Assembly (NCBI GenBank): GCA_030584065.1 | Contig: CP129489.1 | Span: 1,777,497 to 1,841,496, forward strand | Source of the DNA: Flavobacteriales bacterium | GTDB taxonomy: Bacteria > Bacteroidota > Bacteroidia > Flavobacteriales_F > PHOS-HE28 | Direction: 5' to 3' | Length of the DNA: 64,000 nt | Part shown: positions 1-64,000 of the stretch, piece after piece | How the letters are laid out: each line of letters begins with the position of its first letter | How positions within the stretch are numbered: position 1 is the stretch's first letter | The notes under the pieces: model-generated | Seen by the model: only the letters and a program-made list of their open reading frames with translations | Databases searched by the model: none | Told to the model about the DNA's origin: nothing | Made by a program: the position numbers and the translations under genes

Positions 1-357
1 GAAGGCGCCCGCTGTGGCGTTCCACTGCTGACGGGCGAGGGCCAGGACCACCTGGAAGTGGCGGTCGTCCGTGGCGAAGGAATCCGGGGCGGCATTGAAG
101 CGGGTGACCGTAGAGGTGCTGTCCCAGAGGCTCAGGCTGCGGTCGATGACGCGGAACAGGCTGTCCACCGGCATCGTGAGGTCGCGGCCCACCGAATCGA
201 GGTAGGTGATGCGGAACGTGGTGCCCTGCGCCTTGCCCTCCAGCGTGGACCACTCCGGCGCCCGCGTGCCGCACGCGGCCAATGCCAGGCCGAGCGCCAT
301 GAACGAAAAGCCCCGCGCGCGGCGGGACTTTCCGGTGCTCACCGGTACGGGCATCAT
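1..357 (-). CDS. apbE: FAD:protein FMN transferase ApbE (lipoprotein), N-terminal part; gene runs off the window
   Basis: Own translation of the minus strand gives [29 protein letters not shown], a lipobox signal, followed by LEGKAQGTTFRITYLD (the ApbE G-x-x-MGT motif). Start ATG overlaps the nqrF stop (ATGA) and lies downstream of nqrF as usual. Confidence 0.7.
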   Translation of the reverse strand, partial: MMPVPVSTGKSRRARGFSFMALGLALAACGTRAPEWSTLEGKAQGTTFRITYLDSVGRDLTMPVDSLFRVIDRSLSLWDSTSTVTRFNAAPDSFATDDRHFQVVLALARQQWNATAGAF

Positions 358-1661
358 CCGCCGAAGTCGTCGAAGCTCACGTTCTCCTTGGGTACGCCCC
401 AATCGTCCACCATCTTCAGCACGGCGGCGTTCATCATGGGCGGTCCGCAGAAGTAGAACTCGATGTCCTCGGGGGCCTCGTGCTTCTTCAGGTACTGGTC
501 GATCACGGCCTGGTGCACGAAGCCGGTGAAGCCATCGCCCTCGGCATCGTTGATGTCCTTCTTCACCTTCCAGTTGTCCTCGGGCAGGGGCTCGCTGAGC
601 ACCACGAAGAACTTGAAGTTCGGGAACTCGCGAGCGATGCTGTTGAAGTGCTCCAGGTAGAACAGCTCGCGCTTGCTTCGGCCGCCGTACCAGTAGGTCA
701 CCTTGCGGCCGCTCTTCAGCGTGTGGAAGAGGTGGAAGAGGTGCGAGCGCATGGGAGCCATGCCGGCACCGCCGCCGATGTAGAGCATCTCGGCGTTGGT
801 CTCCTTGATGAAGAACTCGCCGTAGGGTCCGCTGATGGTGACCTTGTCGCCGGGCTTGCGGCTGAAGACGTAGCTGGAGCAGATGCCGGGGTTCACGTCC
901 ATCCAGCCGTTCTTGGCACGGTCCCAGGGCGGGGTGGCGATGCGGATGTTCAGCATCACGATGTTGCCCTCGGCCGGGTGGTTGGCCATGGAGTAGGCGC
1001 GGAAGATGGGCTCGGGGTTCTTCATCTTCAGGTCCCAGAGCTTGTACTTGTCCCACTCGCCCTTGAAGTCCATGGGGTCGCGGCCCAGCGCCTGCAGCTC
1101 CGGGTGCGCGGTGATGTCCATGTCCTTGAAGTCCACCTCGCAGGGGGGCACATCGATCTGGATGTAGCCGCCGGCCTCGAAGTGCAGCGTCTCTCCGGGC
1201 GGCAGCTTCACCACGAACTCCTTGATGAAGCTGGCCACGTTGTAGTTCGAGACCACCTCGCACTCCCACTTCTTGATGCCGAAGATCTCCTCGGGCACCT
1301 TGATGTCCATGTCCTGCTTCACCTTCACCTGGCAGCCCAAGCGCCACTTGTCGGCGATGGCCTTGCGGCTGAAGTAGGGCGCCTCGGTGGGCAGGATCTC
1401 GCCGCCGCCCTCCAGCACCTGGCACTTGCACATGGCGCAGGTGCCGCCGCCGCCGCAGGCGCTGGGCAGGAAGATCTTCTGCTCGCTCAGGGTGCTGAGG
1501 AGGCTGCTTCCCGCGGCCACCTCGATGGTCTTCTCCCCGTTGATGCGGATCTTGACGAGCCCGCTCGGCGATAGCTTGGTCTTGGCGTAGAGGAGCACGC
1601 CGACGAGCAGCAGGGTGACGATCAGGAAGACCGCCAGGGTGATGAGGATGGTGGGACCCAT
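354..1661 (-). CDS. nqrF: Na+-translocating NADH:quinone oxidoreductase subunit F (2Fe-2S ferredoxin, FAD and NADH domains)
   Basis: 435-aa ORF with an N-terminal TM helix, the Cys cluster [12 protein letters not shown], and the ferredoxin-reductase fold. Confidence 0.93.
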
Positions 1662-1669
1662 GCTTCAGA

Positions 1670-2284
1670 TCAGATCTTGATGCCCATGAAGGCCATGAAG
1701 GCGATGCCCATGAGGCCGGTGAGGATGAAGGTGATGCCCAGCCCGCGCAGGGGCGCGGGGATGTCGCTGTAGCGGAGCTTCTCGCGGATGGCGGCGATGG
1801 CCACGATGGCGAGGAACCAGCCCACCCCGCTGCCCAGCGCGAAGCTGGTGGCCTCGGCGATGGTGCTGTACTGGCGCTCCTGCATGAAGAGCGCGCCACC
1901 CAGGATGGAGCAGTTCACCGCGATGAGCGGCAGGAAGATGCCGAGCGCGCCATAGAGCGCCGGCGCGAACTTCTCCACGATCATCTCCACGAGCTGCACG
2001 ATGGCGGCCACCACGGCGATGAACATGATGAAGGCGAGGAAGCTCAGGTCGATGTCGGCGAAGCCAGCGCCCAGCCAGCTCAGCGCGCCCTGCTTCAGCA
2101 CATAGTTCTCCAGCAGGTAGTTCACCGGCACGGTGACGCCCAGCACGAAGATCACCGCGGCTCCCAGGCCCACGGCCGTCTTCACCGTCTTGCTCACGGC
2201 GAGGTACGAGCACATGCCCAGGAAGTAGGCGAAGATCATGTTGTCGATGAAGATCGCCTTGACGAAGATGTTGACGAGGTTCAT
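1670..2284 (-). CDS. nqrE: Na+-NQR subunit E
   Basis: 204-aa polytopic membrane protein, NqrE/RnfA family, in its operon position. Confidence 0.9.
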
Positions 2285-2296
2285 GGCGTGCTGGGG

Positions 2297-2974
2297 TTAG
2301 GCCTGCTCGATGAGCTTCGTGTTGCGGGAGCGCTGGATCCAGATGATGATGCCCACGATGACCAGCGCCATCGGGGGCAGGATCATCATGTTGTTGTTGA
2401 AGTAGCCCCCGCCGGCCGTGGCGTACCACGCCTCGGGGATGATGCGGAGCCCCATGATGCTGCCGTTGCCGAAGAGCTCGCGGAAGAAGGCCACCACCAC
2501 CAGGATCCACGCATAGCCCAGTGAATTGCCGAGGCCGTCGAGCGCGCTGGGCCACACCTTGTTGCCCATGGCGAAGGCCTCGTAGCGGCCCATGAGGATG
2601 CAGTTGGTGATGATGAGGCCCACGTAAACGCCCACCTGCTTGCTCACGTCGTACACATAGGCCTTCAGCACGATGTCCACCAGCGTCACCAGGCCGGCGG
2701 CGATCACCAGCTGGGCGATGATGCGGATGCGGCCCGGGATCATGTTGCGCAGGGCGCTGATCACCATGTTGCCCACCACCACCACGGCCAGCACGCTAAG
2801 GCTCATCACCACGGCGTTCTGCACCTTCACGGTGATGGCCAGCGCCGAGCAGATGCCGAGCACCTGCACGGTAATGGGGTTGTTGTCGTTGAGGGGGTCG
2901 GTGATGAGCTTCCGGTTCTTCTTGCTGAAGAGCCCTTCGCTCGCCTTGGCGGGTGCTGCGGTGGCGGTGCTCAT
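2297..2974 (-). CDS. nqrD: Na+-NQR subunit D
   Basis: 225-aa membrane protein, NqrD/RnfE-like; overlaps the nqrC stop by 4 nt. Confidence 0.9.
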   Translation of the reverse strand: MSTATAAPAKASEGLFSKKNRKLITDPLNDNNPITVQVLGICSALAITVKVQNAVVMSLSVLAVVVVGNMVISALRNMIPGRIRIIAQLVIAAGLVTLVDIVLKAYVYDVSKQVGVYVGLIITNCILMGRYEAFAMGNKVWPSALDGLGNSLGYAWILVVVAFFRELFGNGSIMGLRIIPEAWYATAGGGYFNNNMMILPPMALVIVGIIIWIQRSRNTKLIEQA

Positions 2975-3774
2975 GGGTTGACGGAGGTTGTGAGGGTGGT
3001 ATCGGCGGCGAGGCTGTCGGCCACGATGGGCTCGGCCACCGGTGGCGGCGGCGGCGCCACCACGGATTTCAGGTACTTGTCATAGGTGGCCAGCGTGCGC
3101 AGCAGCATCTCGCTCACGCCATCGCTGGTGATGGTGCCGCCGCTGATCCCGTCCACGCCATGCGGGTCGGTGGTGCCGGTGCCGCCCTTGTACACCTTGA
3201 TGCCGGCGTAGCTCCCGTCCTCCTCGGTGAAGGTCTTACCGGGGAACTGGCCGGTGAAGACCGGGGTGGCGATTTCCGCGCCCAGGCCGGGGGTCTCGCC
3301 CTTGTGGTCGAAGGTGCTGCCGAACACGGTGCGGCCATCGCTCTCCACGCTCAGGTAGCCCCAGATGGGCCCCCAGAGGCCCGTGCCCACCACCGGCAGC
3401 ACGAAGAGCTCATTGCCTTCAGCGGTAGCCTTGTACACCGGGTACTTCAGGTCCTCGGCCTTCAGCACGCCGGCCTTCCAGTCCTTGTACTGCTTCAGCA
3501 CGTCGAGGCTGAAGGCATCGCCTTCCACGGGCTTCCCCTCCGCATCCACGAGCAGGGTCTCCTTCACCAGCTCCTGGTACTTGGCGGGCGCGGCATCGCG
3601 CTCCACCTTCACGTTCATGCTGGCGAGGATGTTCTGCATCTTCTCGCGCCGCACGTTCTCATCGTAGGCGGGCTTCAGCGCCAGGAAGGTCACCGCCAGC
3701 AGGGTGCCCACCACCACCACCAGCACGGTGGCGAAGATGAAGGTGAACGAGTTGCTGTTCTTGTCGAAGGCCAT
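2971..3774 (-). CDS. nqrC: Na+-NQR subunit C (FMN-binding)
   Basis: 267 aa, single N-terminal TM helix plus a periplasmic FMN-binding domain (motif ...GISGGTITSDGV...). Confidence 0.9.
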   Translation of the reverse strand: MAFDKNSNSFTFIFATVLVVVVGTLLAVTFLALKPAYDENVRREKMQNILASMNVKVERDAAPAKYQELVKETLLVDAEGKPVEGDAFSLDVLKQYKDWKAGVLKAEDLKYPVYKATAEGNELFVLPVVGTGLWGPIWGYLSVESDGRTVFGSTFDHKGETPGLGAEIATPVFTGQFPGKTFTEEDGSYAGIKVYKGGTGTTDPHGVDGISGGTITSDGVSEMLLRTLATYDKYLKSVVAPPPPPVAEPIVADSLAADTTLTTSVNP

Positions 3775-3783
3775 GGCGTTCGG

Positions 3784-4974
3784 TTAGGCGGTTTGCAGGG
3801 CGGCAGCGCGCTTCAGGCGGCGCTTCACATTGGCCTGCACCACGTAGTGATCGATGAGCGGTGCCATCACATTCATGAACAGGATCGCCAGCATCATGCC
3901 CTCGGGGTAGGCCGGGTTCACCACCCGGATGAGGATGGCCATGGCGCCGATGAGGAAGCCATAGATCCACTTGCCGGTGTTGGTCTGTGCGGCGGTCACC
4001 GGGTCGGTGGCCATGAACACCAGGCCGAACATGAAGCTGCCGAGCATGAGCTGGTGCAGCACGGGAATCTGCATGTAGGCGTTGCCCAGCGAGGGGCCCA
4101 CCAGGTTGAAGAGGCTGCTCATGGCCGCACCGCCCAGGAACACGCTGAGCATGATGCGCCAGCTGCCGATGCCCGTGAGCAGCAGGATGGCCGCGCCGAT
4201 GAGGCAGGCGAAGGCGCTGGTCTCACCGATGCTGCCGGCTTCGAAGCCCCAGAAACTGTCCAGCATGGGCACCACGCCCGCCATGTTGCCCGACGCCGCA
4301 TGCCCCAGCGAGGTAGCGCCGCTGAAGCCATCCACAACGGCCTGGCCGGGCTCCAGCGCGGTGTTCACCCACACCTTATCGCCGCTCATCATGGTGGGAT
4401 AAGCGAAGAAGAGGAAGGCGCGCGCGGTGAGCGCCACGTTGAGGATGTTCATGCCCGTGCCGCCGAAGACCTCCTTGCCGATCACTACCGCAAAGGCGGC
4501 GCCCACGGCCACCATCCAGAGCGGGGTGTCCACCGGCATCACCAGGGGGATGAGCATGCCGCTCACCAGGTAGCCTTCCTGGATGGGGTGCCCCTTGATG
4601 CTGGTGAAGAGGAACTCGATGCCCAGGCCCACGCCGTAGCTCACCACCACGATGGGCAGCACCTTGATGGCGCCGAAGAGGAACTTGTCCCAGAAGCCCT
4701 CGCCCGCCTGGGTGAACTCGCCCAAGGCCAGGAAGTGCTGGTGCCCCACGTTCCACATGCCGAAGAGCAGGCACGGGAGCATGGCGGTGATCACGATGCT
4801 CATGGTCCGCTTCAGGTCGATGCCATCGCGGATGTGGGCCCCCTTCTCCGTGGCGTGGCCGGGGGTGAAGAGGAAGGTCTCCAGGCCGTCGAAGACCCAA
4901 TGCAGCTTCTCGAGCTTGCCCCCCTTGCTGAAGGCGGGCTTCATGCCATCGACCAGGTTGCGCAGTGCTTTCAC
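3784..4974 (-). CDS. nqrB: Na+-NQR subunit B
   Basis: 396-aa polytopic protein, NqrB/RnfD family (GxSLGHAASG-like region). Confidence 0.9.
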   Translation of the reverse strand: MKALRNLVDGMKPAFSKGGKLEKLHWVFDGLETFLFTPGHATEKGAHIRDGIDLKRTMSIVITAMLPCLLFGMWNVGHQHFLALGEFTQAGEGFWDKFLFGAIKVLPIVVVSYGVGLGIEFLFTSIKGHPIQEGYLVSGMLIPLVMPVDTPLWMVAVGAAFAVVIGKEVFGGTGMNILNVALTARAFLFFAYPTMMSGDKVWVNTALEPGQAVVDGFSGATSLGHAASGNMAGVVPMLDSFWGFEAGSIGETSAFACLIGAAILLLTGIGSWRIMLSVFLGGAAMSSLFNLVGPSLGNAYMQIPVLHQLMLGSFMFGLVFMATDPVTAAQTNTGKWIYGFLIGAMAILIRVVNPAYPEGMMLAILFMNVMAPLIDHYVVQANVKRRLKRAAALQTA

Positions 4975-4986
4975 GTCGGCAGCGGC

Positions 4987-6375
4987 TTAGGTGGTTTCCT
5001 TCTTCAGGGCATCGAGGCCATCGCGCACGATGCTCTGGCTGTTGATCTTGCTGGTGCACACGAACTCGCAAAGGGCGAAGTCCTCGGGCGCCACTTCGTA
5101 AAGCCCCAGCTTCTCCATTTGTTCGATGTCGTTCACCAGGATGGCCTTCAGCAGATGCACCGGGTAGATGTCGAAGGGGAACACCTTCTCGTACTGGCCG
5201 CTCATCACGAAGGCCCGCTCCTCGCCGTTCTGGTTGGTGTCGGGGGCGAACTTCTTGCCCGGCATCAGCCAGGTGGGGAAGCTGCGGTTGGCGCTGAACT
5301 TGTCGAAGCCGGGCGCCGCCCAGCCGTCGGTGATGAAGAACTTGGGCTGGTCGCCCTCGGGAAGCTGGGTCACCTGGGTGTGGTAGAAGCCCAAGAAGCC
5401 GTCGGGGCCCACGTTGTCGCCCGTGAGGCAGTTGCCGCTGATCACGCGCACCTTGCCCTCCACAGCGCCCACGATGTCCTTCATCGGCGCGCCGATAACG
5501 GTGCGCACGTACCGCGGGTTGCGCGCCTCACTGCCCGTTACGGCCACGGTGCGCGAGGCATCGTATCGGCCCTGCCGGAAGAGGCGGCCGATGAGGATCA
5601 CGTCCTGCACGCTCACCGTCCATGCCACCTCGCCCTTGTTGATGGGGCTGATGTGGTGGATCTGTACGCCCACGTTGCCGGCGGGGTGCGGGCCGCTGAA
5701 GGTGTGGCGCACCACGCCCTTGGCATCGAGGAACTCGCGCGCCGCCGTCTTATCGCTCACGCTCAGGTGCACCTTGCCCTTGGTGAGCTTGGCCAGGGCA
5801 TCGAGGCCCGTCTGGAAGTCGGCGCCGTGGTTGCGCACCACCAGGTCCTGGTCAGGCGCCAGCGGATTCGTATCGAAGCCCGAGATGAAGATGGCCTTCG
5901 GTTCGTGCGCGGGATTGGCCACCACATCGAAGGGGCGCTGCTTGATCACCGGCCATGCGCCGCTCTTCAGCAGCTTCTGCACGATGGTCTCGCGGTTCAT
6001 GCTGGCCGGGTCGCCGCTGCCGAAATCCTCGTAGCGCGTCTGTGCATCGGCCAGCACGCGCACCTCCAGCACCTTGCGCTTCTCGCCACGGATCACCTCG
6101 GCCACCTCGCCGCTCACCGGGCTGGTCCACAGCACCCGGTCATTGTACTTGTCGGCGAAGAGCGCGGAGCCGGCCTGCACGGCGTCGCCGGGCTTCACCA
6201 GTACCTTGGGCACCAAGCCATGGAAATCGGTCGGTTTGATCGCGATGACCTTCGCGGGTTCCGCCTGCACAAGGACCTTCTCGGCTTCGCCCCTCAGGCG
6301 GATGTCGAGTCCTTTGCGGATCCGGACGATGTTCGGCATGTTTGCAAACCCTCCCTTCCCGAAAGGGCGCGGCAA
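4987..6375 (-). CDS. nqrA: Na+-NQR subunit A
   Basis: 462-aa soluble NqrA-like protein, first gene of the nqrABCDEF operon. Confidence 0.9.
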   Translation of the reverse strand: MPRPFGKGGFANMPNIVRIRKGLDIRLRGEAEKVLVQAEPAKVIAIKPTDFHGLVPKVLVKPGDAVQAGSALFADKYNDRVLWTSPVSGEVAEVIRGEKRKVLEVRVLADAQTRYEDFGSGDPASMNRETIVQKLLKSGAWPVIKQRPFDVVANPAHEPKAIFISGFDTNPLAPDQDLVVRNHGADFQTGLDALAKLTKGKVHLSVSDKTAAREFLDAKGVVRHTFSGPHPAGNVGVQIHHISPINKGEVAWTVSVQDVILIGRLFRQGRYDASRTVAVTGSEARNPRYVRTVIGAPMKDIVGAVEGKVRVISGNCLTGDNVGPDGFLGFYHTQVTQLPEGDQPKFFITDGWAAPGFDKFSANRSFPTWLMPGKKFAPDTNQNGEERAFVMSGQYEKVFPFDIYPVHLLKAILVNDIEQMEKLGLYEVAPEDFALCEFVCTSKINSQSIVRDGLDALKKETT

Positions 6376-6420
6376 ATGTATGAACGGAACGTTTCGCGGT
6401 ACGAACGCCGAAAATCCTTG

Positions 6421-7755
6421 ATGGGCGCGGGATTCATGTGCATACCGACCCTCGTGGCGCTCGCTCTCATCCTACCCGCATGCGCGGGAACGGCCCCCAC
6501 CGCAGGCGCTGCGCCCGCACCCGAGGAGCCTCCTTACTGGCCCCCCAGCGAGCCGGTGGCCGAGGACCGCATCTACTCCCCCACCATCCGCACCGTCCAG
6601 CTCTTCAAGGCGGGGTTCGAGCTGGCTCCGCCCGTGATCGAGCTCGGCGGCAACGACCAGGTGGTGCTCCGCTTCGACGACCTCGCTCCCACCGTGGAGG
6701 ACCTCTCCTACACCCTGGTGCATTGCGACCACTTGTGGCAGCCCACCGACCTGCAGCCTGGGCAGTACCTGGAGGGCGCCACCAACGCCTACCTCCCCGC
6801 TGGGCGCACCAGCTACAACACCCTGCAGCCCTTCATCCACTACGAGCTCGCCCTCCCCAACGCCGACATGCGGCCCGCACGCAGCGGCAACTACCTCCTC
6901 AAGGTGTACCGCGGCGGTGACGAGGAAGACCTTGTGCTCACCCGCCGCCTCCTCGTCTTCGAGCCCCGTGCCACCATCGATGCGCGCATCATGGCCACGC
7001 GCCAGGTGGACCTGCGCGATGTGGCACAGCAGCTCGACTTCACCGTGAACACCAATACCCTGCCCGTGCAGGATCCCTTCGGCGAGGTGCATGTGACCCT
7101 GCTGCAGAACATGCGCTGGCACGATGCCCGCACCGGTGCACAGCCCCGATTCGTGCGCGGCACCGAGCTGGTTTACGACTTCCCGGCACAGGGCCTCTTC
7201 ATGGCCGGTAACGAGTACCGCAACTTCGATGCGAAGGACCTGCGCTTCACCACCAACCGCATCCGCCGCATCGCGCCCGGCCTGGGCGAGCGCATCTATG
7301 AGGTGTGGCTGCTGCCCGAATCGCGCCGCAGCATCCGGCGCTACAACACCCTGCAGGACCTCAACGGGCGCTACCTGGTGCGCAACGACCAGGTGGACGG
7401 TGACCCCCTCGGTGCCGACTACGTGAACGTGCACTTCGCGCTGCCCATGGAGGCGCCGTTGATGCAGGAGGTGTATGTGTACGGCCAGCTCACGGACTGG
7501 CAATGCCGGCCTGAGCACCGGATGGCCTGGAGCCCCGCTGACAGCGCCTACACCGCAACCCTGCTCCTGAAGCAGGGCTTCTACGACTTCAGCTTCGTCA
7601 CCCTGCCGCGCGGCGAGCAGGTGCCCGACATCACCGCCATCGAAGGCAGCCATTTCGAGACGGAGAACGACTACCTCGTACTCGTGTACTTCACCGACCG
7701 CATGCAGCGCTGCGACCGGCTGGTGGGCGTGCGCTTCGTGAACAGCCGCCGGTAG
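6421..7755 (+). CDS. DUF5103-type lipoprotein (T9SS plug-like protein family)
   Basis: Real C-terminal part of the long track ORF. ATG at 6421, lipoprotein signal ...LILPACAGT, about 444 aa. Family assignment is from memory of Bacteroidota DUF5103 proteins. Confidence 0.55.
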   Translation: MGAGFMCIPTLVALALILPACAGTAPTAGAAPAPEEPPYWPPSEPVAEDRIYSPTIRTVQLFKAGFELAPPVIELGGNDQVVLRFDDLAPTVEDLSYTLVHCDHLWQPTDLQPGQYLEGATNAYLPAGRTSYNTLQPFIHYELALPNADMRPARSGNYLLKVYRGGDEEDLVLTRRLLVFEPRATIDARIMATRQVDLRDVAQQLDFTVNTNTLPVQDPFGEVHVTLLQNMRWHDARTGAQPRFVRGTELVYDFPAQGLFMAGNEYRNFDAKDLRFTTNRIRRIAPGLGERIYEVWLLPESRRSIRRYNTLQDLNGRYLVRNDQVDGDPLGADYVNVHFALPMEAPLMQEVYVYGQLTDWQCRPEHRMAWSPADSAYTATLLLKQGFYDFSFVTLPRGEQVPDITAIEGSHFETENDYLVLVYFTDRMQRCDRLVGVRFVNSRR

Positions 7756-7851
7756 GCGCCGCAACCGTCCGGCAGGTCGCACCGCCCCGTGCACGGCTTG
7801 TGCGGACAGGCCTGCGATCGCATTAGCTTCTGGCCCGTGACCTTGACGGGA

Positions 7852-8229
7852 ATGATGGCGATCCCCAAGACCCCCTGCCCGGTGCGCGGCCTGGTACCGT
7901 GGGGCCAGGGCATCTGGCCCATCGTGTGGCGCGGGCCGCACCCTGTGCTCGGCTGGATCTACACCATACACGAGAAGCCCGAGCACGGCCCCTTGCAGGT
8001 GCACTGGAACGTGAGCCAGGCCGACATCGTGCGGGCCATGGAGGCCTTCGCCGCCTTCAAGCCGCACCAGCGCGTGCCGCTGGGGCCCACCGCTCACGGC
8101 CGCATCGTTGCGCGCAAGTGGAGCTTCGAGCGCGGCAGCTTCTTCTACCTCATCCAAGGCGCGCGTGCCGGCAGCCAGTGGAGCGTTGAGCAGAGCGAGC
8201 TGCTGCAGCGCGTGCAGCGCTTGGGGTGA
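7852..8229 (+). CDS. hypothetical protein
   Basis: ORF with codon usage like its neighbours and no recognisable motif. Start chosen at the internal MMAIPK. Confidence 0.35.
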   Translation: MMAIPKTPCPVRGLVPWGQGIWPIVWRGPHPVLGWIYTIHEKPEHGPLQVHWNVSQADIVRAMEAFAAFKPHQRVPLGPTAHGRIVARKWSFERGSFFYLIQGARAGSQWSVEQSELLQRVQRLG

Positions 8230-8352
8230 GCGCGCCGAGGCGCATGGCACGCGCACGGATGCGCTGAACGCGCCGCACCGTGGACCATGGCGCCACGCCG
8301 AGCCCCATCCCTGAAGGACCGGCCGCGGAACGCGCGGTAACTTGTTCCCCGC

Positions 8353-9867
8353 ATGCTCAATGCCTTCCCCATCGAGGAGCTCCTCTTCCTGTGCGCGGTG
8401 CTGCTGCTCGGCAGCATCATGGCCAGCAAGACCAGCGGGCGGCTGGGCGTGCCGTCGCTGCTGCTCTTCCTGGGCGTTGGCATGCTGGTGGGCAGCGACG
8501 GGTTGGGCTGGGTGCACTTCGACGATCCGAGGCAGGCTCAGCTCATCGGCAACATCGCACTCATCTTCATCCTATTCAGCGGCGGGCTCGATACGCGGTG
8601 GGACAGCATCCGACCCGTGCTGCGGCAAGGCATGGTGCTCTCCACCTTCGGGGTGGTGGTGACGGCGGTGGTGGTGGGGCTGCTGGTGCCCTGGATCACG
8701 CCCTTGGGCTGGAAGGAGGGGCTGCTGCTGGGCGCCATCATCAGCAGCACCGATGCGCCGGCGGTATTCACCATCCTGCGCTCCAAGGGCGTGGGTCTGC
8801 GCGGCAACCTGCGGCCGCTGCTGGAGCTGGAGAGCGGCAGCAACGACCCCATGGCCTACCTGCTCACGACGGCAGCGCTGCAGCTATTCACGCTGGATGC
8901 CGAGGGCATCAGCTACTGGGCGCTGGGCGGAATGCTGCTGCAGCAGATGGTGATCGGGGCCTTGGCGGGCTGGGCCATGGGCATGCTCACCACGCGCGTC
9001 GTGAACCGCGTGCAACTCGATTTCGACGGGCTCTACCCCGTGCTGCTGATGGCGATGGTGCTGCTCACCTATGCAGGCACCCAGCTCATCGGCGGCAACG
9101 GCTTCCTGGCGGTGTACCTGGCCGGCATCGTTCTGGGCAACCGCAACTTCATCCACAAGAAGAGCCTTGTGCGCTTCTTCGACGGGCAGGCCTGGATCGT
9201 GCAGATCGGCATGTTCCTCGTGCTGGGGCTGCTGGTCTTCCCCAAGCAACTGGTGCCGGTGATGGTGCCGGGGCTGCTGGTGAGCCTGGTGCTCATGTTC
9301 GTGGCTCGGCCCATTGCCGTGCTCCTCTCGCTGCTCCCGTTCCGCACCACCTGGGCCAAGCGCGCCATGATCGGCTGGGTGGGCCTGCGCGGCGCAGTGC
9401 CCATCGTGCTGGCCACCTATCCCATGGTGATGGGCATCGACGGCGCGGCCTACATCTTCAACATCGTGTTCTTCATCGTGCTCACCTCGGTGGCCATCCA
9501 GGGCACCACACTGCCGCTGGTGGCGCGCTGGCTCAATGTGCACCGGCCCGAGGAGTCGCGCCCGCGAACGGCGCTGGAGGTGGAGATCAGCCCCGAGGCG
9601 CGCGGGGTGCCCCATGTGCTGGAGGTGCCCGTGGGCAGCGCCGCAGTGGGCCTGCCCGTGCTGCGGCTGGGACTGCCGCGCGGGACGCTCATCACCATGG
9701 TGAAGCGCGACAGCGGCTTCATCGCGCCCAGCGGATCGACCGTGGTGCTGGGCGGCGACCGGCTGGTGGTGCTCGCCCGCACCCCTGAGCTGCTCGATGA
9801 GCCGGTGGCCCGACTGGGCCTTGTCCCACTGGGGCCCGTGCAGGCCGCTGTGCCCGGTGCCGCCTAG
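8353..9867 (+). CDS. nhaP2: K+/H+ antiporter NhaP2 (CPA1 family) with C-terminal TrkA-C/RCK_C domain
   Basis: 504 aa with about 12 TM helices and a soluble C-terminal domain; typical NhaP2 N-terminus MLNAFPIEELLFL.... Confidence 0.85.
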   Translation: MLNAFPIEELLFLCAVLLLGSIMASKTSGRLGVPSLLLFLGVGMLVGSDGLGWVHFDDPRQAQLIGNIALIFILFSGGLDTRWDSIRPVLRQGMVLSTFGVVVTAVVVGLLVPWITPLGWKEGLLLGAIISSTDAPAVFTILRSKGVGLRGNLRPLLELESGSNDPMAYLLTTAALQLFTLDAEGISYWALGGMLLQQMVIGALAGWAMGMLTTRVVNRVQLDFDGLYPVLLMAMVLLTYAGTQLIGGNGFLAVYLAGIVLGNRNFIHKKSLVRFFDGQAWIVQIGMFLVLGLLVFPKQLVPVMVPGLLVSLVLMFVARPIAVLLSLLPFRTTWAKRAMIGWVGLRGAVPIVLATYPMVMGIDGAAYIFNIVFFIVLTSVAIQGTTLPLVARWLNVHRPEESRPRTALEVEISPEARGVPHVLEVPVGSAAVGLPVLRLGLPRGTLITMVKRDSGFIAPSGSTVVLGGDRLVVLARTPELLDEPVARLGLVPLGPVQAAVPGAA

Positions 9868-10718
9868 CCGATGCGCTCGAATCGCAGCAGGTTGGGCCGC
9901 TGGTCCTTGCCCTCGTTGCTGATGAGCAGCGCACCGCCCGGCAGGAAGGTGATGCCCTCGGGCTTGGGGAAGAGCGCGGCATCGAGCACATGCAGCGCCA
10001 CCACCGCGCCGGCACGGTCAACCACCAGCAGCGTGCGGTCAATGGCGCTGAGCAGGTAGTAGTGGTCGCTCACGGGATCGACCGCCACGGAACTGAAGCG
10101 CAGCTTGAGCGCTGGCACCGTGCGCCCCTTGGGCGTCACGCGCTCGGGCACGGCGAATCCCTTGGCCCGCGCCTGTTCGGCGATGCGCTCCAGGGAGAGT
10201 TCCAGCACCGGCTGCTCCAGCAGGCGCTGCGCGACCGGATCGTAGGCATGGATGGCGCGGCGGTCGCGCGCCTCGGGCCCGCCCTTCTCAACGCCCTTGG
10301 GGCTGATGAGGATGAGGCCCTTGCGCTCATCGTAGCCGAGCCCCTCCAGATTGGGCTGCGGCAGCTGCACACGGAAGGTGTCGAGCACAGTCATCGCCAG
10401 GTGGCCCATGGCCATGCGGTAGATGAGGCCGTCGCTGCGCAGCGCATAGTACTCGCCGCCCACCCGGGTGAGGCCCTCCATGTCGCCCGGCTCGCCGAAG
10501 GCCCGACGGCCGGCGATAGCGCCCGTGGCCAGGTCGATCAGGTAAACGGTTGCGGCTTCATCGTGCAGGCAGGCCACGGTGCGCGCATCCACATCGGTGA
10601 GGGCGCTCACCTCAACCAGCTCGGCAGGCAGCGCGTGCCGACGGTCGGGGTGCGCGAGATCGAAGGGCTGCGCAGCGGCGAAGAGGGGCGCCAGCAGGGC
10701 GATGATCAGCGGTCGCAT
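9864..10718 (-). CDS. SdiA-regulated/YjiK-like beta-propeller protein (secreted)
   Basis: Signal peptide MRPLIIALLAPLFAAAQ; repeated motifs DMEGL and PEGITF typical of the SdiA-regulated family. Convergent 4-nt overlap with nhaP2. Confidence 0.55.
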   Translation of the reverse strand: MRPLIIALLAPLFAAAQPFDLAHPDRRHALPAELVEVSALTDVDARTVACLHDEAATVYLIDLATGAIAGRRAFGEPGDMEGLTRVGGEYYALRSDGLIYRMAMGHLAMTVLDTFRVQLPQPNLEGLGYDERKGLILISPKGVEKGGPEARDRRAIHAYDPVAQRLLEQPVLELSLERIAEQARAKGFAVPERVTPKGRTVPALKLRFSSVAVDPVSDHYYLLSAIDRTLLVVDRAGAVVALHVLDAALFPKPEGITFLPGGALLISNEGKDQRPNLLRFERIG

Positions 10719-11054
10719 GGCGCAAAGATCGGCCCATCCCGATCAGGGACCTACCGCTGGGCCAGGCCGGAGCGCCTTGAAGCGCCCGCGCTGCACACCT
10801 GATGGCGGGTGCGGCTTACGCGTACACCGCCAGCAACGCGAATGCGACCAGGGCGGTGAGGAGGGCGAGGACCAGCAGGTCGGGGTGCACGCGGCGAAGG
10901 AAAGCGGTCATGGGCGTTGTTTCGGGCGCGAAGCAAGCGCGGGCATGTTGCCGGTGGTGGGCCCGTGCATGAAGCTTGCGCTATGTCCGCTACCGCCCGA
11001 AAGGCAGCGCCCCACGCCGGGCGGAGAGCTCCGTGAACGGACGGATGTGGCCGA

Positions 11055-11244
11055 TCAGGCGTACTGCACGTTCACCGCATTGGGCCCCTTCGGACCCTGT
11101 TCCACTCCGTGGGTGACCATGTCGCCTGCGCGGCGGGGCGCACGGGTGCCGGTCTTGTGAACGAAGAGGTCCTTGCCGCCTTCATCCGGGGATGAGATCA
11201 AACCCTTTCTCCGTGCTGAAGAACCTCACTGCAACACTTGACAT
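11055..11244 (-). pseudogene. csp: cold-shock protein (CspA family) with a +1 frameshift in a C4 run
   Basis: Frame A reads MSSVAVRFFSTEKGFDLIPG then stops. Frame B continues DEGGKDLFVHKTGTRAPRRAGDMVTHGVEQGPKGPNAVNVQYA*. Removing one C from 'atccccgga' restores a 62-aa Csp. Confidence 0.6.
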
Positions 11245-11692
11245 GCACTGGCTGTTATTGCACACCGAACGATGCGGCACCTGGTGGTTCCGGAATAAGC
11301 ACCAGGGACCGTTCTGAAGACAGGCCCTGCGCAAGCGCACCCGACGGTCGCCGGATGATGATGCTGAAGCGCAGGTGCGCCAAGCAGCGCATGAGGCTGC
11401 AATACCGAGGGCCCCTCCTTGCGGAAGGGCCCCCGAAGGAAGCCGACAGGAATCATGCATGGCAAGGACCTCCCTTCCTATCCGCCATGCCGCACCATCG
11501 GACTGCCTGCTCTTGCAGGGCCTTGCGGCCACGGTGCAAATGGAAAGCGTGGTCCCCGCTCCCGCACTGACGGTAATCATTCTCGTCGCGCGTGCCGATC
11601 GTGGGATCGATCGTGCAAAACGAAAGGCGCCCATACGGCCCCACGAAGCCTGCACGGGATACATTGCCCCCACGAACGAAGGCGAGAACGAG

Positions 11693-12136
11693 ATGACTTT
11701 CAGCGCACAGATCGACGACCTCACCACCGCCCTGCGCCACACGCGCACGCGCCTCCTGGCCCCGGTGGACCCCTTCCAGCAACAGCTCCCGCGCGACCCC
11801 GCGATCTTCGTGGAGGACACGCTCTACTACGTGATGGACCACTGGGCGGCCGACCTGCGCGAGCAGGGCAGCGTGCTGGAGGAGGACACCGAGTGGACCG
11901 GCGACGGCCGAAGCCACTACCCGCGCTACGTGCTGCGCATGGCTGGCGGCAACCTGGTGCAGCTCCACTTCACCGGCGAGTACCCCCGGTCGCTCTTCCT
12001 CAACATCAGCAAGGGCTTCCGCAACGGCCAGCAGTTCAGCGATGCCCGCCATGTGCAGATCGAGCTGCCCATCACCACCGATGCCAACGCCCTGCTGGCC
12101 AGCCTCCTCGACGGCCTGAAAGGGGTGTCGGTGTAG
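11693..12136 (+). CDS. hypothetical protein
   Basis: 147-aa ORF starting MTFSAQIDDL after 'gagaacgag'; coding-like composition, no motif recognised. Confidence 0.4.
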   Translation: MTFSAQIDDLTTALRHTRTRLLAPVDPFQQQLPRDPAIFVEDTLYYVMDHWAADLREQGSVLEEDTEWTGDGRSHYPRYVLRMAGGNLVQLHFTGEYPRSLFLNISKGFRNGQQFSDARHVQIELPITTDANALLASLLDGLKGVSV

Positions 12137-12299
12137 CGCCGCATAGGTCATCGGTGCTTGAAGGCCCGCACGGCGGCCTGCTGCTCTGCCATTCGGGAGG
12201 CTCGTTGCACAAGGCTGCCCTCCGCGCCCATCCGGTGATGGCGCCCCATGGGCTCGATTGATATGGCCTGCATCTTGCGCGCTACGCTAACTTGGCTGC

Positions 12300-12803
12300 A
12301 TGCGCACGCTCTACCTCTGCCGCCACGCCAAGAGCAGCTGGGCCGACCCCGGCCAGTCCGACCATGCGCGCCCGCTCAACGAGCGCGGCCTGCGCGATGC
12401 GCCAGCCATGGCGCACCACTTCCGCGGGCGGGGCGAGCCGCTCGACCTTATCGTGAGCAGCGACGCCGCGCGCGCGCTGGCCACCGCCAAGGCCTTCGCT
12501 CGCGAGCTGGGCATCGCCGGCGAACGCTTCGTGCTGGAGCCGCGGCTCTACCATGCCGATGTGCCCACCATCGGCCGCGTGGTGGCCGCGCTGCCCGACA
12601 GCGCCCAGCGCGTGATGCTCTTCGGCCACAATCCCGGCTTCTCGGCGGCCGTGGAATACTTCAGCAGCGAGGATCTTGGCGACCTGCCCACCTGCGCGCT
12701 GGTGCGCATCGATTTCGTGGCCGACGGCTGGCAGGGCACCGGGCGGGACCTGGGCACCTTGGTCTGGCACGAGTACCCCAAGCGCCTGCTGGGCCTGGAG
12801 TAG
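12300..12803 (+). CDS. sixA: histidine phosphatase family protein (SixA-like phosphohistidine phosphatase)
   Basis: Catalytic N-terminus LYLCRHAKS (RHG motif), about 167 aa. Confidence 0.75.
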   Translation: MRTLYLCRHAKSSWADPGQSDHARPLNERGLRDAPAMAHHFRGRGEPLDLIVSSDAARALATAKAFARELGIAGERFVLEPRLYHADVPTIGRVVAALPDSAQRVMLFGHNPGFSAAVEYFSSEDLGDLPTCALVRIDFVADGWQGTGRDLGTLVWHEYPKRLLGLE

Positions 12804-12818
12804 GCTCTGCCGTGCCGC

Positions 12819-13182
12819 TCAGTACTGGCCCGTGGCCAGCATCACCAGCGTACAGGCCTCCACCGCTTCGATGCCTTGGCGCCGCAGCGCGCGCGCAAAG
12901 GCGGCATCCTCCGTGCCGGGGTTGAAGATCACGCGCCGCGGCCCCAGCGCCATGATCCGCGCCCGCCACGGCTCCAGGTTCATGGGCGCGAGATAGAGCG
13001 TCACGGTATCCACCCGCGCATCGGCTGGCAGTTCGGTGAGGATGGGCACCGCGCCGATGCGCCCCGGCCGGCGGCCCACGGCCAGCACGGGATGGCCGGC
13101 CGCCGCCAGACGTTGCACAGCCATGTGCGCATAGCGGTGGGGCTTCTCGCTCGCGCCCAGCACCAAGGTGGTCCCGATCATG
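12819..13182 (-). CDS. CoA-binding domain protein (YccU/YneT-like)
   Basis: MIGTTLVLGASEKPHRYAHMAVQRLAAAGHPV..., a small Rossmann-like CoA-binding fold. Confidence 0.65.
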
Positions 13183-13279
13183 CCGCAAAGGTGGCCATCA
13201 ACAGGGGGTGTTCGCGGACCGCTGAGACGTAACGCATGATTCACCTTGCGGCCACATGGCCTGGGGAGCTTCGCGGGGG

Positions 13280-14110
13280 ATGAAACGACCCATCGACGTC
13301 CTCGTCCTTTCCGACCTCCACCTGGGCACCTACGGCAGCCGTGCCGAGGAGCTGCTCGCGTACCTGCGCGAGGTGAAGCCACGCCTGGTGATCCTGAACG
13401 GCGACATCGTCGACATCTGGCAGTTCAAGAAGAGCTACTTCCCCGCAGCGCACATGAAGGTGCTGAAGCGCCTGATGAAGCTGGCGTCGCGCGTGCCGGT
13501 GTACTACATCACCGGCAACCACGATGAGGCGCTGCGCCGCTACAGCCCGGTGCGCCTGGGCAACCTGCGTTTGGTGGACCGCCTGGAACTGACGCTCGAT
13601 GGCGAGCGCTACTGGTTCTTCCACGGCGACATCTTCGACGCCAGCACCCGCCACGCCAGGTGGATCGCCAAGCTCGGCGGCATCGGCTACGACCTGCTCA
13701 TCCGCATCAACGACCTGGTGAACCGCATGCTCACCCTCCTCGGACGGCCGCGCATGAGCTTCAGTGCCCGCATCAAACGCAGCGTGAAGCGCGCCGTGGC
13801 CTACATCAGCGACTTCGAGGAGACCGCCGCCGAGGTGGCCATCCACGAGGGATTCGACTACGTGGTGTGCGGCCACATCCACCAGCCGCAGCTGCGCACC
13901 ATCGCCACCGACCGCGGCAGCGTCCGATACATGAACAGCGGCGACTGGATCGAGCACCTCAGCGCATTGGAGTATGCCGGCGGTGCATGGTCGCTCTACA
14001 CGCATCCGCGCGGCCATGCGCATGTACCGCCCTCCGCGCTCACCTCAGCCGCAGCGCCTTCCCCGCGCAAGGTGCCTGACGCGGAACCGGAGCCATGCCA
14101 GCCGGCGTAG
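13280..14110 (+). CDS. lpxH: UDP-2,3-diacylglucosamine diphosphatase-like metallophosphoesterase (LpxH family)
   Basis: MKRPIDVLVLSDLHLG...NGDIVD...GNHDE...GHIH, the calcineurin-like metal-binding motifs in LpxH order. Confidence 0.7.
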   Translation: MKRPIDVLVLSDLHLGTYGSRAEELLAYLREVKPRLVILNGDIVDIWQFKKSYFPAAHMKVLKRLMKLASRVPVYYITGNHDEALRRYSPVRLGNLRLVDRLELTLDGERYWFFHGDIFDASTRHARWIAKLGGIGYDLLIRINDLVNRMLTLLGRPRMSFSARIKRSVKRAVAYISDFEETAAEVAIHEGFDYVVCGHIHQPQLRTIATDRGSVRYMNSGDWIEHLSALEYAGGAWSLYTHPRGHAHVPPSALTSAAAPSPRKVPDAEPEPCQPA

Positions 14111-14120
14111 ACGGCCGCAC

Positions 14121-15869
14121 TCAGCCCTCCATCCCCTTCTTCAGGTCCTCCACGGTCCGCTCGGGCAGCTTGTTCAGGTCCAGCACCATCAGCCCGTCGA
14201 GCGCATCGTTGAAGCGCGGGTCGCGGTTGAATCCGATGATGCGGGCATTGAGGAGCAGGTACTTCTTGAGGAGCACGGGCATCGCCGTCTCGTGGGGGTC
14301 CACCTCGGCGATGAGGCGGTCCATCTTCTTGAGGTCGGCCATGCTGGCCTGCACCAGGGCCTCGCTATCGGCCTTGTCGGGCTTCACCCGGAAGCGGTTG
14401 CGCGGGTGCACATGCCTTGCCAGGTCCACATCATAGTGGTTCTGGCGCACGAACTCCATGATGAGGGCGCGCGAGAAGCGGCTGTAGGTGCCGCTGATGG
14501 AGACGGGGCCGATGAGGTAGTGCTGCTCGGGATTGGCGATGATGTGCAGCAGCAGGCCGCGCCAGAGCATGAAGAGCGGCAGCCGCTGGCGCTGGTACTC
14601 CTGGGCGATGAAGGAGCGGCCCAGCTCGAAGCTGCGCCGCAGCACCCGCTCCATGGGACGGTCCATGCGGAAGAGCGTGCTGGTGTAGAAGCCGCGCTTG
14701 CCGTAGCGCGCCATGATGCGTCGGCCGTCGCCGATGCGGTAGGCGCCCGCCAACCGGCCGTTGGCGCGGTCCCAGAGGAAGAGGTGGTCGTAGTAGAGGT
14801 CGAACTCGTCGAGGTCGATGGCCTTGTTGGTGCCCTCGCCCACGGCGCGGAAGGTGAGCTCGCGCAGGCGGCCGATCTCGCGCAGGAGCTGCGGGATGCG
14901 GTGGCTGGGGGCCAGGTAGAGGTCGAACTCCGCCTGGCTGTTGAGCTTGAGGTCCTCCAGCCCCGCCACCTCGCGGGCCAGCGTTGCGGAGGCGCCGGCT
15001 TCCACCACCTCCTTGGGGCGGCTGGGGAAACGCAGCGGGCTGAAGAGCTCGCGGCGCACGGTGAGGCCGCTGCCCAGGGCGTAGGTCTTGGCCCGCAGGA
15101 AGCGGGCCAGCTGCTCGGCGCTGCTGAAGGCGGCGATATCCTTGGGTGCGATGGGCTTGCCGATGCGCATGCGCACGGTGCGGCCGCGCATGCGCAGCAT
15201 CTCGGTGGGCAGCGCCAGCGTGCGCAGGTTGGGGTGGATCATGCCCAGCATCTGGAACACCAGGCTGTTGGCGCCATCGAACCATACGGGCACTGCAGGC
15301 ACCTGGGCGCGCTGCAGCAGCTTGATCGCGGGGGTCTTCCACCGTGTGTCGGCCACGGCCTTCACCTCGGTGCGCCAGCTGCTCACCTCACCGGCCGGGA
15401 ACACGCCCAAGGCGTGGCCCTGCTTCACGTGCTCCATGGCCTGGCGCATGCCTTGGAAGCTGCTCAGCGAGCCGAGCTGCTCGAAGGGGTTGACACCGAT
15501 GAAACGGTCGCGCAAAGGGGCCAGCTGCTGCAGCAGGAAATTGGCCATCACTTTCAGATCGGGCCGCACGCGCCCCAGCACATGCACCAGCGCCAGCCCG
15601 TCGATGGCGCCATAGGGATGGTTGGCCACCACCACCAGGCCCCCATCCTTGGGCACCTGCTCCAGGTCCTGCTCGGGCACCTCGATCTCCAGCTCCAGCT
15701 CGCGGAAGATGGCGGCGCAGAAATCCAGGTCGTGCAGGTGCGCGGCACTGGCGTAGATGCGCTCCAAGCGTTTCAGTCCGCTCACCTCGGTGAGCAGTGC
15801 GATGCGCGGGTCGCCCGGGCGCATGTGGCTGGCCTTGGCCAGATCGGCGGGTTCTACGAGCCGCTTCAT
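14121..15869 (-). CDS. olsF: bifunctional acyltransferase: PlsC-type O-acyltransferase (N-terminal) plus hemolysin/GNAT-like N-acyltransferase (C-terminal); OlsF-like aminolipid synthase
   Basis: HX4D motif VANHPYGAIDG in the N-terminal half; C-terminal half resembles OlsB/hemolysin-type N-acyltransferases. Start chosen at MKRLVEPADL at 15869; the track ORF extends to 15989. Confidence 0.6.
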   Translation of the reverse strand: MKRLVEPADLAKASHMRPGDPRIALLTEVSGLKRLERIYASAAHLHDLDFCAAIFRELELEIEVPEQDLEQVPKDGGLVVVANHPYGAIDGLALVHVLGRVRPDLKVMANFLLQQLAPLRDRFIGVNPFEQLGSLSSFQGMRQAMEHVKQGHALGVFPAGEVSSWRTEVKAVADTRWKTPAIKLLQRAQVPAVPVWFDGANSLVFQMLGMIHPNLRTLALPTEMLRMRGRTVRMRIGKPIAPKDIAAFSSAEQLARFLRAKTYALGSGLTVRRELFSPLRFPSRPKEVVEAGASATLAREVAGLEDLKLNSQAEFDLYLAPSHRIPQLLREIGRLRELTFRAVGEGTNKAIDLDEFDLYYDHLFLWDRANGRLAGAYRIGDGRRIMARYGKRGFYTSTLFRMDRPMERVLRRSFELGRSFIAQEYQRQRLPLFMLWRGLLLHIIANPEQHYLIGPVSISGTYSRFSRALIMEFVRQNHYDVDLARHVHPRNRFRVKPDKADSEALVQASMADLKKMDRLIAEVDPHETAMPVLLKKYLLLNARIIGFNRDPRFNDALDGLMVLDLNKLPERTVEDLKKGMEG

Positions 15870-16130
15870 CCGTGGAGGCGAAGGTATCCCGGGGCTTCCG
15901 GCGGCGGCCCGCTGTTGATAACGCGCCGCCCAACGCCCGACCCCGTCTGCTTGAGCCCCAAGGAGTGCAGCCCCGCCCGTTAACGTCAATTAACAGGCGG
16001 CTCGTCCCCCTCAGAACCCGCATCCGTCGCGGTGTCCGCGAAATCCGTCGACTTATCGGCGCCACTTGTGGACAGAAGAGGCAACCCCCACTTGGCTCCT
16101 TCGACTCCGCGGATAGTTTTGCCCGCCACC

Positions 16131-17054
16131 ATGCGGCTCAACGCTCTCCTCACCCTCCTCGCCGGTGCGCTGATCAGCGCACCGCTGCGCGCCCAGGTGG
16201 ACACCAGCGGATACGGCGGACCCGATGGCGTGGACATCTACGACGAGCTGGTGCCGGCCGACGAAGCGGAGGACGCCACGGTGGAAATCAGCCGTGCCGC
16301 CCGTGCTCTGGGCATCCTGAACGATGTGAACGACTCCCTCTCGGTGATTCCCGGCTACGACATGTACTGCCACTGGAACACCGAGGCCATCTTCGACCGC
16401 GGCAATACCTCCCGCTTCACGCACGACACGCTGTGCCTGCACCTGAGCGTACGCGACGACGACCATGCCCTTCCCTGTCCCGGGCATCTCACCTCCCCCT
16501 TCGGCCCCCGCAAGGGCCGCATGCACTACGGGCTCGACCTGAAGCTGCAGAAGGGTGACCCCGTGGTGTGCGCCTTCCCCGGCATGGTGCGCATCTCCAA
16601 GTACAACAAGACCTTCGGCCATGTGGTGGTGGTGCGCCACCATAACGGGCTGGAGACGCTCTATGCCCACCTGAGCAAGCGACTGGTGCAGCCCGGACAG
16701 GTCATCGCAGCAGGCGATACACTGGGCCTTGGCGGCAACACCGGCCGCAGCTACGGCAGCCACCTCCACTTCGAGGTGCGCTTCCTGGACCAGCCCATCG
16801 ACCCCGCACTCATCTTCGATGTGGAGAACGGCACGCTCAAGGCGCGGACCTTCGAGATCAATAAGGACACCTTCTCCGCCATGGCAGCGGCCAAGGCGGC
16901 GGCCGGCGCGCGCCGGTACCATGTGGTGCGCCGCGGCGACACGCTCTCGGCCATCGCCCGCCGGTACGGTACCTCGGTGAGCGCCCTGTGCCGGATGAAC
17001 GGCATCCGCGAGCGCTCCGTGCTCGCCATCGGGCAGCGCGTGCGCTACAACTGA
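16131..17054 (+). CDS. M23 family metallopeptidase with C-terminal LysM domain
   Basis: Signal peptide MRLNALLTLLAGALISAPLRAQ; HYGLDL...GNTGRSYGSHLHFEV M23 motifs; C-terminal YHVVRRGDTLSAIARRYG LysM. Confidence 0.85.
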   Translation: MRLNALLTLLAGALISAPLRAQVDTSGYGGPDGVDIYDELVPADEAEDATVEISRAARALGILNDVNDSLSVIPGYDMYCHWNTEAIFDRGNTSRFTHDTLCLHLSVRDDDHALPCPGHLTSPFGPRKGRMHYGLDLKLQKGDPVVCAFPGMVRISKYNKTFGHVVVVRHHNGLETLYAHLSKRLVQPGQVIAAGDTLGLGGNTGRSYGSHLHFEVRFLDQPIDPALIFDVENGTLKARTFEINKDTFSAMAAAKAAAGARRYHVVRRGDTLSAIARRYGTSVSALCRMNGIRERSVLAIGQRVRYN

Positions 17055-17123
17055 TCAGCCGCGGGAGCCTTGCTCCAACTTGGGATGGGGCCATGGCGCG
17101 CCGGTCGGGCGCAGCCTCCGCGC

Positions 17124-17711
17124 TCAGCGCCCCGCTTCCACCGCCCGTTTCACCCGGCTGATGTGCTCGAGCATGTCCTGGTTGTACTCCGGCGACAGCA
17201 CCACGTCATCGCCATCGCGCGTACGCAGCAGCAGCAGGTCGGCCCGCGCGCTGGGCATGCGGTCGATCATCTGCCGGCCCAGCCCCAGGGTGTAGGAGCT
17301 CAGGCCGATGTCGATGGTGCAGAAGCGCAGGTAGGCCCGCTCGGCGGCGCGACGCGAGCCGCCGCGGTCCTCCACCCGCACCGCGGCCTTCTTGCGCACG
17401 TAGTCGCGGCAGGCGGAGCGCTCGATGAGGCTGGCATCCACGATGTCCTGCGGGGCGATGGTGCGCTGGTGGCGGCCCCGGCTCAGCATCAGCCGGCCAT
17501 CGCGGATCACGTACGAAGCCCTGCGTCCACGGTCGCGCAGCACGGCCAGGGCCGTCAGCACCGCCACCACGCCGGCCGCGATGCCGATCCAGTAGAGCCG
17601 GCCTGAGGAGAACCCGTAGCTGGCCGCCACGAGGAGCAGGAACGGCGCCATGCCCAGCACCAGCAGGGTGTTGTTCCACTGCTTGCGCGTCCTGAACCGC
17701 TTGTCGGCCAT
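17124..17711 (-). CDS. membrane protein (PH-like/DUF304-type)
   Basis: Two TM helices followed by a soluble domain; no catalytic motif seen. Confidence 0.4.
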   Translation of the reverse strand: MADKRFRTRKQWNNTLLVLGMAPFLLLVAASYGFSSGRLYWIGIAAGVVAVLTALAVLRDRGRRASYVIRDGRLMLSRGRHQRTIAPQDIVDASLIERSACRDYVRKKAAVRVEDRGGSRRAAERAYLRFCTIDIGLSSYTLGLGRQMIDRMPSARADLLLLRTRDGDDVVLSPEYNQDMLEHISRVKRAVEAGR

Positions 17712-17772
17712 GGTTATGCTGCTTTGCGTCGCCTTCAAACTCGAAGGGCGGCCCGGTGGGCCGCCCTTGCTG

Positions 17773-17856
17773 TACCGGAGAAGGGACTCGAACCCTTACA
17801 ACCTTACGGTCACACGCCCCTGAAACGTGCGCGTCTACCAATTCCGCCACTCCGGT
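17773..17856 (-). tRNA. tRNA-Leu (anticodon CAG), type II with long variable arm
   Basis: Hand-folded. Acceptor stem ACCGGAG/CTCCGGT; D-arm GCG..GGTAGA..CGC; anticodon stem CACGT/GCGTG with loop TTCAGGG; 15-nt variable arm; T-arm AAGGG TTCGAGT CCCTT; discriminator A. CCA is not encoded. Confidence 0.85.
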
Positions 17857-18144
17857 GAGTGCCCCTGCTGGCAGGGGGCGCAAATATAGTGGCCCGGACA
17901 ATGCCGCAATGCATCACGGTGCAGCCGCGGCTTTCAAGTGCGGCTTCCCGGAAGCACGAAGCCCCCATCCCGCAAGCGGGACAGGGGCGACGTGACTCTT
18001 CAGACTGACCTTTGAACTACTTGGACAGGTGGTTGAACGGCAGCCGCTGAACGGGGGTTTCACAGCGCCGGAAAAAAATCGGAGGGTGTGCTGCTGGCTC
18101 AGGAATGCCGCTGCCGCGGGAGGCCGTCTAGCTTCGCCTCCCCC

Positions 18145-18474
18145 ATGAGCATCGCCGACGCCCGCCACCTCGCCCTTGCCGGTCTCGGCGGCGAGGAGTA
18201 TGCGCACTTCGGCAAGGCCGCCTACCGCATCGCGCCGCGCAAGCCCGGCGGCAAGGCCGGCCGCACCTTCATGACGCTGTGGATCGAGGAGGGCTTCGCC
18301 GTGCTGATGCTCGACCAGGAACTGCAGGCCGCCGCATTGGACCTCTCCCCTGCCTTTGAGCCCTACCCCGGCAAGTGGGGCGCTCACGGCGCCACCTTGG
18401 CCCGGCTCGATCGGCTCGATGCGCGCACCTTCCGCCAGGCGCTGGAGATGGCGCACCGGCATGCACGGCGATGA
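18145..18474 (+). CDS. MmcQ/YjbR family DNA-binding protein
   Basis: About 109 aa, ...GKWGAHGATLARLD..., YjbR-like. Confidence 0.5.
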   Translation: MSIADARHLALAGLGGEEYAHFGKAAYRIAPRKPGGKAGRTFMTLWIEEGFAVLMLDQELQAAALDLSPAFEPYPGKWGAHGATLARLDRLDARTFRQALEMAHRHARR

Positions 18475-18583
18475 GGCGGCGCCTCCCGGGCTGCTGACAG
18501 CACCGGCCACGGTATGCTTGAAAGGGGCGCAGGGCCCTCCGATGGAAAGCCCTGCGCCATGGCCGACGAGCATGCTCCGGCAG

Positions 18584-19123
18584 TCAGAACGCCTCCGTAG
18601 AAAGGAAGCGTGGCGAATCGGAGAGGCGGATGAGCATGGCTGTTTCGCCGCGCGGGCTGCGGAGGAAGAGCCGGCTGCCCGCCACTTGGATGCCCGTCGT
18701 CGCTTGAAGCGCTTCCACCAGGTCCGCCTCCTGCTCAGCCGTGCCGGGGCAGAGCTTGTGGGTGGCGCTGACGTCGCTGAACTGGATGGCCTCCCCGCTG
18801 GCGCGCACCGACCCGTTGATCTGATTGCAGCCTGTGAATCCCGTCAGCTCACCGCCTTGGATGCGGATCCACGGCATCAGCGCAGCAGGCTGCTGCACCC
18901 GGCGCGAGAAGAGGCGCAGCACCTTCCACGTGCCCGTCTGCACGGGCGGCGCGAGGTGCTTGGCTGCGTCGGTGACCTCCGGTTCGTGACCGGTCCAATC
19001 CGTAGCATCCACCGGTGCATCGATGGGTGCACTGGTTGGAACTGCCGTTTCCTCCTTGCGGCATGCCACTGCGGCCGCGATGACCCCGATGAGGAGCAGG
19101 TAAGGCCTTCTGTTCGTTCTCAT
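18584..19123 (-). CDS. META/DUF306 (HslJ-like) domain lipoprotein
   Basis: Signal MRTNRRPYLLLIGVIAAAVAC plus the META motif ...GFTGCNQINGS.... Confidence 0.6.
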   Translation of the reverse strand: MRTNRRPYLLLIGVIAAAVACRKEETAVPTSAPIDAPVDATDWTGHEPEVTDAAKHLAPPVQTGTWKVLRLFSRRVQQPAALMPWIRIQGGELTGFTGCNQINGSVRASGEAIQFSDVSATHKLCPGTAEQEADLVEALQATTGIQVAGSRLFLRSPRGETAMLIRLSDSPRFLSTEAF

Positions 19124-19535
19124 GGCATTGGGTATTGGTTCTAGAAAGCGACCGAAAGCTCCCCTTGCCATGATGCCTTCGCAATACCCACTCAGCAGGA
19201 TTGTGCCGACCGGTTGAGCCGTCCTGTGGCGGCGTGCAAGGCACTGCTGTCCACGCGAGCGGAGGGCCTGCGTGCTCGGCATAGGCGGCCTGGCCTTTGC
19301 GGCCCACCACGAGCTGGAAGCGCGCATCGTTCTCTTCGAACGTGCGCACCATCCACGCGAAGGTGGAAGTGCAGTTGCAGGGTTGGGCGTGGGTGGTCAG
19401 CAGGATCGTGGTTAAAAGCAACGGATGACGCGAACAGTGCGTGCATTGCATCGAATGCGAAATACGGAGATGACGCGTCCATTCGCTGCCGCCTTGGGCG
19501 TAGATGGGGATCCCAGACTGGTAAGCGCAAGCCCC

Positions 19536-20471
19536 TCAATCGAGCATCATCGGCACCACCAGCTCCACCTTGGCCACGGCCGGGTGACGCGCCAGCTGCT
19601 CCAGCTGCCCGATCAGGAATGGACCCGCCAGGCCGGAGACCGGCTTCGCTTCCACACCATCGCTGACCGCCTCCGAGAGCATCGCTTCGTCCGCGTAGCC
19701 GGAAGTGGTCTCCGTCAACCGGAAGCCGAACGTATCGAGGATCCGGTTGACCTCCATCATGTAGCCGAATGCGCCTGAACGCTCCATGCCGCCCGCGTAG
19801 AAAGTGATGCGCACGATGCCCGTGAAGGGGTGCTGCTGGGTCATGCTGAGCCCCGCGTGCGGCGTAACGCCCACCCATTCATGGAGATCGCGCTTCTGGT
19901 GCTCGGCATAGAGGCCAGCCGCTTTCACCGTCGGGTTCTTGCGCACCGCTTCCAGCTCGGCATTGTGATGCAGCTTGAACTTGCCGCCGCGCTTGAGCCG
20001 CAGATAGGTACAGGTATGGGGCTCACACACCAGACCCTGTTCCGCGAACCAAGGTCGTAGGCTGTCGGTGCGAACGCCAGGGTGGCAGTCCACTTCCAAG
20101 CGGCGCTCATCGAAGACCAGCCGGGGTTGACGATACCCTTCATCGATCAGGTGATACGGCCCCGTGCGCATCGTCATCCGCACCGTGTCAGGCATGGACC
20201 CATACCACTGGCAGCCGTTCAAAAGCTTGCCGGTGGCCTTCACCTGTAGCGCGTCGTAGCCCTCCGGCACCTGCTCGAAGGTGAATACGCCGTCCTTCTT
20301 CTCTGAGGGCTTTACACCGCGGTCGCGCACATCGCGCAGGGTGATGTGGGCACCGGGGAGCGGCTTGCCCTGCTCATCGTGGACGAGCACCACGAGGCGC
20401 TGGGCGCTGGCGAGTTTGAACGCGCAGGCGAATAGGATAACGAAGGGCCCGCACGGGTAGAAGGTGAACAT
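19536..20471 (-). CDS. hypothetical secreted protein
   Basis: 311-aa ORF with an N-terminal signal peptide; no recognisable domain. Confidence 0.4.
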   Translation of the reverse strand: MFTFYPCGPFVILFACAFKLASAQRLVVLVHDEQGKPLPGAHITLRDVRDRGVKPSEKKDGVFTFEQVPEGYDALQVKATGKLLNGCQWYGSMPDTVRMTMRTGPYHLIDEGYRQPRLVFDERRLEVDCHPGVRTDSLRPWFAEQGLVCEPHTCTYLRLKRGGKFKLHHNAELEAVRKNPTVKAAGLYAEHQKRDLHEWVGVTPHAGLSMTQQHPFTGIVRITFYAGGMERSGAFGYMMEVNRILDTFGFRLTETTSGYADEAMLSEAVSDGVEAKPVSGLAGPFLIGQLEQLARHPAVAKVELVVPMMLD

Positions 20472-20483
20472 GGTGCGCGCTCG

Positions 20484-21332
20484 CTATCGTTTCGGCTTCA
20501 ACCGCTTCGTACCCTGCTTCACCTGCTTGGCCTCGCTCTTCAAGCGTCGTTCGACCTTCTTCACATCCTCTCCCGGCGGGAGCTGCTCCGGCTTGATGCC
20601 ACGCTGGAGCATACTGCTCCGAACAGCCTTGTTGCTGGCCACATGCTCGTCACCGATCGACTTCGTACCGCGCAGGTCCTTCTCCAATACGTTGTGGCTC
20701 GTCATCTCCGTGGCGAAATCCTTCGCCTTGATCGCCAGGGTGGAAAGGAAGTCGGCCAGCGGACGTGCGTCGGGTGCGCCCAGCTTGCGTTTCATGTCGT
20801 TGGTGCTCGCGCCGCCGAAGAGCGCTTGGTCACCCTTGCAGCGGATCACCGCGAAGCCCGCGTGGTCCACGCCACGTTCGTAGATGATGCCGCTCAACTT
20901 CTTCTCACTCTTCATCAACTTCTCCCGGGCTGTCACGCGGGCCACGTCGAGCAGGCGCTGCTCGATCACCTCCTGCTTGCGCGTCTGCACGGCGAAGTAG
21001 GTCTGTGCGAAGGCAATGGCGGGCTTGGCCGGATCACCGTTCTGAGCGATGAGGTAGCAGGCGTACCGCGTGAGGGCGATGTCCTCGATCATGCGCTCGC
21101 TTCCGGAGCCAAGGGTGACCATTTTGCCGATCCCGGCAAAATGGTCGGAGACCGCTTCCCCAGCGGCTGCACAGGCCTCTTTCGCCTTGTCGATGACCGT
21201 GGAGAAATTGCTCCACTTGGTATAGCCGAGCACGACCTGCAGCTCCCGCGCGCTCCAGCACTCCACACCGTTCACCTCACCGCTCGCCGCCTCGAAACGT
21301 GCGAACAACTCCTGGATCTGGTCCTTCTTCAT
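20484..21332 (-). CDS. dinD: DNA damage-inducible protein D (Bro-N domain)
   Basis: MKKDQIQELFARF...ECWSARELQVVLGYTKWSNF..., a strong match to the DinD N-terminus; 282 aa. Confidence 0.8.
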   Translation of the reverse strand: MKKDQIQELFARFEAASGEVNGVECWSARELQVVLGYTKWSNFSTVIDKAKEACAAAGEAVSDHFAGIGKMVTLGSGSERMIEDIALTRYACYLIAQNGDPAKPAIAFAQTYFAVQTRKQEVIEQRLLDVARVTAREKLMKSEKKLSGIIYERGVDHAGFAVIRCKGDQALFGGASTNDMKRKLGAPDARPLADFLSTLAIKAKDFATEMTSHNVLEKDLRGTKSIGDEHVASNKAVRSSMLQRGIKPEQLPPGEDVKKVERRLKSEAKQVKQGTKRLKPKR

Positions 21333-21620
21333 GACGACCTTCCCGTCGATCGGGGTTCGGACAAGATAGTGGCGGGTCTTACTTCCCGAACACCTCCCTT
21401 CGCCTTCGCTGAAGCTGCGGCGAACGCGACCGGAGCCACTCCAGGCCTTGTCCGCCGTAGCCTGGCGGAGGCGGATACTCCGCTTTCTGGCCGGCGGCCT
21501 CCGCCGGAATGGCCAGTGGCTTGCCCGTTGTCCGCCGCAGCTTCAGCGAAGGCGGGTTCGTAGGCCTTGAAGCTCTGGCCCACGGTCGCCTCGGCGAAGT
21601 GGTCCATGCCTCCGCTAAAG

Positions 21621-22306
21621 CTACGGCAGGCAGGCGCGGAGCGAAGGGGCGCATACGAGCCGTAGCTCGGTATCGAAGGTGATCAGCCCGCGGTCAAAGG
21701 CCTTGTCGTGGAGGGCGTTGAGAGCGATGCCGTTCTGTGGATCAAGACGGTGCTGCTCGGCCACGTTCCACGGCACGATCCCGCGAAGCGGGACAAGTAG
21801 TGCGAGGCCACGAGCAGATCGCGGATGCCGAGTCCGGTCACCGCGCACCGACCGTTGTAAGCGTTGAGCACGGCTTGGCGGAAGTAGCGCTGGCCCCGGC
21901 GCACCTTCACCGAGGCGGTGCTTTCGGTGGGGCCTTCGGGCATACGGAGCACTTTGCCATCCGGTTGTACCACGACCGGCGCATCGGGATCGCCGGTCAT
22001 CAGCTGGGCCAAGAGCGCCTCGCTCTCAGGGGCCAAGGCCTCGTGCTGGGCGTGGAACTCCGCCCACACCTGACGGTCCAGCGCACTGGCGCCGGACAAG
22101 CCCCTGATGCCCCGCGCGGCCAATCGCTCGTCCAAGGAGGCCAGGTTGCTGAGCTTCATGGCCACGCTGCCCGGCGTGCGCTCCATCCGCTGGGCCACAT
22201 CGATCAGCACGGGGTTGCCCTGGTCGAACTTCCCAAAGGGGATCTTCTCGTACAGGTTCAGGAGGATCAGCAGCTCCTCGCGCGACCATGGTTTGCGGGT
22301 GGTGCT
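21621..22306 (-). pseudogene. HNH endonuclease (HNH_2/pfam13391-like) remnant: no start codon and a frameshift inside the HNH motif
   Basis: Conserved N-terminus ...PWSREELLILLNLYEKIPFGKFDQGNPVLIDVAQRMERTPGSVAMKLSNLASLDE... is preceded by an in-frame TGA with no ATG, GTG or TTG between. CAVTG...LLVASH is in one frame and IVPWNVAEQHRLDPQNGIALNALHDKAFDRGLITFD in the next. Confidence 0.65.
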
Positions 22307-22399
22307 TGACGATGCCGTTCCAAGTTTTCAACAAGACTTGGACCCGCCGCAATGTGTTCCTATAATGCTGTCGAAGTACTGTTGAAAAATCCGTCAATC

Positions 22400-22789
22400 A
22401 TGAGCGTCACCTCGAACCCCATTCCACACAGCGAGCAGGAGGCCCTGGGCATGCTGCTCCCGACACTTGGTCAACCCGTGCAGCAGCTTTCGCATGACGC
22501 GTTCAAGCAGGCATGGTCAGCTGTGTTCTATCTGTATGGCGGGTTGCATCCTGATGATGCCACCGACCACGGCACCCAGCTCATCACGGGCTTTGATGGT
22601 CCCGAGGAGTACAGGTCCATCGATCCGCGACTTGTCGTGCCCCGCTATCAGCAAAGTGGCTGGCCGGTGGTGCTTGCACCCTTGGCTGCCGAAGCATGGA
22701 CTAGGTATGAACTGGGCCTGCTTAGCGAGGATGAACTCTATTGCGCTGAGGTGCAACATGCCGGGTTCATGGAGCGGATGAAGGGCTGA
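22400..22789 (+). CDS. hypothetical protein
   Basis: 129-aa ORF downstream of an AT-rich stretch containing TATAAT; unknown function. Confidence 0.35.
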   Translation: MSVTSNPIPHSEQEALGMLLPTLGQPVQQLSHDAFKQAWSAVFYLYGGLHPDDATDHGTQLITGFDGPEEYRSIDPRLVVPRYQQSGWPVVLAPLAAEAWTRYELGLLSEDELYCAEVQHAGFMERMKG

Positions 22790-22880
22790 GCGATTCCCAG
22801 GGTCTGCCGTTGATATTTCTTTCCTCTGAGCCGACCTCCATGTTCATCCTGGTCCGAAACTTTACAACGAAGAACGAGGC

Positions 22881-24179
22881 ATGAAGAAGACCGCAAAGCC
22901 GCTCAAGCGCAAGGCGCCGTTGAGGAGGCAAGCCGCATCGAAGAGCAAGGAGTCGAAAGAGAGCAAGGCCCCCATGGCCATCAAGCGCTACTCAGGGAAG
23001 AAGGATGAGCGCGTTGCGGTGGTTGGAGAGCCAATGGTGCCCTACGGTCAAGGGTCATTCCGCTTCATCGACCTGTTCTGTGGCATCGGTGGCTTCCACA
23101 TCGCTTTCTCCAAGCAGGGTGGCGAATGTGTGTTCGCATCAGACTGGGACAAGTACGCCCAGATCTCCTACGCCGCGAATCACGGCCTTACTCCCATCGG
23201 TGACATCACCAAGGTGCCTGTGAAGGACATCCCTAAGCATGAGGTCCTTTGCGCGGGCTTCCCTTGCCAGCCCTTCAGCATTGCAGGTGTGTCTAAAAAG
23301 AACAGCCTCGGGCGCAAGCACGGCTTTGAGGATGAGCGGCAAGGCAACCTATTCTTCAACATCGCGGAGATCCTGGACCACCACCGTCCGGCGGCCTTCG
23401 TGTTGGAGAACGTGAAGAACCTGAAGAGCCATGATCGCGGGAATACCTACAAGGTGATCATGGACATCCTGCGGAACAAGCTCGGTTATCATGTCGTGGA
23501 GCCCCGCATCATCGATGCCAAGCCTTACGTGCCGCAACACCGGGAGCGCATCTTCATCGTTGGCTTCTGCGATGCCGCTGCGGCAGAGCGGTTCAAGTGG
23601 CCTACGCCTCCAAGCGAAGGCCCCAAGCTGCATACGATACTTCAACCCCGTGTGCCTGAGAAGTACACGTTGACCGACCATCTGTGGGCCTACCTCCAGA
23701 ACTACGCCGCCAAGCACAAGGCTGCGGGCAATGGCTTCGGCTTCGGTCTTGTGGGGCCGGATGACACAGCGCGCACATTGAGCGCACGCTACCACAAGGA
23801 TGGTTCGGAGATCCTGATCAACCAAGGCCGGGGGCGTAATCCGCGTCGACTCACTCCTGATGAATGTGCCTTGCTCATGGGCTATGAGGACTTCGAGATC
23901 GTGGTGAGCGATACGCAAGCCTATCGCCAGTTCGGCAACTCGGTCGTGGTCCCTGTTGTTACGGCGATCGCTGAGCAGGTGACCAAGGCCTTGGGCCTAA
24001 CCAGTGAGCAACACAAGCTGATGGCTTCCCATGCGGCCGAGCCAAGCACCACTTACACCAAGGCCAAGGCTTCCAAAGTCGGAGCGAAGGCTGTAGTTGA
24101 ACAAGATCTTAACGATCTTTCGGGGGCGATCAAGCCAGGCGCAAAGCAGAAGCGCAAGGCTGATCTTGCCCTTGCATGA
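22881..24179 (+). CDS. dcm: DNA (cytosine-5)-methyltransferase (Dcm family)
   Basis: Motif [10 protein letters not shown], motif [10 protein letters not shown], motif [10 protein letters not shown], motif [14 protein letters not shown]. Lys-rich N-terminal extension. 4-nt overlap with the next gene. Confidence 0.9.
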
Positions 24180-25372
24180 GCCAGTCCCTTGCAGACGTCT
24201 TTGATGCCGTAGCGCACAAGCGCCTTGTGCAGGTCGACCTTCCCGGAATGGGGTCGAACCAGCATGAATTGAATGGTGTATCAGCGCTTCGCGAGTTCTT
24301 CCAGACCAGCGAAAAGGTCGAAGGACCATTGCATTGGCACTACTTCGCCGATGATAAGGAGGTTGAAGAGCAGGAAGGGCGTTTCAGTTTCTATGATGCG
24401 AGGGCCAAGTCCGCCGAAAGGACGGGGCGCTCTGAGTGGCGTTTCTATTACTCCGGTGAGTTCCTTGCGAAGTGTGCACCAGGCGATGAGTTGATCATTG
24501 TTCGCGCGGCAGGCAAGGTGCATGCACTTGTATTTCAGCGAGGCTCAGCTCGTTTACGCGCGGCGCTTCTCCTGTTCGGCATTAGTTCCACAGGGGAGCA
24601 GATCAGTCTTCTGTCAAGTGAAGCAATAGCCAAGAGCGACCTCGCGCTTTTTCGGCGACAAGTCATCGAAGAGCTTGAGCTCGACGTCCAGTTGCCTGTT
24701 GCCGGTAACGACAAGGACTTGGTCATTGAGCGCTTCGGTGAGAAGTTCCCTTCAACCGCTGTCATGTCAGCCTTCGCGCGTGAGCAGGTCGGTTCGGATG
24801 TTGGGGACGCCGATGCTGCCTTGGTCGCGTGGCTTGATCGTGAAGAACAGCTCTTCCGCGCTCTGGAGGAGGTGATCATTAGCAAGCGCATCCAGCAAGG
24901 CTTCAAGGAGGTGGATGACTTCATCCAGTACTCGCTTACGGTTCAGAACCGCCGCAAGTCGCGCATGGGGCATGCCTTGCAGCATCACTTGGCCGAAGTG
25001 TTTACGCTCCACAAGGTTCAGTTCAAGGCTCAGGCGAAAACCGAGGGTGGCAACAAGCCCGATTTCATCTTTCCTGGCGAGGCTGAGTATCACAACGCAT
25101 CCTTCGACGAGTCGCTGCTTCTCATGCTTGGTGTGAAGTCCAGCGCGAAGGACCGTTGGCGTCAGATCCTTCCGGAAGCTTCGCGAATCGCCACCAAGCA
25201 CCTATGCACGCTGCAGCCTGGGATCTCAGAGAACCAGACCGATCAGATGGCCAGCGAACGTGTGCAATTGGTGATACCTAGTTCGATACAAGCCACTTAC
25301 ACGGATGCCCAGCGCTCCAAACTTCTGAGCGTTGCCGGCTTTATTGACTTGGTGCGTAGCAAGCAAGCGTGA
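24176..25372 (+). CDS. putative type II restriction endonuclease (EcoRII-like by size and context; PD-(D/E)XK-like ...KPDFIF...LGVKSS...)
   Basis: 398 aa, translationally coupled between dcm and vsr. A CCWGG-type M/R/Vsr trio is inferred from gene context only. Confidence 0.45.
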
Positions 25373-25735
25373 TGGCCAAGCGACACGACGTCTTCACCAA
25401 GGCCAAGCGCTCGGAGGTGATGTCGAAGATCCGGGGCAAGGGCAACAAAGCCACAGAGGTCGCCCTAGCCAAGCTATTTCGGGCCAGCGGCATCACCGGC
25501 TGGCGCAGACACTATCCCATTACAGGGAAACCAGACTTTGCCTTCCCCAAGCTGAAGTTCGCCGTCTTCGTGGATGGCTGCTTCTGGCATGGCTGCCCCA
25601 AGCATGGCACCCGGCCCAAGGGTGTAAGCTTCCCCGAAGTTCGGCCATTCATTGCTGGAGGTGAAGTGATCCTTGGCCCCGCGGGGCCAAGGATCGCTTC
25701 GGCCGGCCAGGGGCTACATTCAACCACACGTAGCC

Positions 25736-26008
25736 ATGAGAAAGAGCAAGTTCACCGAGCATCAGGTCATCGCCATCCTCAAGCGTCACGAGGCTGGCTC
25801 GAAGGTGGCCGACCTGTGCCGCGAGCACGGGATCAGCAACGCCACGTTCTACCAATGGAAGGCCAAGTATGGCGGCATGGAGCCCAACCAGGTCAAGCAG
25901 CTGCGTGACCTGCAGGAGGAGCTCAGCCGCCTGAAGCGCATGTACACCGAGCTGAGCATGGTGCATGATGCCTTGAAGCAGGTGGTGGAAAAGAAGTGGG
26001 GCGCCTGA
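25736..26008 (+). CDS. IS3-family transposase OrfA (HTH)
   Basis: [48 protein letters not shown]... Confidence 0.8.
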
Positions 26009-26033
26009 CGAGAAGCGCGAGATCGTTCAGGCG

Positions 26034-26807
26034 ATGATACAGGAGCACAGCATCTCCGAGCGCCAAGCCTGCGGCAGCGTGGGCTTGGCGCGCAGCACCG
26101 CGCAGTACTGCAAGACCCCAGCGGATGACACGCCCATTATCCAGGTCTTGGAACAGCTCACCCAGAAGCACCCGGCCATCGGGGTGTGGCAAAGCCATCA
26201 TCGGATGCGCTTGATGGGTCACCTGTGGAACTTCAAGCGGGTGTATCGGGTCTACACCGGTCTGGGCCTCAACATTCGTCGCAGGGCCAAGAAACGGCTG
26301 CCTGCACGGGTGAAGCAGGCGCTGTTCCGTCCTGCTGGTCCGGACCAGGTCTACAGCATCGACTTCATGCATGACAGCCTCTGGGACGGCCGGACCTACC
26401 GCTTGCTAAATGTGATCGACGACTACAACAGGGAGGTGCTCGCGATCGAGGTGGACACCTCACTGCCCGCACTGCGCGTGATACGCGTGCTGGAACGCAT
26501 CAAAGCAGTGCGTCCGCTGCCCAAGATGATCCGCGTGGACAACGGCCCGGAGTTCATCAGCGCCAAGCTCGACCACTGGTGCCGCGAACACGGCATTACC
26601 TTGACCTACATCCAGCCAGGCAAGCCCACCCAGAACGCCTACATCGAACGCCTCAACGGCAGCATCCGTCGTGAACTGCTCAGCGCCTACGTGTTCCGTA
26701 CCTTGGACGAGGTGCGCGAGAAGGCCGATGAGTGGATGACCGATTACAACCATCACCGCCCACACAAGGCGCTTGGCTACCGGCCGCCAGCGCCCATCCG
26801 ATCCTAA
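26034..26807 (+). CDS. IS3-family transposase OrfB (DDE integrase core)
   Basis: Has the DNGPEF motif and the rve fold. It lies in the +1 frame relative to orfA, not the usual -1 (see findings). Confidence 0.8.
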
Positions 26808-27040
26808 ACCTATGCCCCAGGAGCCTCTAGTTATGATCGGCCCGAAAACAGGGGAAGCTTACAAGGGCAACAGCGCGTTTTGGTCCGCGAAGCTGGACGC
26901 CAACAAGGCCCGGGACCGCAAGGTGAATCGTGAGCTTCTAGCCATGGGATGGCGCGTGCTAAGGATTTGGGAATGTAAGCTCCCCCAAGATCAGGTGCGT
27001 GGGATAGTAGAAACCCACAACCCACCTGAACTTTGGAGCA

Positions 27041-27307
27041 ATGAAGAAGAGTAAATGGACGGAAGCGCAGATCGTAGGGATGCTGCGCGAGCATGAGCAG
27101 GGCCGCAAAGTGGCGGACATCTGCCGGGAGCACAGAGTAAGCCAGCCGACGTTCTACCAGTGGAAGGCCAAGTATGGTGGCATGGGCGCAAGCGAGCTCA
27201 AGGAGCTACGGGCATTGCGCGAGGAGAATACCAAGCTGAAGCTCAAGCTGGCCGACACGATCCTGGACCGTGACATCCTCAAGGAGATCCTGGGAAAAAA
27301 GCCCTAG
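27041..27307 (+). CDS. IS3-family transposase OrfA
   Basis: [48 protein letters not shown]...; ends ...ILGKKP*. Confidence 0.8.
   Translation: MKKSKWTEAQIVGMLREHEQGRKVADICREHRVSQPTFYQWKAKYGGMGASELKELRALREENTKLKLKLADTILDRDILKEILGKKP
27295..27301 (+). promoter_or_regulatory. programmed -1 ribosomal frameshift heptamer A AAA AAG of IS copy 2
   Basis: 'gga aaa aag ccc tag' in the orfA frame. The -1 frame continues KKALGLAEKREMAHWLV... into orfB. Confidence 0.7.
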
Positions 27308-27327
27308 GGCTCGCCGAGAAGCGTGAG

Positions 27328-28227
27328 ATGGCACACTGGCTTGTAACGCAGTGCAAGCGCAGTGTTCGGCGGGTCTGCAAGCTGCTATGCTTGAGCCAGA
27401 GCGTGTATCGCTACGAGCCCAAGCCGAAGGACGATATCGACGTGATCGAACACATGAACCACTGGGTGACCAAGAAACCGACCTGGGGCTTTTGGAAGGT
27501 GTACACTCGTGTACGCAAGGACGGCCGTGTGGTGAACCACAAGCGCCTACACCGGCTGTACACCACAGCAGGGCTCAACCTGCGTCGACCTACGAAGAAG
27601 CGCGTTCCGGACCGGGTGAAAGAGCCACTGTGTTTGCCGATCGGCCCGAACATCACTTGGAGCATGGACTTCATGGCCGACCGGCTGCTGAACGGCAACA
27701 AGCTGCGCACGTTCAACGTCATTGACGACTTCGGCCGCGAGGCACTGAACATCACGATCGACACCTCTATCCGCGCCCAGTACGTGACGCGTGAACTGGA
27801 CAAGTTGATCGAGTGGCGTGGCAAGCCAGAGCGGCTGCGAGTGGACAATGGCCCTGAGTTCATCGCCCAGGAGATGGAATTGTGGGCGGAACGCAACGGC
27901 ATCGCACTTACGTTCATCGAGAAGGGGCGTCCCATGCAGAACGGCCTGATCGAGCGATTCAATCGCACCTACCGGGAAGAAGTGCTGGACGCCTACCTGT
28001 TCGAGAACCTCGAACAGCTTCGCCAGCTGACCATCGAGTTCATCTGGAGCTACAACAACGAGCGGCCCCATGATGCACTCCTGGACCTGACCCCGCGCGA
28101 GTTCCTGTTGAAATGTGGACAACTCCCTGCCCACTACGCAGGCTCACGCGCGGACTTCCCCACATTCCAACAGGATGATCACCACAGATCAACAGAAGTG
28201 GTGATCTTTAGGAATTCGCGCGCCTGA
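27328..28227 (+). CDS. IS3-family transposase OrfB (DDE)
   Basis: DNGPEFIAQ...; -1 frame relative to orfA. The OrfAB fusion is reachable by slippage at the A_AAA_AAG site. Confidence 0.8.
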   Translation: MAHWLVTQCKRSVRRVCKLLCLSQSVYRYEPKPKDDIDVIEHMNHWVTKKPTWGFWKVYTRVRKDGRVVNHKRLHRLYTTAGLNLRRPTKKRVPDRVKEPLCLPIGPNITWSMDFMADRLLNGNKLRTFNVIDDFGREALNITIDTSIRAQYVTRELDKLIEWRGKPERLRVDNGPEFIAQEMELWAERNGIALTFIEKGRPMQNGLIERFNRTYREEVLDAYLFENLEQLRQLTIEFIWSYNNERPHDALLDLTPREFLLKCGQLPAHYAGSRADFPTFQQDDHHRSTEVVIFRNSRA

Positions 28228-28311
28228 TCAGGGGGAGCTTACAGGAACATGACCTAACCGATAGGCGTGTTTCCCATACCATTAACCGCATTGAAGAATA
28301 CATCCAGATGT

Positions 28312-29175
28312 CTACCGCGAAGTAGGGTTTCGGAACAATACCATTTCCTTGAACTGAGCTGAGTCTAGTTGGTTATCGACTTCTCTCTCATTGTTCGCTG
28401 CAGTTGGTCCTCTCCAAACAGGAGATAGTCGCCAATTAATGACCCCGTTCCTTATACTATTCAGCACTGTTTCGGTCCATTCTGGGGAATAGGCGCAACC
28501 TGGCGGTGTGCTAGGTAAACTCATTGCATGAACAATCACAAATTCTAATCCTTTGTTAAACCTCTTTATGCATTGTTTCCACCACTTAGTTTTCACTGAA
28601 TGCTGAAGATGTGTATCATTCTCCATATAACCGAAAAGCTCCTCCTCGAAAATCTGGCAGAGTTTATCCATATTCTTAATTTCAGCATCCCTTAAGTAAC
28701 CCTCAGATTGAAATGGTGCATCAGCAGGAAGAGAATTGATGAACGCCTCTACGAACACATTCCAAGATTGGTCCGTAAGTCCGTGGTTTCTCCAATTTTC
28801 ACGATAGTGTCCAAGCTCGTCAAGCTGTGAGGTTACTCTTCCAATTATACGGAGCTTGGCTTCCGACCGACTAATACCCTCCCATGCAAGAGACTCACTA
28901 GCCTCGGCGCCAAAGCGGCGCTGCGCGTTTGTGAGTTCATCTTCGCTAATTGCAGAGTACTTTAATGCCTTATGTGTATACTGGTACTTATTCTGTGTGA
29001 ATTCATCATGTGCATTTGCAACAACTTCTAGAAAATCCTCATGATTTGGCCCTTTAAACACAGTAACTGGAACTGGTTGATTGGGCCGAGCGATGAGGTA
29101 AGCGCACAATCGATGATTGCCATCAAATACTTTTAACTGACCATCCGAGTATCGGCATAGAATAGGCGAAAGCAA
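28312..29175 (-). CDS. ParB/Srx-superfamily (DGQHR/DUF262-like) domain protein; no ATG start, in frame with the upstream HNH ORF
   Basis: ...SDGQLKVFDGNHRLCAYLIARPNQ... (D-G-x-H-R motif). Track start is a TTG. The 45 codons upstream, up to the HNH stop, contain no stop. Lower GC than the flanks. Confidence 0.55.
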   Translation of the reverse strand: MLSPILCRYSDGQLKVFDGNHRLCAYLIARPNQPVPVTVFKGPNHEDFLEVVANAHDEFTQNKYQYTHKALKYSAISEDELTNAQRRFGAEASESLAWEGISRSEAKLRIIGRVTSQLDELGHYRENWRNHGLTDQSWNVFVEAFINSLPADAPFQSEGYLRDAEIKNMDKLCQIFEEELFGYMENDTHLQHSVKTKWWKQCIKRFNKGLEFVIVHAMSLPSTPPGCAYSPEWTETVLNSIRNGVINWRLSPVWRGPTAANNEREVDNQLDSAQFKEMVLFRNPTSR

Positions 29176-29310
29176 TGGATTAGATCTCAGGTGCCATGCT
29201 AGGTTGATGACCTTGCGAACATCCGCTGCGCGTGTCTGTACTTGCCTGTCTACCCATAGCAGGGCTGGAGGAACAACAGTTGAAAATGAAGTCCATCTTT
29301 TATTGGTGAA

Positions 29311-29772
29311 CTATTGATGCATGACAGGATACTCCCTGTCTTGAAAGGTGGCTATATGTCGTTGATCATCCCATACAATATGCGCCTTGTACTCTGCAGC
29401 ATCAGGTGATCTCCCCGGAAGAAGGTCGTCTGAGAATCTTGTATTGGAGGCTTTGCGATGTATTTTAATATACTCAATCCATTCCTGTCCAGTGTACTTA
29501 TTGCCCTTCCCCTTGTGACAGTTCCTTCTTGCGGCAGTATCATATCCATCTTCAAAACAGGAAACTCCATCCCTTGCTGCATGAACAGGGTATTGATTGG
29601 CAACAAGGTCTGCTTGACGATCTCCGACTAATCCTTGGGCTAGCCAATGATCGAACTGGATATCTCCGAAATGTGCATATCCGTCGAAGTTTGAATGTGG
29701 TAAGCCCAAGCCGTCGCACACGTAGCATCGTGGCTTCTGCTCAAGTCTGCGCTCCTTCTCTGCTCGCGTCAT
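29311..29772 (-). CDS. HNH endonuclease domain protein
   Basis: CYVCDG...QFDHWLAQG...N...CHKGKGNK (CxxC...DH...N...CHxxK). Ends with a TAG at 29311-29313 in the same frame as the downstream ParB-like ORF. Confidence 0.7.
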   Translation of the reverse strand: MTRAEKERRLEQKPRCYVCDGLGLPHSNFDGYAHFGDIQFDHWLAQGLVGDRQADLVANQYPVHAARDGVSCFEDGYDTAARRNCHKGKGNKYTGQEWIEYIKIHRKASNTRFSDDLLPGRSPDAAEYKAHIVWDDQRHIATFQDREYPVMHQ

Positions 29773-29791
29773 GGCTTTGTTTCACTTATCG

Positions 29792-29890
29792 TTACATATT
29801 CCTCCGGTACTGCCCCCCCACCTCGAACATCGCTTGCGTCAACCGCCCTAGCGAGCAGTACTTCGTCGCCTCCATCAGCACCGCGAATCC
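29792..29890 (-). repeat. icmF 3'-terminus copy D (last ~33 codons plus stop), direct repeat
   Basis: ttacatattcctccggtactgccccc... encodes ...[31 protein letters not shown]; compare the real icmF end at 43246. Confidence 0.8.
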
Positions 29891-30044
29891 CGCTCCGGCA
29901 TCCGTAGGCCTCGTACCTCGGCCACGGTCGCTACGGCGGGACTTCGCGCTGCTTAGCATGGTGGTCATCACAAGTCGATCAAGGGCACAACGTAGACCCG
30001 GACGTGCGCATCCACGGTAACGATGTACGTATCGAGCAGCAGCT

Positions 30045-30260
30045 TCATTCCATGTACTCCTTGAAGTCATCCAAGGGTGCATCGAAGTCGTCCGGCACCG
30101 TCACCATGCCCTTGGCCAAGCCGGGCACCGGCGTCTTGCGCTTCTCCTGCGGCTCATTGCCCTGCCGGCGACGCATCAGGAACTCGATGAAGTCGAGCAC
30201 CTGCTGGCGAACATCCTCCGGGAGGGAGGATAGCTGGATGTAGTTGTGCGCCTTGGCCAT
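30045..30260 (-). CDS. DUF2281-family antitoxin (orphan)
   Basis: MAKAHNYIQLSSLPEDVRQQVLDFIEFLMRRRQ...; no toxin gene downstream. Confidence 0.6.
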   Translation of the reverse strand: MAKAHNYIQLSSLPEDVRQQVLDFIEFLMRRRQGNEPQEKRKTPVPGLAKGMVTVPDDFDAPLDDFKEYME

Positions 30261-30281
30261 GACACGAAGATAAGCCCGGAG

Positions 30282-30395
30282 CGGGTCCGGTCACATGTTC
30301 CTCCGGTTCTGACCACCTACCTCGAACAACCTGTCCCGCCTTAGCGGATCGCTTGCGTCAACTGCCCCAGCGAGCAGTCCGTCGTCGCCTTCATC
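30282..30395 (-). repeat. icmF 3'-terminus copy E (degenerate)
   Basis: tcacatgttcctccggttctgaccacctacctcgaaca...cgcttgcgtcaactgccccagcgagcagtccgtcgtcgccttcatcagcac. Confidence 0.7.
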
Positions 30396-30420
30396 AGCAC
30401 GGAGCAGTTGACGCCGATGA

Positions 30421-30861
30421 TCATTTCAAGAACTCGTCCGTGAAGTTCCGCGCGCTCAGTATCCGTGTGTGTCCATAGCTCCGCATCGAGAGCAGGTCGT
30501 CATCGCCGGTGATCAGCAGATCAGCCTTCCCCTTCTTCGCCATCAGCAGCAGATAGTCATCCTTGGGGTCGCGGGAGAGGGGAGCCTGGCCGGTGGACCG
30601 CACCTCCACGGATTCCCCAGCTTCCGCCAGGGCGAGGATCAGTTGATGGGCGAACTCTACAGGGAAATGCTTGCGGAACCTCGCTCGTGCGGCCACATCC
30701 AGCAGCTCGGCCAGTAGTTGGGGGCTCACCAGCAGAACGAAGTCGCTGTGGCGCAAGGCAGCCACGAAGCCTCCCAGCCGCTTGCCGATCAGGAAGCTGA
30801 TGAGCACGTTGACGTCAACGACGACGCGCAGCGCGGCTCGCTTCCTTTTTGGCGGCGGCAT
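30421..30861 (-). CDS. PIN-domain toxin (putative toxin-antitoxin system toxin component, PIN family)
   Basis: VVDVNVLISFLIG...DDYLLLMAKKGKADLLITGDDDLL (the PIN acidic residues). Confidence 0.75.
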   Translation of the reverse strand: MPPPKRKRAALRVVVDVNVLISFLIGKRLGGFVAALRHSDFVLLVSPQLLAELLDVAARARFRKHFPVEFAHQLILALAEAGESVEVRSTGQAPLSRDPKDDYLLLMAKKGKADLLITGDDDLLSMRSYGHTRILSARNFTDEFLK

Positions 30862-31078
30862 AACGTTGGGCCCTTACGATATCCACCTCCTTGCGGATGG
30901 TCTCTTCATCGATGTCCACGCCCTTGAGCTTGGACATGAGTTCCTCCAGCCGGTCGAGCGCGCGTTCCCGCTCCAAGGCCTTGACCAGGGCCGCCTTCTT
31001 TTTCTCAGGCAATTGCTTGGCCAGCTCCACCACCTGGTCGGGGGTGAGATCGATACGGAATCCGCGGTCGAATGACAT
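30815..31078 (-). CDS. cognate antitoxin of the PIN toxin (small coiled-coil/RHH-like protein)
   Basis: MSFDRGFRIDLTPDQVVELAKQLPEKKKAALVKALERERALDRLEEL...; overlaps the PIN ORF start. Confidence 0.5.
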   Translation of the reverse strand: MSFDRGFRIDLTPDQVVELAKQLPEKKKAALVKALERERALDRLEELMSKLKGVDIDEETIRKEVDIVRAQRYAAAKKEASRAARRR

Positions 31079-31104
31079 GACCCAAAGATAAGCGATGCCC
31101 GGCC

Positions 31105-31215
31105 TTACATGTTCCTTCTGTACTGCCCACCCACCTCGAATCCCGCTCGTATGCCCGTACGCCTCGTTCCTCGGCAACGGTCATAACGGCGGGACTTCGC
31201 GCTGCTCAGCATACG
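31105..31215 (-). repeat. icmF 3'-terminus copy F (internally deleted version of copy D)
   Basis: ttacatgttccttctgtactgcccacccacctcgaa, then a post-divergence segment shared with copy D (...cggcgggacttcgcgctgct.agcat...). Confidence 0.7.
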
Positions 31216-31737
31216 CCTCATCACATATTACGTCGGTACTGTCCACCGACCTCAAACATAGCGGCGGTGAGCTGCCCCAGCGAACAATACTTCGTCGCCT
31301 CCATCAGCACCGCGAACATATTCTGGTTCCTGATCGCCGCCTGCTGAAGATCCTTGATCGCCTTGGCCGCCTCTGCCGAGTATGCCTGCTTCAAGTTCTC
31401 GACGGTGGCGATCTGCGCCTCCTTCTCCTCCTCGGTGGCGCGGATCACCTCCTTGGGCAGGATGGTGGGCGAGCCCTTGCTGCTGAGGAAGGTGTTCACG
31501 CCGATGATGGGGTATTCGCCGGTGTGCTTCAACGTTTCGTAGTAGAGGCTTTCCTCCTGGATGCGGCTGCGCTGGTACATGGTCTCCATGGCGCCCAGCA
31601 CGCCGCCGCGCTCGGTGATGCGATCGAACTCGGCCAAGACGGCCTCCTCCACCAGGTCGGTGAGCTCTTCGATGATGAAGCTGCCTTGCAGCGGGTTCTC
31701 GTTCTTGGCCAGGCCGAGCTCCTTGTTGATGATGAGC

Positions 31738-31930
31738 TCTTGGGTACCACACCGCACCCCGTTCCGGCGCCATCCGCCTTCGGCGGCCCCTTCGGGCGGG
31801 CGCGCTCGTCCGGCCATGCTGCGTTGCTCGTCGGTCGGCTACCTCGTGGTAGCCTCCCTTCCTCGCGCCTTGCCTGGCCGAACGATCATCGCCCGTGGCA
31901 TCCGTTCGGGGCACGGCGTGGTACCCTGTG
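31738..31930. repeat. MITE-like ~190-bp insert 1 (terminal inverted repeats GGGTACCAC / GTGGTACCC; core GCTACCTCGTGGTAGCCTC...CTGGCCGAACGATC...TGGCATC)
   Basis: Present in copy C between 'gatgatgagct' and 'ggccatggcgcgg'; absent from the intact icmF at 43730-43800. Confidence 0.65.
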
Positions 31931-32185
31931 GCCATGGCGCGGCGCACGCTTTCCTCGGTGCCTGAGCCTGCCCCGGCCTCCGAGCCGGGGTGGTGATGGC
32001 CTCGTCGTAGGCGTTGGTGTGCAGGCTGTTGCAGTTGTCGTAGATGGCGTAGAGCGCCTGCAACGTGGTGCGGATGTCGTTGAAGTCGATCTCCTGCGCG
32101 TGGAGGCTGCGGCCGCTGGTCTGGATGTGGTACTTCAGCATCTGGCTGCGCTCGTCGGCGCCGTAGCGGTGCTTGAGCGCCTTGG

Positions 32186-32382
32186 CCCGTTGGGTGCCAC
32201 GAAGTCCACCGAGCAGCGCCACTGCGGTGTAGCCGCTGCCCTTCGGGTGAGCGCCGCTCATTCGCCCATACTTCGTTGCTTCCTCAGTCAGCTACCTATG
32301 GGTAGCCTCTCTTCGTCGCGCCTCGTCTGGCCGAACGATCGTCACTCATGGCATCTGCCCGGCGAACTCCGAGGCACCCCGG
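32186..32382. repeat. MITE-like ~195-bp insert 2, same family as insert 1
   Basis: ...GCTACCTATGGGTAGCCTCTCTTCGTCGCGCCTCGTCTGGCCGAACGATCGTCACTCATGGCATCTGCCCGG...; absent from the intact icmF at 43985-44000. Confidence 0.65.
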
Positions 32383-32942
32383 CGGCGCGCCACGCGGCCC
32401 ATCACGGCGTACTCGGGGTCCATGCCGTTGCTGAAGAAGAAGCTCAGGTTGGGCGCGAAGGCGTTGATGTCCATGCCCCGGCTCAGGTAGTACTCCACGT
32501 AGGTGAAGCCGTTGGCCAAGGTGAAGGCAAGCTGGCTGATGGGGTTGGCGCCGGCCTCCGCGATGTGGTAGCCGCTGATGCTGACGCTGTAGAAGTTGCG
32601 GACCTTCTTGTCGATGAAGTATTGCTGCACATCGCCCATCAAGCGCAACGCGAACCTGCCTGTCCGGTAGGCAGGCTCGGTGCTGAAGATCGTTGTTCTG
32701 CGCCTGGTGGTTATGCCCGCCCTGAGCTTGTCGAAGGGTTGGGCGTGCCCCCTCGCAAAAGCCTCGGGGTCGCGTGCTTCGCTTTAGCCGGACTTGTCAG
32801 GGCCAGCATCCACGGCGCTGCGGGGTCCTCCTTCGTCGGCCTCCTCGCTGCTCGTGGTTGCAAGGCCCTTCCAGCGCCGGGCTGCCGCTTCGCCCGCTCA
32901 CGCAGATCCATTGTACCACGTTGAACGTGTACTTTTGTCCCA

Positions 32943-33299
32943 ATGCGCCGCCTCCTCTTCCTCCTAACCCTTGCCCTTTATGGCTATAGCGCCATGGATA
33001 TGCGCGAGTGGGTGCGAGTGCCGCAAGTGGTACTTCATATGCTGGAGCACCACAGCGATCTGGGCCACCATGACGAGGAAGGCTCGGACCATGAGCACGG
33101 TACCGGCCACGACCACATGCCCTTCGATTGTGATTGCCATGGCGAGTTCTGCGCATGCAGCGGCACGGTGGCCTTGTCCACTGAACCACAAGCCGCGCTG
33201 ATCTCGCTTGTTCCGCTCACCGCCACCTTGGGTGCCGCTGAACTTCCCATCGCTTCGGGTGCGTTCTCGGGCAACGTGTGGAACCCGCCCAAAGCCTGA
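32943..33299 (+). CDS. His/Cys-rich small putative metal-binding protein (signal or anchor helix at N-terminus)
   Basis: ...HHSDLGHHDEEGSDHEHGTGHDHMPFDCDCHGEFCACSG... Confidence 0.45.
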   Translation: MRRLLFLLTLALYGYSAMDMREWVRVPQVVLHMLEHHSDLGHHDEEGSDHEHGTGHDHMPFDCDCHGEFCACSGTVALSTEPQAALISLVPLTATLGAAELPIASGAFSGNVWNPPKA

Positions 33300-33405
33300 G
33301 TTGCCGCCACGTGCGGTAGTTCCTGCCTGTTCCGCCTGAGCGGATCGGGCTTGTCCGCGTTCCCGCGAACGCATTCCATTTCGTTCCATCTCGAAGTCAT
33401 TTCCC

Positions 33406-36400
33406 ATGATCGACCGGATCATCAAGTTCTCCATCCACAACAAGGCCATCATCGGGCTGTTCACGCTCGTGCTGGTGCTTTACGGGGCGTACTCGCTCAC
33501 GCAATTGCCGATCGATGCGGTACCCGACATCACCAACAACCAGGTGCAGGTGATCACCACCACGCCTACGCTGGCCGCGCAGGAGGTGGAACAGTTCGTT
33601 ACCGCGCCCATCGAGCGGGCCATGGCCAGCCTGCCCGATCTGGTGGAGATCCGCTCCATCAGCCGCTTCGGGCTAAGTCTTGTGACCATCGTATTCGATG
33701 AGGACGTGGACGTGTACTTCGCCCGCACCTTGGTGGACCAGCGCCTGGGCGAGGCCGCCGCACTGATACCGCCCGGGGTGGGCACACCGACCATGGCCCC
33801 GGTAAGCACCGGGTTGGGCGAGGTGTACCAATACGTGCTGCACCCCAAGGAAGGGTACGAGGGCACCTTCAGCCCCAGCGAGCTGCGCACCATCCAGGAA
33901 TGGATCGTAGTGCGGCAGCTGTTGGGCACACCCGGTGTGGCCGAGGTGAACAGCTACGGCGGCGAGGTGAAGCAGTACGAGGTGAGCGTGGACCCCAAGC
34001 GCTTGCAAAGCATGGGCGTCACCATCGGTGAGCTACTGCTCGCGTTGGAGAGCAACAACGAGAACACCGGCGGCGCCTACATCGAGAAACGGCCCAACAG
34101 CTACAGCATCCGGGGCGAAGGACTGCTGCGCACGCTGGACGACATCCGCAAGGTGGTGGTGAAGATCCCGCCCGGCGGTGTGCCGCTCCTGGTGGGCGAT
34201 GTGGCCGAGGTGGGCTTCGGTGCGGCCCCGCGCTACGGTGCGCTCACCCGCAATGGCGAAGGCGAAGCGGTGGGCGGCACGGTGATGATGCTGAAGGGTG
34301 GCAACAGCGCCGAAGTGGTGAAGGCTATTGAAGCGCGCATACCGAACGTGCAGAAGGCCCTGCCGGAAGGGCTGATGATCGAACCCTATCTGGTGCGCAG
34401 CGAACTGGTGGGGCGGGCCATCGGCACGGTGAAGACGAACCTGATCGAGGGCGCGTTGATCGTGATCTTCGTGCTGGTGCTCTTTCTAGGAAATTGGCGC
34501 GCGGGCCTCATCGTGGCCTCGGTGATCCCACTGTGCATGCTCTTCGCCATCATCCTCATGAACGCCTTCGGCGTCAGCGGCAATTTGATGTCGCTTGGTG
34601 CCATCGATTTCGGATTGATCGTGGACGGCGCCGTGATCATCGTGGAGGCCACCCTGCACCACCTGCATGCGCGCTTCAAGGGAAGGATCCTTACCCGCGA
34701 GGAGATGGACCGCGAGGTTTTCGTGAGCGCCAGCAAGATCCGGACGAGCGCGGCCTTCGGCGAGATCATCATCCTGATCGTGTACATCCCCATCCTCACA
34801 CTGGTGGGCATCGAGGGCAAGATGTTCCGCCCCATGGCCATCACCGTCAGCTTCGCCATCCTGGGTGCCCTGTTGCTCTCGCTCACCTATGTGCCCATGA
34901 TGAGCGCGCTGGTGCTGCCGCGCAACACGGCGCACAAACCCAACTTCAGCGACCGCATGATGGACCGTTTCCAGAAGTGGTACGATCCCATCATCGGCTT
35001 CGCCTTGCGCAACCGGATCAAGACCGTGGGTGTGGCCGTGGCGCTCTTCATCAGCTCGGTCTTCCTGTTCGCACGCATGGGCGGCGAGTTCATTCCCACC
35101 TTGGAAGAGGGCGACTTCGCCTTCCACAGCATCCTGCCGCAGGGCGCATCGCTCAGCCAGAGCATCGCCAACAACGCCAAGGTGGAGAAGATCCTGCTGC
35201 AATTCCCGGAGGTGAAGCAGGTGGTGGGACGCACCGGCAGCGCCGAGATCCCCACGGACCCCATGCCCCCCGAAGCCACGGACCTCATGATCATCTTGAA
35301 GGACAAGGACGAATGGACCACCGCGCACGACCGCGAGGCTTTGCAGGACACCATGCTGCAAGCCTTGAGGCAGGTACCCGGCGTGTTCTACGAAGCCACC
35401 CAACCCATCCAGATGCGCTTCAACGAATTGATGACCGGCATACGGCAGGACGTGGCCGTGAAGATCTACGGTGAGAACATGGACACCCTCGCGGTGATCG
35501 CGAACAAGGTGGCGGCGATCATCGGCGAAGTGCAAGGTGCGGGTGAACCGCAGGTGGAAAAGGTGGTGGGCCTGCCACAGATCACCATCACCTACGATCG
35601 TGCACGGGTAGCGCAGTACGGCCTCAACATCCGCGAACTGAACCGCACCGTGCGCACGGCCTTCGCGGGCGAGGCCACCGGCGTCATCTACGAGAACGAG
35701 CGCCGCTTCGATCTGGTGGTGCGCCTCGGTGACCAACAGCGGCAGAGCATCGACGATGTGCGCACCCTCTTCGTGGCGCTGCCCGGTGGCGGACAGATCC
35801 AGTTGCAGCAGGTGGCCGATGTGTCCTTGACACCCGGCCCGGCCCAGATCAGCCGGGAGGATGCCAAGCGCCGCATCGCCGTGGGCGTGAACATCCGTGG
35901 CCGTGACGTGGAAAGCTTCGTGGAAGAGCTCCAAGGCCGCATCGATGCCGAAGTGCCAATGCCCGCGGCCTACTACTACACCTTCGGCGGCACCTTCGAG
36001 AACCTGCAGGCAGCTAGCAAACGCCTGATGCTGGCGGTGCCCATCGCGCTGGCCCTCATCTTCCTGCTGCTCTTCTTCACCTTCAACAGCGTGAAGCGCG
36101 CCCTGCTGATCTACACCGCCATCCCCATGAGCGCCATCGGCGGTGTGCTTGCGCTCATGGCGCGCGGCATGCCCTTCAGCATCAGCGCGGGCGTGGGCTT
36201 CATCGCGCTCTTCGGCGTGGCGGTGCTCAACGGCATCGTCCTCATCGCCACCTTCGACCAACTGGAAAAGGAAGGCATCAGCGACCTGAAGGAGCGCGTG
36301 TTGAAAGGTACCCGCACACGGCTGCGTCCCGTGCTGATGACGGCGGCGGTGGCCTCGCTCGGTTTCCTGCCCATGGCCTTGAGCGGCAACGCGGGCGCGG

Positions 36401-37728
36401 AAGTGCAACGCCCCCTGGCCACGGTGGTGATCGGTGGCCTCATCACCGCCACGGCCCTCACCCTCATGGTGCTGCCGGTGCTTTACCTGCTCTTCATGGG
36501 CGGAGGCAGGAGGCGCAACGATGCCAATGGCGGCAAGGCGAACGCACCGCTGATCGTCGCGACCGTGCTGTTGATCATGATCGGCGGCACCAGCAGCGCA
36601 CAGGAACCGATGCCGATGGACACGGCGATCGCACGCGCCTTGCGCACCCATCCGAGCATGACCGCTGCGGAACTGCGTGTGCAGGAACAGGATGCCCTGC
36701 GTGGCACGGCCTTCGGGCTGCAGCCGCTCAACGCGCAATTCTCCCATGGCCAGACCCAGGGGCCGTATCCCAAGGACATTATCCTGGAAGCCAATACCGG
36801 GTTCGCATTTCCCACCACCATTGCCCGACGCGCGGCCTACCTGAAGGAAAGCCTGCACCTTGCGGAGAACGAAAAGCTGAACACGGCGGCCTACGTGAAG
36901 GAGAGCGCGGGAGGGGCCTACCTGCAATGGGCCATGGGCCTTGAACAGGTGCGTATCCTGCAACAGCTGGACAGCGCGTACGCATCCATGGCGGCCTTCG
37001 CGCTGCAGCGCTTCGAGCTCGGTGAGACCGGCCGCTTGGAAAGCACCAGTGCGCAAAGCCGCGCCGAGCAGGTGAAGGTGCGCTTGCGCCAGGCACAGGC
37101 TGATCTGGTGGCCTACCAGGTGGAAGTAGAACGCTGGACGGGCCCGCTCAGTGGTGCCGTGCCGGTGCCCGAGGAATTGCTCAACACCGCACGAGCGCCG
37201 GATCCCGGCGGCGGCAACGACCCGCTCCTGCTCTCCTTGCAGCAGCGCACGCAGGTGGCCGAGGCCGAATGGAAACTGCAACGCAGCCAATGGGCACCCA
37301 GCCTGCAGGGCGGCGGCTTCTACCAGACCTTCGATGGCACGTCGCCCTTTTCGGGCTTCCTCATCGGTGCTTCGATCCCCCTGCCCGGCAGCGGCCAGGG
37401 CGGTCGCACCTCGGCGGCACGTTTGCGCAGCGAGATCGCCGCGCAGGAACTGGAAGCCGCACGCCGACAGCGCAGCAGCGAGCGCGCCACCACGCAGGCG
37501 CAGCTCACTCAATTGCGCGAGAGCCTCGCCTTCTATGAAAGCACCGGTGCCGCGCTGGGTGCTACCCTGCGCGACGATGCCCTGCGTGCCTATCGCGCGG
37601 GCGAAGCCGACTACTTCCAATTCACTCAAGGCATCGAGCAGGCCTTTCAACTCAACGCCGAGCACCTGCGCGTGCGTTACGAGCTCGCACTTACCGTCCT
37701 CCACCTCCGTGCCCTCAATGGGCTCTAA
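33406..37728 (+). CDS. czcA: CzcA/CusA-family heavy-metal RND pump fused in frame to a TolC/CzcC-type outer-membrane factor (1440 aa, no stop between them)
   Basis: Residues 1-~1030 are a typical HME-RND (12 TM helices, two large loops). Then ...VLPVLYLLFMGGGRRRNDANGGKANAPLIVATVLLIMIGGTSSAQEP... (a signal-peptide-like segment) and ~400 aa of OMF repeats. Confidence 0.8.
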   Translation: MIDRIIKFSIHNKAIIGLFTLVLVLYGAYSLTQLPIDAVPDITNNQVQVITTTPTLAAQEVEQFVTAPIERAMASLPDLVEIRSISRFGLSLVTIVFDEDVDVYFARTLVDQRLGEAAALIPPGVGTPTMAPVSTGLGEVYQYVLHPKEGYEGTFSPSELRTIQEWIVVRQLLGTPGVAEVNSYGGEVKQYEVSVDPKRLQSMGVTIGELLLALESNNENTGGAYIEKRPNSYSIRGEGLLRTLDDIRKVVVKIPPGGVPLLVGDVAEVGFGAAPRYGALTRNGEGEAVGGTVMMLKGGNSAEVVKAIEARIPNVQKALPEGLMIEPYLVRSELVGRAIGTVKTNLIEGALIVIFVLVLFLGNWRAGLIVASVIPLCMLFAIILMNAFGVSGNLMSLGAIDFGLIVDGAVIIVEATLHHLHARFKGRILTREEMDREVFVSASKIRTSAAFGEIIILIVYIPILTLVGIEGKMFRPMAITVSFAILGALLLSLTYVPMMSALVLPRNTAHKPNFSDRMMDRFQKWYDPIIGFALRNRIKTVGVAVALFISSVFLFARMGGEFIPTLEEGDFAFHSILPQGASLSQSIANNAKVEKILLQFPEVKQVVGRTGSAEIPTDPMPPEATDLMIILKDKDEWTTAHDREALQDTMLQALRQVPGVFYEATQPIQMRFNELMTGIRQDVAVKIYGENMDTLAVIANKVAAIIGEVQGAGEPQVEKVVGLPQITITYDRARVAQYGLNIRELNRTVRTAFAGEATGVIYENERRFDLVVRLGDQQRQSIDDVRTLFVALPGGGQIQLQQVADVSLTPGPAQISREDAKRRIAVGVNIRGRDVESFVEELQGRIDAEVPMPAAYYYTFGGTFENLQAASKRLMLAVPIALALIFLLLFFTFNSVKRALLIYTAIPMSAIGGVLALMARGMPFSISAGVGFIALFGVAVLNGIVLIATFDQLEKEGISDLKERVLKGTRTRLRPVLMTAAVASLGFLPMALSGNAGAEVQRPLATVVIGGLITATALTLMVLPVLYLLFMGGGRRRNDANGGKANAPLIVATVLLIMIGGTSSAQEPMPMDTAIARALRTHPSMTAAELRVQEQDALRGTAFGLQPLNAQFSHGQTQGPYPKDIILEANTGFAFPTTIARRAAYLKESLHLAENEKLNTAAYVKESAGGAYLQWAMGLEQVRILQQLDSAYASMAAFALQRFELGETGRLESTSAQSRAEQVKVRLRQAQADLVAYQVEVERWTGPLSGAVPVPEELLNTARAPDPGGGNDPLLLSLQQRTQVAEAEWKLQRSQWAPSLQGGGFYQTFDGTSPFSGFLIGASIPLPGSGQGGRTSAARLRSEIAAQELEAARRQRSSERATTQAQLTQLRESLAFYESTGAALGATLRDDALRAYRAGEADYFQFTQGIEQAFQLNAEHLRVRYELALTVLHLRALNGL

Positions 37729-37740
37729 GACCGCATAGAC

Positions 37741-39120
37741 ATGAAAACGCAACCGATCAACAGCGCTCTTCAGCGCATGCCGAATACGCTCTTTCTGCTC
37801 CTGCTCACCATCGCACTGGCCGCCTGTGGCGGTGGCGCGGCCTCCGGCGAAGAAGAAGGCCATGGCCACGGCGAAGAGGAGGGCCACGGCGGTGGGAGCA
37901 CCGTCACCGTTTCGCCGCAACAATTCGCCGCCATCGAGGGCAAGCTTGGCAAGGTGGAGATGAAGGACCTCACCACCGCCCTCAAGGCCGTCGGCTTTTT
38001 GAAAGTGCCGCCGCAGAACGTCGCCGACATCACCGTGGCCATGGGAGGCACCGTGCGCGAAGTGCTGGTGCAGGAAGGCGACCATGTGAACAAGGGGCAG
38101 GTGCTCGCTACGGTCACCGACCCTTCGATCATCCAACTGCAACGCGACTACCTCGATGCGAAAGCACGACTGGTGTACGCCGAAACGGAATTGGAACGCC
38201 AGACCGAACTGGCCCGCGCCAACGTGAGCGCGCAGAAGACCCTGCAACAGGTCACGGCGGAACACGCCTCCTTGCGGGCCAGCGTGAACGCCCATGCCGA
38301 GCAGTTGCGCCTGATCAACATCGACCCCGAGAAGCTCACTGCCAATGCACTGCGCTCAGCCGCGGGCATCGTAAGCCCCATCGATGGCACCGTGGCGCAC
38401 ATCGCGGTGAACGTGGGAAGCAAGGTGAGCAACGATGCCACAATGTTCCGCGTGGTGAACAACAGCAAGCTCCACGTGGACCTCTTCCTCTACGAACAGG
38501 ACATCGCCTCCGTGAAGGTGGGCCAGACCATCGACCTCAGCCTCACCAACCTGCCGGGCAAGAACTACACGGCCGTGGTCTTCGCCATCGGCAGTGCCTT
38601 CGAACGCGAGACGAAGACGATCCCGGTGCACGCGGAGATCACCGGCGACAAAGTGGGCCTGATCGACGGCATGGGCGTTACCGGGCGCATCAGCGTAGGC
38701 AACGCCACCACCACCGCCGTGCTCACCGAGGCCATCGTGAACATGGAAGGCAAGGACTACGTGTTCATCAGGACCGAAGGTGAAGAGGAGCATGGGCACG
38801 GGCATGATGAAGAGCCCGCGCACAAGGAGGAACCGGCGCACAAACACACCGAAGGGGAAGCACACGATCACGCGAAGGAGAACAAGGCAACCCATGCACA
38901 AGGTGAGGTGCACGAACATGACCATAGCGATGAACATGCGCACGAGGCCGCAACCGGCAGCATGAGCTTCCAACGCATCGAAGTGAAGCGTGGAACGACC
39001 GATGGCGCGTACACAGCAGTAACCTTCCTGCAACCGGTGGACCCGGACGCCGAAGTGGTGACCGGTGGCGCCTACTACCTGATCGCGATGATGAACACGA
39101 GTGAAGGACACGAGCATTAA
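37741..39120 (+). CDS. czcB: efflux RND periplasmic adaptor (CzcB/HlyD family) with His-rich N- and C-terminal tails
   Basis: Lipoyl/beta-barrel MFP fold; EEGHGHGEEEGHGGG and GHGHDEEPAHKEEPAHKHTEGEAHDHAK...VHEHDHSDEHAHE metal-binding tracts. Confidence 0.85.
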   Translation: MKTQPINSALQRMPNTLFLLLLTIALAACGGGAASGEEEGHGHGEEEGHGGGSTVTVSPQQFAAIEGKLGKVEMKDLTTALKAVGFLKVPPQNVADITVAMGGTVREVLVQEGDHVNKGQVLATVTDPSIIQLQRDYLDAKARLVYAETELERQTELARANVSAQKTLQQVTAEHASLRASVNAHAEQLRLINIDPEKLTANALRSAAGIVSPIDGTVAHIAVNVGSKVSNDATMFRVVNNSKLHVDLFLYEQDIASVKVGQTIDLSLTNLPGKNYTAVVFAIGSAFERETKTIPVHAEITGDKVGLIDGMGVTGRISVGNATTTAVLTEAIVNMEGKDYVFIRTEGEEEHGHGHDEEPAHKEEPAHKHTEGEAHDHAKENKATHAQGEVHEHDHSDEHAHEAATGSMSFQRIEVKRGTTDGAYTAVTFLQPVDPDAEVVTGGAYYLIAMMNTSEGHEH

Positions 39121-39124
39121 GATC

Positions 39125-41005
<1,881 letters not shown>

Positions 41006-41038
41006 GGGTTCTGGAACATAACTTGCGTGGCTACGAAC

Positions 41039-41419
41039 ATGAAACAGCTGACCACCCTGCTCTTTGCCTTTTGCACACTGGGCCTATCTGCACAAACCGG
41101 TGCAGTTTCCCCGCCCGCCAAAGGCAAGAAGACCGCCACCATCGCCATCCAGAGCACTGGCATCTGCGATATGTGCGAGAAGACCATCGAGACCGAACTC
41201 GTCTATACCAAGGGCGTGAAGAAGGTGGATGTGGACCTCAGCACCGCTGCCGTGAGCGTGACCTACGATCCGCGCAAGACCGACGCGGACAAATTGCGTG
41301 CAGCACTCACCAAGCTGGGGTACTCCGCTGATGGTACACCGGGTAATGCCTCAGCATTTGCCAAGTTGCCCCAATGCTGCCAGAATGAAGGCTGCGGCAA
41401 GTTGCCGGTGAAGCAATGA
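41039..41419 (+). CDS. secreted HMA-domain (MerP-like) metal-binding protein with variant GICDMCE metal site and C-terminal CCQNEGCG
   Basis: Signal peptide MKQLTTLLFAFCTLGLSAQ; ferredoxin-like HMA fold ...IAIQSTGICDMCEKTIETEL... Confidence 0.65.
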   Translation: MKQLTTLLFAFCTLGLSAQTGAVSPPAKGKKTATIAIQSTGICDMCEKTIETELVYTKGVKKVDVDLSTAAVSVTYDPRKTDADKLRAALTKLGYSADGTPGNASAFAKLPQCCQNEGCGKLPVKQ

Positions 41420-41787
41420 AGCTTCATTGGGCCATGCCGACGCAGGTGCGGCCATACTACGGAGCAGAGTTGCGCAAGAGCGAAGAGGCTCGCACGCTCG
41501 GCGATCTGCAACTCGAATGGCACCATCTCGAGCGGGCCCATATTCTCGGCCAGCGTTGGCCCTTGGAGCACAACGCGGTGCATTGGCGCATGCTGAAGTT
41601 CGGGTTCCGTACCAAGAACATGCGCGAGATCATCGGACAGTTGCCGCGTCTGGTCTTCGGTGGGGTGAAGAGCTTCGCGGGCACGGTGCCGATCGGGAAT
41701 ACGGGCGGAGCGAATGTGCCGGCGCTGAAGCCGCTGGCGTTACCAGACGACCTAGCAGCGATACTCAATGACACCTTTGCCGTGTGA
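41416..41787 (+). CDS. DUF3703 domain protein (common next to heavy-metal efflux genes)
   Basis: MKLHWAMPTQ...LGDLQLEWHHLERAHILGQ...; 4-nt overlap with the preceding gene. Confidence 0.6.
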   Translation: MKLHWAMPTQVRPYYGAELRKSEEARTLGDLQLEWHHLERAHILGQRWPLEHNAVHWRMLKFGFRTKNMREIIGQLPRLVFGGVKSFAGTVPIGNTGGANVPALKPLALPDDLAAILNDTFAV

Positions 41788-41842
41788 TCGATAGTGCGAT
41801 CACCGTGTCCGAGAGTGAATGGAGTATCGTGCCCTTCGCGGG

Positions 41843-42312
41843 TCACATATTCCGCCGATACTGCCCCCCCACCTCAAACATTGCAGCAGTTAACTGACCC
41901 AGGCTGCAATACTTGGTCGCTTCCATCAAGACCGCAAACATGTTCTCGTTCTTGATCGCAGCCTCTTGAAGCTTCCGAGTGCGGCTTTCCCTTCAGCCTC
42001 ATAAGCCTTCTGCACGTTCTCCACGGTGCGGATCTGCGCTTCCTTCTCCTCTTCCGTAGCACGGATCACTTCCTTCGGGAGAACGGTCGGCGATCCTTTG
42101 CTCGACAAGAACGTGTTCACCCCAATGATCGGATACTCACCCGTGTGCTTCAGGGTCTCGTAGTACAAGCTCTCTTCCTGGATCCTTGAGCGCTGGTACA
42201 TGGTCTCCATGGCGCCCAGCACGCCGCCGCGCTCGGTGATGCGGTCGAACTCGCTGAGCACGGCCTCTTCCACCAGGTCGGTGAGCTCCTCGATGATGAA
42301 GCTGCCCTCGCG
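41843..42312 (-). pseudogene. icmF 3' copy B (~470 bp, frameshifted)
   Basis: Track ORFs 41926..42273 and 41874..42062 give ...[93 protein letters not shown]..., then the frame is lost. Confidence 0.8.
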
Positions 42313-42328
42313 CGTTCCCTTGCTTTGA

Positions 42329-43249
42329 TCACACTACGATGTACCGCTCTTGCAAATACGTTAGCCACTTATCGAAATCGGGTGATGGCGAATGCTCCTG
42401 GCAGATATCAAGAAATCGTTCATAAGTAAGCGTCATGAACCTGCCGTCCGGTGCGGCTAGGAAGGACTTGTAGCCTGTGCAAGCGTCGTCCATGTGCTTA
42501 TTGCCTTTCGGGAACAAGGTGAGCGAGGTAGCGTGGGCAAATCGCTCAGGATGCTTGAGCAGAATGCTCTCCGCGAGTAGGTGGTTCCGCCAGATCTGCC
42601 GGTAATCGTCTGTGATCACCTGTGTTTCGCATCCCGGCTTGAATATCCCACAGGCAGCCATGACCTTGAAGTAAATAGAGGCTCGGTCATTCACAGTTCG
42701 CTCTTCCGTGGAGCCATGCTTCAATTTGTAGGCGCGTTCGGTGTACTTCACCTCAATCCCGATAAGCCCCCGCCGACCTTCCTTATCAGTGCTTTCGGTA
42801 TATGCATCGAAAGATGTACCATCATTCAAATACTCTGAACGTGGCGACGGCGCAAACTCGATGCGAATCGGATCGACAGTGCTCAAGGGTTCTCCAAGCA
42901 AGTCTGAGAAAACCTGCAGGCGATACTTATCGTCCAAGTTCAGGGGCCAGAGCATGTTCAACGGAATGTGCTCGCTCCGAAGCATGTTCCCATAGACCTT
43001 CTCGCTCGTTATCGGATAACGCTTCCTAGCGGCTTCCAAGATGCCTAACTCGGGATAGAAGTTGCATCCTGCATCCGCGTCGCATGGCGTTAGGAAGTTG
43101 CCGTAGTTCTTCGTCTTACTCCATCCGTGTGGCAATTTCAACCGCTCTGCACGGAATCTTGATTGATGAAGGCGCGCCTTCTTCAGGAATTCGGACTTAT
43201 CGAGTCCGTCATCCCCGCTGTATTGTGGTCCGATACCGTAACTCATCAC
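42329..43249 (-). CDS. hypothetical PD-(D/E)XK-like nuclease-fold protein (cargo of the cassette nearest icmF)
   Basis: ...[29 protein letters not shown]... (D...E-x-K). AT-richer than the flanks. Its start overlaps the icmF stop. Confidence 0.4.
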
Positions 43250-46200
43250 ATATTCCTTCTGTACTGTCCGCCGACTTCGAACATGGCCGCAGTGAGTTGA
43301 CCGAGACTACAGTACTTGGTGGCTTCCATCAACACTTCGAACATGTTCTCATTCTTGATCGCAGCTTGCTGGAGGTCTTTGATGGCTTTGGCCGCCTCAT
43401 CCGCATAAGCAGTTCGGAGATTCTCGACGGTCGCTATCTGGGCTTCTTTCTCCTCTTCCGTAGCTCTGATGACCTCTTTCGGCAAGATCGTCGGTGATCC
43501 TTTGCTCGACAGGAAGGTATTCACCCCGATGATGGGATACTCACCCGTGTGCTTCAAGGTCTCGTAGTACAAGCTTTCCTCCTGGATGCGGCTGCGCTGG
43601 TACATCGTTTCCATCGCACCCAAGACCCCACCACGTTCCGTGATCCGATCGAACTCCGTCAACACCGCTTCCTCGACGAGATCCGTCAATTCTTCGATGA
43701 TGAAGCTGCCCTGCAACGGGTTCTCGTTCTTGGCCAGGCCGAGCTCGCGGTTGATGATGAGCTGGATGGCCATGGCGCGGCGCACGCTTTCCTCGGTGGG
43801 CGTGGTGATGGCCTCGTCGTAGGCGTTGGTGTGCAGGCTGTTGCAGTTGTCGTAGATGGCGTACAGCGCCTGCAACGTGGTGCGGATGTCGTTGAAGTCG
43901 ATCTCCTGCGCGTGCAGGCTGCGGCCGCTGGTCTGGATGTGGTACTTGAGCATCTGGCTGCGCTCGTCGGCGCCGTAGCGGTGCTTGAGCGCCTTGGCCC
44001 AGAGGCGACGCGCCACGCGGCCCATCACGGCGTACTCGGGGTCCATCCCGTTGCTGAAGAAGAAGCTCAGGTTGGGCGCGAAGGCGTTGATGTCCATGCC
44101 CCGGCTGAGGTAGTACTCCACGTAGGTGAAGCCGTTGGCCAGCGTGAACGCGAGCTGCGAAATGGGGTTGGCGCCGGCCTCCGCGATGTGGTAGCCGCTG
44201 ATGCTGACGCTGTAGAAGTTGCGGACCTTTTGGTCGATGAAGTACTGCTGAACGTCGCCCATCAAACGCAGCGCGAACTCGGTGCTGAAGATGCAGGTGT
44301 TCTGCGCCTGGTCCTCTTTGAGGATGTCGGCCTGCACGGTGCCGCGGACGCTCTGCAGGGTCTCCGCCTTGATCTTCTCGTAGACGTCTTTCGGGAGGAC
44401 TTGGTCGCCGGTGATGCCGAGCAACAACAATCCTAGGCCATCATTGCCCGCAGGTATTTCTCCGTGGTAGCGCGGTCGAGGTGAATGGTGAATGGGAGTT
44501 GGTGAATGGGAAGAGCCCTTCCCTCCATTCGCCATTGACCATTCGCCATTCGCCTTCTCCAACTTCTCCCAGCGCTCCTTGATCTTCTTCTCCACCTCGG
44601 CCTCCAACCCGTGCTCACGGATGTACTTCTCACAGTTCTGGTCGATCGCGGCGTTCATGAAGAAGCCGAGGAGCATGGGCGCGGGACCGTTGATGGTCAT
44701 GCTCACGCTGGTGTTGGGCGCGGTGAGGTCGAAGCCGCTGTAGAGCTTCTTGGCATCGTCCAGGCAGCAGATGCTCACACCGCTGTTGCCCACCTTGCCG
44801 TAGATGTCGGGCCTGCGACCGGGATCGTGGCCGTAGAGCGTCACGCTGTCGAACGCGGTGCTGAGGCGCTTGGCGGGCATGCCCTGGCTCACGTAGTGGA
44901 AGCGCTTGTTGGTGCGCTCCGGACCGCCCTCGCCGGCGAACATGCGCGCGGGGTCCTCGCCCTGGCGCTTGAAGGGATAGATGCCCGCGGTGTAGGGGTA
45001 CGACCCCGGGGTGTTCTCCTGCATGGCCCAGCGCACCTTGTCGCCCCAGCTGCGGAACTTGGGCAGCGCCACCTTCGGGATCTTCAGGTGACTGAGGCTC
45101 TCGGTGTGGTTGGGCACCTTGATCTCCTTGCCGCGGACGGAGTAGGTGTAGAATTCACCGGAGTATTTCTCCTCCTCCTTCTTCCAGTTCTGGAGCATGG
45201 ACCAGAGGTGGGGGTCGAGGTCTTTGCGGATGTCCTCGAACTTCTTCACCAGCTCAGTAACGAGTGGTGAGTGGCGAGTGGCGAGTGTGCCGTCGGAGGC
45301 AGCACTCGCCACTCGCGACTCGTCACTCACCACTCCGTGAAGGACGTCAGGCCCGCCGAGCGTGAGGATCGATGAGTACAGACCATAGAGTTGGTCCGCA
45401 ATACGTGCCTGTTTCGTCACCCGATCATCATACCTCCGGTTGTTCTCGCTGATCTCGCTGAGGTAGCGGCTCTTGGCGGGGGGAATGATCCACACCTTCT
45501 CGCTCATCTCGTCCATCCCGTGGAAGGTGCTCTTGAAGTCCACGCCGGTCTTCTCGGCGATCTTGGTCATCAAGCGGGCGTAGAGCGTGTTGGTGCCGGG
45601 ATCGTTGAACTGGCTGGCGATGGTGCCCACCACGGGGAGCGTGTCATCGTCGGCGTCCCACAGCTGGTGGTTGCGCTTATACTGCTTCTTCACGTCGCGC
45701 AGGGCATCGAGGGCGCCGCGCTTGTCGAACTTGTTGATGGCCACCACGTCGGCGAAGTCGAGCATGTCGATCTTCTCCAGCTGCGTGGCCGCGCCGAACT
45801 CCGGCGTCATGATGTAGAGGCTCACATCGCTGTGGTCCAGGATCTCGGTATCGCTCTGGCCGATGCCGCTCGTCTCCAGGATGATCAGGTCGAAGCCCGC
45901 GGCCTTCAGCACGCTCACGGCCTCCTTCACGTGCTTGCTGAGGGCCAGGTTGCTCTGGCGCGTGGCGAGGCTGCGCATGTATACACGCTCGCCGCGGATG
46001 CTGTTCATGCGGATGCGGTCGCCCAGCAGCGCGCCGCCGGTCTTGCGCTTGCTCGGGTCCACGCTGATCACGCCGATGGTCTTGCCTTGGTCCGGGCTTG
46101 ACCCGGACTGGTCCAGGATGAAGCGGCGGATGAGCTCGTCCACCATGGACGATTTACCCGCGCCGCCCGTACCCGTGATGCCCAGCACGGGAGCCTTGTT

Positions 46201-46803
46201 CGCCTCGGCCTGCTTGTGGATCTCGTCGGCGATCTTGGCGAACACCTCGGGATGGTTCTCGGCCGTGCTGATCAACTTGGCGATGGCCGGCCAGTTCTGC
46301 GGCGTCAGCTTCTTCGCCTCGCCGTTCACCTTATCGCTCAGGTCGAAGTCGGCCTTCTCCAGCATGTCGTTGATCATGCCCTGCAGGCCCATCGCGCGAC
46401 CGTCATCCGGATGGTACAGGCGCGTGATGCCGTACGCGTGCAGCTCCTCGATCTCGCTGGGCAGGATCGTCCCGCCGCCACCGCCGAAGATCTTGATGTG
46501 CCCCGCGCCCTTCTCCTTCAGCAGGTCGAACATGTACTTGAAGTACTCCACGTGCCCGCCCTGGTAGCTGGTCATGGCAATGGCGTGGGCATCCTCCTGG
46601 ATCGCGGTGTTCACCACGTCCTCCACGCTGCGGTCGTGCCCCAGGTGGATCACCTCGGCGCCGGTGCTCTGGATGATCCGCCGCATGATGTTGATGGCGG
46701 CATCGTGGCCGTCGAACAACGAGGCGGCGGTGACCACGCGGATCTTGTTCTTGGGCTGGTAGGGAGGAGCTTGCACGAACGTTGACATGTACGGAGGCCG
46801 CAA
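43246..46803 (-). CDS. icmF: fused isobutyryl-CoA mutase (B12-binding domain, MeaB-like G-protein, mutase barrel), with two in-frame palindromic insertions
   Basis: [11 protein letters not shown]12 DxHxxG; [13 protein letters not shown]-loop; methylmalonyl-CoA-mutase-like C-terminal half ending ...[11 protein letters not shown]. 1185 aa against ~1090 typical. Confidence 0.9.
44479..44551. repeat. in-frame palindromic insertion 1 in icmF (arms of GAATGG-type short repeats around GGGAAGAGCCCTTCCC)
   Basis: ggtgaatggtgaatgggagttggtgaatgggaagagcccttccctccattcgccattgaccattcgccattcgcc; encodes the odd segment ...[26 protein letters not shown]... Confidence 0.6.
45262..45334. repeat. in-frame palindromic insertion 2 in icmF (arms of GAGTGGC-type short repeats)
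   Basis: gagtggtgagtggcgagtggcgagtgtgccgtcggaggcagcactcgccactcgcgactcgtcactcaccactc; encodes ...[24 protein letters not shown]... Confidence 0.6.
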
Positions 46804-47052
46804 GTGAGGTACGCGGCTTGCCGCGAAGGTACCGGTCCAAGTTCGATCGGTAAACGTTTGGGCGTGCCCCTTCCCCCGGATGCCACTCCGGGGCTCAGGG
46901 TCCGGCTCTTCGCTGTACTCCTCCCCCTCGCCCCCCTCGAATCCGCTCCGCTGCGCTCTGGGCCCCCGGGTGCGGGGTGCCGCTGCGATCCGTCACGCGG
47001 ATCCCCGGACTACAAAGCGCTTCGGTACATTAGCCACACTACCAATGACAAG

Positions 47053-47254
47053 AAACATGGCAATAGCGATCAGCGGCGCGGTCATCGTAGAAAACGGCAG
47101 CCGTATAAAGTACCGGCAGAAGTGCGATAAGTGCGGCCATTCCCCTAGTACGGTCATCGCTATTGGAGCACCCACGGGTGCCAACAAGCTCACGACATCA
47201 TTCAAATGCCCCAAGTGTGGAAACCAGCAGCGCTTTGAGATCGCCGGTCGTTGA
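47053..47254 (+). CDS. small zinc-ribbon protein (two CxxC pairs)
   Basis: MTRNMAIAISGAVIVENGSRIKYRQKCDKCGH...FKCPKCGNQQRFEIAGR*; AT-rich insert. Confidence 0.45.
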
Positions 47255-47287
47255 ACCGCAAGCCAGGACCTATTCCGCTTGGCTCGA

Positions 47288-47945
47288 AGTGGAGATAGGT
47301 CTTGATACCAGTTCGATAGCGCTATCATGGCGACAGCGGAAGCAACTATTCGAGGACAGGATCGAGGCCTGCCTTCAAGGGCTAGAGCGCGCCACCCCAG
47401 GAATCCGGGCCAAGCTTGAAGTGCATCCTGCCCGGCCATTCGCTTTCACGGGCGCGCTCAGCGTAGAGGATATCCGTGCGATATGGCACCTGCCTGAGCT
47501 GCGCATGCTTTCCGACCGCGATGCTCAAGAGCTACCTGTGCCCGATGATGCTGGTCGCCTGCCCTACGCCGTGGAGGTGCTCCAGCATGTCCAAGCGGAA
47601 GAGAGCACGGTCGTCGATCAAGAGCGCATGGTCGTGATCGTCCACGCGACCGATGAGGATGAGGCTAAGCGCATCGCGCTGGCTGAATGCAGCACCATGC
47701 CCGCACACTTCATGGGTGGTGACTACCGCATCCACCGCCGCTGGTGGACCGCTGAGCGCGCCATCCTCAACACCCTCTACGACGAGCGCACGCGTCACGG
47801 AGAAGCGATCGTCGTTGATCAGTGGAGCCAATCGAAGCTGAAAGACCAACTGAATTGGCGGCCAGATGCCAGCGTTGAACACGTGGCGTATGGAAGCCCG
47901 AAACAACGGCCGAGTACATGGGAATGGATGATCGCAGCGCCTTGA
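47288..47945 (+). CDS. hypothetical protein (start uncertain; GTG at 47288, or fused further upstream)
   Basis: No ATG before codon ~118 of the track ORF 47163..47945; unknown function. Confidence 0.3.
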
Positions 47946-48739
47946 TCGAAGCACTCAGATTCAGCTATGAATCTGAGTATTGCCGTAGCGGTGCACCAGA
48001 TTGGGCTTTCCAAGGTGTCGCACCAGCGATTCCATACATCGGTGAGCGCTTCCTTGAATCTCCTATAAAGGCATTGATCTATGCCAGTGCGGAGAATCTC
48101 GCCAGTGACACTGGGCATCTAGAAGGACTTCGTACGCAAGATGTGAGGCAGCAAATGGTACGCTCATATGGACTGAAGCCACGGGCGAATCAAGACCAGA
48201 ACGTGCATATCGAGCCCATCAACAATGGTGCGCTGCTCAAGGTGGCTCGCCATATTCTGTCCTACCACCCGAGCGATGAAGCGCTCTTAAAGCATTCATC
48301 GAAGTTTTTTCTTGAACAAGTAGCGGTCGCTAATCCAGGCAAGTTCAGCATCGACCCATCGAAGCACAAACAGAAGGTTAACCTGGACTACGCAAGGGAC
48401 TGGAAGAAATTCAAGGACCAGATCGCCTACGTTCAGGCAGACTTGGAGCACCTAACACCTCATTGGCTGATCCTTCCAGCAACTATCCATCGCTCACTCG
48501 TTCGAGCCGGGCTGAAGTCTGCTCTTGAACGCATTCCAACCATCGTATCCATCCAACAAGTTCAACAACGAGCTATCGTCCGGAAGCATGGGAATAGAGT
48601 TCCCAAAGACGACACCATAGAGTTGCCCGGTGGGTACGGAGACTGGAAGGCCCCTCACTATTCCAACACATACATCCGTTGGATGATTGAGAATGCTGGC
48701 AGATTCGCCATGCAAGAGAAAGGCCGAATAACTCTATAG
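47918..48739 (+). CDS. hypothetical protein
   Basis: 273-aa ORF in an AT-rich (~50% GC) insert; no motif recognised. Confidence 0.4.
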
Positions 48740-48757
48740 CGCAATGTTAACTACATC

Positions 48758-48985
48758 CTCCACGCCGCGGTCGTGCCCCAGAGCCTGCCCCGGCCTTGAG
48801 CCGGGGTGGATCACCTCGGCGCCGGTGCTCTGGATGATCCGCCGCATGATGTTGATGGCGGCATCGTGGCCATCGAACAACGAGGCGGCAGTGACGACAC
48901 GGATCTTGTGTTTCGGGACGTAGGGCGGGGCTTGGACGAAGGTGGACATGCGTGAACGCCGGAGGACTGATCGCGGCTTGCCGCG
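48758..48985 (-). repeat. copy of the icmF 5' end (promoter-proximal ~25 bp plus codons 1-~64) carrying a 25-bp hairpin insert
   Basis: Encodes [48 protein letters not shown].... Upstream 'cgcggcttgccgcgaaggtaccggt' is identical to 46826-46850. Confidence 0.8.
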
Positions 48986-49055
48986 AAGGTACCGGTGGAA
49001 CACCGTTCCTCAAATCATCAGTAGAAGGCCACGGGAGTAGGCGTAGGTTAGTCAT

Positions 49056-49946
49056 ATGCAAGTACGCAACGCCCTCCTCTCCGGTTTCCTGCCTGCCACT
49101 CTTTCTGCGCAGAACTGGTGCGCACCCGGTGCGACTTGGAATTACGCCACGCAAGCCTCTTGGGGCGAGGGATGCTATGAGCACTTGTACGTCGGCGCCA
49201 CGTTGCTAGGTGGGGTTATCGGTCAGAACATCTTCACAGCATCGAACTTCTACTACGTGGACCTTGGGGCCGTGGTGTATGAGCCCCCTCATTACTACAT
49301 CACTACGCGATGGCAGGACGATATCGCATGGTGGTGGGTGCCGGACCTCATGGACTGGGACACCTTGTACAATTTCGGCGCGGTACCAGGGGACAAATGG
49401 CTCCCTCCGAACTTCGTGGGCCTGTGCCCGCCCTACGAGTGGATCGAGGTTGTCGATACCGGATCCGTCCTCGTCTCGGGTGTCTCGCTGCACTACCTCG
49501 ACATCATGCAGGCCGGTACGGAGGACACCGTGTACAGCCGCATCACCGAACGGTTCGGCTGGGAGTGGGAGATCAACATTTGGCCACCGTGCGTGGGCCC
49601 ACCCGAGATCATCTCGGGCCTGATCTCTTATAGCGACGATGAGATCAGTTGGACGAACCCCGCGTGGACCGAAGGGTGCTTCGGTGTTGTTGGTATCGAG
49701 GAGCAAAGCAGTTCGGGGATCCGCCTCTTCCCCAACCCCGGCAACACCCAATTCACCCTAGACCTCCCAGCCGGCCCGCACACCATCACCCTCTTCGATG
49801 CCACGGGCCGCCTAGTGCTGCAGCAACGCACCACCGACACCCGGCCGGTGGTCGGCACGGAAGTGCTGCCCGCAGGGCTTTACCGCATCAGTGTGAGCGA
49901 TGAATGCGGCATGGTGACGGGCGCGATGTGGGTGAAAGCGGACTAA
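49056..49946 (+). CDS. T9SS C-terminal-domain (type A sorting signal) secreted protein
   Basis: Signal peptide; C-terminal ...LFPNPGNTQFTLDLPAGPHTITLFDATGRLV...GLYRISV...WVK. Confidence 0.75.
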   Translation: MQVRNALLSGFLPATLSAQNWCAPGATWNYATQASWGEGCYEHLYVGATLLGGVIGQNIFTASNFYYVDLGAVVYEPPHYYITTRWQDDIAWWWVPDLMDWDTLYNFGAVPGDKWLPPNFVGLCPPYEWIEVVDTGSVLVSGVSLHYLDIMQAGTEDTVYSRITERFGWEWEINIWPPCVGPPEIISGLISYSDDEISWTNPAWTEGCFGVVGIEEQSSSGIRLFPNPGNTQFTLDLPAGPHTITLFDATGRLVLQQRTTDTRPVVGTEVLPAGLYRISVSDECGMVTGAMWVKAD

Positions 49947-50013
49947 TGGCTGATGGGACTGCACAGGCAGCATTCCATCCAACCACCCCGTCTCCTGCCT
50001 ACATTCGCTCATC

Positions 50014-50898
50014 ATGCGCGCTGCACTCTTCTCCCTGGCCCTACTGCCCGTGCTTGCCGCCGCACAGAGCTGGTGCCCGCCGGGGGCCAGGTGGACCTTC
50101 CGTTACTTGGACCAAGCCTTCGGAGGCGGACAAGGCGTGACCCGTGTGGTCTACGAAGGAGACACGCTGGTCGGTGGTTTCACTGCCCAGAAGCTGCGAG
50201 AGACGGATGTGACCGCTCCGTGGGGCTCGACCAACTACGCATCATCCACGTACTCGGCCCCCATACTGACCAGATCCGCCGATGGCATCGTGTATGTCTG
50301 GGACGGGAGCAATGCCTTCGATACCTTGATGTGGTTCAGCGCCGCGCCCGCTCAGTACTGGGCAAGCCCTGGCTTGGACAACGACCCCTACAACCGGATC
50401 ACCGTCCTCGATACCTCCACCGTCGTGATCGGGGGTACGCCGTTGCGACAACTCATCGTGCAACGCGGTGACTGGGATTGGATGCCTCCTGACACGCTGC
50501 GGGAGCGCATCGGCTTCCACTTCAACTATTTGAACGGATGGTCGTGGTTTCTCACCGACCAGCCTTGGAGCGGGCTCATGTGCTACAGCGATCAGAGTAT
50601 CGACTTTGTGGTACCGGGTATTACGGACTGCGGCTTCACGCTAAGCGTGAACGAGCTTTCATCGGAGGATCACCTCGGGATGTTCCCCAACCCCGGCACC
50701 ACCCACTTCACCCTTGACCTCCCACCCGGCCCGCACACCCTCACCATCTTCGATGCTACAGGCCACATGGTCCTGCAACAGCGCACCTCCGATGCCCGGC
50801 CGGTGATTGCCACGGAAGCGCTGCCCGCCGGGCTGTACCGCATCACCGTGCGCGATGAACAGGGAGCAGTGGCGAGTGCGACGTGGGTGAAGGAATAG
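50014..50898 (+). CDS. T9SS C-terminal-domain secreted protein (paralog of the preceding gene)
   Basis: Same architecture; ...MFPNPGTTHFTLDLPPGPHTLTIFDATGHMV...GLYRITV...WVK. Confidence 0.75.
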   Translation: MRAALFSLALLPVLAAAQSWCPPGARWTFRYLDQAFGGGQGVTRVVYEGDTLVGGFTAQKLRETDVTAPWGSTNYASSTYSAPILTRSADGIVYVWDGSNAFDTLMWFSAAPAQYWASPGLDNDPYNRITVLDTSTVVIGGTPLRQLIVQRGDWDWMPPDTLRERIGFHFNYLNGWSWFLTDQPWSGLMCYSDQSIDFVVPGITDCGFTLSVNELSSEDHLGMFPNPGTTHFTLDLPPGPHTLTIFDATGHMVLQQRTSDARPVIATEALPAGLYRITVRDEQGAVASATWVKE

Positions 50899-50899
50899 G

Positions 50900-51546
50900 C
50901 TAGCCCTTCGCCAGCGCCTTGATGTCCTTCACCTCCACCACGTTCTTCGGATAGCCCTTCTCGACGGCGTGGATCATGGCCAAGCCCACCTGCTTCATGC
51001 TGCAGGTCACCCAGGGCATCACCAGACCGAAGACCGGTACTAGTGCGCGCATCCACCACTTCGGGTTCTTCATGCCGGGGCTCAACGTCATGATGCCCGG
51101 ACGGAAGTTGAACTGCTGCCGGAACCCGAGCCGCGAAAGTTCGTTCTCGGTGCGTCCCTTCACCCGCGCCCACATCAGGCGTCCTTTCTCCGTGCTGTCC
51201 GTGCCGCTGCCGGAAACGTAGATGAAGGTGGCCTGGGGTGAACCCGCGCGCACGGCCTTCGCGAAGGCCATGGTGGTATCGTAGGTGGCGCGCGTGTAGT
51301 CCGCCTCGTTCATGCCCACCGAACTGATGCCCGCGCAGAAGAAGCAGCCATCGTAGCCGATGAACCGGTCCTTCACCGATTCCAACTTGAGGAAATCGGG
51401 CACCAGCAGCTCGGTCAACTTCGCATGGCTGCGACCGCAGCTCCGGCGTCCAACCACGAGCACTTCCTCCACGACGGAGTTCCCGAGGCATTCGAGCAGC
51501 ACCCCTTCACCCACATAACCGGTGGCACCAGTAAGGATGATCTTCA
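50900..51546 (-). CDS. NAD(P)H-binding atypical SDR/NmrA-like protein
   Basis: MKIILTGATGYVGEGVL... Rossmann motif. Start could be 3 codons upstream (MGMKII). Confidence 0.7.
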
Positions 51547-51575
51547 TTCCCATGGGACGAAGGTACCTTTGAGGT

Positions 51576-53162
51576 ATGCCCAAGGATATCCGCATCCGCC
51601 TGCGCCACTTGAAGCTCGAGGATTTCCAGAACCTGCGCGAGGCCATGGTGCAGGCCTATCCGGACATGGCCGGCGCCATCTGGCGGGAGGACCACATCCG
51701 CACCCTCATCGCCCGCTTCCCCGAAGGGCAGTTCTGCGTCACGGTGAACGGCAAGGTGGTGGCTTCCGCGCTATCCATCATCGTCGACTATGACCTCTAT
51801 GGTGACAACCATACCTACCGCCAGATCACGGGGAACTACACGTTCAGCACCCACGACCCGTCGGGCGATGTGCTTTACGGCATCGATGTGTTCGTGCACC
51901 CCGAGTACCGCGGCATGCGACTGGCGCGGCGGCTGTACGAGGCCCGGAAGGTGCTGTGCGAGCGCCTCAACCTGAAGGCGATCGTCGCGGGCGGGCGTAT
52001 CCCCAACTACGCCAAGTACGCGGATGAGCTGAGTCCGCGGGCCTACATCGAGAAAGTGCGCCTCAAGGAGATCTACGACCCTACCCTCTCCTTTCAGCTC
52101 AGCAACGATTTCCACGTGCTGAAGGTGATGAAGGGCTATCTGGAGGGCGACAGCAGCTCACGTGAGTATGCCACCCTCCTCGAATGGAACAACATCTACC
52201 ATGACCAGCGGCCCAAGATCGCCGGCCGGGCCAATGAGGTGGTGCGGCTGGGACTGGTGCAATGGCAGATGAGGCCCATGACCAACCTCGGCGCCCTATG
52301 CGACCAGGTGGAGTTCTTCGTGGATGCCATCAGCAGCTACCAGGCGGATTTCTGCCTCTTCCCGGAGCTCTTCAATGCACCCCTGCTCGCCGAGTTCAAC
52401 GACCTCGACGAGGCCTCGGCCATGCGCGGACTGGCGCGGTACACCGAACCGCTGCGCGACAAGTTCATCGACTACGCCATCCGGTACAATGTGAACATCA
52501 TCACCGGCTCCATGCCCCTGCTTGATGGAGACCACCTGAAGAACGTGGGCTACCTCTGCCGGCGCGATGGAACCTGGGAGAAGTTCGAGAAGGTGCACAT
52601 CACCCCGAACGAGGTGCAGTATTGGGGCATGACGGGCGGCGATGAGGTGAGGGTCTTCGATACGGATTGCGGCAAGGTGGGCATCCTCATCTGCTACGAT
52701 GTGGAGTTCCCCGAACTCTCGCGCCTGCTGGCCCTGCAGGGCATGCAGATCCTCTTCGTGCCCTTCCTCACCGACACGCAGAACGGGTATATGCGCGTGC
52801 GACGGTGTGCGCAGGCCCGCGCCATCGAGAACGAGTGCTACGTGGCCATCGCCGGCAGCGTGGGCAACCTGCCGAAGGTGGAGAACATGGACATCCAGTT
52901 CGCCCAGAGCGCCGTGTTCACCCCCAGCGATTTCGCCTTCCCCACCAACGGCATCAAGAGCGAGGCCACCCCGAACACGGAGATGACCCTCATCGTGGAT
53001 GTGGACCGCGACCTGCTGAAGGAGCTCAATGCCCATGGCAGCGTGCGCATCATGCGCGACCGCCGCACTGATCTCTACGACCTGAAGCTGCTGAAGAACC
53101 CACCGGCGATCGCAAGACCCGGCAAGGATGACCGTTCAATTCGGTCCGGTATCAGAAAGTAG
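51576..53162 (+). CDS. bifunctional GNAT N-acetyltransferase / carbon-nitrogen hydrolase (nitrilase superfamily) protein
   Basis: N-terminal GNAT fold (...VFVHPEYRGMRLARRLYE...); C-terminal CN-hydrolase with ...KVGILICYDVEFPE... (Glu-Lys-Cys triad region). Confidence 0.8.
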   Translation: MPKDIRIRLRHLKLEDFQNLREAMVQAYPDMAGAIWREDHIRTLIARFPEGQFCVTVNGKVVASALSIIVDYDLYGDNHTYRQITGNYTFSTHDPSGDVLYGIDVFVHPEYRGMRLARRLYEARKVLCERLNLKAIVAGGRIPNYAKYADELSPRAYIEKVRLKEIYDPTLSFQLSNDFHVLKVMKGYLEGDSSSREYATLLEWNNIYHDQRPKIAGRANEVVRLGLVQWQMRPMTNLGALCDQVEFFVDAISSYQADFCLFPELFNAPLLAEFNDLDEASAMRGLARYTEPLRDKFIDYAIRYNVNIITGSMPLLDGDHLKNVGYLCRRDGTWEKFEKVHITPNEVQYWGMTGGDEVRVFDTDCGKVGILICYDVEFPELSRLLALQGMQILFVPFLTDTQNGYMRVRRCAQARAIENECYVAIAGSVGNLPKVENMDIQFAQSAVFTPSDFAFPTNGIKSEATPNTEMTLIVDVDRDLLKELNAHGSVRIMRDRRTDLYDLKLLKNPPAIARPGKDDRSIRSGIRK

Positions 53163-53207
53163 TCAGCCCATCGTTACTTGCTCCATCCGATCGCATTGAG
53201 CGTTCAC

Positions 53208-54455
53208 ATGATCCGATCGGTACTCTTCTGCCTGTTCTGGCTGACGGTGAAGTTCAGTACGTTGGCCTGCACCGCCTTCAAGGTCTCCCACGAGAGCCGC
53301 ACCTTCATCGGCTGCAACGAGGATTCGTGGAGCATCAACGCCAACGTGCGTTTCGAGCAGGGCCGGGATGGCGGCTACGGCACCCTCTACTTCGCGAACT
53401 ACAACGGCCACCCCACGCGCGCCATGGCCGACCAGCTGGGCATGAACGAGGCCGGGCTGGCGTTCGATATCCTGATCGTGGAATACGGACCGGTGAAGCG
53501 GCGCACCAATATGCCCACGGTGGAGACCCCCGATGCCATCCGCCACATCATGCGCAGCTGCGCCACGGTGAAGGAGGTGGAAGCCTACCTGCGCACCGTG
53601 AACACGGGGCCGGCAGTCGGTCAGCTCTTCTTCTGCGATGCGCAAGGCGCTTACCTGGTGCTGGAGCCGGATACGCTATTCACCGGCAACGACCCGTGGT
53701 TCGCGCTCGGCAACTGGCGCATGAGCCGGTGCAGCGATCCCGGCACCATTCCGATCGCGCGCCTCCAGGCCGGCCGGCAGGTGCTGATGAACGGGGGCGG
53801 CACATCCTGGGAAGGCGCGGAGAACGTCCTCTACACCATGACCGCGTGCCGATCGAAGATGGGGGAAGGCACTCTGTACAGCGTGCTGTTCGATCCTGCC
53901 GAAAAGAGGGCCCACCTCTACTTCTACCACGACTTCAGCGAGCGTGTCACCTTCGACCTGAAGGAGGAACTGGCCAAGGGCGACCGTCGCGTGGACATGG
54001 CCTCGCTCTTCGGGCCGCGTCCCGAATATGATCGGCTGAAAAGCCACCTCACGCCCTTCCACCAGCGTTGGCTGTTCTGGGCCTTGCTGGCAATGGCCGC
54101 TGTGGCGGTCATTGTGGGCGCGGTGAACCTGGTGCAGCTCATCGGCCGAAGCGTGGCCAAGGTCCGAGGGCGGAGCGCCCGTTCGCTGATCACGCCCATC
54201 CTTTCAGGACTTGCCAACGCGACGGTGATCGGCCTGATCGGCGTGCTGCTGATGCAGGAAGGGGTGTACTACTTCGGGCTGGGCAGCGTGCTATCCGCGC
54301 TTGCGTGGGTACCGCTCCTCTTCATCACACTCAGCGGTCTTCACTTGTGGCGGACGAAGAGAACCAACGAGGCGGCGTGGCTGCGCATTGCGGCGATCAT
54401 GATCATCTCGCCGATGACTGCCGCGCTCGCCTGCTGGGGCATGCTGCTTCCATGA
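53208..54455 (+). CDS. Ntn-hydrolase (choloylglycine hydrolase / peptidase C59-C45-like linear-amide hydrolase) with C-terminal multi-TM region
   Basis: Signal peptide ending ...FSTLA followed by CTAFK (Cys as N-terminal nucleophile after cleavage). C-terminal ~120 aa has hydrophobic helices. Confidence 0.5.
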   Translation: MIRSVLFCLFWLTVKFSTLACTAFKVSHESRTFIGCNEDSWSINANVRFEQGRDGGYGTLYFANYNGHPTRAMADQLGMNEAGLAFDILIVEYGPVKRRTNMPTVETPDAIRHIMRSCATVKEVEAYLRTVNTGPAVGQLFFCDAQGAYLVLEPDTLFTGNDPWFALGNWRMSRCSDPGTIPIARLQAGRQVLMNGGGTSWEGAENVLYTMTACRSKMGEGTLYSVLFDPAEKRAHLYFYHDFSERVTFDLKEELAKGDRRVDMASLFGPRPEYDRLKSHLTPFHQRWLFWALLAMAAVAVIVGAVNLVQLIGRSVAKVRGRSARSLITPILSGLANATVIGLIGVLLMQEGVYYFGLGSVLSALAWVPLLFITLSGLHLWRTKRTNEAAWLRIAAIMIISPMTAALACWGMLLP

Positions 54456-54504
54456 GGAACACCGTTCCAAGGGCGCAGCAGCACTCAAGCGGCCGGACCC
54501 TTGG

Positions 54505-55089
54505 CTACCCTGCCCTGCGGAACACCAGCCCCAGCCATCCACGGTCCACGCGGATCTCCTGCAGCACGCCGTCGCGGTACACGTAGTGGTTCTTCTCCTT
54601 GTTGGGAAGCCGCAGGATGTACTCGCCCGGCGCGATGCGCTCCACGGGGCACTCGGACAGCTCGCTCTCCACGAAGACGCTGTCCTGGCCAAGCGGCTCC
54701 TCATAGTATAGCCGAGTGGTGGTCCACGGATTGGCCGGCAGCGCCGCGCTGTACACCTTGTCAGGGTGCACCACATAGAGCCCGCGCCCTCCGATGGCGC
54801 GGAGTGCGCTGCTGTCCCTCAGGGTCGCGCCATCCCGCACGATGGTATGGCAGCCGGTCACCCGCCCATCCACGTAGAGCGTGCGCACCACCGTGTTCAC
54901 CTCGCGCTTCCACAGGAAGGTGAAGTTGGAGCGTGATGTCATCGAGTAGGTCACGCTATCGCCCCGGGCCACGCGCAGCACGTTGATGGTACCCAGTTTC
55001 TTCCCGTTATGCAGGATGTGGAAGAAGCCATCCTGGGCCGTGCATGCGCCGGCCACGAGGAGCAGGCAAACGGAAAGCACGCGCATCAT
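54505..55089 (-). CDS. hypothetical lipoprotein/secreted protein
   Basis: MMRVLSVCLLLVAGAC signal; no motif. Confidence 0.4.
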   Translation of the reverse strand: MMRVLSVCLLLVAGACTAQDGFFHILHNGKKLGTINVLRVARGDSVTYSMTSRSNFTFLWKREVNTVVRTLYVDGRVTGCHTIVRDGATLRDSSALRAIGGRGLYVVHPDKVYSAALPANPWTTTRLYYEEPLGQDSVFVESELSECPVERIAPGEYILRLPNKEKNHYVYRDGVLQEIRVDRGWLGLVFRRAG

Positions 55090-55121
55090 CGGCGGGGAGG
55101 CGAGCTAAATATAGGCGTCCG

Positions 55122-55691
55122 CTACCGAATGCCCTCGTCGGGGAACACGAATCGGCTGGGGCCGCCCAAGGGATCCTTCTCCTCCTTCGGCTTGGCGAAT
55201 ACACGCTGCGAAAGGACCAGCGCGAGCACGCCGATCAGCGCCGTGAGCGCGCTTCCTGCGATGAGCCACGGATCGCCCTGGCCCTTGGCCACGGCCTTCA
55301 AGGCGCCCAACAGGCCCGATGCACCCAGCAGGTTGCCCCAGCCCACCCACTCGATCACCTGGCCCTGCCAACGGTAGATGCTCCAGCCCACGAGCAAGGA
55401 GGCGATGGGCACCAGGCTCAGGTAGGCCGTGGCCTGATCCATGCGGATCGCATCCTGCAGCACGGGCCGCAGCACGCGCACGGCTGCCGATGCGGCGATT
55501 GCCGCCATCAGGGCCATGTGCACGGTGCGGTACCGCTCGCGCGCCTGCTGCGATGGCCTGTAGCGCAGCAGTTCCGCGATCCGCTTCGGCCTGGCTTCGG
55601 GATGCTCCATCACCAGGGTCTCGAATACGGCCTGCTTGGACATGCCGAAGCCCAGCAGCTCCTTCGCCTTCGCTCGGATGGCCTTGCTCAT
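55122..55691 (-). CDS. hypothetical membrane protein
   Basis: Start chosen at MSKAIRAKAKELLG; three or four TM helices. Confidence 0.4.
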   Translation of the reverse strand: MSKAIRAKAKELLGFGMSKQAVFETLVMEHPEARPKRIAELLRYRPSQQARERYRTVHMALMAAIAASAAVRVLRPVLQDAIRMDQATAYLSLVPIASLLVGWSIYRWQGQVIEWVGWGNLLGASGLLGALKAVAKGQGDPWLIAGSALTALIGVLALVLSQRVFAKPKEEKDPLGGPSRFVFPDEGIR

Positions 55692-55789
55692 GGATGCGGC
55701 GAAGGTCGGTGGCAGAAGCCTGCACGGGCCGCCGCCGGTTGAGCGCGGCGGCCGTTCATCCATGCTCCGAGGGTTACCTTGGTGGCATC

Positions 55790-57241
55790 ATGCGGCCCGG
55801 CCCATTGCTCCTGATCGCCCCGTGCATCCTCGTCTCGCCATGCGCCATCGGCCAGGATTACTCAACGCCTGACCAGTACGGCTTCACCGTGGAGAGCGAC
55901 CTGGTGTACGGCATCGCCGCCAACTACCTGGGCGTCGCTGACACGCTGCGGCTCGACATCTACAAGCCCATCGGCAATCCCGACACGCAGCGCCCCCTGG
56001 TGGTCTGCGCCCATGGAGGAAGCTGGCTCGCCGGGTGCAAGGACGAACCCAACGGGATCGTGCAGCTGGCCCAGCAGTTCGTGAAGCGCGGCTATGTGGT
56101 GGCCAGCATCAACTACCGCCTCGGCTGGCACAAGGACGATTACGTGAGCGACCCCGTGGCGGGCTACCCGCCCTCCCTCTGGCCCGAGGCCTACCGCGCC
56201 CTTTATGCCGCCGACACCCTGGAGATCATGCGCGCCATCTACCGCGGCATGCAGGACATGAAGGGCGCCATCCGCTACATGAAGGAACGGGCGCCGCAGG
56301 ACAGCGTGTGCGTGGAGAAGGTCTTCGTGGCCGGCGAGAGCGCGGGCGCCTTCATCGCCCTGGCCACCGCCTTCCTCGACCGCGATGCGGAGAAGCCTGC
56401 CAGCTGCGCCGCCCTGCCCGATGCCCCTGCACCCTACTTCAAGTGCGCCAACCTCACCGCACTCGAATGCGTGGTGCGCGAATGGGAGGTGGACGCGCCG
56501 ATGCGCGCGCGCCCCGACCTCGGCCCCGTGGAGGGCATACTGAACCTGAACGGCAGCGATGCCCGCGTGCGCGGCGTGGCGGCCTTCTACGGCGGCGTAC
56601 CGCTCGATGCCCTTGCGCTTGACTGGATGCAGGGCCCCGACACGCCCTCGGTGTACCTCTATCACCAGACCTGCGATGGCGTGGTGCTCTCCGGCGCAGG
56701 CCGGCCGTATGCCACGATCAGCACGCATTGCAACCTGGGCGCCACGCCCTGGCACCATGGCCTTCCGATCATGGTGGGCAGCGCAGGCCTGCAGCAGCTC
56801 TTCAGCACGCTGGATGCTCCTCCGCCCCTGCTGGCCGATCTGCAGCCCTGCGATGCCTTCAACCCGGGCCTCGCCCTCTTCGAATGCGCGCGCTACGGCG
56901 ACAACGGCAGCTACCATTACACCGCCAACCTCCCGCTCCGCGCCGCCAACCTCAGCGGCTGGTGGGCCGCCATCGCCACGGATCCGGACGCCTGCCTGAG
57001 CACGGGCCAAGGTGAGCGGTCCGCCTCTCTGCCTCTTGCCTATCCGCAGCCGGCCAGCACGCTGCTCCATGTGCCGGACTGGGCCGGTGAGCCCATCCGC
57101 ATCCTCGATGCCGCGGGCCGCACCGTGGCCCGCATGCGCGTGCAGGGCGAAGCGGTGGATGTGAGCGGCCTGTCCCCGGGCATCTACCTCCTGCGGCGCG
57201 AGCGCGACGGCCTCGCGCTGCGGGCCCTGGTGCACCGCTGA
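55790..57241 (+). CDS. alpha/beta-hydrolase esterase/lipase with T9SS C-terminal sorting domain
   Basis: Signal peptide; HGGSW oxyanion motif; GESAG nucleophile elbow; C-terminal CTD ...LLHVPDWAGEPIRILDAAGR...GIYLLRRERDGLALRALVHR. Confidence 0.75.
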   Translation: MRPGPLLLIAPCILVSPCAIGQDYSTPDQYGFTVESDLVYGIAANYLGVADTLRLDIYKPIGNPDTQRPLVVCAHGGSWLAGCKDEPNGIVQLAQQFVKRGYVVASINYRLGWHKDDYVSDPVAGYPPSLWPEAYRALYAADTLEIMRAIYRGMQDMKGAIRYMKERAPQDSVCVEKVFVAGESAGAFIALATAFLDRDAEKPASCAALPDAPAPYFKCANLTALECVVREWEVDAPMRARPDLGPVEGILNLNGSDARVRGVAAFYGGVPLDALALDWMQGPDTPSVYLYHQTCDGVVLSGAGRPYATISTHCNLGATPWHHGLPIMVGSAGLQQLFSTLDAPPPLLADLQPCDAFNPGLALFECARYGDNGSYHYTANLPLRAANLSGWWAAIATDPDACLSTGQGERSASLPLAYPQPASTLLHVPDWAGEPIRILDAAGRTVARMRVQGEAVDVSGLSPGIYLLRRERDGLALRALVHR

Positions 57242-57285
57242 GCGCACCAGCTGGTCGGAGCATCCCCTGCGCTGCGCCGCCCCAT

Positions 57286-59265
57286 TCAGACGAGGGGCTC
57301 ACGCGCCTTCGTCGCCGGCTTCAGCCCCGTCACCTCCTGGATCTCCCGCTCGTCGAGCGTCTCGCGGTCGAGCAGGGCCTTGGCCAGGGCATCCAGCTGC
57401 GCGCGGTGCGCGCTGAGCAGCCGCGTGGCCTCGGCGTGGCATTCGCCGATGATGCGGCGCACCTCCGCATCGATCCGCTGGGCGGTGTGCTCGCTGATGT
57501 CCTTGCGCCCCAGCGCGCCGTAGCCGTTGCTGAGGTAGGGGTTCTCGCGCGCGGCCAGCTCCACCATCCCCAGCTCGTCGCTCATGCCCCAGCGGGTCAC
57601 CATGCGCCGCGCGATGCCGGTGGCCTGCTCGATGTCGTTCTCGGCGCCGGTGGTGCGGTCTCCGTAGACGATCTCCTCGGCCACGCGTCCGCCCAGGATG
57701 CCCACGATGCGTGCCTTGAGGAAGCCCTCCGTGTAATTGTAGCGGTCCTCGTCGGCACGCTGGTACGTGACGCCCAGGGCCTGTCCGCGCGGCACGATGC
57801 TGACGCGCTTCACGGGGTCCGAGCCGGGCACCAGCAGGCCCAGGACGGCGTGCCCTCCCTCGTGGTAGGCGATGCGCTCGCGGTCGGCGGGGTTGAGCAG
57901 GAGCGCCCGTGCCGGGCCCAACAGGACCTTCTCGAGGGCATCCATGAAATCGGCCTGCATCACCTCTTGGCGGTTCCGGCGCGCTGCCAGGAGAGCGGCC
58001 TCGTTCACCAGGTTCTTCAAGTCGGCGCCGCTGAGGCCGGGCGTGGCGGCGGATACCTCGGCGAGCACCACATCAGCCGCCAGCGGCACCTTGCGCGTGT
58101 GCACCTGCAGGATGGCCTCCCGCCCTCTCTTGTCGGGCAGGTTCACCACCACGCGGCGGTCGAAGCGGCCGGCGCGCAGCAGGGCCTTGTCCAGGATGTC
58201 CGGCTGGTTGGTGGCAGCCAGCACGATCACGCCGGTGGTGCTGCTGAAGCCGTCCATCTCGGCGAGGATCTGGTTCAGGGTCTGCTCCTGTTCCTGCGCG
58301 CCACCGAAGGCGGTGAGGCCGCGCGCCCGGCCGATGGAGTCGATCTCGTCGATGAAGATGATGGACGGCGCGTTCTCGCGGGCCTGCTTGAAGAGGTCGC
58401 GCACGCGGGCCGCCCCCACCCCCACGATCATCTCCACGAATTCCGAGCCGCTCATGCTGAAGAAGGGCACGTCGGCCTCGCCCGCCACGGCCCGCGCCAG
58501 CAGCGTCTTGCCCGTGCCCGGCGCACCGATCAGCAGCACGCCCTTGGGTGCCGCGCCGCCGAGCCGGGTATACTTCTGCGGGTCCTTCAGGAAGTCCACG
58601 ATCTCCACCAGCTCGTCCTCCGCATCGTCGATGCCGGCCACGTCCTCGAAGGTCACGCGCTTGTCGGTCTCCTTGTCGAAGCGGCGCGCGCTGCTCTTGC
58701 CCAGACCGGTGAGGCCGCCCATGCCCCCTCCCAGCGGGCCCTGGCGCATGCGCCGGAACAGCCAGATATACATGGCGATGATGAGCAGCGCCGGACCGAA
58801 CATGAACAGGAAGGAGAGGATCGGGTTGGTATCCTCCACGATGGGCTCGGCACTGATCTCCACGCCACGGTCGAGCAGCAGTTCCTCCAAGCGAGTGTCG
58901 GCGAAGGCGGGCAGGATGGTGGTGAAGTGCTTCACCTCGGTGGGCTTCCTGCCGCGTACATCCGCGGCGGTGGTATCCTGGGGCCAGGTGACGGGCGCGG
59001 TGAAGGTGCCGCTGATGGACTCGCCCTTGCCGTACACCTCCTTCACGTTCCCGCGCTCCACCTCGGCCTTGAAGAGCGTGTAGGGCACGGTGACGGGCTC
59101 CTCGGCGCCGCCTTTCATGAAGGAGCGCACGAACCAGATGTTGAGCAGGAGGATGATGACGAACCAGAACCACGAGATCCGCGGCAGCTGGGGCGGCTTG
59201 GGGAGGGCGTTCCGACCCGGTGGCTGCTGACGGGCGTTGCCCGGCGATGGGGTGTTGGCTGCCAT
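57286..59265 (-). CDS. ftsH: ATP-dependent zinc metalloprotease FtsH
   Basis: Two TM helices; AAA+ [17 protein letters not shown]; Zn site HEGGHA; 659 aa. Confidence 0.93.
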
Positions 59266-60331
59266 TCCCGCGAAGGTATCGGCTCCGGTGCACGACCGCG
59301 GTAGATCAGCGCACCACCGCCGTCATCATCGGAACCATACCGATGCCGTCGGAGCCATCCCCGCAGTGGCCATCACCGCTCCGCCCTGCGCGCCCTCCCC
59401 TCGAACCAGAGGCAGGTGGTCATGTCGTTCATCACATTCAAGGCGGAGCGCACCATGCCCAGCAGGCGGTCCACGCCGATGATGATGCCGATGCCCTCCA
59501 CGGAGATGCCCGCACTGCTGAGCATGGTGGCCAGCACGGTCACGCGGTCCCAGGTGCGGAAGGCGTGCCGATCGACGCGGTCACAGTGGTCACCACCACC
59601 ATCACGATGGCCGGGGTGCCCAGTTCGAGGCCCTAGACCTGCGCGAGGTAGATGGCGGCAATCGCCTGGAACACGGCCGTGCCGCTCATGTTGATGATGG
59701 CACCCATCGCCACCACGAAGCGGGCGATGGGCTCGCGGATGCGCAAGGTCTCCAGCGCGGTGCGCAGGTTCAGCGGCATCTCCGCCCCGGAACTTGCGGC
59801 ACTCAAGGCGAGCCGCATCATGTCACGGCATCCGCGCAGGAACCTTTCGGGGCGCACGCCGCACCACCACGCCAACAGCACATTCGCCAACGCCAGCAGG
59901 GCCATGGCTAGCAGCACGGCGAAGACGTGAATGCCCAGCCCGCTCAGCGCATGCCAGCCCACCGACGCCGTCACCTGGCACATGAGGCCGAACACCGCCA
60001 GCGGCGCCAGCTTCATCGCCCAGCGGATGATCGTCATGCAGATCTCCTGTACGACCCCCAAAAGGTGGATCACCGGTTCGGCGGTGGTGGCATCCAGCGA
60101 CAGCATCGCAATGCCCGCGATGATGGCGAAGGCCACGATGCACACCATCTCGCCCGAGGCCATCGATGCCAGCGGGTTCTCCGGCAGCAGGTCGGTGAGG
60201 AAGCCCATGACCGAAGGCCGCACGGTGGAGATGATCGGCACCGCTGCTCCCGCGCTCCAACTCTGGGCCGCGAGCAGATCGCCGGGGCGCAGCCTGCTGG
60301 CCACGCCGATGCCGATAACGATGGCCGCCAC
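59265..60331 (-). pseudogene. sodium:dicarboxylate/amino-acid symporter (SDF/DAACS family) remnant: N-terminal ~120 aa missing, in-frame TAG, and a frameshift
   Basis: ...IAAIYLAQV*GLELGT... where family members have Y. The conserved ...GISVEGIGIIIGVDRLLGMVRSALNVMNDM... continues in another frame. Confidence 0.6.
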
Positions 60332-60483
60332 GTGAACGCCATGAGGAACAAGCCCCCCGGGCCCAGCCCCTTCGGTTAAGCAGGGGTCGCCACCACCTAC
60401 GATGCCCCGGTCACCGAGCTGACCACGGGGAGATCATGATCATCCGGATGAGCCTGATGAAGAGAAGGCCCGCTGGCGAAGGC

Positions 60484-63069
60484 TCACTGCACCACCAAGC
60501 GCTCGGTGAGCACGCGTCCCTCGACGCTCAGCTCCGCGACGTAGACCGCCGGGGGAAGCCCCGCCAGGTCGAGCACCGCACGCACGGTGCCGGCGGGTAT
60601 GCGCTCGGTGCGCCACAGCCGCCCATCGACGCCAAGCACGCGGAGCCGCGCATCGGTGCGTAGGGCCCTGGGCAGCACCAGCTCGGTGCGGCCGCCCGCC
60701 GGGTTGGGCTGCAGGCCGAAGGCGGAAAGCCCTTCAAGCGCGCCGAGGCCCGTGCTCAGGCATTCGTTGGGCACATCGAAGGCCTCCTGCTGATCGAAGC
60801 GGCTGAAGGAATCGCCCTGGTCGGCGCCGAGGCCAAGGCCGCGCCGTGCGAATGCATGCCAGATGAGGCAGGCGTTCTGGCCGCCGGTGAGCAGCTCATC
60901 GGCCAGCAGGATCGCATCGCGCCCGTCCACGAAGCCGGGGTTGCATGGCTGCAGCTTCATGCCATCCATCACCAGCTGGAGGGCCAGGTTGTTGCCGCCG
61001 GTCCCCGCATACAGGTCCGGATCGTAACCGTACTCGTCGACCAGTGCCCAGGTGAGGTCCCAGAGCATCGAAGCCCACACGAAGCCCACGCCGTGCGGCT
61101 GGGACAGGTCCCCCTCGTTGGTGGCGCCGTAGGTGTAGGGGTTGACGGACAGGTCCGTGGTGTATGGTGCAGGCCGGATGCCCGCTCCTGCCGGCCCCTG
61201 GTCGCGGACGAAGGTGCCCACGCCGCGCGGCATGGCGGCCGCATCGCCGGGCTGCATGGTCAGCACCATGCCGATGTAGTCGCTCCAGCCCTCGCCCATC
61301 TGCTCCTCGTTCCACAGACAGTCCACGTTGGCGGGACCGCCGGTGAGGCGGTTGCTGACACCGTGGCCGTACTCGTGCGCGATGATGCCATTGTCGAATC
61401 CCGAATCCCGCAGGTCCTCCCCATCCTCGCCCACCAGGGTGGCATTCACCGGGCCGTTGAGCAGCGCCTGCTTCAGCAGAAGGCCGTCCGCCTGCGAGAT
61501 CATCACGCTGGGGATCACGATGCCCTGTCCGCCAGTGCCGCCCATGGCGATGGGGTCGCCAGCCGTGTTGTTCACCACGATCACGGCCAGTGCACCGGCC
61601 GCCTGAAGGGCCTCCACCTTGCTGATGAAGGTGCATTGGCCGCGGTCCACCATGGCGATGCTGCCCGCGATGGCGCCCGCGTTGGTGAGCGCTTCGCAGG
61701 CGTTGTTCACCGGGGCCGTGCCGTCCTCGGCCAGCACGAGACCGGCCGTGATGGGCTCGGTGGGCAGCGGCGGACCGAAACCGGCCAGGGCATTCACGTA
61801 CACGCCCGCCACGGTGGCCGGGGCATTCACCGTGAGCGAGCTGTCAATGCCTGCGCGCCACAGGTACATCTGCATGCGGCCGCTCTGGCCGTCGGCCGGT
61901 GTGCCGAAGTTGGCGTTGTTCATGCCGCCGCCGTCCTGCGCCTGCGCGATCACCTCATCGTTGCCCTCGCCGCCGGCATCGAGGTTGTTGGCCTGGAAGT
62001 TCCCGCTCGCCGCATCGAAGCCATAGCGATGAAGGACATCGTGCAGCGCGTTGCAGGCGAAGAAGAGATTGGTGATGGAGGCGTCCAGGTAGTCCTGCGG
62101 CCCCTGCGGCGGCGCATAGTCGAAGTCGAAGCTCAGGGCGGCGCCGCCGTCCGGGCTGTAGCCCGGCTGGTCGTCGTCGTCCGCATCCTCGTAGGCGAAC
62201 ACGTTGTTGCCGCGGGTGATGGTGTACTCCGCCCCCGGCACGCCATCGGTATCGTGCCAGCCGAACGGCGATGCCTGTACGTCGGCGGGCTCGCTCACCA
62301 GCACCTGCGGGCCGTGGGCCGGGCTCTCCGTTGGGAAGGGGAACACGCGGTAGCCCGAGCCGTCGAGCGGCAGCGGAGCCGGAGGCGCGTCAGCGCGCAC
62401 GAGATCGCTGAGCGCGGAATACGGCCGGCCGAAGGCACCGGGCGCGTGGCTGCAGCGCACGATGCGGTCCATGGCGTGCACGATGGCGCCGTTGGATGCA
62501 TCCACCGCCAAGTGCCACCAGTTGGGCGCATCGGCCGCACGGATGGTGAGCTCCCAGCAGAGCAGCACGGCACCCTCGGCGCCCACGGCATACGACAGCC
62601 GCGCCGGTATGGGGTCCAAGGAGACCCCAGCGCCATCGAGCAGCAGCTCGGTGGGCGAGCGCTCCTCGAGCACGCGGGGCGAGGCCTCGCCCAGGCCGAG
62701 CTCGCGAGCGGCACGGCGCAGCGCCCCCTGAGCATCCAAAGCCGGCTGCGGCACCGATGCGCGCTGGGTCAGGCCGCGCTGCAGGCGATCGCCGTGGCCC
62801 ACCACCTGGCCTTGGCGCACGGCGAAGTTGGCCACGGCGCCCAGCACGGGCAGGCCATGGACGGTCTGCTGGATGTACACGTAGCTCACGCCCTTGCGAT
62901 CGGCGTGCATGTCGGTGACGGCATAGGCGGAGGCCTCTTCGGCCGTGAGGCCGAGCGCCGTATGCCGCTCCAGCATCCAGCGCTGGACAACGGTTTCAGC
63001 ATCCTGTGACCAGGCCGGGGCGGCGAAGGCGCAGGCGATGAGGAGCGGCAGGCGGTTGGAATGGAGCAT
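60484..63069 (-). CDS. M36 (fungalysin-like) zinc metalloprotease with PA domain and T9SS C-terminal sorting domain
   Basis: Signal peptide MLHSNRLPLLIACAFAAPAWSQ; HEYGHG zinc motif; C-terminal CTD ...VYVAELSVEGRVLTERLVVQ. Confidence 0.75.
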   Translation of the reverse strand: MLHSNRLPLLIACAFAAPAWSQDAETVVQRWMLERHTALGLTAEEASAYAVTDMHADRKGVSYVYIQQTVHGLPVLGAVANFAVRQGQVVGHGDRLQRGLTQRASVPQPALDAQGALRRAARELGLGEASPRVLEERSPTELLLDGAGVSLDPIPARLSYAVGAEGAVLLCWELTIRAADAPNWWHLAVDASNGAIVHAMDRIVRCSHAPGAFGRPYSALSDLVRADAPPAPLPLDGSGYRVFPFPTESPAHGPQVLVSEPADVQASPFGWHDTDGVPGAEYTITRGNNVFAYEDADDDDQPGYSPDGGAALSFDFDYAPPQGPQDYLDASITNLFFACNALHDVLHRYGFDAASGNFQANNLDAGGEGNDEVIAQAQDGGGMNNANFGTPADGQSGRMQMYLWRAGIDSSLTVNAPATVAGVYVNALAGFGPPLPTEPITAGLVLAEDGTAPVNNACEALTNAGAIAGSIAMVDRGQCTFISKVEALQAAGALAVIVVNNTAGDPIAMGGTGGQGIVIPSVMISQADGLLLKQALLNGPVNATLVGEDGEDLRDSGFDNGIIAHEYGHGVSNRLTGGPANVDCLWNEEQMGEGWSDYIGMVLTMQPGDAAAMPRGVGTFVRDQGPAGAGIRPAPYTTDLSVNPYTYGATNEGDLSQPHGVGFVWASMLWDLTWALVDEYGYDPDLYAGTGGNNLALQLVMDGMKLQPCNPGFVDGRDAILLADELLTGGQNACLIWHAFARRGLGLGADQGDSFSRFDQQEAFDVPNECLSTGLGALEGLSAFGLQPNPAGGRTELVLPRALRTDARLRVLGVDGRLWRTERIPAGTVRAVLDLAGLPPAVYVAELSVEGRVLTERLVVQ

Positions 63070-63391
63070 GGTGACAGGGAAGCGGGATGCCCGGTTCCGG
63101 GCCCAACGAATGTAGCGGGCCTCCGCCATCACCGATCGACCGTTCCGCTTGCCAGGCTTGGGGAGCAGCACGCCATGCCGCTCCGGCCCGCCGCTGCCGG
63201 AGAGCCGTGGCGGCGAAGACCCGCCTCTCCATCCTGCGCGTCGACGACCGCCATGCCCCTGGCCTGCACCGCTTGCGCAGGGGCGGGCTTCATGACCGAC
63301 GCCAGCCTGATCCCCGCCATCGCAAGGAATGGCGCAGTCCACCTGGACCGCCGCCTTCCAGAGCCCCCCTCGGACCTCCGGGTCCCCATGC

Positions 63392-64000
63392 TCATTGTTC
63401 GCGGATCAATCGGCCGCTGCCGGTGATGGCACTGGTCACCAGCGCCGGATCCCCAGCGTAGTACACGTCACCCACGCTCCGCACCTGCGCATCGAGCGAC
63501 TCCCGGGCACGGCAGCGGATGTCGGCTACGCTGCTGTTGTTCACGTTCACCCATCGGGCATCCATGGCCGCAGCGTCGATGGGCGCCATGATGCCGCTGT
63601 AGAGGTTGAGCTCGCCGCACCGTCCGCGCAGGATCACCGTACCCGCACCGGTGTGGAGGGCGATGTCGGCGCGGTCGGCGCGCAGCAGCAGCATGCACTC
63701 GCCCTGCCCCCCGCGCTGCTCGAGCAGGAATGACGGCGCCCGCAACGTGTCCGCACAGCTCACTCGTCCGGTGCCGTTCAGCTGCAGCCGCTCCAGGGCG
63801 GCCGCCGGGGCGCGCACGGTGATGCGCGGCTTGAAGCTGCGCACCCAATTGCAGGTGTTGCGGTTGCGGATGCGCAGCGTGCCGCCCTCCAGCTCCGTGT
63901 CCACCTGCCCCAGCAGGTTGGCCCCCGCCTCCACGATCACCGTGCCCGGCGTGCGGTCCTCGAGCACCAGATCCACGCGGTCGTCGAGCACGATGGCCCG
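63392..64000 (-). CDS. head-GIN/DUF2807 domain putative adhesin, C-terminal part (N-terminus beyond the window)
   Basis: Repetitive beta-solenoid-like sequence ...GSGRLIREQ; partial. Confidence 0.45.
   Translation of the reverse strand, partial: RAIVLDDRVDLVLEDRTPGTVIVEAGANLLGQVDTELEGGTLRIRNRNTCNWVRSFKPRITVRAPAAALERLQLNGTGRVSCADTLRAPSFLLEQRGGQGECMLLLRADRADIALHTGAGTVILRGRCGELNLYSGIMAPIDAAAMDARWVNVNNSSVADIRCRARESLDAQVRSVGDVYYAGDPALVTSAITGSGRLIREQ

Follow-up and report, generated by a model that had tools for sequence, protein, structure and literature searches.

The 64,000-nucleotide stretch of DNA analyzed here (the window) contains more than one version of icmF, a name that in this context denotes the fused isobutyryl-CoA mutase gene and not the type VI secretion gene. 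The product of the functional gene contains B12-binding, MeaB and MM_CoA_mutase Pfam domains and matches PDB entry 4xc6 over its whole length. The full gene is followed by cargo and then by a co-oriented, displaced 3′ fragment of the same gene, an arrangement shared with two loci in other assemblies (L001 and L018). This cargo comprises a PD-(D/E)XK nuclease, an RND/HlyD/P-type ATPase set and small ORFs, some cargo ORFs being toxin-antitoxin-like when judged by eye. Exact look-up of the nuclease protein encoded beside icmF returned no record, and no integrase gene was found in the cargo segments inspected. Repeat X, which bounds the displaced fragment on its 5′ side, also lies upstream of the icmF fragments in most other loci, as well as upstream of carB fragments in L007, L017 and L035, where it occurs at two different carB positions. 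The coordinates of these features are collected in Table 1.

Table 1. Features of the window discussed in the text
Feature	Position	Strand	Remarks
IS3-family transposase genes	26034-28227
Antisense ORF through both inserts	31095-32924
Displaced non-functional icmF 3′ fragment	31217-32708	-	Codons ~826-1185; aligns to 43242-44312
Structured insertion element, copy B	31739-31928	-	190 nt; icmF codon ~1013 of displaced fragment
h1 hairpin	31961-31990		GC-rich; net +26 nt insertion between A and B
Structured insertion element, copy A	32189-32380	-	192 nt; icmF codon ~934 of displaced fragment
h2 hairpin	32655-32675		21-nt clean insertion near 5′ end of displaced fragment
Repeat X	32739-32906	-	~168 nt; 5′ boundary of displaced icmF fragment
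Functional icmF	43246-46803	-	1185 aa; empty-site reference for all inserts
In-frame palindrome of functional icmF	44478-44556
In-frame palindrome of functional icmF	45262-45333
Displaced icmF 5′ fragment	48745-48996
Second h1 hairpin	48782-48805		24-nt clean insertion in displaced icmF 5′ fragment

Integrative genetic elements leave displaced fragments of their target genes and can form tandem arrays with several such fragments (PMC7192596). The present locus resembles these in that the host of the inserts is a 3′ fragment, the functional gene has been restored by a substitute 3′ end and fragments occur in tandem. It differs in that the inspected cargo contains no integrase and the displaced fragments range from 34 to 1490 nt in length. 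Additionally, the literature on such displaced fragments holds no description of structured elements accumulating there.

When aligned to the functional gene, the displaced 3′ fragment contains two large insertions, B and A, of net +187 and +189 nt, respectively, along with two short hairpins. The exact limits of A and B were set from the sequence together with a table of junctions, and they lie within 2–3 nt of the limits (31738-31930 and 32186-32382) given in the preliminary description, whose two inserts are real. The core that it quoted as common to both is also borne out, whereas the quoted ends, GGGTACCAC and GTGGTACCC, belong to B only, A instead having GGGTGCCTCGG and CGTGGCACCC. A and B are alignable end to end with a mean column identity of 83% in the full alignment, and the 99-nt repeat common to them (D9) is 77% identical. 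No third copy was found in the 64-kb window by nhmmer (--max). Both inserts contain stop codons in the sense frame, and this frame is shifted between the 26-nt hairpin and B. A promoter and terminator scan of positions 31000-33500, which does not cover Bacteroidota promoters, returned none in the elements. In annotation, neither the inserts nor the antisense ORF that spans them should be called a gene or a frameshifted icmF.

The three short hairpins listed earlier as unrelated are all present, but those at 31961 and 48783 belong to a single family, h1, of the form GAGCCTGCCCCGGCCT(3–4 nt)GAGCCGGGG. Members of this family always lie directly 3′ of a target CAC and recur in icmF fragments elsewhere, with further copies in L015, L022, L026, L027 and L028, the last of which also has a hairpin related to h2. 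The statement that these inserts and hairpins are absent from functional icmF is correct for the sequences concerned, although that gene is not itself free of hairpins, since it has two in-frame palindromes of its own.

Exact-pattern scans recovered 37 loci in other assemblies, 18 from genomes and 19 from metagenomes, all of them high-GC and Flavobacteriales-like; almost all of the named records are Flavobacteriales or Bacteroidota MAGs. Plasmids (blastn, distant mode) and viral contigs (pattern scan) yielded no copies, and a protein database search with the translated core in six frames gave nothing at E ≤ 1, the matches probably being too short. The elements are ~186–207 nt long and without coding capacity. 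All matches fall at six sites, namely icmF codons ~934, ~952, ~1013 and ~1078, which together span ~430 nt, one site in carB and one in a thioesterase gene, and the sequence subtype differs from site to site. Copies are present at the site of B in at least 18 other loci and at the site of A in at least 12, and homologous icmF fragments contain A only, B only, A+B, A+C or A+C+B. All four icmF sites are unoccupied in the functional icmF of the window. The several sites, the many genomes and the polymorphism between occupied and empty alleles identify A and B, as had been supposed, as members of a repeated family rather than unique indels. This family is previously undescribed and is present in several related Flavobacteriales genomes; a literature search on structured palindromic inserts in Bacteroidetes pseudogenes found nothing specific.

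The confinement to displaced icmF copies noted earlier holds within the window but not outside it, where elements also reside in an apparent carB 3′ fragment and in a thioesterase gene that is intact. At the five sites other than the thioesterase gene, the host is a displaced gene fragment and the element is in the sense orientation. Every element-bearing icmF host is a 3′ fragment that starts at codon ~824–838 or later, and no full-length icmF with an element was found in the genome or the metagenome collection. The thioesterase copy is antisense and in frame (65 codons), leaving the ORF open, and the empty (L038) and filled (L011) alleles differ by a clean 195-nt insertion; the listed homologues are all ~130 aa. 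This gene is placed between ribonucleotide reductase genes in an ordinary chromosomal setting with no island nearby. GC skew on the element strand is noisy from locus to locus and has the opposite sign at the thioesterase locus. A donor genome rich in such elements, which had been offered as one source of the displaced copies, is unsupported, given the lack of a full-length icmF with an element in either collection, the sense-frame stop codons and the different subsets of elements carried by homologous displaced fragments elsewhere.

Target duplications were looked for by comparing empty and filled alleles, and no direct repeat was found at any site; instead, 0–5 target bases have been lost. 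The replaced bases are TCT at A, TCC at B, TCAA or TGAA at C, and TCT at D, or TGT in the functional copy of the window. At carB, TCT was probably replaced, as judged from an empty site deduced from protein homologues (DKLYFEP). Net insert sizes range from +186 to +190 and are not divisible by three at every site. Microhomology amounts to 1–3 nt, as with the CAG that both target and element terminus contain at site B and in the thioesterase gene, and the sole common feature of the left flanks of the 190-nt elements is, usually, a final C. Complementarity or identity of a guide-like kind between the subtypes and their own target flanks amounted only to scattered 7–8-mers at inconsistent positions, and thus RNA-guided targeting is unsupported. 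A REP-like, intergenic occurrence was also sought among all matches in the two large collections and none was intergenic, although the patterns were strict and may have missed diverged intergenic copies; with the strict genome pattern, no genome yielded more than three matches.

The structure of the elements is constrained on one strand. The minus strand, here the icmF-sense strand, folds to −128.4 kcal/mol in B (z = −10.8 against shuffled sequences) and to −109.8 kcal/mol in A (z = −8.1). The plus strands fold less well (−105/−80 against −128/−110 kcal/mol), and this asymmetry persists with DNA parameters (−66 versus −55). The consensus fold, calculated with RNAalifold from 36 distinct sequences, contains 55 pairs, of which 22 show compensatory changes. 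Of the paired cells in this alignment, 98.9% can pair, compared with 31–43% when the partners are slid, and the covariation score of 0.331 (0.135 in shuffles) was reached by none of 500 shuffles. Cells with G·U number 165 and those with A·C only 5, which argues that one strand is under structural selection. The base of the fold is a 19–20-bp closing stem made by the element ends, followed by a short second stem and a four-way junction that bears one long arm and two small hairpins. The internal loops of the long arm are conserved in sequence (GAUCGUUCGGCCAG ... AGGCGCGA ... GCAACG), and its tip is a GGCUACC/GGUAGC hairpin. Sequence conservation is greater in the interior than at the ends; the terminal arms have only ~7 nt (GGGTRCC) in common between subtypes, and the remainder covaries and stays paired.

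This constraint extends to copies at the same site. Variants within a site preserve pairing in 26 cases and disrupt it in 13, changes are about half as frequent in stems as in loops, and the differences between the carB copies of L007 and L017 are paired double changes. The alternative origin proposed earlier, that the copies decayed freely once displaced, is accordingly only half right, in that the fragment does tolerate insertions but the elements within it keep their stems even between same-site copies. A cmscan of positions 28000-50000 at E ≤ 1 found no Rfam match in the elements, with weak microRNA-like hairpin matches elsewhere, and was also negative for group I/II introns, small ribozymes, 6S, 6S-Flavo, HEARO and STAXI. 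A hammerhead-like CUGANGA motif occurs in subtype A, is not conserved in B and has no model match.

The elements were at first called MITE-like. MITEs are defined by terminal inverted repeats of at least 10–15 bp and target-site duplications of 2–10 bp, and ~90% of those in prokaryotes are intergenic (PMC11602168). Were A and B classical MITEs, they would be deletion derivatives of DDE-type insertion sequences, moved by cut and paste by a transposase that binds their terminal inverted repeats. Their small size, lack of coding capacity, inverted-repeat ends that pair over 19–20 bp, several sites and presence/absence polymorphism are as this would have it, and the window contains IS3-family transposase genes. 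Nevertheless, such an origin is very improbable. No target-site duplication exists at any of the six sites (the carB empty site being taken from protein homologues), no element is intergenic and the sites are only six. The arms differ between subtypes apart from ~7 nt, and they covary, while the interior is better conserved than the ends; a double-stranded protein-binding site would not produce the excess of G·U over A·C. A partner element, meaning a longer element with the same ends, is absent from the 287 kb searched.

Other families of structured repeats offer closer, but still incomplete, parallels. The ERIC/IRU repeats of enterobacteria and the Correia/NEMIS repeats are imperfect whole-length palindromes of 100–200 nt that form a rod in one transcript strand; they are intergenic and often abundant, and Correia elements duplicate TA. 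The present family is like them in length, one-strand rod, pairing-preserving evolution, non-coding nature and presence/absence polymorphism between related genomes, as well as in having a mobilization machinery that is trans-acting or not known. It is unlike them in sequence, in its at most three strict matches per genome, in lying inside coding-derived sequence without duplication, and in having a four-way junction with a conserved internal-loop core in place of a simple hairpin. The Rickettsia palindromic elements are structured palindromes of ~100–150 nt inside protein-coding genes. The thioesterase copy, in frame within an ORF that remains open, and the in-frame palindromes of functional icmF recall these. 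The icmF and carB copies do not, being out of frame, with stop codons and in non-functional fragments, and the organisms are unrelated and the sequences dissimilar.

Palindrome-associated elements of the IS200/IS605 (PATE) and REP/RAYT types either bear a distinct sub-terminal hairpin near each of their two ends or are 20–40-nt palindromes with a GTAG head; a fixed target motif of 4–5 nt lies 5′ of the left end, and the genome encodes a Y1 transposase or RAYT. Like these, the elements lack a target duplication and fold on one strand, and the h1 hairpins 3′ of CAC recall insertion beside a short target motif. They are distinguished by end-to-end pairing and a conserved center, and their left flanks share only the final C. 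Integron attC sites, of 57–141 nt, have R″/R′ boxes (RYYYAAC/GTTRRRY) and extrahelical bases, and are recognized as folded single strands, a mode of recognition proposed here for the elements as well. The two also have in common that structure is kept while sequence varies, strand selectivity and a location at boundaries in arrays of inserted cargo. Unlike attC, a GTTGGGT box is found at one end of subtype A only, the sites lie within gene fragments and not between cassettes, and no IntI integrase is present among the annotated neighbors. The elements differ from retron ncRNAs in that no reverse transcriptase is encoded among the neighboring ORFs with Pfam hits, and in that, on the structured strand, the long hairpin comes before the short ones, contrary to the msr-then-msd order.

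The RNA-like character of the fold raises two further alternatives. In the first, the elements would be retro-copies of the gene for a small, stable, rod-shaped RNA, the cDNA of which was patched into breaks or gaps in a SINE-like or processed-pseudogene-like manner. Constant unit ends in six events, the small target deletions with 1–3 nt of microhomology and no duplication, the compensatory changes that set the subtypes apart, as in a selected RNA, and the strand-specific G·U pairs would all be accounted for. Yet neither scan found a master gene beyond the six sites, no reverse transcriptase lies near the elements, and compensatory changes between same-site copies are unexpected of dead retro-copies. 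We know of no precedent in bacteria for insertions of this kind, which also counts against this origin, and it is considered improbable.

In the second, A and B would be introns, or relics of an icmF allele of a donor lineage that normally contained them. The sense orientation in icmF and carB and the highly structured fold are consistent with this, as is the sum of the window inserts, a multiple of three (+189 for A; +187 for B plus +26 for the hairpin, or +213). The possibility is nonetheless close to refuted, since all element-bearing icmF copies in the 37 loci are 3′ fragments, the elements carry sense-frame stop codons, excision at their ends does not restore the frame at every site, no group I/II intron model matches and the copy in the thioesterase gene runs antisense to it. 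A self-splicing or other intron is rejected on the grounds that the icmF hosts are all fragments and the inserts contain stop codons.

Identity between the displaced and functional icmF is 80% 3′ of B, 98–100% from B to A and 91–93% 5′ of A. These steps fall exactly at the inserts, as expected if the 190-nt interruptions limit gene conversion between the two copies. Conversion by the functional copy, and not repeated insertion, could also underlie the pattern of occupied and empty sites in icmF fragments, in which case truly independent insertions may number just six.

The same steps may be read in another way, in which the elements are a working part of a cargo-insertion hot spot and not passengers. 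They could serve the island as recombination barriers, given that its homologous deletion through the near-identical 600-nt stretch would bring an element with stop codons into icmF, or they could be folded single-strand recombination sites for the exchange of fragments. Five of the six sites lie in displaced 3′ fragments that adjoin repeat X and derive from two target genes; the stems are maintained after insertion; and the small hairpins h1 and h2 accumulate in the same fragments. Between genomes, B and the 180 nt upstream of it are 90–100% identical, compared with 79–98% for the 510 nt downstream. Moreover, L037 holds an A/D recombinant and L025 an element with a chimeric tip, implying that the elements recombine with each other. 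Against such a role, the host of the thioesterase copy is an ordinary gene of the chromosome with no island nearby, and no recombinase is associated with the elements. The closing-stem mismatches of L037 are those expected of plain homologous recombination between 80%-similar repeats, and gene conversion by itself would also yield blocks of identity with heterologies at their limits. The drop in identity 3′ of B is also largely due to the later insertion of the nuclease cassette, the own fragment boundary of which lies ~50 nt downstream of the B site. Overall, a hot-spot function is regarded as unlikely.

A bolder version, and a long shot, is that the 190-nt elements, repeat X and the small hairpins together serve as the sites at which an undescribed system of cargo exchange operates. 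In Flavobacteriales, this system would place individual genes or small groups of genes at the 3′ ends of housekeeping genes (icmF, carB). The elements would act as folded single-strand recombination or priming sites, following an attC-like logic, and a recombinase or nuclease encoded elsewhere would read their shape and conserved core, with crossovers at or beside them.

The explanation that we favor, with roughly even confidence, is that A and B are copies of a small family of discrete, non-coding, structured elements that are non-autonomous, move through a single-stranded intermediate and survive where they are harmless. What is shown is that units with nearly constant ends have entered at least six different places; the single-stranded intermediate, the trans-acting protein and the harmlessness of the location are inferred. 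The intermediate could be ssDNA or RNA/cDNA; single-stranded movement is the most likely because it is the shape and the interior that are conserved, rather than the ends, and on one strand only. The fold and the conserved core would be recognized by a protein whose gene lies elsewhere. The displaced icmF 3′ fragment, left over from an insertion of cargo DNA into the gene, would be a harmless landing pad. Against this explanation, the genes near the elements, in the window and in the inspected loci, include no transposase of a fitting kind, no reverse transcriptase and no integrase. With four of the sites within ~430 nt and all but one in fragments, the distribution is more clustered than free transposition would lead one to expect, and a role tied to the island may be involved. 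Retention of the stems after insertion likewise suggests that the copies do something in place, which a purely selfish landing-pad view does not predict.

Together, these results add a well-supported structured element that has no counterpart in Rfam, with pairing under selection on a single strand and a distribution restricted to a narrow clade of wastewater-type Flavobacteriales. The signature of its insertion, a constant unit with no duplication and the loss of few target bases, falls outside the standard classes of bacterial repeats. The locus provides a concrete case of how leftover gene fragments at cargo-insertion hot spots gather structured DNA, and of how gene conversion between such a fragment and the full gene is partitioned by interruptions of this kind. 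If the elements were indeed functional sites of the hot spot, a new mechanism of cargo exchange would be indicated.

The icmF gene of this stretch encodes the fused isobutyryl-CoA mutase and should not be confused with the type VI secretion gene of the same name. Its product matches PDB 4xc6 over its full length. Partial copies of its 3' end lie downstream on the same strand, one of them carrying the structured inserts A and B, while two ORFs without family matches (47163-48739) separate the gene from a displaced 5' fragment upstream. The last 34-99 nt of icmF are present six times, all in one orientation, which suggests that successive cargo insertions at the 3' end of the gene built up an array. 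Some known elements insert into a gene, supply a substitute fragment that makes it whole again and displace the old fragment, often building tandem arrays (PMC7192596); the present layout is alike, but differs in that no integrase was found among the cargo genes of the locus. This cargo comprises a PD-(D/E)XK nuclease, an RND/HlyD/P-type ATPase efflux set and ORFs without family matches. A displaced 470-nt icmF 3' fragment directly follows the nuclease gene, and over its final ~470 nt functional icmF shares only 77-80% identity with the displaced copies, as though this end had come from a later nuclease cassette and arrived with the nuclease gene; the fragment boundary of the cassette itself lies at ~43712. 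At other loci, some cargo ORFs resemble, by eye, PIN-type and HicB-type toxin-antitoxin genes, and the cargo of locus L018 is a single small secreted-protein gene.

The window has a G+C content of 58-70% outside one lower-GC stretch, with 47-50% in 28000-30000, and some of its proteins carry the Por_Secre_tail sorting domain. The named sources of related loci are all Flavobacteriales or Bacteroidota MAGs, except one labelled Planctomycetota.

Features of the icmF locus, insertion sites and structured repeats (window positions unless a locus from another assembly, L number, is named; slashes set off the middle bases of empty sites)
Feature	Position	Strand	Remarks
Functional icmF ORF	43246-46803	minus	1185 aa; B12-binding, MeaB GTPase and methylmalonyl-CoA mutase domains
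Palindromic inserts in functional icmF	45262-45333; 44478-44556		in frame, each encoding roughly 25 residues
icmF 3'-end copy	41843-42308	minus	downstream
icmF 3'-end copy	31217-32708	minus	downstream; host of A and B
Short terminal icmF pieces	31107-31140; 30308-30406; 29794-29887	minus	downstream
icmF 5' fragment	48745-48996		upstream; codons ~1-65, 86-89% identical; contains an h1 hairpin
Copies of last 34-99 nt of icmF	29794-29887; 30308-30406; 31107-31140; 31217-31316; 41840-41938; 43243-43341	minus	
Insert A	32189-32380	minus	net +189 nt
Insert B	31739-31928	minus	net +187 nt
Hairpin h1	31961-31990		net +26 nt
Hairpin h2	32655-32675		net +21 nt
Repeat X	32739-32906; L007 5124-5301; L017 1-162; L035 83-252; most icmF loci		~168 nt
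~94-nt repeat	29879-29972; 31132-31225		80% identical, hairpin-containing
PD-(D/E)XK nuclease gene	42329-43249	minus	PDDEXK_13 / REase-ARP; start overlaps icmF stop codon
609-aa ORF	31095-32924	plus	
Lower-GC stretch	22881-28227		Dcm-type methylase, EcoRII-like endonuclease and Vsr genes, then two IS3-family transposase genes
Site A	icmF codon ~934		CGCC/TCT/GGGCC
Site C	icmF codon ~952		ATGC/TCAA/GTACC
Site B	icmF codon ~1013		GCCA/TCC/AGCTC
Site D	icmF codon ~1078		AGCC/TCT/ACTAC; TGT in the functional copy of the window
carB site	L007; L017; L035		
Acyl-CoA thioesterase site, filled	L011 6145-6843; L019		proteins P0001-P0004; 65-aa in-frame insert is the element read antisense

Alignment of the host copy against functional icmF bore out the preliminary description of the inserts, with slightly corrected limits; the inserts are no product of chance. 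A and B align with one another end to end and are the only two copies within the 64 kb (profile search, all filters off). Both contain stop codons in the icmF frame, and the segment from the 26-nt hairpin to B is out of frame; the displaced copy therefore cannot encode protein. On the plus strand, a stop-free ORF runs antisense through the entire fragment and both elements; it is probably a high-GC artefact, albeit one that gene callers could take for a gene. The ~94-nt repeat lies after the stop codon of one icmF fragment and before the short fragment that comes next.

A scan of 596 Gb of genomes, one per species, with an exact pattern recovered 18 loci, and a looser scan of metagenome contigs with a second core pattern added 19 more; a profile made from the first matches revealed an additional subtype in the first-found loci. 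Six sites account for all copies found, which upholds the earlier view of a repeated, insertion-type family tolerated in displaced copies. By tblastn with the functional protein, all element-bearing icmF copies are 3' fragments starting at codon ~824-838 or later, and the full-length genes of the window, L001 and L018 are empty at all four icmF sites, a distribution at odds with the proposed origin of the copies in an element-rich donor genome. The L007 carB copy begins near codon 435 and no N-terminal half occurs in the 2.7 kb upstream, so that, judged within 8 kb, it too looks like a displaced fragment.

Homologous displaced icmF fragments vary in which elements they hold: A only (L001, L009), B only (L006, L008, L012, L014), A and B (window, L010), A and C (L005, L015, L016, L025, L026) or A, C and B (L036). 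No direct repeats flank the element at any site. Each insertion in icmF cost 3-5 target bases, and the filled thioesterase allele, present on 80 contigs, is a clean +195 nt (65 codons) relative to the empty allele L038 from another assembly, with zero bases lost; the thioesterase homologues listed are all about 130 aa. In P0002, a close insert-free homologue, Gln replaces Leu precisely at the junction; this could represent the allele originally targeted or a footprint left by excision. The unit ends are constant to ~3 nt across the six events, and the first three element bases, CAG, match target bases at site B and in the thioesterase. Gene conversion by the functional copy could account for part of the occupied and empty pattern within icmF, and six is thus the safe count of independent insertions. 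Elements also recombine with one another, as indicated by a hybrid in L037 (13800-14006) that is flanked on the left as at site A and on the right as at site D, with a mismatched closing stem and ~430 nt between the sites deleted, and by an A-site element with a D-type tip in L025 (6418-6622).

From 36 distinct element sequences, RNAalifold predicted 55 pairs, of which 22 show compensatory double changes. The two element ends form a predicted closing stem of 19 pairs, followed by a short second stem and a junction bearing a long arm tipped by a GGCUACC/GGUAGC hairpin, and a CCC-GAA-GGG hairpin; a fifth, variable hairpin is absent from the consensus. Standard pairs fill 98.9% of structure cells, against 31-43% with partners slid by 1-3 columns, and the covariation score (0.331) exceeds that of shuffled alignments (0.135; 0 of 500 as high). 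The closing stem differs almost totally in sequence among subtypes, and the interior strands and internal loops hardly vary (e.g., GAUCGUUCGGCCAG, AGGCGCGA and GCAACG). Pairing is strand-specific, with 165 G·U cells against 5 A·C cells, and the icmF-sense strand is more stable than its complement by 23-30 kcal/mol with RNA parameters and 11 kcal/mol with DNA parameters; the selected fold is accordingly that of a single strand, either RNA or ssDNA. The thioesterase copy, antisense to its host gene, is also G·U-biased when pairing is read from the alignment.

Copies also appear constrained after insertion, for which there is moderate evidence: within-site changes preserve pairing in 26 cases and disrupt it in 13, where about one-third of random stem changes would preserve it under a plausible transition excess. 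Stem columns vary at about half the rate of unpaired ones, and paired double changes separate the L007 and L017 carB copies. Across loci, B elements share 90-100% identity, as compared with about 96% for the 180 nt upstream and only 79-98% for the 510 nt downstream. This pattern is due in part to the general nucleotide uniformity of codons ~850-1000 (43809-44258) among icmF copies. In this segment the functional genes of the window and L018 share 97-98% nucleotide identity (71-92% elsewhere), and functional and displaced copies share 98-100%, suggesting frequent exchange or conversion. Within the window, identity between displaced and functional icmF shifts exactly at the inserts, from 80% 3' of B to 98-100% between B and A and 91-93% 5' of A, most simply read as gene conversion limited to uninterrupted segments.

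The elements match no Rfam family. An intron reading was rejected, as the hosts are fragments, stop codons lie inside the elements and net sizes range from +186 to +190. Classical MITEs have terminal inverted repeats and a 2-10-bp duplication, and are mainly intergenic (PMC11602168). The MITE-like label given previously does not hold, as there is no duplication, the arms vary around a conserved interior, pairing is strand-specific, neither scan returned an intergenic copy, and no larger partner with the same ends occurs in the 287 kb of loci examined. attC-type boxes are not conserved across elements, no reverse transcriptase or integrase was found near them in the window or the other loci inspected, and no consistent complementarity was found between any element part and its own target. 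Nearest in behaviour are ERIC-type structured repeats, Rickettsia palindromic elements and IS200/IS605- or REP-type hairpin elements; the family is a member of none of these and appears to be an undescribed one of the structured-repeat kind.

Displaced fragments that hold elements also gather other small hairpins. Although three of these had been called unrelated, those at 31961 and 48783 both belong to one family, h1, with further copies at three other icmF-fragment positions (L015/L026, L022/L027 and L028), and h2 (21 nt) has a relative in L028. h1 can lie either way round with respect to the gene, and comparison of filled and empty sites places CAC of the target before every copy, in the hairpin sense; it is a clean 24-nt insertion at 48783 and adjoins one substitution at 31961. 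This recurrence and context indicate small mobile or templated palindromes as opposed to unrelated accidents. Functional icmF itself holds two palindromic inserts in stretches missing from the solved C. metallidurans enzyme, and L018 icmF has different palindrome-like peptides at the same two linker positions, which have thus been repeatedly re-occupied. Repeat X, opening with GCGTGAGCGGGCG and continuing through a variable hairpin to GGGGCACGCCCAA, sits at the 5' boundary of displaced icmF fragments and is likewise found ahead of carB fragments, at two separate positions in carB; the cargo upstream of it differs from genome to genome.

Constant ends, absence of duplication, limited loss of target bases, occasional microhomology and selection for a one-strand fold point to a non-autonomous element moved through a single-stranded intermediate, a reading to which we give roughly even odds. 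A mobilising protein would recognise the fold and the conserved core, and elements would be found in displaced fragments because insertion there does no harm. The main rival assigns the elements a role in the hot spot itself, as barriers to cargo deletion or as recombination sites; their concentration beside X in two different target genes and the constraint on copies in place speak for such a role, which we nonetheless consider unlikely given the thioesterase copy in an ordinary chromosomal setting. Should a link to the cargo hot spot prove functional, the elements would be of higher interest.

Follow-up and report, generated by a model that had tools for sequence, protein, structure and literature searches.

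A 64,000-nucleotide stretch of Flavobacteriales DNA (contig CP129489.1; hereafter the window) contains an uninterrupted reading frame that runs from a CzcA-type RND pump into an outer-membrane factor (OMF). This raises the question of whether such a fusion is a natural protein and, if so, how its two halves could reach different membranes. The initial annotation had described one 1440-aa ORF combining an RND pump and an OMF. This description is borne out: both domains are complete and the frame is open throughout. The locus is organized as follows.

32943..33299 (+): small His/Cys-rich ORF of 118 aa upstream of the fused ORF (translation; CopL-like match at E 0.002, sub-threshold)
33406..37728 (+): fused ORF of 1440 aa, start codon ATG
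33406..36495 (+): RND pump domain, CzcA/ZneA-type, aa 1–1030, ending with TM12 (...VLPVLYLLF) (Pfam, TIGR00914, ZneA alignment)
36601..37728 (+): OMF domain, TolC/CusC fold, predicted mature form aa 1066–1440 (375 aa) plus stop codon (Pfam OEP, AF2, Foldseek)
37741..39120 (+): periplasmic adaptor (membrane-fusion protein, CzcB/CusB-like; HlyD_D23 E 9e-31, TIGR01730 E 3e-39)
39101..41005 (+): heavy-metal P1B-type ATPase (Zn/Cd/Pb type; TIGR01525 E 1e-157, Pfam E1-E2_ATPase)

Pump and channel domains of the fused ORF

The pump half was matched by Pfam ACR_tran over aa 5–1030 (E 8e-283), covering profile positions 1–1020 of 1021, and by the NCBIfam CusA/CzcA model TIGR00914 over aa 1–1033 (1177.7 bits; cut-off 701.45). 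Its closest solved relative is ZneA (4k0e, E 4.7e-204), with aa 1–1029 aligned to ZneA residues 1–1014, and CusA is second-best (E 1.4e-169). As judged from its sequence, the RND half is a complete HME-type 12-helix pump, with two large periplasmic loops, that aligns end to end with solved members. The translation contains AIDFGLIVDGAVIIVEA, in which DFG and DGA are present and the VEN position reads VEA. This TM4 segment resembles DFG-DGA-VEN, which we take to be the HME divalent-cation motif.

Proton-driven metal export is the candidate role of the RND half, in view of neighbouring genes for an adaptor, a ZntA-type ATPase and a protein with an HMA domain. For the ATPase, ZntA-type models scored next after TIGR01525. 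The adaptor gene starts 12 nt past the fused ORF. The 118-aa ORF possibly encodes a metal-binding protein, and no CusF-like gene was seen near the fused ORF. Both the 118-aa ORF and the P-ATPase gene lie inside a conserved block, common to other MAGs, that begins at 32739.

Two stretches of the channel half, extending up to aa 1437, matched Pfam OEP (PF02321; E 1.6e-24; 87.2 bits, cut-off 22). A sequence search of the PDB with the channel domain returned no match at E ≤ 0.01, so the fold was established by modelling and Foldseek. The AF2 model that includes the channel domain had a mean pLDDT of 89.4, with the domain itself above 90. Modelled as a monomer, the channel shows four beta-strands and helices of 67–69 residues, the fold of an OMF protomer. 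SilC (9rmm) and CusC (3pik) were the top Foldseek matches (E 2e-15, TM 0.65–0.69), followed by TolC, OprM and CmeC. All 44 matches at E ≤ 0.001 were TolC-family outer-membrane channels, the first 39 with TM 0.61–0.69. A lipobox Cys is absent; the predicted +1 residue is Gln and no Cys lies near the predicted cut, which indicates a TolC-like, non-lipidated channel. The putative export signal of the channel is internal, starting at residue 1031 behind TM12 and 1030 RND residues of the same ORF, and is N-terminal neither on the precursor nor on a separate polypeptide.

Conservation of the fusion and its split relatives

All related genome loci that reach the junction (71–100% identity) are open across it. 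The same holds for every independent assembly reaching it, with about 20 different linker sequences represented. The best 120 full-length homologues are all ~1430–1465 aa long and carry both domains, and among them are isolates of Chitinophaga, Solitalea, Taibaiella, Paraflavitalea and Dysgonomonas. Chitinophaga caseinilytica, C. cymbidii, C. lutea, Solitalea longa and Taibaiella koreensis are examples of such cultured carriers. With the linker and OMF part as query, nearly all of the best 120 matches carried both Pfam domains. Fused full-length proteins occur in hundreds of clusters, closed isolate genomes included. The pump–channel fusion is genuine and widespread in Bacteroidota, and the fused protein of the window is a typical member.

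The initial annotation had also considered a czcA–czcC pair that recently lost its stop codon, or a sequencing error. An artefact or recent lesion of this kind, which would leave two genes or a pseudogene in reality, is conceivable in that split czcA/omf operons whose genes lie 1 nt apart or overlap by 4 nt could be fused by a single-base change. It is nevertheless scarcely credible given the open junctions, the variety of linkers, the fused clusters from closed genomes and the evident selection on the linker. The comparison of orthologues for a stop codon at the junction, proposed beforehand as a check, found none among the loci reaching it. Interrupted copies were confined to two loci (L032 and L033), and their breaks lie farther downstream, within the OMF part. 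These breaks are likely errors; the MAG contig names ('tig...') suggest long-read assemblies. Sequencing error and recent stop loss were therefore rejected on the open junctions and the fused state of the best 120 homologues.

Split czcA-omf-mfp operons were found only in more distant relatives from other Bacteroidota. Their czcA–omf junctions comprise a 1-nt spacer (L037), a 4-nt ATGA overlap (L038) and a 290-nt spacer (L040, CP110139.1). In these operons, czcA stops 10–17 residues past TM12, and translation of the channel begins at a separate start codon. The split operons (L037; L038/L039; L040) resemble the fused locus in gene order, OMF subfamily and cleavage-site column, and differ in having a separate czcA stop and channel start in place of the uninterrupted frame seen here. 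When stand-alone relatives are aligned with the fused proteins, their cleavage site shares a column with the fused Q, and 69 of the 76 carry a Q in it. The stand-alone channels P0163 and P0174 are 64–65% identical to the fused P0072 and P0106, which suggests that fused and stand-alone forms interconvert and that either should give rise to the same free channel.

To go by the sequences compared, the fusion probably arose from adjacent or overlapping czcA and omf genes, long ago and more than once. A neighbour-joining tree with Fitch parsimony gave 47 fusion/fission changes, a figure that is untrustworthy because the tree is crude and its 'stand-alone' class includes contig-edge fragments called from an internal Met (P0003, P0004, P0125). 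The fusion/fission inference was thus drawn solely from the individually verified split operons.

The linker between pump and channel

The linker comprises 35 aa (1031–1065) and reads ...VLPVLYLLF MGGGRRRNDANGGKANAPLIVATVLLIMIGGTSSA/QEP. In nucleotide coordinates, the codon of M1031 begins at 36496, that of A1065 ends at 36600 and that of Q1066 spans 36601–36603. Its parts are listed below, together with a +1-frame motif that they contain.

36496..36549 (+): n-region, aa 1031–1048, MGGGRRRNDANGGKANAP, positively charged (RRR, K), predicted cytoplasmic (sequence)
36550..36588 (+): h-region, aa 1049–1061, LIVATVLLIMIGG, 13-residue hydrophobic core, predicted helical (sequence, AF2 model)
36589..36603 (+): c-region TSSA plus Q1066, predicted signal peptidase I site A1065/Q1066 (alignments, motif counts)
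36508..36523 (+): AGGAGG, 7 nt, ATG; +1 frame, opening a 10-codon ORF to 36553 (by-product of Arg-Arg codons)

The n-h-c design with an AXA-like site, first proposed in the initial annotation, stands with its letters exactly as given there and is kept in relatives. The residues at -3, -1 and +1 of the predicted site are S, A and Q. In residue sets that include close relatives and some contig-edge fragments, and whose counts are not independent observations, the +1 Gln is invariant in alignment A1 (88/88 sequences) and is found in 248 of the 263 fused proteins; A, S or G fills position -1 in 98% of fused proteins, and position -3 is small or aliphatic (A/S/L/V/T/I/G); and the pattern [AVSTGILC]x[AGS]Q occurs in 150 of 161 linkers (93%), versus 15.6% of control windows. 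Among 248 fused homologues the n-region has a median of 4 K+R, and its sequence is not conserved. The median uncharged span (h+c) is 17 residues in fused proteins, compared with 16 where stand-alone relatives carry their N-terminal signal peptide, a statistic blurred by K at -2 and used through its medians alone. AF2 placed a helix at model residues 65–77 with low-to-moderate confidence (linker pLDDT 50–67).

Linker sequences drift freely and retain the design of a signal peptide, with a K/R-rich n-region and a short h-region. The open frame and the n-h-c/AXA/Q design are kept in relatives down to ~25% identity, which is more than chance. The selection apparent from these alignments is the same as for a cleaved signal peptide, and we infer a cut after A1065. 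A conserved +1 Gln makes sense solely if exposed by cutting, and thus argues for cleavage. More than 60% of Bacteroidetes signal peptidase I substrates carry a +1 Q, which becomes pyroglutamate (the Q-rule; PMC5837995). By alignment, the near-invariant Q at the linker site matches this rule. The species list of PMC5837995 comprises Porphyromonas gingivalis, Tannerella, Parabacteroides, Prevotella and Cytophaga, with few proteins per species.

Two features within the n-region could suggest a separate start for the channel. The first is the +1-frame AGGAGG and ATG that the initial annotation read as a possible fossil ribosome-binding site and start of czcC. The motif is present (AGGAGG at 36508–36513, a 7-nt spacer, ATG at 36521–36523), as is its 10-codon ORF (MPMAARRTHR, then a stop), some 11 nt from the positions first assigned to them. 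The ideal 7-nt spacing would suit a relic of a formerly independent czcC or a site of programmed frameshifting, but either is highly improbable. The ATG is in the wrong frame and opens 10 codons only, and AGGAGG is the codon pair AGG AGG for R1035–R1036 of the n-region. The hexamer is not conserved, reading AGGAAG in one relative (L011) and being absent at this position in all others, and in split relatives the channel start codon lies directly at, or overlaps, the czcA stop. As far as is known, Bacteroidota rely little on Shine-Dalgarno sites, and initiation led by them is generally missing from the phylum.

The second feature is the in-frame ATG at 36496 (M1031), from which internal initiation would produce an independent 410-aa pre-channel, giving two nested genes. 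M1031 is kept in all close relatives reaching the junction despite changed neighbours (LLFMGGG, LLFMSAG, MLFMRIG). The segment M1031–A1065 alone is a textbook signal peptide, and gene calls on truncated contigs begin at M1031 (P0003, 410 aa). Against this, just 103 of the 248 fused homologues have a Met in the n-region, and just 47 have one within ≤4 residues of TM12. Internal initiation therefore cannot be the general mode of the family and was rejected as a family-wide mechanism. Read-through from the RND domain would still yield the fusion, making an internal start a potential additional route in a clade and not an alternative. We consider it unlikely at this locus and keep it as a minor, clade-specific possibility.

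Proposed processing and relation to known systems

We consider it likely that the 1440-aa ORF encodes a natural polyprotein, which signal peptidase would cut into two components of a tripartite heavy-metal efflux pump. From the computed domain identities, fusion conservation and linker constraints we infer the topology, the cleavage and the fate of the products. The complete 12-helix CzcA/ZneA-type pump would be made first, with its C-terminus in the cytoplasm. The 35-residue internal Sec signal peptide would follow, its n-region staying cytoplasmic and its 13-residue h-region forming a 13th helix across the inner membrane in N-in/C-out orientation. The linker would initiate export of the 375-residue TolC/CusC-fold domain to the periplasm, and signal peptidase I would cut at A1065/Q1066 to free the outer-membrane factor. 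The N-terminal Gln of the freed channel would probably be cyclised to pyroglutamate, giving (pyro)QEPMPMDTAIAR. The free factor would insert in the outer membrane and trimerise, the RND pump would retain the cut signal peptide as an extra C-terminal helix, and the adaptor encoded 12 nt downstream would join pump and channel. Fusion would give equimolar pump and channel from a single translation start; that this stoichiometry is its advantage is speculation on our part.

The C-termini of RND pumps are cytoplasmic, as in the AcrB and CusA structures. Together with the K/R residues behind TM12 and a span that matches real signal peptides, this fits the proposed topology. The initial annotation had suggested a periplasmic location of the factor, brought about by the linker and possibly accompanied by cleavage, and the comparative data favour this option, with cleavage at the predicted site.

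The continuous frame and the hydrophobic, predicted helical segment are what an uncleaved signal anchor would show: a permanent 13th TM helix with a tethered channel that spans both membranes or works in the periplasm only. We regard this as distinctly improbable, since it leaves the kept small residues at -3/-1 and the near-invariant +1 Gln without a role. The h-region is ~13 residues long, and the uncharged span equals that of the cleaved signal peptides of stand-alone relatives; relatives with 64–65% identity work as free proteins. In TolC/AcrAB-TolC, more than 100 angstroms separate the N-terminus of the assembled channel from the inner membrane. Between the predicted site and the first OMF helix there are only ~5 residues, far too few to bridge the distance between the inner membrane and the equatorial part of the assembled channel. 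A trans-envelope machine of pump, tether and channel left uncleaved, or in milder form a cleaved protein whose retained 13th helix is structural or regulatory (cf. AcrZ), is likewise distinctly improbable.

The polyprotein model assumes that an internal signal peptide in so unusual a position, behind 12 helices, would be processed efficiently. By analogy, FbcH of Bradyrhizobium japonicum is reportedly a cytochrome b/c1 polyprotein in which an internal signal peptide is cleaved past the last helix (Thony-Meyer and colleagues, ~1989–1991). FbcH resembles the fused ORF in that a polytopic inner-membrane protein is followed by a periplasm-facing protein, giving two mature subunits. The two are not homologous and the analogy is one of mechanism only. 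Neither FbcH product leaves the inner membrane, whereas the second product here would reach the outer membrane.

CzcCBA and ZneCAB of Cupriavidus metallidurans have the same three components, namely an HME-type RND pump, a TolC-family channel and a periplasmic adaptor. They are encoded there as separate polypeptides in the order C-B-A, whereas here pump and channel share one ORF in the order A(+C)-B and the channel is without a lipobox Cys. In CusCFBA and SilCBA, which supply the best structural matches of the channel (CusC, SilC) and the second-best RND relative (CusA), CusC is a lipoprotein in its own right, acylated on its N-terminal Cys once signal peptidase II has processed it. The site here, with its +1 Gln, is instead of the signal peptidase I type, and the counterpart of CusF was not seen at this locus.

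To our knowledge, tripartite efflux pumps have always been described as three separate proteins. A literature search of partial coverage found no description of an RND–channel fusion, so this absence is weak evidence, and the accessible part of a 2021 reference review of the efflux field makes no mention of one. The full-length fused proteins of ~1440 aa carry only the name 'CusA/CzcA family RND transporter', which renders the channel invisible to gene-content surveys of metal and drug resistance; topology and localisation predictors will likewise misplace it. A large part of Bacteroidota encodes an inner-membrane pump and an outer-membrane channel in one ORF. If cleavage is true, the fusion would be a bacterial polyprotein whose halves end in different membranes, and a rare test case of signal peptidase acting past a 12-helix membrane protein. 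It would also provide a natural 1:1 pump-to-channel device in a phylum without classical translational coupling signals.

Pump and channel in one reading frame

The fused ORF reads without interruption from an ATG through an RND pump into a TolC/CusC-type outer-membrane factor (OMF), and both domains are matched by Pfam, bearing out the initial annotation of a single 1440-aa ORF. Its reading of the junction also agrees exactly with the translation, ...VLPVLYLLF-MGGGRRRNDANGGKANAP-LIVATVLLIMIGG-TSSA|QEPMPMDTAIARAL...

Features of the fused ORF and its junction
33406..37728 (+), fused ORF, ATG start, 1440 aa
36496 (+), linker start, M1031, read from the translation
36550-36588 (+), linker h-region, read from the sequence
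36600 (+), end of A1065
36601-36603 (+), Q1066 codon

ACR_tran was matched full length at aa 5-1030 (Pfam, E 8e-283) and OEP in two stretches extending to aa 1437, while TIGR00914, the CusA/CzcA heavy-metal RND family, scored 1177.7 bits at aa 1-1033 against a cut-off of 701 (NCBIfam). The solved Zn pump ZneA (4k0e, E 4.7e-204) and CusA (E 1.4e-169) both align end to end with the RND half. A PDB sequence search with the C-terminal half detected no relative. AlphaFold2 modelling of ORF residues 983-1440 from an alignment of 88 fused sequences (mean pLDDT 89.4) gave a TolC-family protomer with four beta-strands and helices of 67-69 residues. All 44 Foldseek matches of the channel model at E <= 0.001 are outer-membrane channels, headed by the metal-pump channels SilC (9rmm) and CusC (3pik; E ~2e-15, TM 0.65-0.69). 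Both halves are thus complete proteins. With no cysteine found near the junction, the channel is predicted to resemble TolC in lacking lipidation. By its full-length family match and end-to-end alignment the ORF belongs with the HME-RND family, and by its modelled protomer with the OMF fold; it lacks the separate polypeptide with N-terminal signal of OMFs, and its linker lacks the N-terminal location of signal peptides, which is what makes it a variant.

A 1269-aa open frame (34486-38295, minus strand) lies antisense to most of the fused gene. It is very probably a stop-poor frame and no gene, because the window has 63% G+C and strong family matches lie on the sense strand.

Distribution of the fusion

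Scanning a single genome from each species yielded 36 loci, every one of them in a Flavobacteriales or Bacteroidota MAG; the junction is open in all that reach it. Only L032 and L033 are interrupted, inside the channel domain downstream of the junction (frame ends at 6432 and 4414, respectively); these breaks are likely indel errors, as MAG contig names ('tig...') suggest long-read assemblies. Across the scanned loci the channel part is 71-100% identical and the linkers comprise ~20 distinct sequences; because these differ at many positions, the assemblies are independent.

Protein searches extended this distribution. Among 5.8 billion proteins, nearly all of the best 120 matches to linker plus channel carry PF00873 and PF02321, with named sources in Cyclobacteriaceae, Balneolaceae, Chitinophagaceae, Dyadobacter, Maribacter, Polaribacter, Paludibacter and Prolixibacteraceae. 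The best 120 whole-protein matches are ~1430-1465 aa with both domains, except two truncated entries marked partial (1210 and 958 aa), and include closed-genome isolates of three Chitinophaga species, Solitalea longa, Taibaiella koreensis and Paraflavitalea pollutisoli. An exhaustive HMMER search across 1.84 billion cluster representatives recovered 1424 sequences related to the channel part. Of the 150 top-ranked, 48 include the RND C-terminus, a few more begin within TM12, and several dozen look to be separate proteins of ~400 aa that carry an N-terminal signal peptide.

An artefact or recent stop loss, with a czcA-czcC pair read through and orthologues keeping a stop here, is refuted by the open junctions and by full-length fused homologues that include closed-genome isolates. 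At the sequence level, the fusion is conserved and not an error.

The +1-frame AGGAGG followed 7 nt later by ATG, proposed as the fossil ribosome-binding site and start of czcC, does exist, at 36508-36523 and not at 36519-36534, and the ATG opens MPMAARRTHR*. A fossil site is rejected: the hexamer is the R1035-R1036 codon pair, reads AGGAAG in L011 and is missing from that position in other relatives. In split relatives the channel's start codon coincides with or overlaps the czcA stop, instead of sitting 25 nt into the tail in a +1 frame.

Linker selection and predicted channel release

Across the 88 aligned fused sequences, which share 26-84% identity with the query, no part of the protein is less conserved than the linker, yet Q1066 is among only 15 invariant columns. 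When 263 fused and 76 putatively stand-alone relatives are aligned together, this column is Q in 248 and 69, respectively (these and the following counts take in related sequences and some fragments). Fused forms have A at -1 in 83% (A/S/G together 98%) and A/S/L/V/T/I/G at -3, the same profiles as stand-alone N-terminal signal peptides. The crude motif [AVSTGILC]x[AGS]Q lies just past the hydrophobic core in 150 of 161 linkers; among 24-residue control windows taken from these proteins its frequency is 15.6%. The n-regions hold a median of 4 K/R (248 fused homologues), and the median length of the uncharged h+c span is 17 residues in fused forms and 16 in stand-alone signal peptides. In Bacteroidetes, >60% of signal peptidase I substrates have Gln at +1, which a periplasm-facing glutaminyl cyclase converts to pyroglutamate, a pattern known as the 'Q-rule' (PMC5837995). 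A conserved Gln in an otherwise free-drifting linker is expected if the preceding bond is cut. The signal-peptide-like design with an AXA-like site noted initially is thus kept across relatives, and the linker is under signal-peptide selection.

The order pump, channel, adaptor also occurs as separate genes. In L037, czcA ends ...LPILYGIFENNKSK*, followed by TAA-A-ATG and a channel start MKRYIIIVWSTMLGSSGFTQ|S..., and the third gene is the adaptor. L038/L039 have a 4-nt ATGA overlap (...LPVLYAYTHNVKFRRIRNKNNGI* then MNRNRLALLFTLLVSSGFAQ|TPLELEDLMALS), and L040 (complete genome CP110139.1) a 290-nt spacer between czcA and the channel gene. The channel of L038 (P0163) shares 64% identity with P0072, a fused protein with the junction ...LPVLYAYSHHIKFRGIRKRRSMGKLNKNTLTALLLLVSISGFSQ|TQLNLEDLMALS; the fused linker is therefore no more than an RND tail and the former signal peptide read in a single frame. 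Split and fused states interconvert at modest evolutionary distance, which argues that both yield the same end product, a free channel. An estimate of many fusion/fission events was unreliable and is not relied on.

In RND pumps the C-terminus after TM12 is cytoplasmic, as established by the AcrB, CusA and ZneA structures. We favour a model in which the K/R-rich n-region would remain on the cytoplasmic side, the h-region would span the membrane N-in/C-out, forming a 13th helix, and the channel domain (375 residues) would be translocated. A cut after A1065 would free a channel with N-terminal Gln or pyroglutamate for outer-membrane assembly, leaving the pump a 35-residue tail with an extra helix. 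Cleavage, topology and a stoichiometric benefit are what we infer. An h-region retained as an uncleaved membrane anchor is disfavoured by the signal-peptide selection, the split relatives and the tether geometry: the first channel-fold helix is modelled ~5 residues from the predicted site and the channel N-terminus sits far above the inner membrane in assembled pumps (TolC 1ek9, AcrAB-TolC 5ng5 dimensions), so an uncleaved tether looks geometrically impossible for a canonical pump. Internal initiation at in-frame M1031, which is conserved within the close clade and would make M1031-A1065 a perfect N-terminal signal peptide, may be a second route here; with an n-region Met in only 103 of 248 fused homologues, it cannot account for the whole family. 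The proposed cleavage has a mechanistic precedent in FbcH, the cytochrome b/c1 polyprotein of Bradyrhizobium japonicum.

Metal-resistance cluster and its island

The fused ORF and its neighbours form a metal-resistance cluster.

Features around the fused ORF
26034-26807 and 27328-28227 (+), two IS3-type transposase ORFs (rve integrase core), just upstream of the island
29789-29887, 30308-30406, 31218-32655, 41840-42316 and 43243-44312, IcmF-3'-end partial copies
30421-30861 (-), PIN-domain ORF, just upstream of the island
32943-33299 (+), small His/Cys-rich ORF immediately 5' of the pump and within the conserved block
37741-39120 (+), adaptor gene, CzcB/CusB-type (Pfam, NCBIfam), beginning 12 nt 3' of the fused ORF
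39101-41005 (+), P1B ATPase gene, Zn/Cd/Pb-type, 3' of the adaptor gene
41027-41419, HMA-domain protein, 3' of the P1B ATPase
DUF3703 protein, 3' of the HMA-domain protein
43246..46803 (-), IcmF-like MeaB + methylmalonyl-CoA-mutase fusion gene, 1185 aa

The N-terminus of the small upstream ORF is hydrophobic, and a stretch of it is rich in His/Asp/Cys, HHSDLGHHDEEGSDHEHGTGHDHMPFDCDCHGEFCAC; the ORF's sole match, weak and sub-threshold, is to CopL-family metal-binding regulators. The listed GTG of the ATPase gene overlaps the adaptor's end by 20 nt (39101-39120), so the true start may be further downstream. Two long ORFs on the plus strand have no Pfam or NCBIfam match: 31095-32924 (609 aa) overlaps IcmF-3'-end copies on the opposite strand, and 39946-41331 (461 aa) sits within the ATPase gene in a different frame. 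Both are probably spurious frames in G+C-rich DNA.

Five direct partial copies of the IcmF-like gene 3' end, 67-98% identical, flank the metal-resistance block on both sides. The arrangement looks as if islands had integrated repeatedly into that 3' end, each with a replacement gene end. The ~9.6-kb czc/ATPase block (32739-42317) is 94-96% identical in DNA among 13 MAGs representing different species (L001-L012, L030), with junction protein sequences identical or nearly so. This identity across species, together with differently arranged flanks, suggests that the island has recently spread horizontally among Flavobacteriales; the upstream transposase and PIN-domain ORFs are consistent with a mobile region.

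The fused ORF would functionally belong to a tripartite metal pump of the CzcCBA/ZneCAB type. Its architecture is not new to sequence databases, which hold very many such proteins named 'CusA/CzcA family heavy metal efflux RND transporter'. No description of an RND-channel fusion was found in the full-text literature searched, whose coverage is incomplete, so that an earlier mention is possible, or in the accessible part of a 2021 Chem Rev review of tripartite pumps. The fusion would be a conserved two-membrane polyprotein.

Follow-up and report, generated by a model that had tools for sequence, protein, structure and literature searches.

How does a gene for a nuclease-like protein come to start on the stop codon of a metabolic gene, with copies of the end of that metabolic gene on either side of it, and what might its product do there? 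We address these questions for a 64,000-nt stretch of DNA from a Flavobacteriales bacterium, here called the window. The upstream gene, referred to as icmF, is a 1,185-codon ORF for a fused isobutyryl-CoA mutase (B12-binding, MeaB GTPase and MM_CoA_mutase domains) and is not the T6SS gene of the same name. An earlier note had described the ORF downstream of it as a lone PD-(D/E)XK-like gene in the newest cassette next to icmF, and had proposed a solitary restriction or abortive-infection nuclease delivered by an integrating element. The features to which the text refers are listed below.

48737..48964, minus strand: second copy of the icmF 5′ end (codons 1-68), followed by a 1.9-kb low-GC insert at 46804-48736
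43714..46788, minus strand: resident icmF body (ORF open to 46803, likely ATG at 46788; domains found in the orthologue at locus L001)
43691..43716, minus strand: left junction and putative crossover block, ...CAGGGCAGC TTCATCATCGAAGA, with the motif at 43704, where resident icmF meets imported DNA
43246..43713, minus strand: imported replacement icmF 3′ end, codons ~1031-1185 plus stop (GC3 0.70 vs 0.90)
42329..43246, minus strand: PDDEXK_13 nuclease gene, 305 aa plus TGA, with its ATG (43246-43244) overlapping the icmF stop by 1 nt
42310..42328, minus strand: 19-nt linker from the nuclease stop to the right repeat, holding a degenerate copy of GAGAACCCGCTGCAGGGCAGC
41846..42309, minus strand: displaced former icmF 3′ end, codons 1031-1185, a fragment with one frameshift
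33406..41787, plus strand: heavy-metal efflux cargo of an older cassette (CzcA-OEP fusion, HlyD-type adaptor, P-type ATPase, HMA, DUF3703; Pfam)
31224..32696, minus strand: older displaced icmF fragment, codons 836-1185, split by two 99-nt structured elements
28312..31146, minus strand: three small cassettes that each begin with an icmF end of 13 to 31 codons (31108-31146, 30294-30403 and 29795-29887)

The ORF and its protein family

The ORF call (42329..43249, minus strand) opens at a GTG and gives 306 codons. Because homologues open with M-S-Y, we took the ATG at 43246-43244 as the working start, which mends the length to 305 aa. This ATG and the icmF TGA (43248-43246) have one A in common (...AAT ATG TGA TG AGT...), and the overlap of start and stop described in the earlier note is thus real and one base long. 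A scan of the minus strand detected neither a sigma-70 promoter nor a terminator where icmF passes into the nuclease gene, although such a scan does not model Bacteroidota promoters. Since there is neither intergenic space nor a promoter- or terminator-like site on that strand, the nuclease is probably expressed by read-through, co-transcribed with icmF and translationally coupled to it.

The product matches Pfam PF20796 (PDDEXK_13) with 219 bits (E 1.2e-64) over profile positions 5-289 of 290, where the curated gathering threshold is 27 bits; a second match is to the related PF22558 (REase-ARP; E 4e-22). An AF2 model built from 30 homologues (pLDDT 94.6, pTM 0.91) has structural likeness to PD-(D/E)XK nucleases only, and the nuclease contains the alpha-beta-beta-beta-alpha-beta core fold of that superfamily. 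Remote homology and structure prediction therefore agree with the family assignment made earlier, and no non-nuclease fold was encountered. In the alignment of 30 homologues, no substitution occurs at E92, H93, E165, K167, E170, R216, Q217 or R220, and at least 90% of the sequences keep D147, so that the D...E-V-K arrangement first noticed in the single protein holds across its relatives: the catalytic motif D...(D/E)xK corresponds to D147 and E165-V-K167, together with E92. Compared with PF20796 as a whole, the protein is an ordinary member of ~300 aa with the family motifs E...D...ExK...RQxWRN. From sequence and model, the ORF product is predicted to be a PD-(D/E)XK DNA endonuclease of the PDDEXK_13 family, stand-alone and with its catalytic site intact.

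The family is large and anonymous. At E below 1e-5 the matches exceed 1,500 clusters of 90% identity, and a profile search returned 1,573 clusters at 50% identity, of which 994 lie below 1e-10. Members are nearly all ~300 aa long and come chiefly from Bacteroidota, and none has a name; a database check showed no characterised member or solved structure for PDDEXK_13. No named homologue occurs among the family matches of the window nuclease, which matches no family of PADLOC-DB 2.0 at E up to 10 and nothing in NCBIfam, PHROGs or a PDB sequence search. A search of the literature library used here on PF20796, REase-ARP and icmF integration sites found no publication. Across 185,579 species genomes, 292 relatives were confirmed among pattern matches, and viruses almost lack the family (the 2.9 M IMG/VR contigs contain 2 loci, INPHARED gives 3 weak matches and PHROG none).

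Residues 1-90 of the nuclease are conserved but unassigned. A few family members carry additional fused domains, among them a second D...ELK-type module, and the extensions of ten longer fused relatives contain no Pfam domain and gave no match in PDB sequence searches. Modified-base readers of the SRA, EVE/PUA and Mrr-N winged-helix types gave no Pfam match in the nuclease or in these ten relatives. An EVE-like reader in the fused relatives had been considered on the basis of sequence motifs and was given up when Pfam and PDB sequence searches lent it no support. A single-sequence AF2 model of one fused relative (P0292) reached a pLDDT of 31, too low to use.

The gene-end cassette and the array beside icmF

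The nuclease gene had been called AT-richer than its flanks, and this holds: GC is 0.51-0.53 over 42400-43600 and 0.60-0.65 on both sides. The low-GC tract also extends beyond the ORF to include the last 465 nt of live icmF, a feature absent from the earlier note. Segment by segment, GC3 passes from 0.90 in the icmF body (GC 0.627) to 0.70 in the last 465 nt of the live gene and 0.63 in the nuclease ORF (GC 0.519), and the older copies of the icmF end have values of 0.82 (41962-42309) and 0.87 (31224-31688).

Copies of the icmF end flanking the nuclease, also described earlier, were recovered as direct repeats at 43246-43712 and 41843-42308, with 77% identity over 470 aligned nt. In tblastn the displaced end appears as two HSPs in different frames with 84-91% amino acid identity, and from 42308 it is collinear with the L105 fragment lying ahead of the heavy-metal genes. 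Between the live end and the older copy at 31224, 23% of nucleotides and 5% of residues differ, with differences spread 16/7/82 over the codon positions; because this divergence is mostly synonymous, the two must have evolved as working ends in different lineages. When live icmF is compared with the older duplicate, identity is 93-100% upstream and ~79% downstream, dropping at about 43767-43720. Past the nuclease stop and the 19-nt linker, the displaced copy opens at the same motif as the left junction (42300). These comparisons show that the nuclease gene and the last 465 nt of live icmF came in together. The nuclease is then best described as the sole cargo of a 1.4-kb 'gene-end cassette' made up of icmF codons ~1031-1185, the nuclease gene and a short linker.

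The same unit recurs elsewhere. The cassette is present in identical form on four further metagenome contigs (L001-L003 and L100); a metagenome scan for close relatives returned one locus. The icmF body of L001 differs from that of the window at 10.4% of positions (320/3076), whereas the stretch between 43713 and 34000 has just 20 differences in 9714 positions. Going downstream, the last mismatch in the body falls at 43716 and the next only at 42535. Because identity with L001 switches at the junction, the block that starts there must have passed recently between two diverged backgrounds. All five nuclease alleles of at least 64% identity (100, 71, 70, 66 and 64%) sit on the icmF stop codon, and the four that are not identical to the window nuclease show the same ATGTGATGAG join:

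P0003: icmF-linked allele, 71% identity to the window nuclease
P0004: icmF-linked allele, 70% identity to the window nuclease
P0006: icmF-linked allele, 66% identity to the window nuclease
P0007: icmF-linked allele, 64% identity to the window nuclease

In three alleles (100%, 70% and 64%) the right junction lies at codon 1031-1033, the linkers are alike and the GAGAACCCGCTGCAGGGCAGC block is scrambled; the full layout (stop, ~12 nt, degenerate block, T[TC]CATCATCGA) is found in the 70% allele at L093 and in the 64% allele at L004/L005 as well as in the window. The five linked alleles have dN/dS values of 0.07-0.13, with saturated dS. Such strong purifying selection excludes a decaying gene, and the nuclease gene is old, under selection and moves as a unit with the gene end. 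Alleles of 61% identity or less (L007, L008 and L099) have no icmF linkage. We looked for the gene-end duplication as a family-wide signature of homing at 87 loci, matching the end of each upstream gene against the downstream DNA by tblastn and blastn, and rejected the idea for the family as a whole; the duplication occurs only in the icmF-linked clade and at L053.

The nuclease cassette is one element of an array, and its position next to the live gene, as described earlier, was borne out. Downstream of live icmF the order is nuclease, fragment 1031-1185, heavy-metal efflux genes, fragment 836-1185 and an 86-nt native flank. Past that flank the array continues with fragments 1173-1185, 1156-1185 and 1155-1185 and their cargo, IS3 transposases and an EcoRII/Vsr/Dcm system. 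The cargo of fragment 1173-1185 is an antitoxin-like ORF with a PIN_3 toxin, that of fragment 1156-1185 a DUF2281 antitoxin, and that of fragment 1155-1185 a 153-aa Cys/His ORF and a 287-aa ParB-like ORF. The boundaries of the other window cassettes accordingly fall at codons 836, 1155, 1156 and 1173.

Related genomes place different genes at this site. The heavy-metal block is also present in L001, L103, L105 and L106. In L105 the slot beside live icmF holds DUF2024, protoglobin and MarR genes, and the next fragment opens near codon 949; L106 has an alpha/beta-hydrolase gene followed by a fragment that opens near codon 1045. At L091 a newer 83-aa cassette has trimmed the icmF handle of the nuclease to 25 codons, which is what stacking at the live end predicts. 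At the other end of the gene, the L001 counterpart of the icmF 5′ insert carries HicA/HicB. The icmF-end segments are mosaics of one another, a sign of frequent homologous exchange. Among the ORFs scanned between ~12 and 51 kb there is no tyrosine or serine recombinase and no Phage_integrase match; mobility-type genes in the island are confined to IS3-family rve transposases (26034-28227) and a Bro-N protein.

Proposed insertion by homology, with homing as a possible rival

We propose that one reciprocal crossover, located in the conserved block GGCAGCTTCATCATCGA, brought the cassette into resident icmF. The partners would have been a circular molecule (icmF codons 1031-1185, nuclease gene and linker) and the resident gene, exchanging within a block of ~17 nt. 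A single reciprocal crossover of this kind would account for both junctions at once: live icmF now ends in imported sequence and would remain functional, its old end has been displaced downstream as a fragment, and each cassette type would inherit its own boundary. The agent was most likely host homologous recombination. Because the same locus took up cassettes with other cargo, insertion would not need the nuclease, and a homology-driven, nuclease-independent route is favoured by the other cargos and boundaries, the lack of an integrase among the scanned ORFs, the mosaic icmF ends and the duplication at the 5′ end. Neither an empty site nor a circular form of the cassette came to light, and precision is a further difficulty for this proposal. 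The crossover lies within the first ~35 nt of a 470-nt homology, and the identity break between the window and L001 is at most 12 nt away; such precision would come more naturally from a site-specific cut or a recombinase than from RecA alone. Delivery by an integrating element, as put forward in the earlier note, keeps its first half in that the gene was imported along with a replacement icmF end; its second half fares less well, since no integrase was found among the ORFs scanned between ~12 and 51 kb and homology-driven insertion fits better.

A site-specific cut is the core of an alternative that we consider unlikely, in which the nuclease is a homing selfish endonuclease. It would cut cassette-free icmF near codon 1031, in a putative target region centred on GAGAACCCGCTGCAGGGCAGCTTCATCATCGAAGAGCTCACC, and repair from the cassette allele would insert the icmF end and the nuclease. 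The carried gene end would keep icmF working, making the cassette a possible bacterial analogue of the endonuclease ORFs of mitochondrial atp6 and cob. The fold is suitable, PD-(D/E)XK being an accepted homing-endonuclease fold (I-Ssp6803I). Linkage is as a homing gene would have it within the clade, all of which (64-100% identity, dS saturated) stays at the icmF stop codon with an identical right junction (codon 1031-1033) in three alleles, but neither alleles of at most 61% identity nor the greater part of the family have a link to icmF or to a duplicated gene end. In the window the left breakpoint coincides with the start of the right copy; the same coincidence is also expected from a circle crossover or from conversion tracts that end with the homology. 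As for immunity, the imported end is heavily recoded directly 3′ of the junction (ATTGACGGATCTCGTC vs GCTCACCGACCTGGTG) and the CTGCAGGG block 5′ of it is scrambled in all three right copies, yet the live copy at L093 looks native on both sides of the junction, so the recoding is not consistent. Finally, nuclease-free cassettes occupy the same locus with other boundaries (in the window and at L103, L105 and L106). Stable linkage to one target gene thus holds at 64% identity and above and fails at 61% and below, and dependence of insertion on the endonuclease is contradicted by the nuclease-free cassettes. If the nuclease did target icmF, it would represent a new way for a homing element to spare its host gene.

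Two further alternatives concern the function of the gene more than its arrival. As an addiction or abortive-infection toxin, the nuclease would be latent, curbed by an unlinked factor or by low coupled expression, and would stabilise the array or kill infected cells. Toxin-antitoxin genes are certainly at hand, with PIN_3/antitoxin and DUF2281 in sister cassettes, HicAB at the icmF 5′ end in L001, and a homologue at L053 that lies in a repeat-bounded array beside HigBA-like genes. The cassette itself, however, has no space for an antitoxin gene, its linker being 19 nt, and no small neighbour is conserved across 80 loci (the largest neighbour cluster comprises 7), which leaves this reading quite improbable. 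We give the lowest likelihood to an ordinary passenger, either a housekeeping or repair-type nuclease or a currently useless gene caught in a recombination hotspot. The hotspot does accept metabolic and resistance cargo, and the neighbours of family members are mostly ordinary genes, but a passenger of this sort sits poorly with the patchy accessory distribution (the 292 confirmed relatives among pattern matches in 185,579 species genomes), the foreign composition, the strong purifying selection and the want of a syntenic core position.

The reading that we prefer combines an intact PDDEXK_13 nuclease, a gene-end cassette, a homology-driven crossover and a conflict or defence role, and we estimate the probability of this whole explanation at roughly 0.5. 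Its last component is our best guess from context, namely that selection may keep the gene as an accessory one for a nuclease that acts alone in conflict or defence, such as a restriction enzyme that depends on modified DNA or is otherwise active only under certain conditions. The context counted for this role comprises the toxin-antitoxin modules in sister cassettes, restriction-modification (R-M) and defence neighbours, SIR2-STAND and DISARM/TcmP genes, a McrBC-like gene group, and the near-absence of the family from phages.

Genomic context and known arrangements

To survey the neighbourhood of the family, we took 80 loci with homologues in species-representative genomes and compared neighbouring proteins with Pfam, 73 from the upstream and 70 from the downstream side (143). 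Not one of the 103 upstream and 72 downstream Pfam families found in these 143 proteins is seen in more than 3 cases, and when six neighbours per locus were clustered all against all, small synteny groups alone emerged, the largest with 7 loci. The nuclease family has no syntenic core position. Most neighbours are ordinary genes. Integrases or transposases account for 7 of the 143, and about 10 (~7%) carry R-M or defence domains (Methylase_S, Eco57I, N6_Mtase, D12 methyltransferase, Schlafen/AlbA_2 and GmrSD_N). PADLOC, run on the neighbours, reported only redundant Type I S-subunit models next to 2 members.

Particular loci add to this picture. A SIR2-STAND gene adjoins the 71% nuclease allele, and distant plasmid homologues (~25% identity) lie beside DISARM drmC/TcmP or beside a McrBC-like group of DUF2357, AAA ATPase and methyltransferase genes. 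The L053 homologue is inside its repeat-bounded array with HigBA-like genes; the 390-nt repeat of that array has no Rfam or ARAGORN match to tmRNA, tRNA or any known RNA. Overall, the defence-island signal around the family is modest, and the gene is solitary and accessory and often lies in variable regions. The description of the window gene as lone therefore extends to its homologues, whose neighbourhoods contain no conserved partner. That it has no partner methyltransferase is true locally: the nearest one in the window is the Dcm of the EcoRII/Vsr system, ~17 kb away, and methyltransferase domains make up only a handful of the 143 neighbours. The candidacy for restriction or abortive infection raised in the earlier note is accordingly kept in part, as a suggestion consistent with the accessory character of the gene and its defence-island context, while the lack of a PADLOC or NCBIfam match and of a conserved partner tells against it, as do the small share of defence-related neighbours and the failure of the domain searches to detect a modified-base reader or any other sensor domain.

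Among restriction enzymes, the Type IV group (Mrr, MspJI and AspBHI) offers a parallel in being likewise solitary. The likeness is limited to the common core, and in the PDDEXK_13 protein Pfam recognises no SRA, EVE or winged-helix reader. It departs from Type II R-M systems in that no cognate methyltransferase is adjacent and the cassette consists of one gene, and from type II toxin-antitoxin systems in that no small antitoxin gene adjoins the nuclease. For a family of ~1,570 clusters at 50% identity, the icmF locus supplies a clean, minimal, single-gene context for one member. Should that member prove to be a solitary restriction-type nuclease, it would add a defence family that PADLOC-DB 2.0 (2023) misses.

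In anatomy, the closest known arrangement to the icmF cassette is insertion with long target duplication of restriction genes. Inserts of this type lie in or beside the 3′ end of a resident gene, carry restriction genes of lower GC between direct repeats of the target of up to ~420 bp, and have no transposase or integrase (Furuta, Abe and Kobayashi 2010, PMC2853133). They were defined as inserts under 20 kb with a direct repeat over 30 bp, no mobility gene, and both R and M homologues (PMC2853133). At icmF, a 0.94-kb single-ORF insert at the 3′ end of the gene, flanked by a 465-nt repeat and free of mobility genes, resembles them closely. It differs in lacking a methyltransferase, the nuclease being the only one of the R and M pair present, and also in that cassettes at icmF form a stacked array and diverged alleles of the unit recur. 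The icmF repeats are 77% identical, and not more than 90% as in the Furuta type, because the left copy was not made from the target but is an orthologous allele that was imported.

Stacking has its own precedents. In integron arrays, IS26 translocatable units and island arrays at tRNA or tmRNA genes (tycheposons), small cargos rich in toxin-antitoxin and defence genes are stacked with the newest beside the anchor. The icmF cassettes are similarly stacked at one anchor, with a repeat between cassettes and the newest next to the anchor. Unlike in those arrays, the 3′ end of a protein-coding housekeeping gene serves as the repeat at icmF, with lengths between 13 and 350 codons. The repeats are coding and are not attC sites, and no IntI, attC, IS or integrase attributable to the icmF cassettes was found in the ORFs scanned over ~12-51 kb.

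Organelle genomes provide the parallel for a gene whose end is borne by its neighbour. In Allomyces, an endonuclease ORF accompanies atp6 with a duplication of the C-terminus. Other fungal mitogenomes likewise place homing-endonuclease (HEG) ORFs between a gene and a second copy of its C-terminus, the atp6 and cob genes of Endoconidiophora having free-standing ORFs with C-terminal duplications of the host gene (PMC6279837), which counts in favour of homing at icmF. The order of gene, endonuclease ORF and displaced C-terminal fragment is the same, and in both cases the functional gene ends in ORF-borne sequence. The icmF case differs in lying on a bacterial chromosome, in encoding a PD-(D/E)XK and not a GIY-YIG or LAGLIDADG enzyme, with target cleavage putative, and in that the locus also takes nuclease-free cargo.

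A bolder description, which we regard as doubtful although somewhat more credible than homing as set out above, is that of an integrase-free cassette system in a high-GC Flavobacteriales-type lineage, in which each unit would use its own icmF end as a homology handle and stack at the live gene in integron-like fashion by reciprocal crossover with icmF itself. In its sharper form, the icmF-linked clade would be a homing driver that spares its target by means of a spare 3′ end, and not by an intron or intein. With or without the sharper form, the anatomy of the cassette suggests a route by which small accessory genes could pass between related bacteria with no mobility gene, by way of a replacement end for a conserved gene. 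Short ORFs that consist of the icmF C-terminus alone are very numerous in public data, in a list that is without known full-length relatives and gives no ratio; the numerous 'partial methylmalonyl-CoA mutase' ORFs in Bacteroidota assemblies would, on this account, be scars of the process and not assembly or annotation noise.

5′ end and interior of icmF

The live icmF, a fused isobutyryl-CoA mutase gene on the minus strand, is accompanied by a partial copy:

48737-48964: duplicate of the icmF 5′ end (codons 1-68)

A low-GC insert of 1.9 kb, which yielded no Pfam matches, separates this copy from the live gene (region 46804-48964). In L001, a metagenome contig with an identical nuclease cassette, the equivalent insert contains a HicA/HicB pair. 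The duplication of the 5′ end around the insert indicates that icmF takes inserts at both ends, with the gene left intact.

The live gene also carries, in frame, a near-perfect, GC-rich palindrome of 80 nt (45256-45335; MFE -57.5 kcal/mol), situated between the GTPase and mutase parts of IcmF. Identity to L001 drops to 0.69, with gaps, at this stretch. The palindrome resembles the RPEs of Rickettsia, which are in-frame palindromic insertions.

Displaced icmF ends and their flanks

ORFs made up solely of the C-terminal 140-260 residues of IcmF abound in public Bacteroidota assemblies (P0121-P0240, a set in which only short fragments are listed), and are often annotated as 'methylmalonyl-CoA mutase, partial'. 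In the three genomes checked (L103, L105 and L106), these ORFs are array fragments with varied cargo between them rather than products of truncated assembly.

An 86-nt sequence found 3′ of a native-type icmF stop (31140-31225) is repeated at 29902-29959 (88% over 58 nt), directly ahead of another short icmF-end fragment; the order of flank and gene end is thus circularly permuted in some cassettes. An old icmF fragment is broken by both copies of a structured, GC-rich element (MFE -46):

31828-31926: 99-nt element, first copy
32281-32379: 99-nt element, second copy (77% identity between copies)

The window contains no copies beyond these two. The same element occurs at ~7400-7460 of L004, the Flavobacteriales MAG locus of a 64% nuclease allele, ahead of the icmF copy that lies upstream of the nuclease.

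Other PDDEXK_13 proteins

Some PDDEXK_13 proteins reach 700-850 aa (P0292, P0304, P0338 and P0388); these have a second nuclease-like module, D...(I/V)ELK, and additional, unassigned N- or C-terminal domains. In a Bacteroidales MAG (DATGWQ010000175.1; L053, 1-6589), a homologue with 42% identity occupies one cassette of an array in which seven non-coding direct repeats, each ~390 nt long, are spaced at ~1 kb. The repeat matched no Rfam family, tRNA or tmRNA, and further cassettes include HigB/HigA-like genes. This array may represent a different, repeat-anchored cassette system.

Last cassette and far side of the island

28312-29772: last cassette, two unassigned ORFs
22881-25908: complete Dcm methyltransferase/EcoRII-C endonuclease/Vsr mismatch endonuclease system

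One ORF of the last cassette encodes a Cys/His-rich protein of 153 aa, and the other a protein of 287 aa that contains a DGNHR motif and weakly matches a ParB-like PHROG (E 5e-4). Together they could constitute another nuclease-type pair. The Dcm/EcoRII-C/Vsr system lies past two IS3-family transposase genes (26034-28227), on the island's far side.

Follow-up and report, generated by a model that had tools for sequence, protein, structure and literature searches.

Among palindromic repeats that lie in frame within coding genes, the Rickettsia palindromic elements (RPEs) are by far the most frequent case in a 2024 review of MITEs, which mentions neither Bacteroidota nor heptamers (PMC10969869). 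As that review relates from Ogata et al. (2000), RPEs are short multi-copy palindromes of several families that reside in frame in unrelated conserved genes and are translated as extra segments that the proteins tolerate. They measure ~100-150 bp, occur in obligate intracellular Alphaproteobacteria and have arms that are not tandem heptamers.

No other long simple repeat is as common in prokaryotes as the heptamer, and its origin has been attributed to slippage, according to the summary of Mrazek (2007) in PMC4679880. In Xanthomonas, GGGAATC arrays show a preference for four units and form 70-75 convergent pairs per genome, whose function is unknown; these arrays are intergenic and under-represented in coding regions (PMC4692102). 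The G3 tracts of the Xanthomonas arrays and of the Nostoc GGGGAYT repeats have been read as G-quadruplex formers (PMC4692102). REP sequences of the REPIN-RAYT systems (PMC3116915, PMC3733652) are short dispersed hairpins that evolve within genomes, lack target-site duplications and often lie between the genes of operons. They are 20-40 bp long, extragenic, headed by GTAG or CGTC and tied to RAYT.

Here we describe hairpin elements in a 64,000-nucleotide stretch of DNA from a Flavobacteriales bacterium, hereafter called the window. Its gene for fused isobutyryl-CoA mutase (IcmF) hosts two such elements, and on translation the frame is open and free of stop codons through each of them. The features are:

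43246..46788, minus strand: icmF coding sequence, fused isobutyryl-CoA mutase (from the open reading frame list and translation, Pfam and the PDB match)
44478..44556, minus strand: hairpin element 1, at site 1, family A, gene-strand unit GGCGAAT; encodes a 25-aa peptide, aa ~746-770
44480..44509, plus strand: arm of element 1, GGTGAAT x4.3 in the plus-strand reading (Tandem Repeats Finder)
44525..44554, plus strand: arm of element 1, CCATTCG x4.3 in the plus-strand reading (Tandem Repeats Finder and folds; pairs via G.T on the plus strand)
45256..45338, minus strand: hairpin element 2, at site 2, family E, unit GAGTGGC; encodes a 23-aa peptide, aa ~488-510
45261..45287, plus strand: arm of element 2, CGAGTGG x3.9 (Tandem Repeats Finder and inverted-repeat report)
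45303..45335, plus strand: arm of element 2, CACTCGC x4.7 (Tandem Repeats Finder and inverted-repeat report)

Counted from the ATG at 46788, the IcmF protein has 1180 aa (the open reading frame spans 43246-46803 on the minus strand). Its Pfam domains are those of IcmF and nothing beyond (B12-binding, MeaB and MM_CoA_mutase), its best PDB match is C. metallidurans IcmF (4XC6, E=0), and the proteins closest to it come from high-GC 'Flavobacteriales bacterium' MAGs. An earlier note on this DNA had placed two inverted repeats at 44479-44551 and 45262-45334 and had them staying in frame in icmF. Both are present with slightly wider boundaries, and translation yields exactly the peptides that were quoted. 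The same note gave the protein an excess of ~95 aa over typical IcmF. Relative to Cupriavidus IcmF, the two repeats contribute ~50 aa of the excess, and the remainder is a ~40-aa segment common to the Bacteroidota homologues examined.

Tandem Repeats Finder resolves each of the four arms into an array of period 7 with 3.9-4.7 copies. The unit is therefore a heptamer and not the hexamer GAATGG. The family E unit GAGTGGC differs from that of family A by one base. The description of the repeats as near-perfect suits element 2, whose 26-nt arms are 92% complementary; it suits element 1 only if G.T pairs on the plus strand are counted, at positions where the mRNA strand has C.A mismatches. Against dinucleotide shuffles, element 1 folds with a z-score of -8.4 on the plus strand and -4.2 on the gene strand, and element 2 with -7.3 and -7.1, respectively; none of 200 shuffles is as stable. 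Strong mRNA hairpins had been expected, but the mRNA hairpin is weaker than the antisense one. Only two further hairpins in the 64-kb window exceed the score cut-off, and both are weaker. A comparison of the hairpins with Rfam gave nothing above threshold and, below it, eukaryotic miRNA-hairpin models only. The inserts also do not qualify as an intein or another self-removing element: they comprise ~25 aa, as against the ~130 aa or more of a splicing domain, and neither Pfam, which detects IcmF domains only, nor Rfam points to a splicing domain or an intron ribozyme.

Judged from alignment and spacing, the two icmF segments are lineage-specific insertions. An alignment of 120 homologues has variable low-complexity inserts at exactly the two sites of the window's elements. 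Flavobacterium-type IcmFs in this alignment read ...KGxxRPKYxG... at site 1, without an insert, and members of the window's clade (82-95% identical overall) have 10-50 extra residues at site 1 and again at site 2. As a measure of site 1 occupancy, we used the nucleotide spacing from AIDQ to GNDGLG. Outgroup loci were IcmFs at or below 75% identity from a whole-protein contig scan, among the matches listed; of 80 such Bacteroidota loci, 73 contain both anchors, and in 57 of the 73 the spacing is fixed at 117 nt. In the high-GC Flavobacteriales clade it is 147-261 nt, with the exceptions of L091/L092 (117 nt, no site 1 insert) and L105 (126 nt, longer by 9 nt only). The orthologue alignment that the earlier note had called for thus shows the segments to be absent from distant IcmFs, to the extent of these listed matches. 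Homologous segments at the same positions in distant taxa, which it had named as evidence to the contrary, were not found; clade relatives do, however, hold different hairpins there, and therefore the sites, not the sequences, are common to the clade.

Mapped onto structure, as had also been advised, site 2 lies at the linker region. In the alignment it follows residue 443 of C. metallidurans IcmF, directly downstream of the G-protein domain, and structural papers on Cupriavidus IcmF assign residues 443-1093 to the linker and substrate-binding fragment. Site 1 falls within a Bacteroidota-specific insertion between C. metallidurans residues 734 and 735. Both inserts are low-confidence coil (pLDDT below 50) in an AF2 model that is poor as a whole (pLDDT 63.9) and that weakly supports their being disordered loops. 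The composition of the insert peptides is linker-like, rich in Ser, Ala, Gly and Pro and almost devoid of F, Y, C and M. The inference that the inserts are translated, into disordered loops of ~25 aa tolerated by the enzyme, is drawn only from the conservation of frame and stop codons.

Among the icmF genes sampled, two were seen to have a disrupted frame: P0122, which we take to be a frameshift or assembly error, and L106, with stops at site 2. This bears on the proposal that slippage by one heptamer unit frameshifts icmF and so provides a contingency switch with phase-variable expression. In its favour, in-frame heptamer tracts are the classical architecture of phase-variable genes. The rarity of disrupted frames, the shortness of the arrays (3-5 imperfect units) and the presence of the same elements in essential dnaE nevertheless make such a switch scarcely credible.

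Across the clade, a DNA sample of 30 icmF loci reveals a strong hairpin at both sites in nearly all of them. The arms are again heptamer arrays, of at least 10 unit types (CGAATGG, CGAGTGG, CGAGTCA, CGAGCCA, CAAGCCA, GAATCAG, GCCAGCA, GAATTAGC, GGAATTA and CGGGTTA), and 24 of the 31 strongest hairpins in 359 kb of clade loci sit in the two ~100-nt icmF loops. Site 2 segments are short and weakly folding in L084, L091/L092 and L108. Six loci (L086, L087, L090, L102, L107 and L113) have the same or a neighbouring family at both sites within one genome, and the window's own two sites hold units one base apart.

The contents of the sites change quickly. Identity between inserts is 0.50-0.55, which equals the shuffled baseline, where the flanks are 85-90% identical; flanking third codon positions beside those unrelated inserts are 68-80% identical. 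Inserts at shuffled-level identity between conserved flanks indicate that content turns over faster than point substitution. Unrelated inserts within flanks more than 90% identical occur in one locus pair only, L099/L102, and either replacement or very fast in-place change may lie behind it. Some insert peptides include 7-aa (21-nt) repeats such as GSKLEAx, and hybrid and nested hairpins are present among the clade copies. The icmF gene is itself a recombination mosaic across lineages. L081 matches the window nearly perfectly around site 1 and is ~75% identical to it around site 2; in L082 it is the other way round, and the same element as the window's element 2 occupies its site 2.

That almost every clade member keeps a hairpin at both sites, although the sequence turns over completely, could mean that the hairpins are functional structures under selection whose sequence drifts while pairing is kept. 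Candidate functions are ribosome-pausing mRNA structures at the domain boundaries of this four-domain fusion, or antisense RNA or template DNA structures. The location of site 2 at the linker between G domain and mutase is in keeping with such a role, as is a strong strand bias in pair types that extends to other host genes. However, all outgroups and some clade members lack the hairpins yet have the same domain architecture, and the same elements occur in unrelated genes and between genes. In addition, the better-folding strand is not the mRNA, and the heptamer-array arms, the hybrids and the nesting of copies indicate that mutation or recombination is at work. We therefore regard selected function as unlikely.

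The strand bias itself is pronounced. Among distinct icmF inserts, the antisense strand gives the better fold in 28 and the sense strand in 2. At site 1 the sense strand has 18 G.U pairs and the antisense strand 73; at site 2 the counts are 45 and 65, respectively. The mismatches on the mRNA strand are C.A, and the antisense bias is also seen in four of five copies in other genes. Stop-codon avoidance was considered as the cause of the C.A mismatches and rejected, as only 13 of 132 C-to-T repairs would introduce a stop codon into the frame. Such repair gives a stop or a hydrophobic residue in 71 of 132 and is synonymous in 48 of 132, and thus peptide-level selection accounts for about half of the effect and explains the asymmetry only partly. 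The remainder might come from selection against mRNA hairpins that are too stable, from a need to keep hairpins off the lagging-strand template, or from a recognition step that is specific to one strand. A consistent strand asymmetry is not predicted by a purely selfish model and counts against it.

A search for dispersed copies, with six-frame translations of both window hairpins as queries, produced matches outside IcmF in a DnaE fragment (two inserts), in P0123, a 301-aa defence-island protein (two inserts), and in an adenylate cyclase. Heptamer-armed hairpins were confirmed in the DNA at 511-581 and 966-1046 of L109, at 10152-10224 and 10576-10647 of L110 (both A/E hybrids) and at 7913-8019 of L111. 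The dnaE, cyclase and P0123 copies lie in frame, and an intergenic copy at 6555-6685 of L111 contains a long TGGTGAT run with stops in all frames. The suggestion of looking for the same palindromes in other genes was thus rewarded in three genes and at one intergenic site. Both P0123 inserts combine A-type left arms with E-type right arms, and the existence of such hybrids makes the window's two hairpins members of one family.

Clade DnaE orthologues have two variable loops, after ...CSL and after ...DPFxLVE, that behave like those of icmF. Outgroups leave them empty, as do some clade members, but within the clade they are nearly always filled, by differing heptamer families. Where occupied, these loops hold peptide families of the IcmF type (GEW...HSP, SDDQxIRRSENG, PLAAG...QPAA, SVVS...TTDNGQP and HEPRA), several of which are common to IcmF and DnaE loops in different genomes. 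Most of these clade DnaE proteins end early on short contigs; the repeats may break metagenome assemblies, which would account for the many clade dnaE genes on short contigs.

When copies from icmF, from both dnaE loops, from the cyclase gene and from another icmF loop are aligned, they have four left heptamers in common, together with an irregular right arm (CCATTCACCAACTCCCATTCACC / CCATTCACCAACTCCCATTCACCATTCACC). Non-periodic irregularities, namely a TCAATGG variant and the CCAACTCC octamer, stand at the same positions in these copies, and the elements end as AGG(C/T)GAATGG...CCATTCACCT. Because the irregular right arm and the left heptamers are the same, the copies are homologous and not products of convergent slippage. 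It is correspondingly improbable that each hairpin was made in place, by heptamer slippage and template switching, with nothing moving. Such local invention would be helped by the commonness of heptamers among long prokaryotic simple repeats and their attribution to slippage (Mrazek 2007, as summarized in PMC4679880), by Burkholderia (GGCGAAT)x11 direct arrays that occur without a hairpin, and by unit types at the two sites that are one or two substitutions apart. It does not sit well with the same irregularities at the same positions in icmF, dnaE and cyclase copies, with the peptide families common to IcmF and DnaE loops of different genomes, or with the tendency of the two sites of one genome toward the same family.

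Conventional marks of mobility were not seen. None of the six coding copies of family A/E that were inspected has a target-site duplication beside it, the ends of the copies inspected have no conserved target motif, and in the loci fetched no transposase adjoins a copy, nor was any further sign of mobility seen. Of the heptamer hairpins in ~483 kb of clade sequence, all but one or two belong to icmF or to genes fetched for having them, and this low copy density in the sample counts against a dispersed selfish element. A protein-representative search with a 31-aa insert returned three spurious matches to repeat proteins, the query being too short.

The elements can now be placed beside the known systems. 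Like RPEs, they are short multi-copy palindromes of several families that lie in frame in unrelated conserved coding genes (icmF, dnaE, the cyclase gene and that of P0123), where they would, from their sequence, be translated as tolerated extra segments. They are set apart from RPEs by size (70-90 bp), by heptamer-array arms and by their hosts, which are free-living high-GC Flavobacteriales, and no sequence kinship is expected; unlike RPEs, moreover, they occupy loops that hold different families in close relatives. The likeness to Rickettsia palindromic elements drawn in the earlier note holds as one of working alike, because the checks on orthologues, position and other genes came out in its favour. 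With the Xanthomonas and Nostoc repeats the elements have in common tandem heptamers of about four units, both in the window's arms and across the clade loci, and with those of Xanthomonas also the convergent pairing. The window units, however, contain GG tracts only, and the copies studied lie inside reading frames, whereas the Xanthomonas convergent pairs are intergenic. The elements are longer than REPs and intragenic, with neither a GTAG or CGTC head nor, in the loci fetched, a RAYT seen, and they lack the terminal inverted repeats with target-site duplication of MITEs, the whole element being the hairpin. In cyanobacteria, STRR heptamer arrays occur with tiny hairpin-forming mobile repeats, the small dispersed repeats, and lie occasionally inside genes; they resemble the window elements in this, but the phylum and the units are other than those of the window elements. 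Yeast GC clusters are hairpin elements in organelle genes. Nematomorpha mitochondria have long inverted repeats inside protein-coding genes with both arms translated (PMC6649704), resembling the window elements in this respect. Both the Nematomorpha palindromes and the yeast clusters are organellar and of different sequence classes, with no heptamer periodicity reported (PMC6649704 for Nematomorpha).

Related units are also found in viral sequence. Exact A-type heptamer strings occur in 103 IMG/VR stretches, 22 of them with a nearby inverted partner, and exact E-type strings in 69, 33 of them with such a partner. Hairpins of A/E-type heptamers are present in ~55 IMG/VR stretches, and one contig often has several. 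In these contigs, whose GC is 0.6-0.7, they occupy the borders between genes of HK97-type head modules, much as REPs often sit between operon genes. Family B and C units in viral contigs have an inverted partner in 1 of 120 and 0 of 120 cases, respectively, among the matches listed. B- and C-type viral strings were accordingly rejected as hairpin elements and are unrelated plain direct arrays; the claim of a widespread hairpin is limited to A/E-type units for this reason. BLAST with a consensus hairpin gave no match in cultured phages and, in plasmids, a Burkholderia direct array only.

We conclude, with a probability of roughly 0.7, that the icmF palindromes are copies of a dispersed, RPE-like selfish hairpin family and that they occupy, in frame, two permissive loops: one is the linker that follows the G-protein domain, the other the Bacteroidota-specific loop of the substrate-binding domain. 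The elements are ~70-90 bp long, with each arm built from about four tandem heptamers of the CGARTGG type. They would persist because only a precise in-frame deletion removes the insert. Three processes would remodel their content: slippage of heptamers, for which steps of 21 nt are tolerated; recombination or gene conversion from copy to copy, which would generate hybrid and nested hairpins and bring one family to both sites of a genome; and the swapping of icmF segments among lineages by homologous exchange. For their spread, our preferred guess is a copy-in process, in which the hairpin would provoke a break whose repair is templated on another copy. New sites might be seeded, rarely, by a putative trans-acting nuclease or transposase.

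Genes for DUF559 or PD-(D/E)XK proteins cluster at icmF. A second reading, tentative and considerably less probable than the first, is that the icmF and dnaE loops are fixed landing pads whose hairpin content is overwritten by whichever family is active in the genome, through a hairpin-targeted, recombination-based mobility system that is possibly initiated by a nuclease. Spread between lineages would then proceed via the conserved flanks, as for inteins or homing endonucleases, without splicing. The PD-(D/E)XK gene downstream of icmF is not tied to the hairpins, as L082 and L083 carry hairpins without it.

A nuclease domain of the DUF559 type also lies in frame in the same loops, at site 1 in P0051 and at site 2 in P0092 and P0114. 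This raises the prospect that the hairpins are solo remnants, that is, joined terminal inverted repeats, of in-frame nuclease elements that lost their open reading frame. The DUF559 insert of L112 has 25-bp terminal inverted repeats, and the 'LTPxPSPKERG...GPGxEG' hairpin (site 2 of L101, site 1 of P0068 and site 2 of P0017) resembles the ends of a DUF559 insert joined together. Support is confined to that one non-heptamer family, however; no nuclease open reading frame was found between the arms of A/E or any other heptamer family, and the DUF559 insert is four codons downstream of the heptamer-hairpin position. An origin as remnants thus has only a slim chance of being correct.

In-frame selfish palindromes have been largely a Rickettsia subject for 25 years, and read as a selfish hairpin family the Flavobacteriales elements would constitute a second system, in free-living environmental Bacteroidota, with heptamer-array arms, and reaching essential conserved proteins such as IcmF and DnaE. 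In-frame palindromic repeats and convergent heptamer arrays are each already known, and their combination is a variant; residence in the coding sequence of essential genes and the re-use of fixed loops by many families appear to be new. The elements join two separate literatures, that of unexplained heptamer and convergent arrays and that of coding-region palindromes. Were the landing-pad reading true, the mobile elements of coding regions would gain a new class, and the strand bias of the G.T pairs would identify the DNA strand whose hairpin is recognized. The repeats make proteins look more divergent and could be used to mark strains. They also amount to a natural experiment in which dozens of unrelated 20-50-aa peptides are tolerated at one enzyme loop, and this tolerance bears on linker design and on the origin of new protein segments.

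The icmF loops that carry hairpins are also used by a DUF559 (Vsr-like nuclease) domain, which lies in frame in three homologous proteins: P0051, within the site-1 loop (locus L112, ∼3650-4190), and P0092 and P0114, within the site-2 loop. Terminal inverted repeats of 25 bp (GCCCTCACCCCCGRCCCCTCTCC) flank the insert in L112, and a separate CCCCTCTCC-N4-GGAGAGGGG hairpin is present at each end. Short inserts of the form ‘LTPxPSPKERG...GPGxEG’, found at site 2 of L101, site 1 of P0068 and site 2 of P0017, look like derivatives of the DUF559 insert that lack the ORF.

Outside icmF and dnaE, heptamer hairpins and arrays are found in the following stretches.

Heptamer repeats at other loci
L178 3656-6630 (phage-like IMG/VR contig): CGARTRG-type hairpins
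L216 1825-8812 (phage-like IMG/VR contig): CGARTRG-type hairpins
L285 600-685 (Burkholderia sp. FXe9 plasmid CP101281.1): perfect direct array, (GGCGAAT)x11
L085 6808-6921 (∼1.5 kb upstream of icmF): CAAGTGT-unit hairpin
L110 8452-8482 (adjoining a 23S_rRNA_IVP gene): CTTTAGC direct array

L178 and L216 each carry five CGARTRG-type hairpins, and two further phage-like contigs, L115 and L173, carry four to five. These contigs have a GC content of 0.66-0.71, and their hairpins are spread over about 3-7 kb at head-module gene boundaries, one of them immediately upstream of an HK97-type prohead protease gene. The Burkholderia array shares its GGCGAAT unit with element 1, the site-1 hairpin of the window, but lacks an inverted partner at this site; 16 places in the plasmid match this array. 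All three forward frames of the L085 hairpin contain stops.

Nearly all DnaE sequences of the clade in the database (P0129-P0167) are partial and reside on contigs of 1-12 kb, which suggests that metagenome assemblies may break at repeats within dnaE.

Two other inverted repeats occur in the window. One, at 21401-21554, has 25-nt arms that are 96% complementary, 104 nt apart and not built from heptamers. The other is a near-perfect 40-nt palindrome at 25662-25701 (GAAGTGATCCTTGGCCCCGCGGGGCCAAGGATCGCTTC), which may act as a terminator or bind a protein.

In the window, icmF is followed by a nuclease gene and then by a second, diverged copy of its own 3′ end.

Features downstream of icmF in the window
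42329-43249, minus strand: PD-(D/E)XK nuclease gene (PDDEXK_13/REase-ARP), overlapping the icmF stop codon
41926-42273, minus strand: diverged second copy of the last ∼100 icmF codons (88% amino acid identity, then frame lost)

The clade locus L081 has the same arrangement, which is absent from L082 and L083. The region (41926-43249) looks like a mobile cassette that carries its own copy of the icmF 3′ end. Among distant Bacteroidota, the intact icmF of Hymenobacter terrenus and of a Bacteroidia MAG (L073 13396-16103; L029 13348-14070) is accompanied, 0.6-2.6 kb downstream, by one or two additional fragments of the C-terminal part of the gene. The intervening spacer holds either DUF6000 and a PDDEXK_2 ‘nuclease family transposase’ or small genes that resemble toxin-antitoxin genes. 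Integration appears to have recurred at the 3′ end of icmF.
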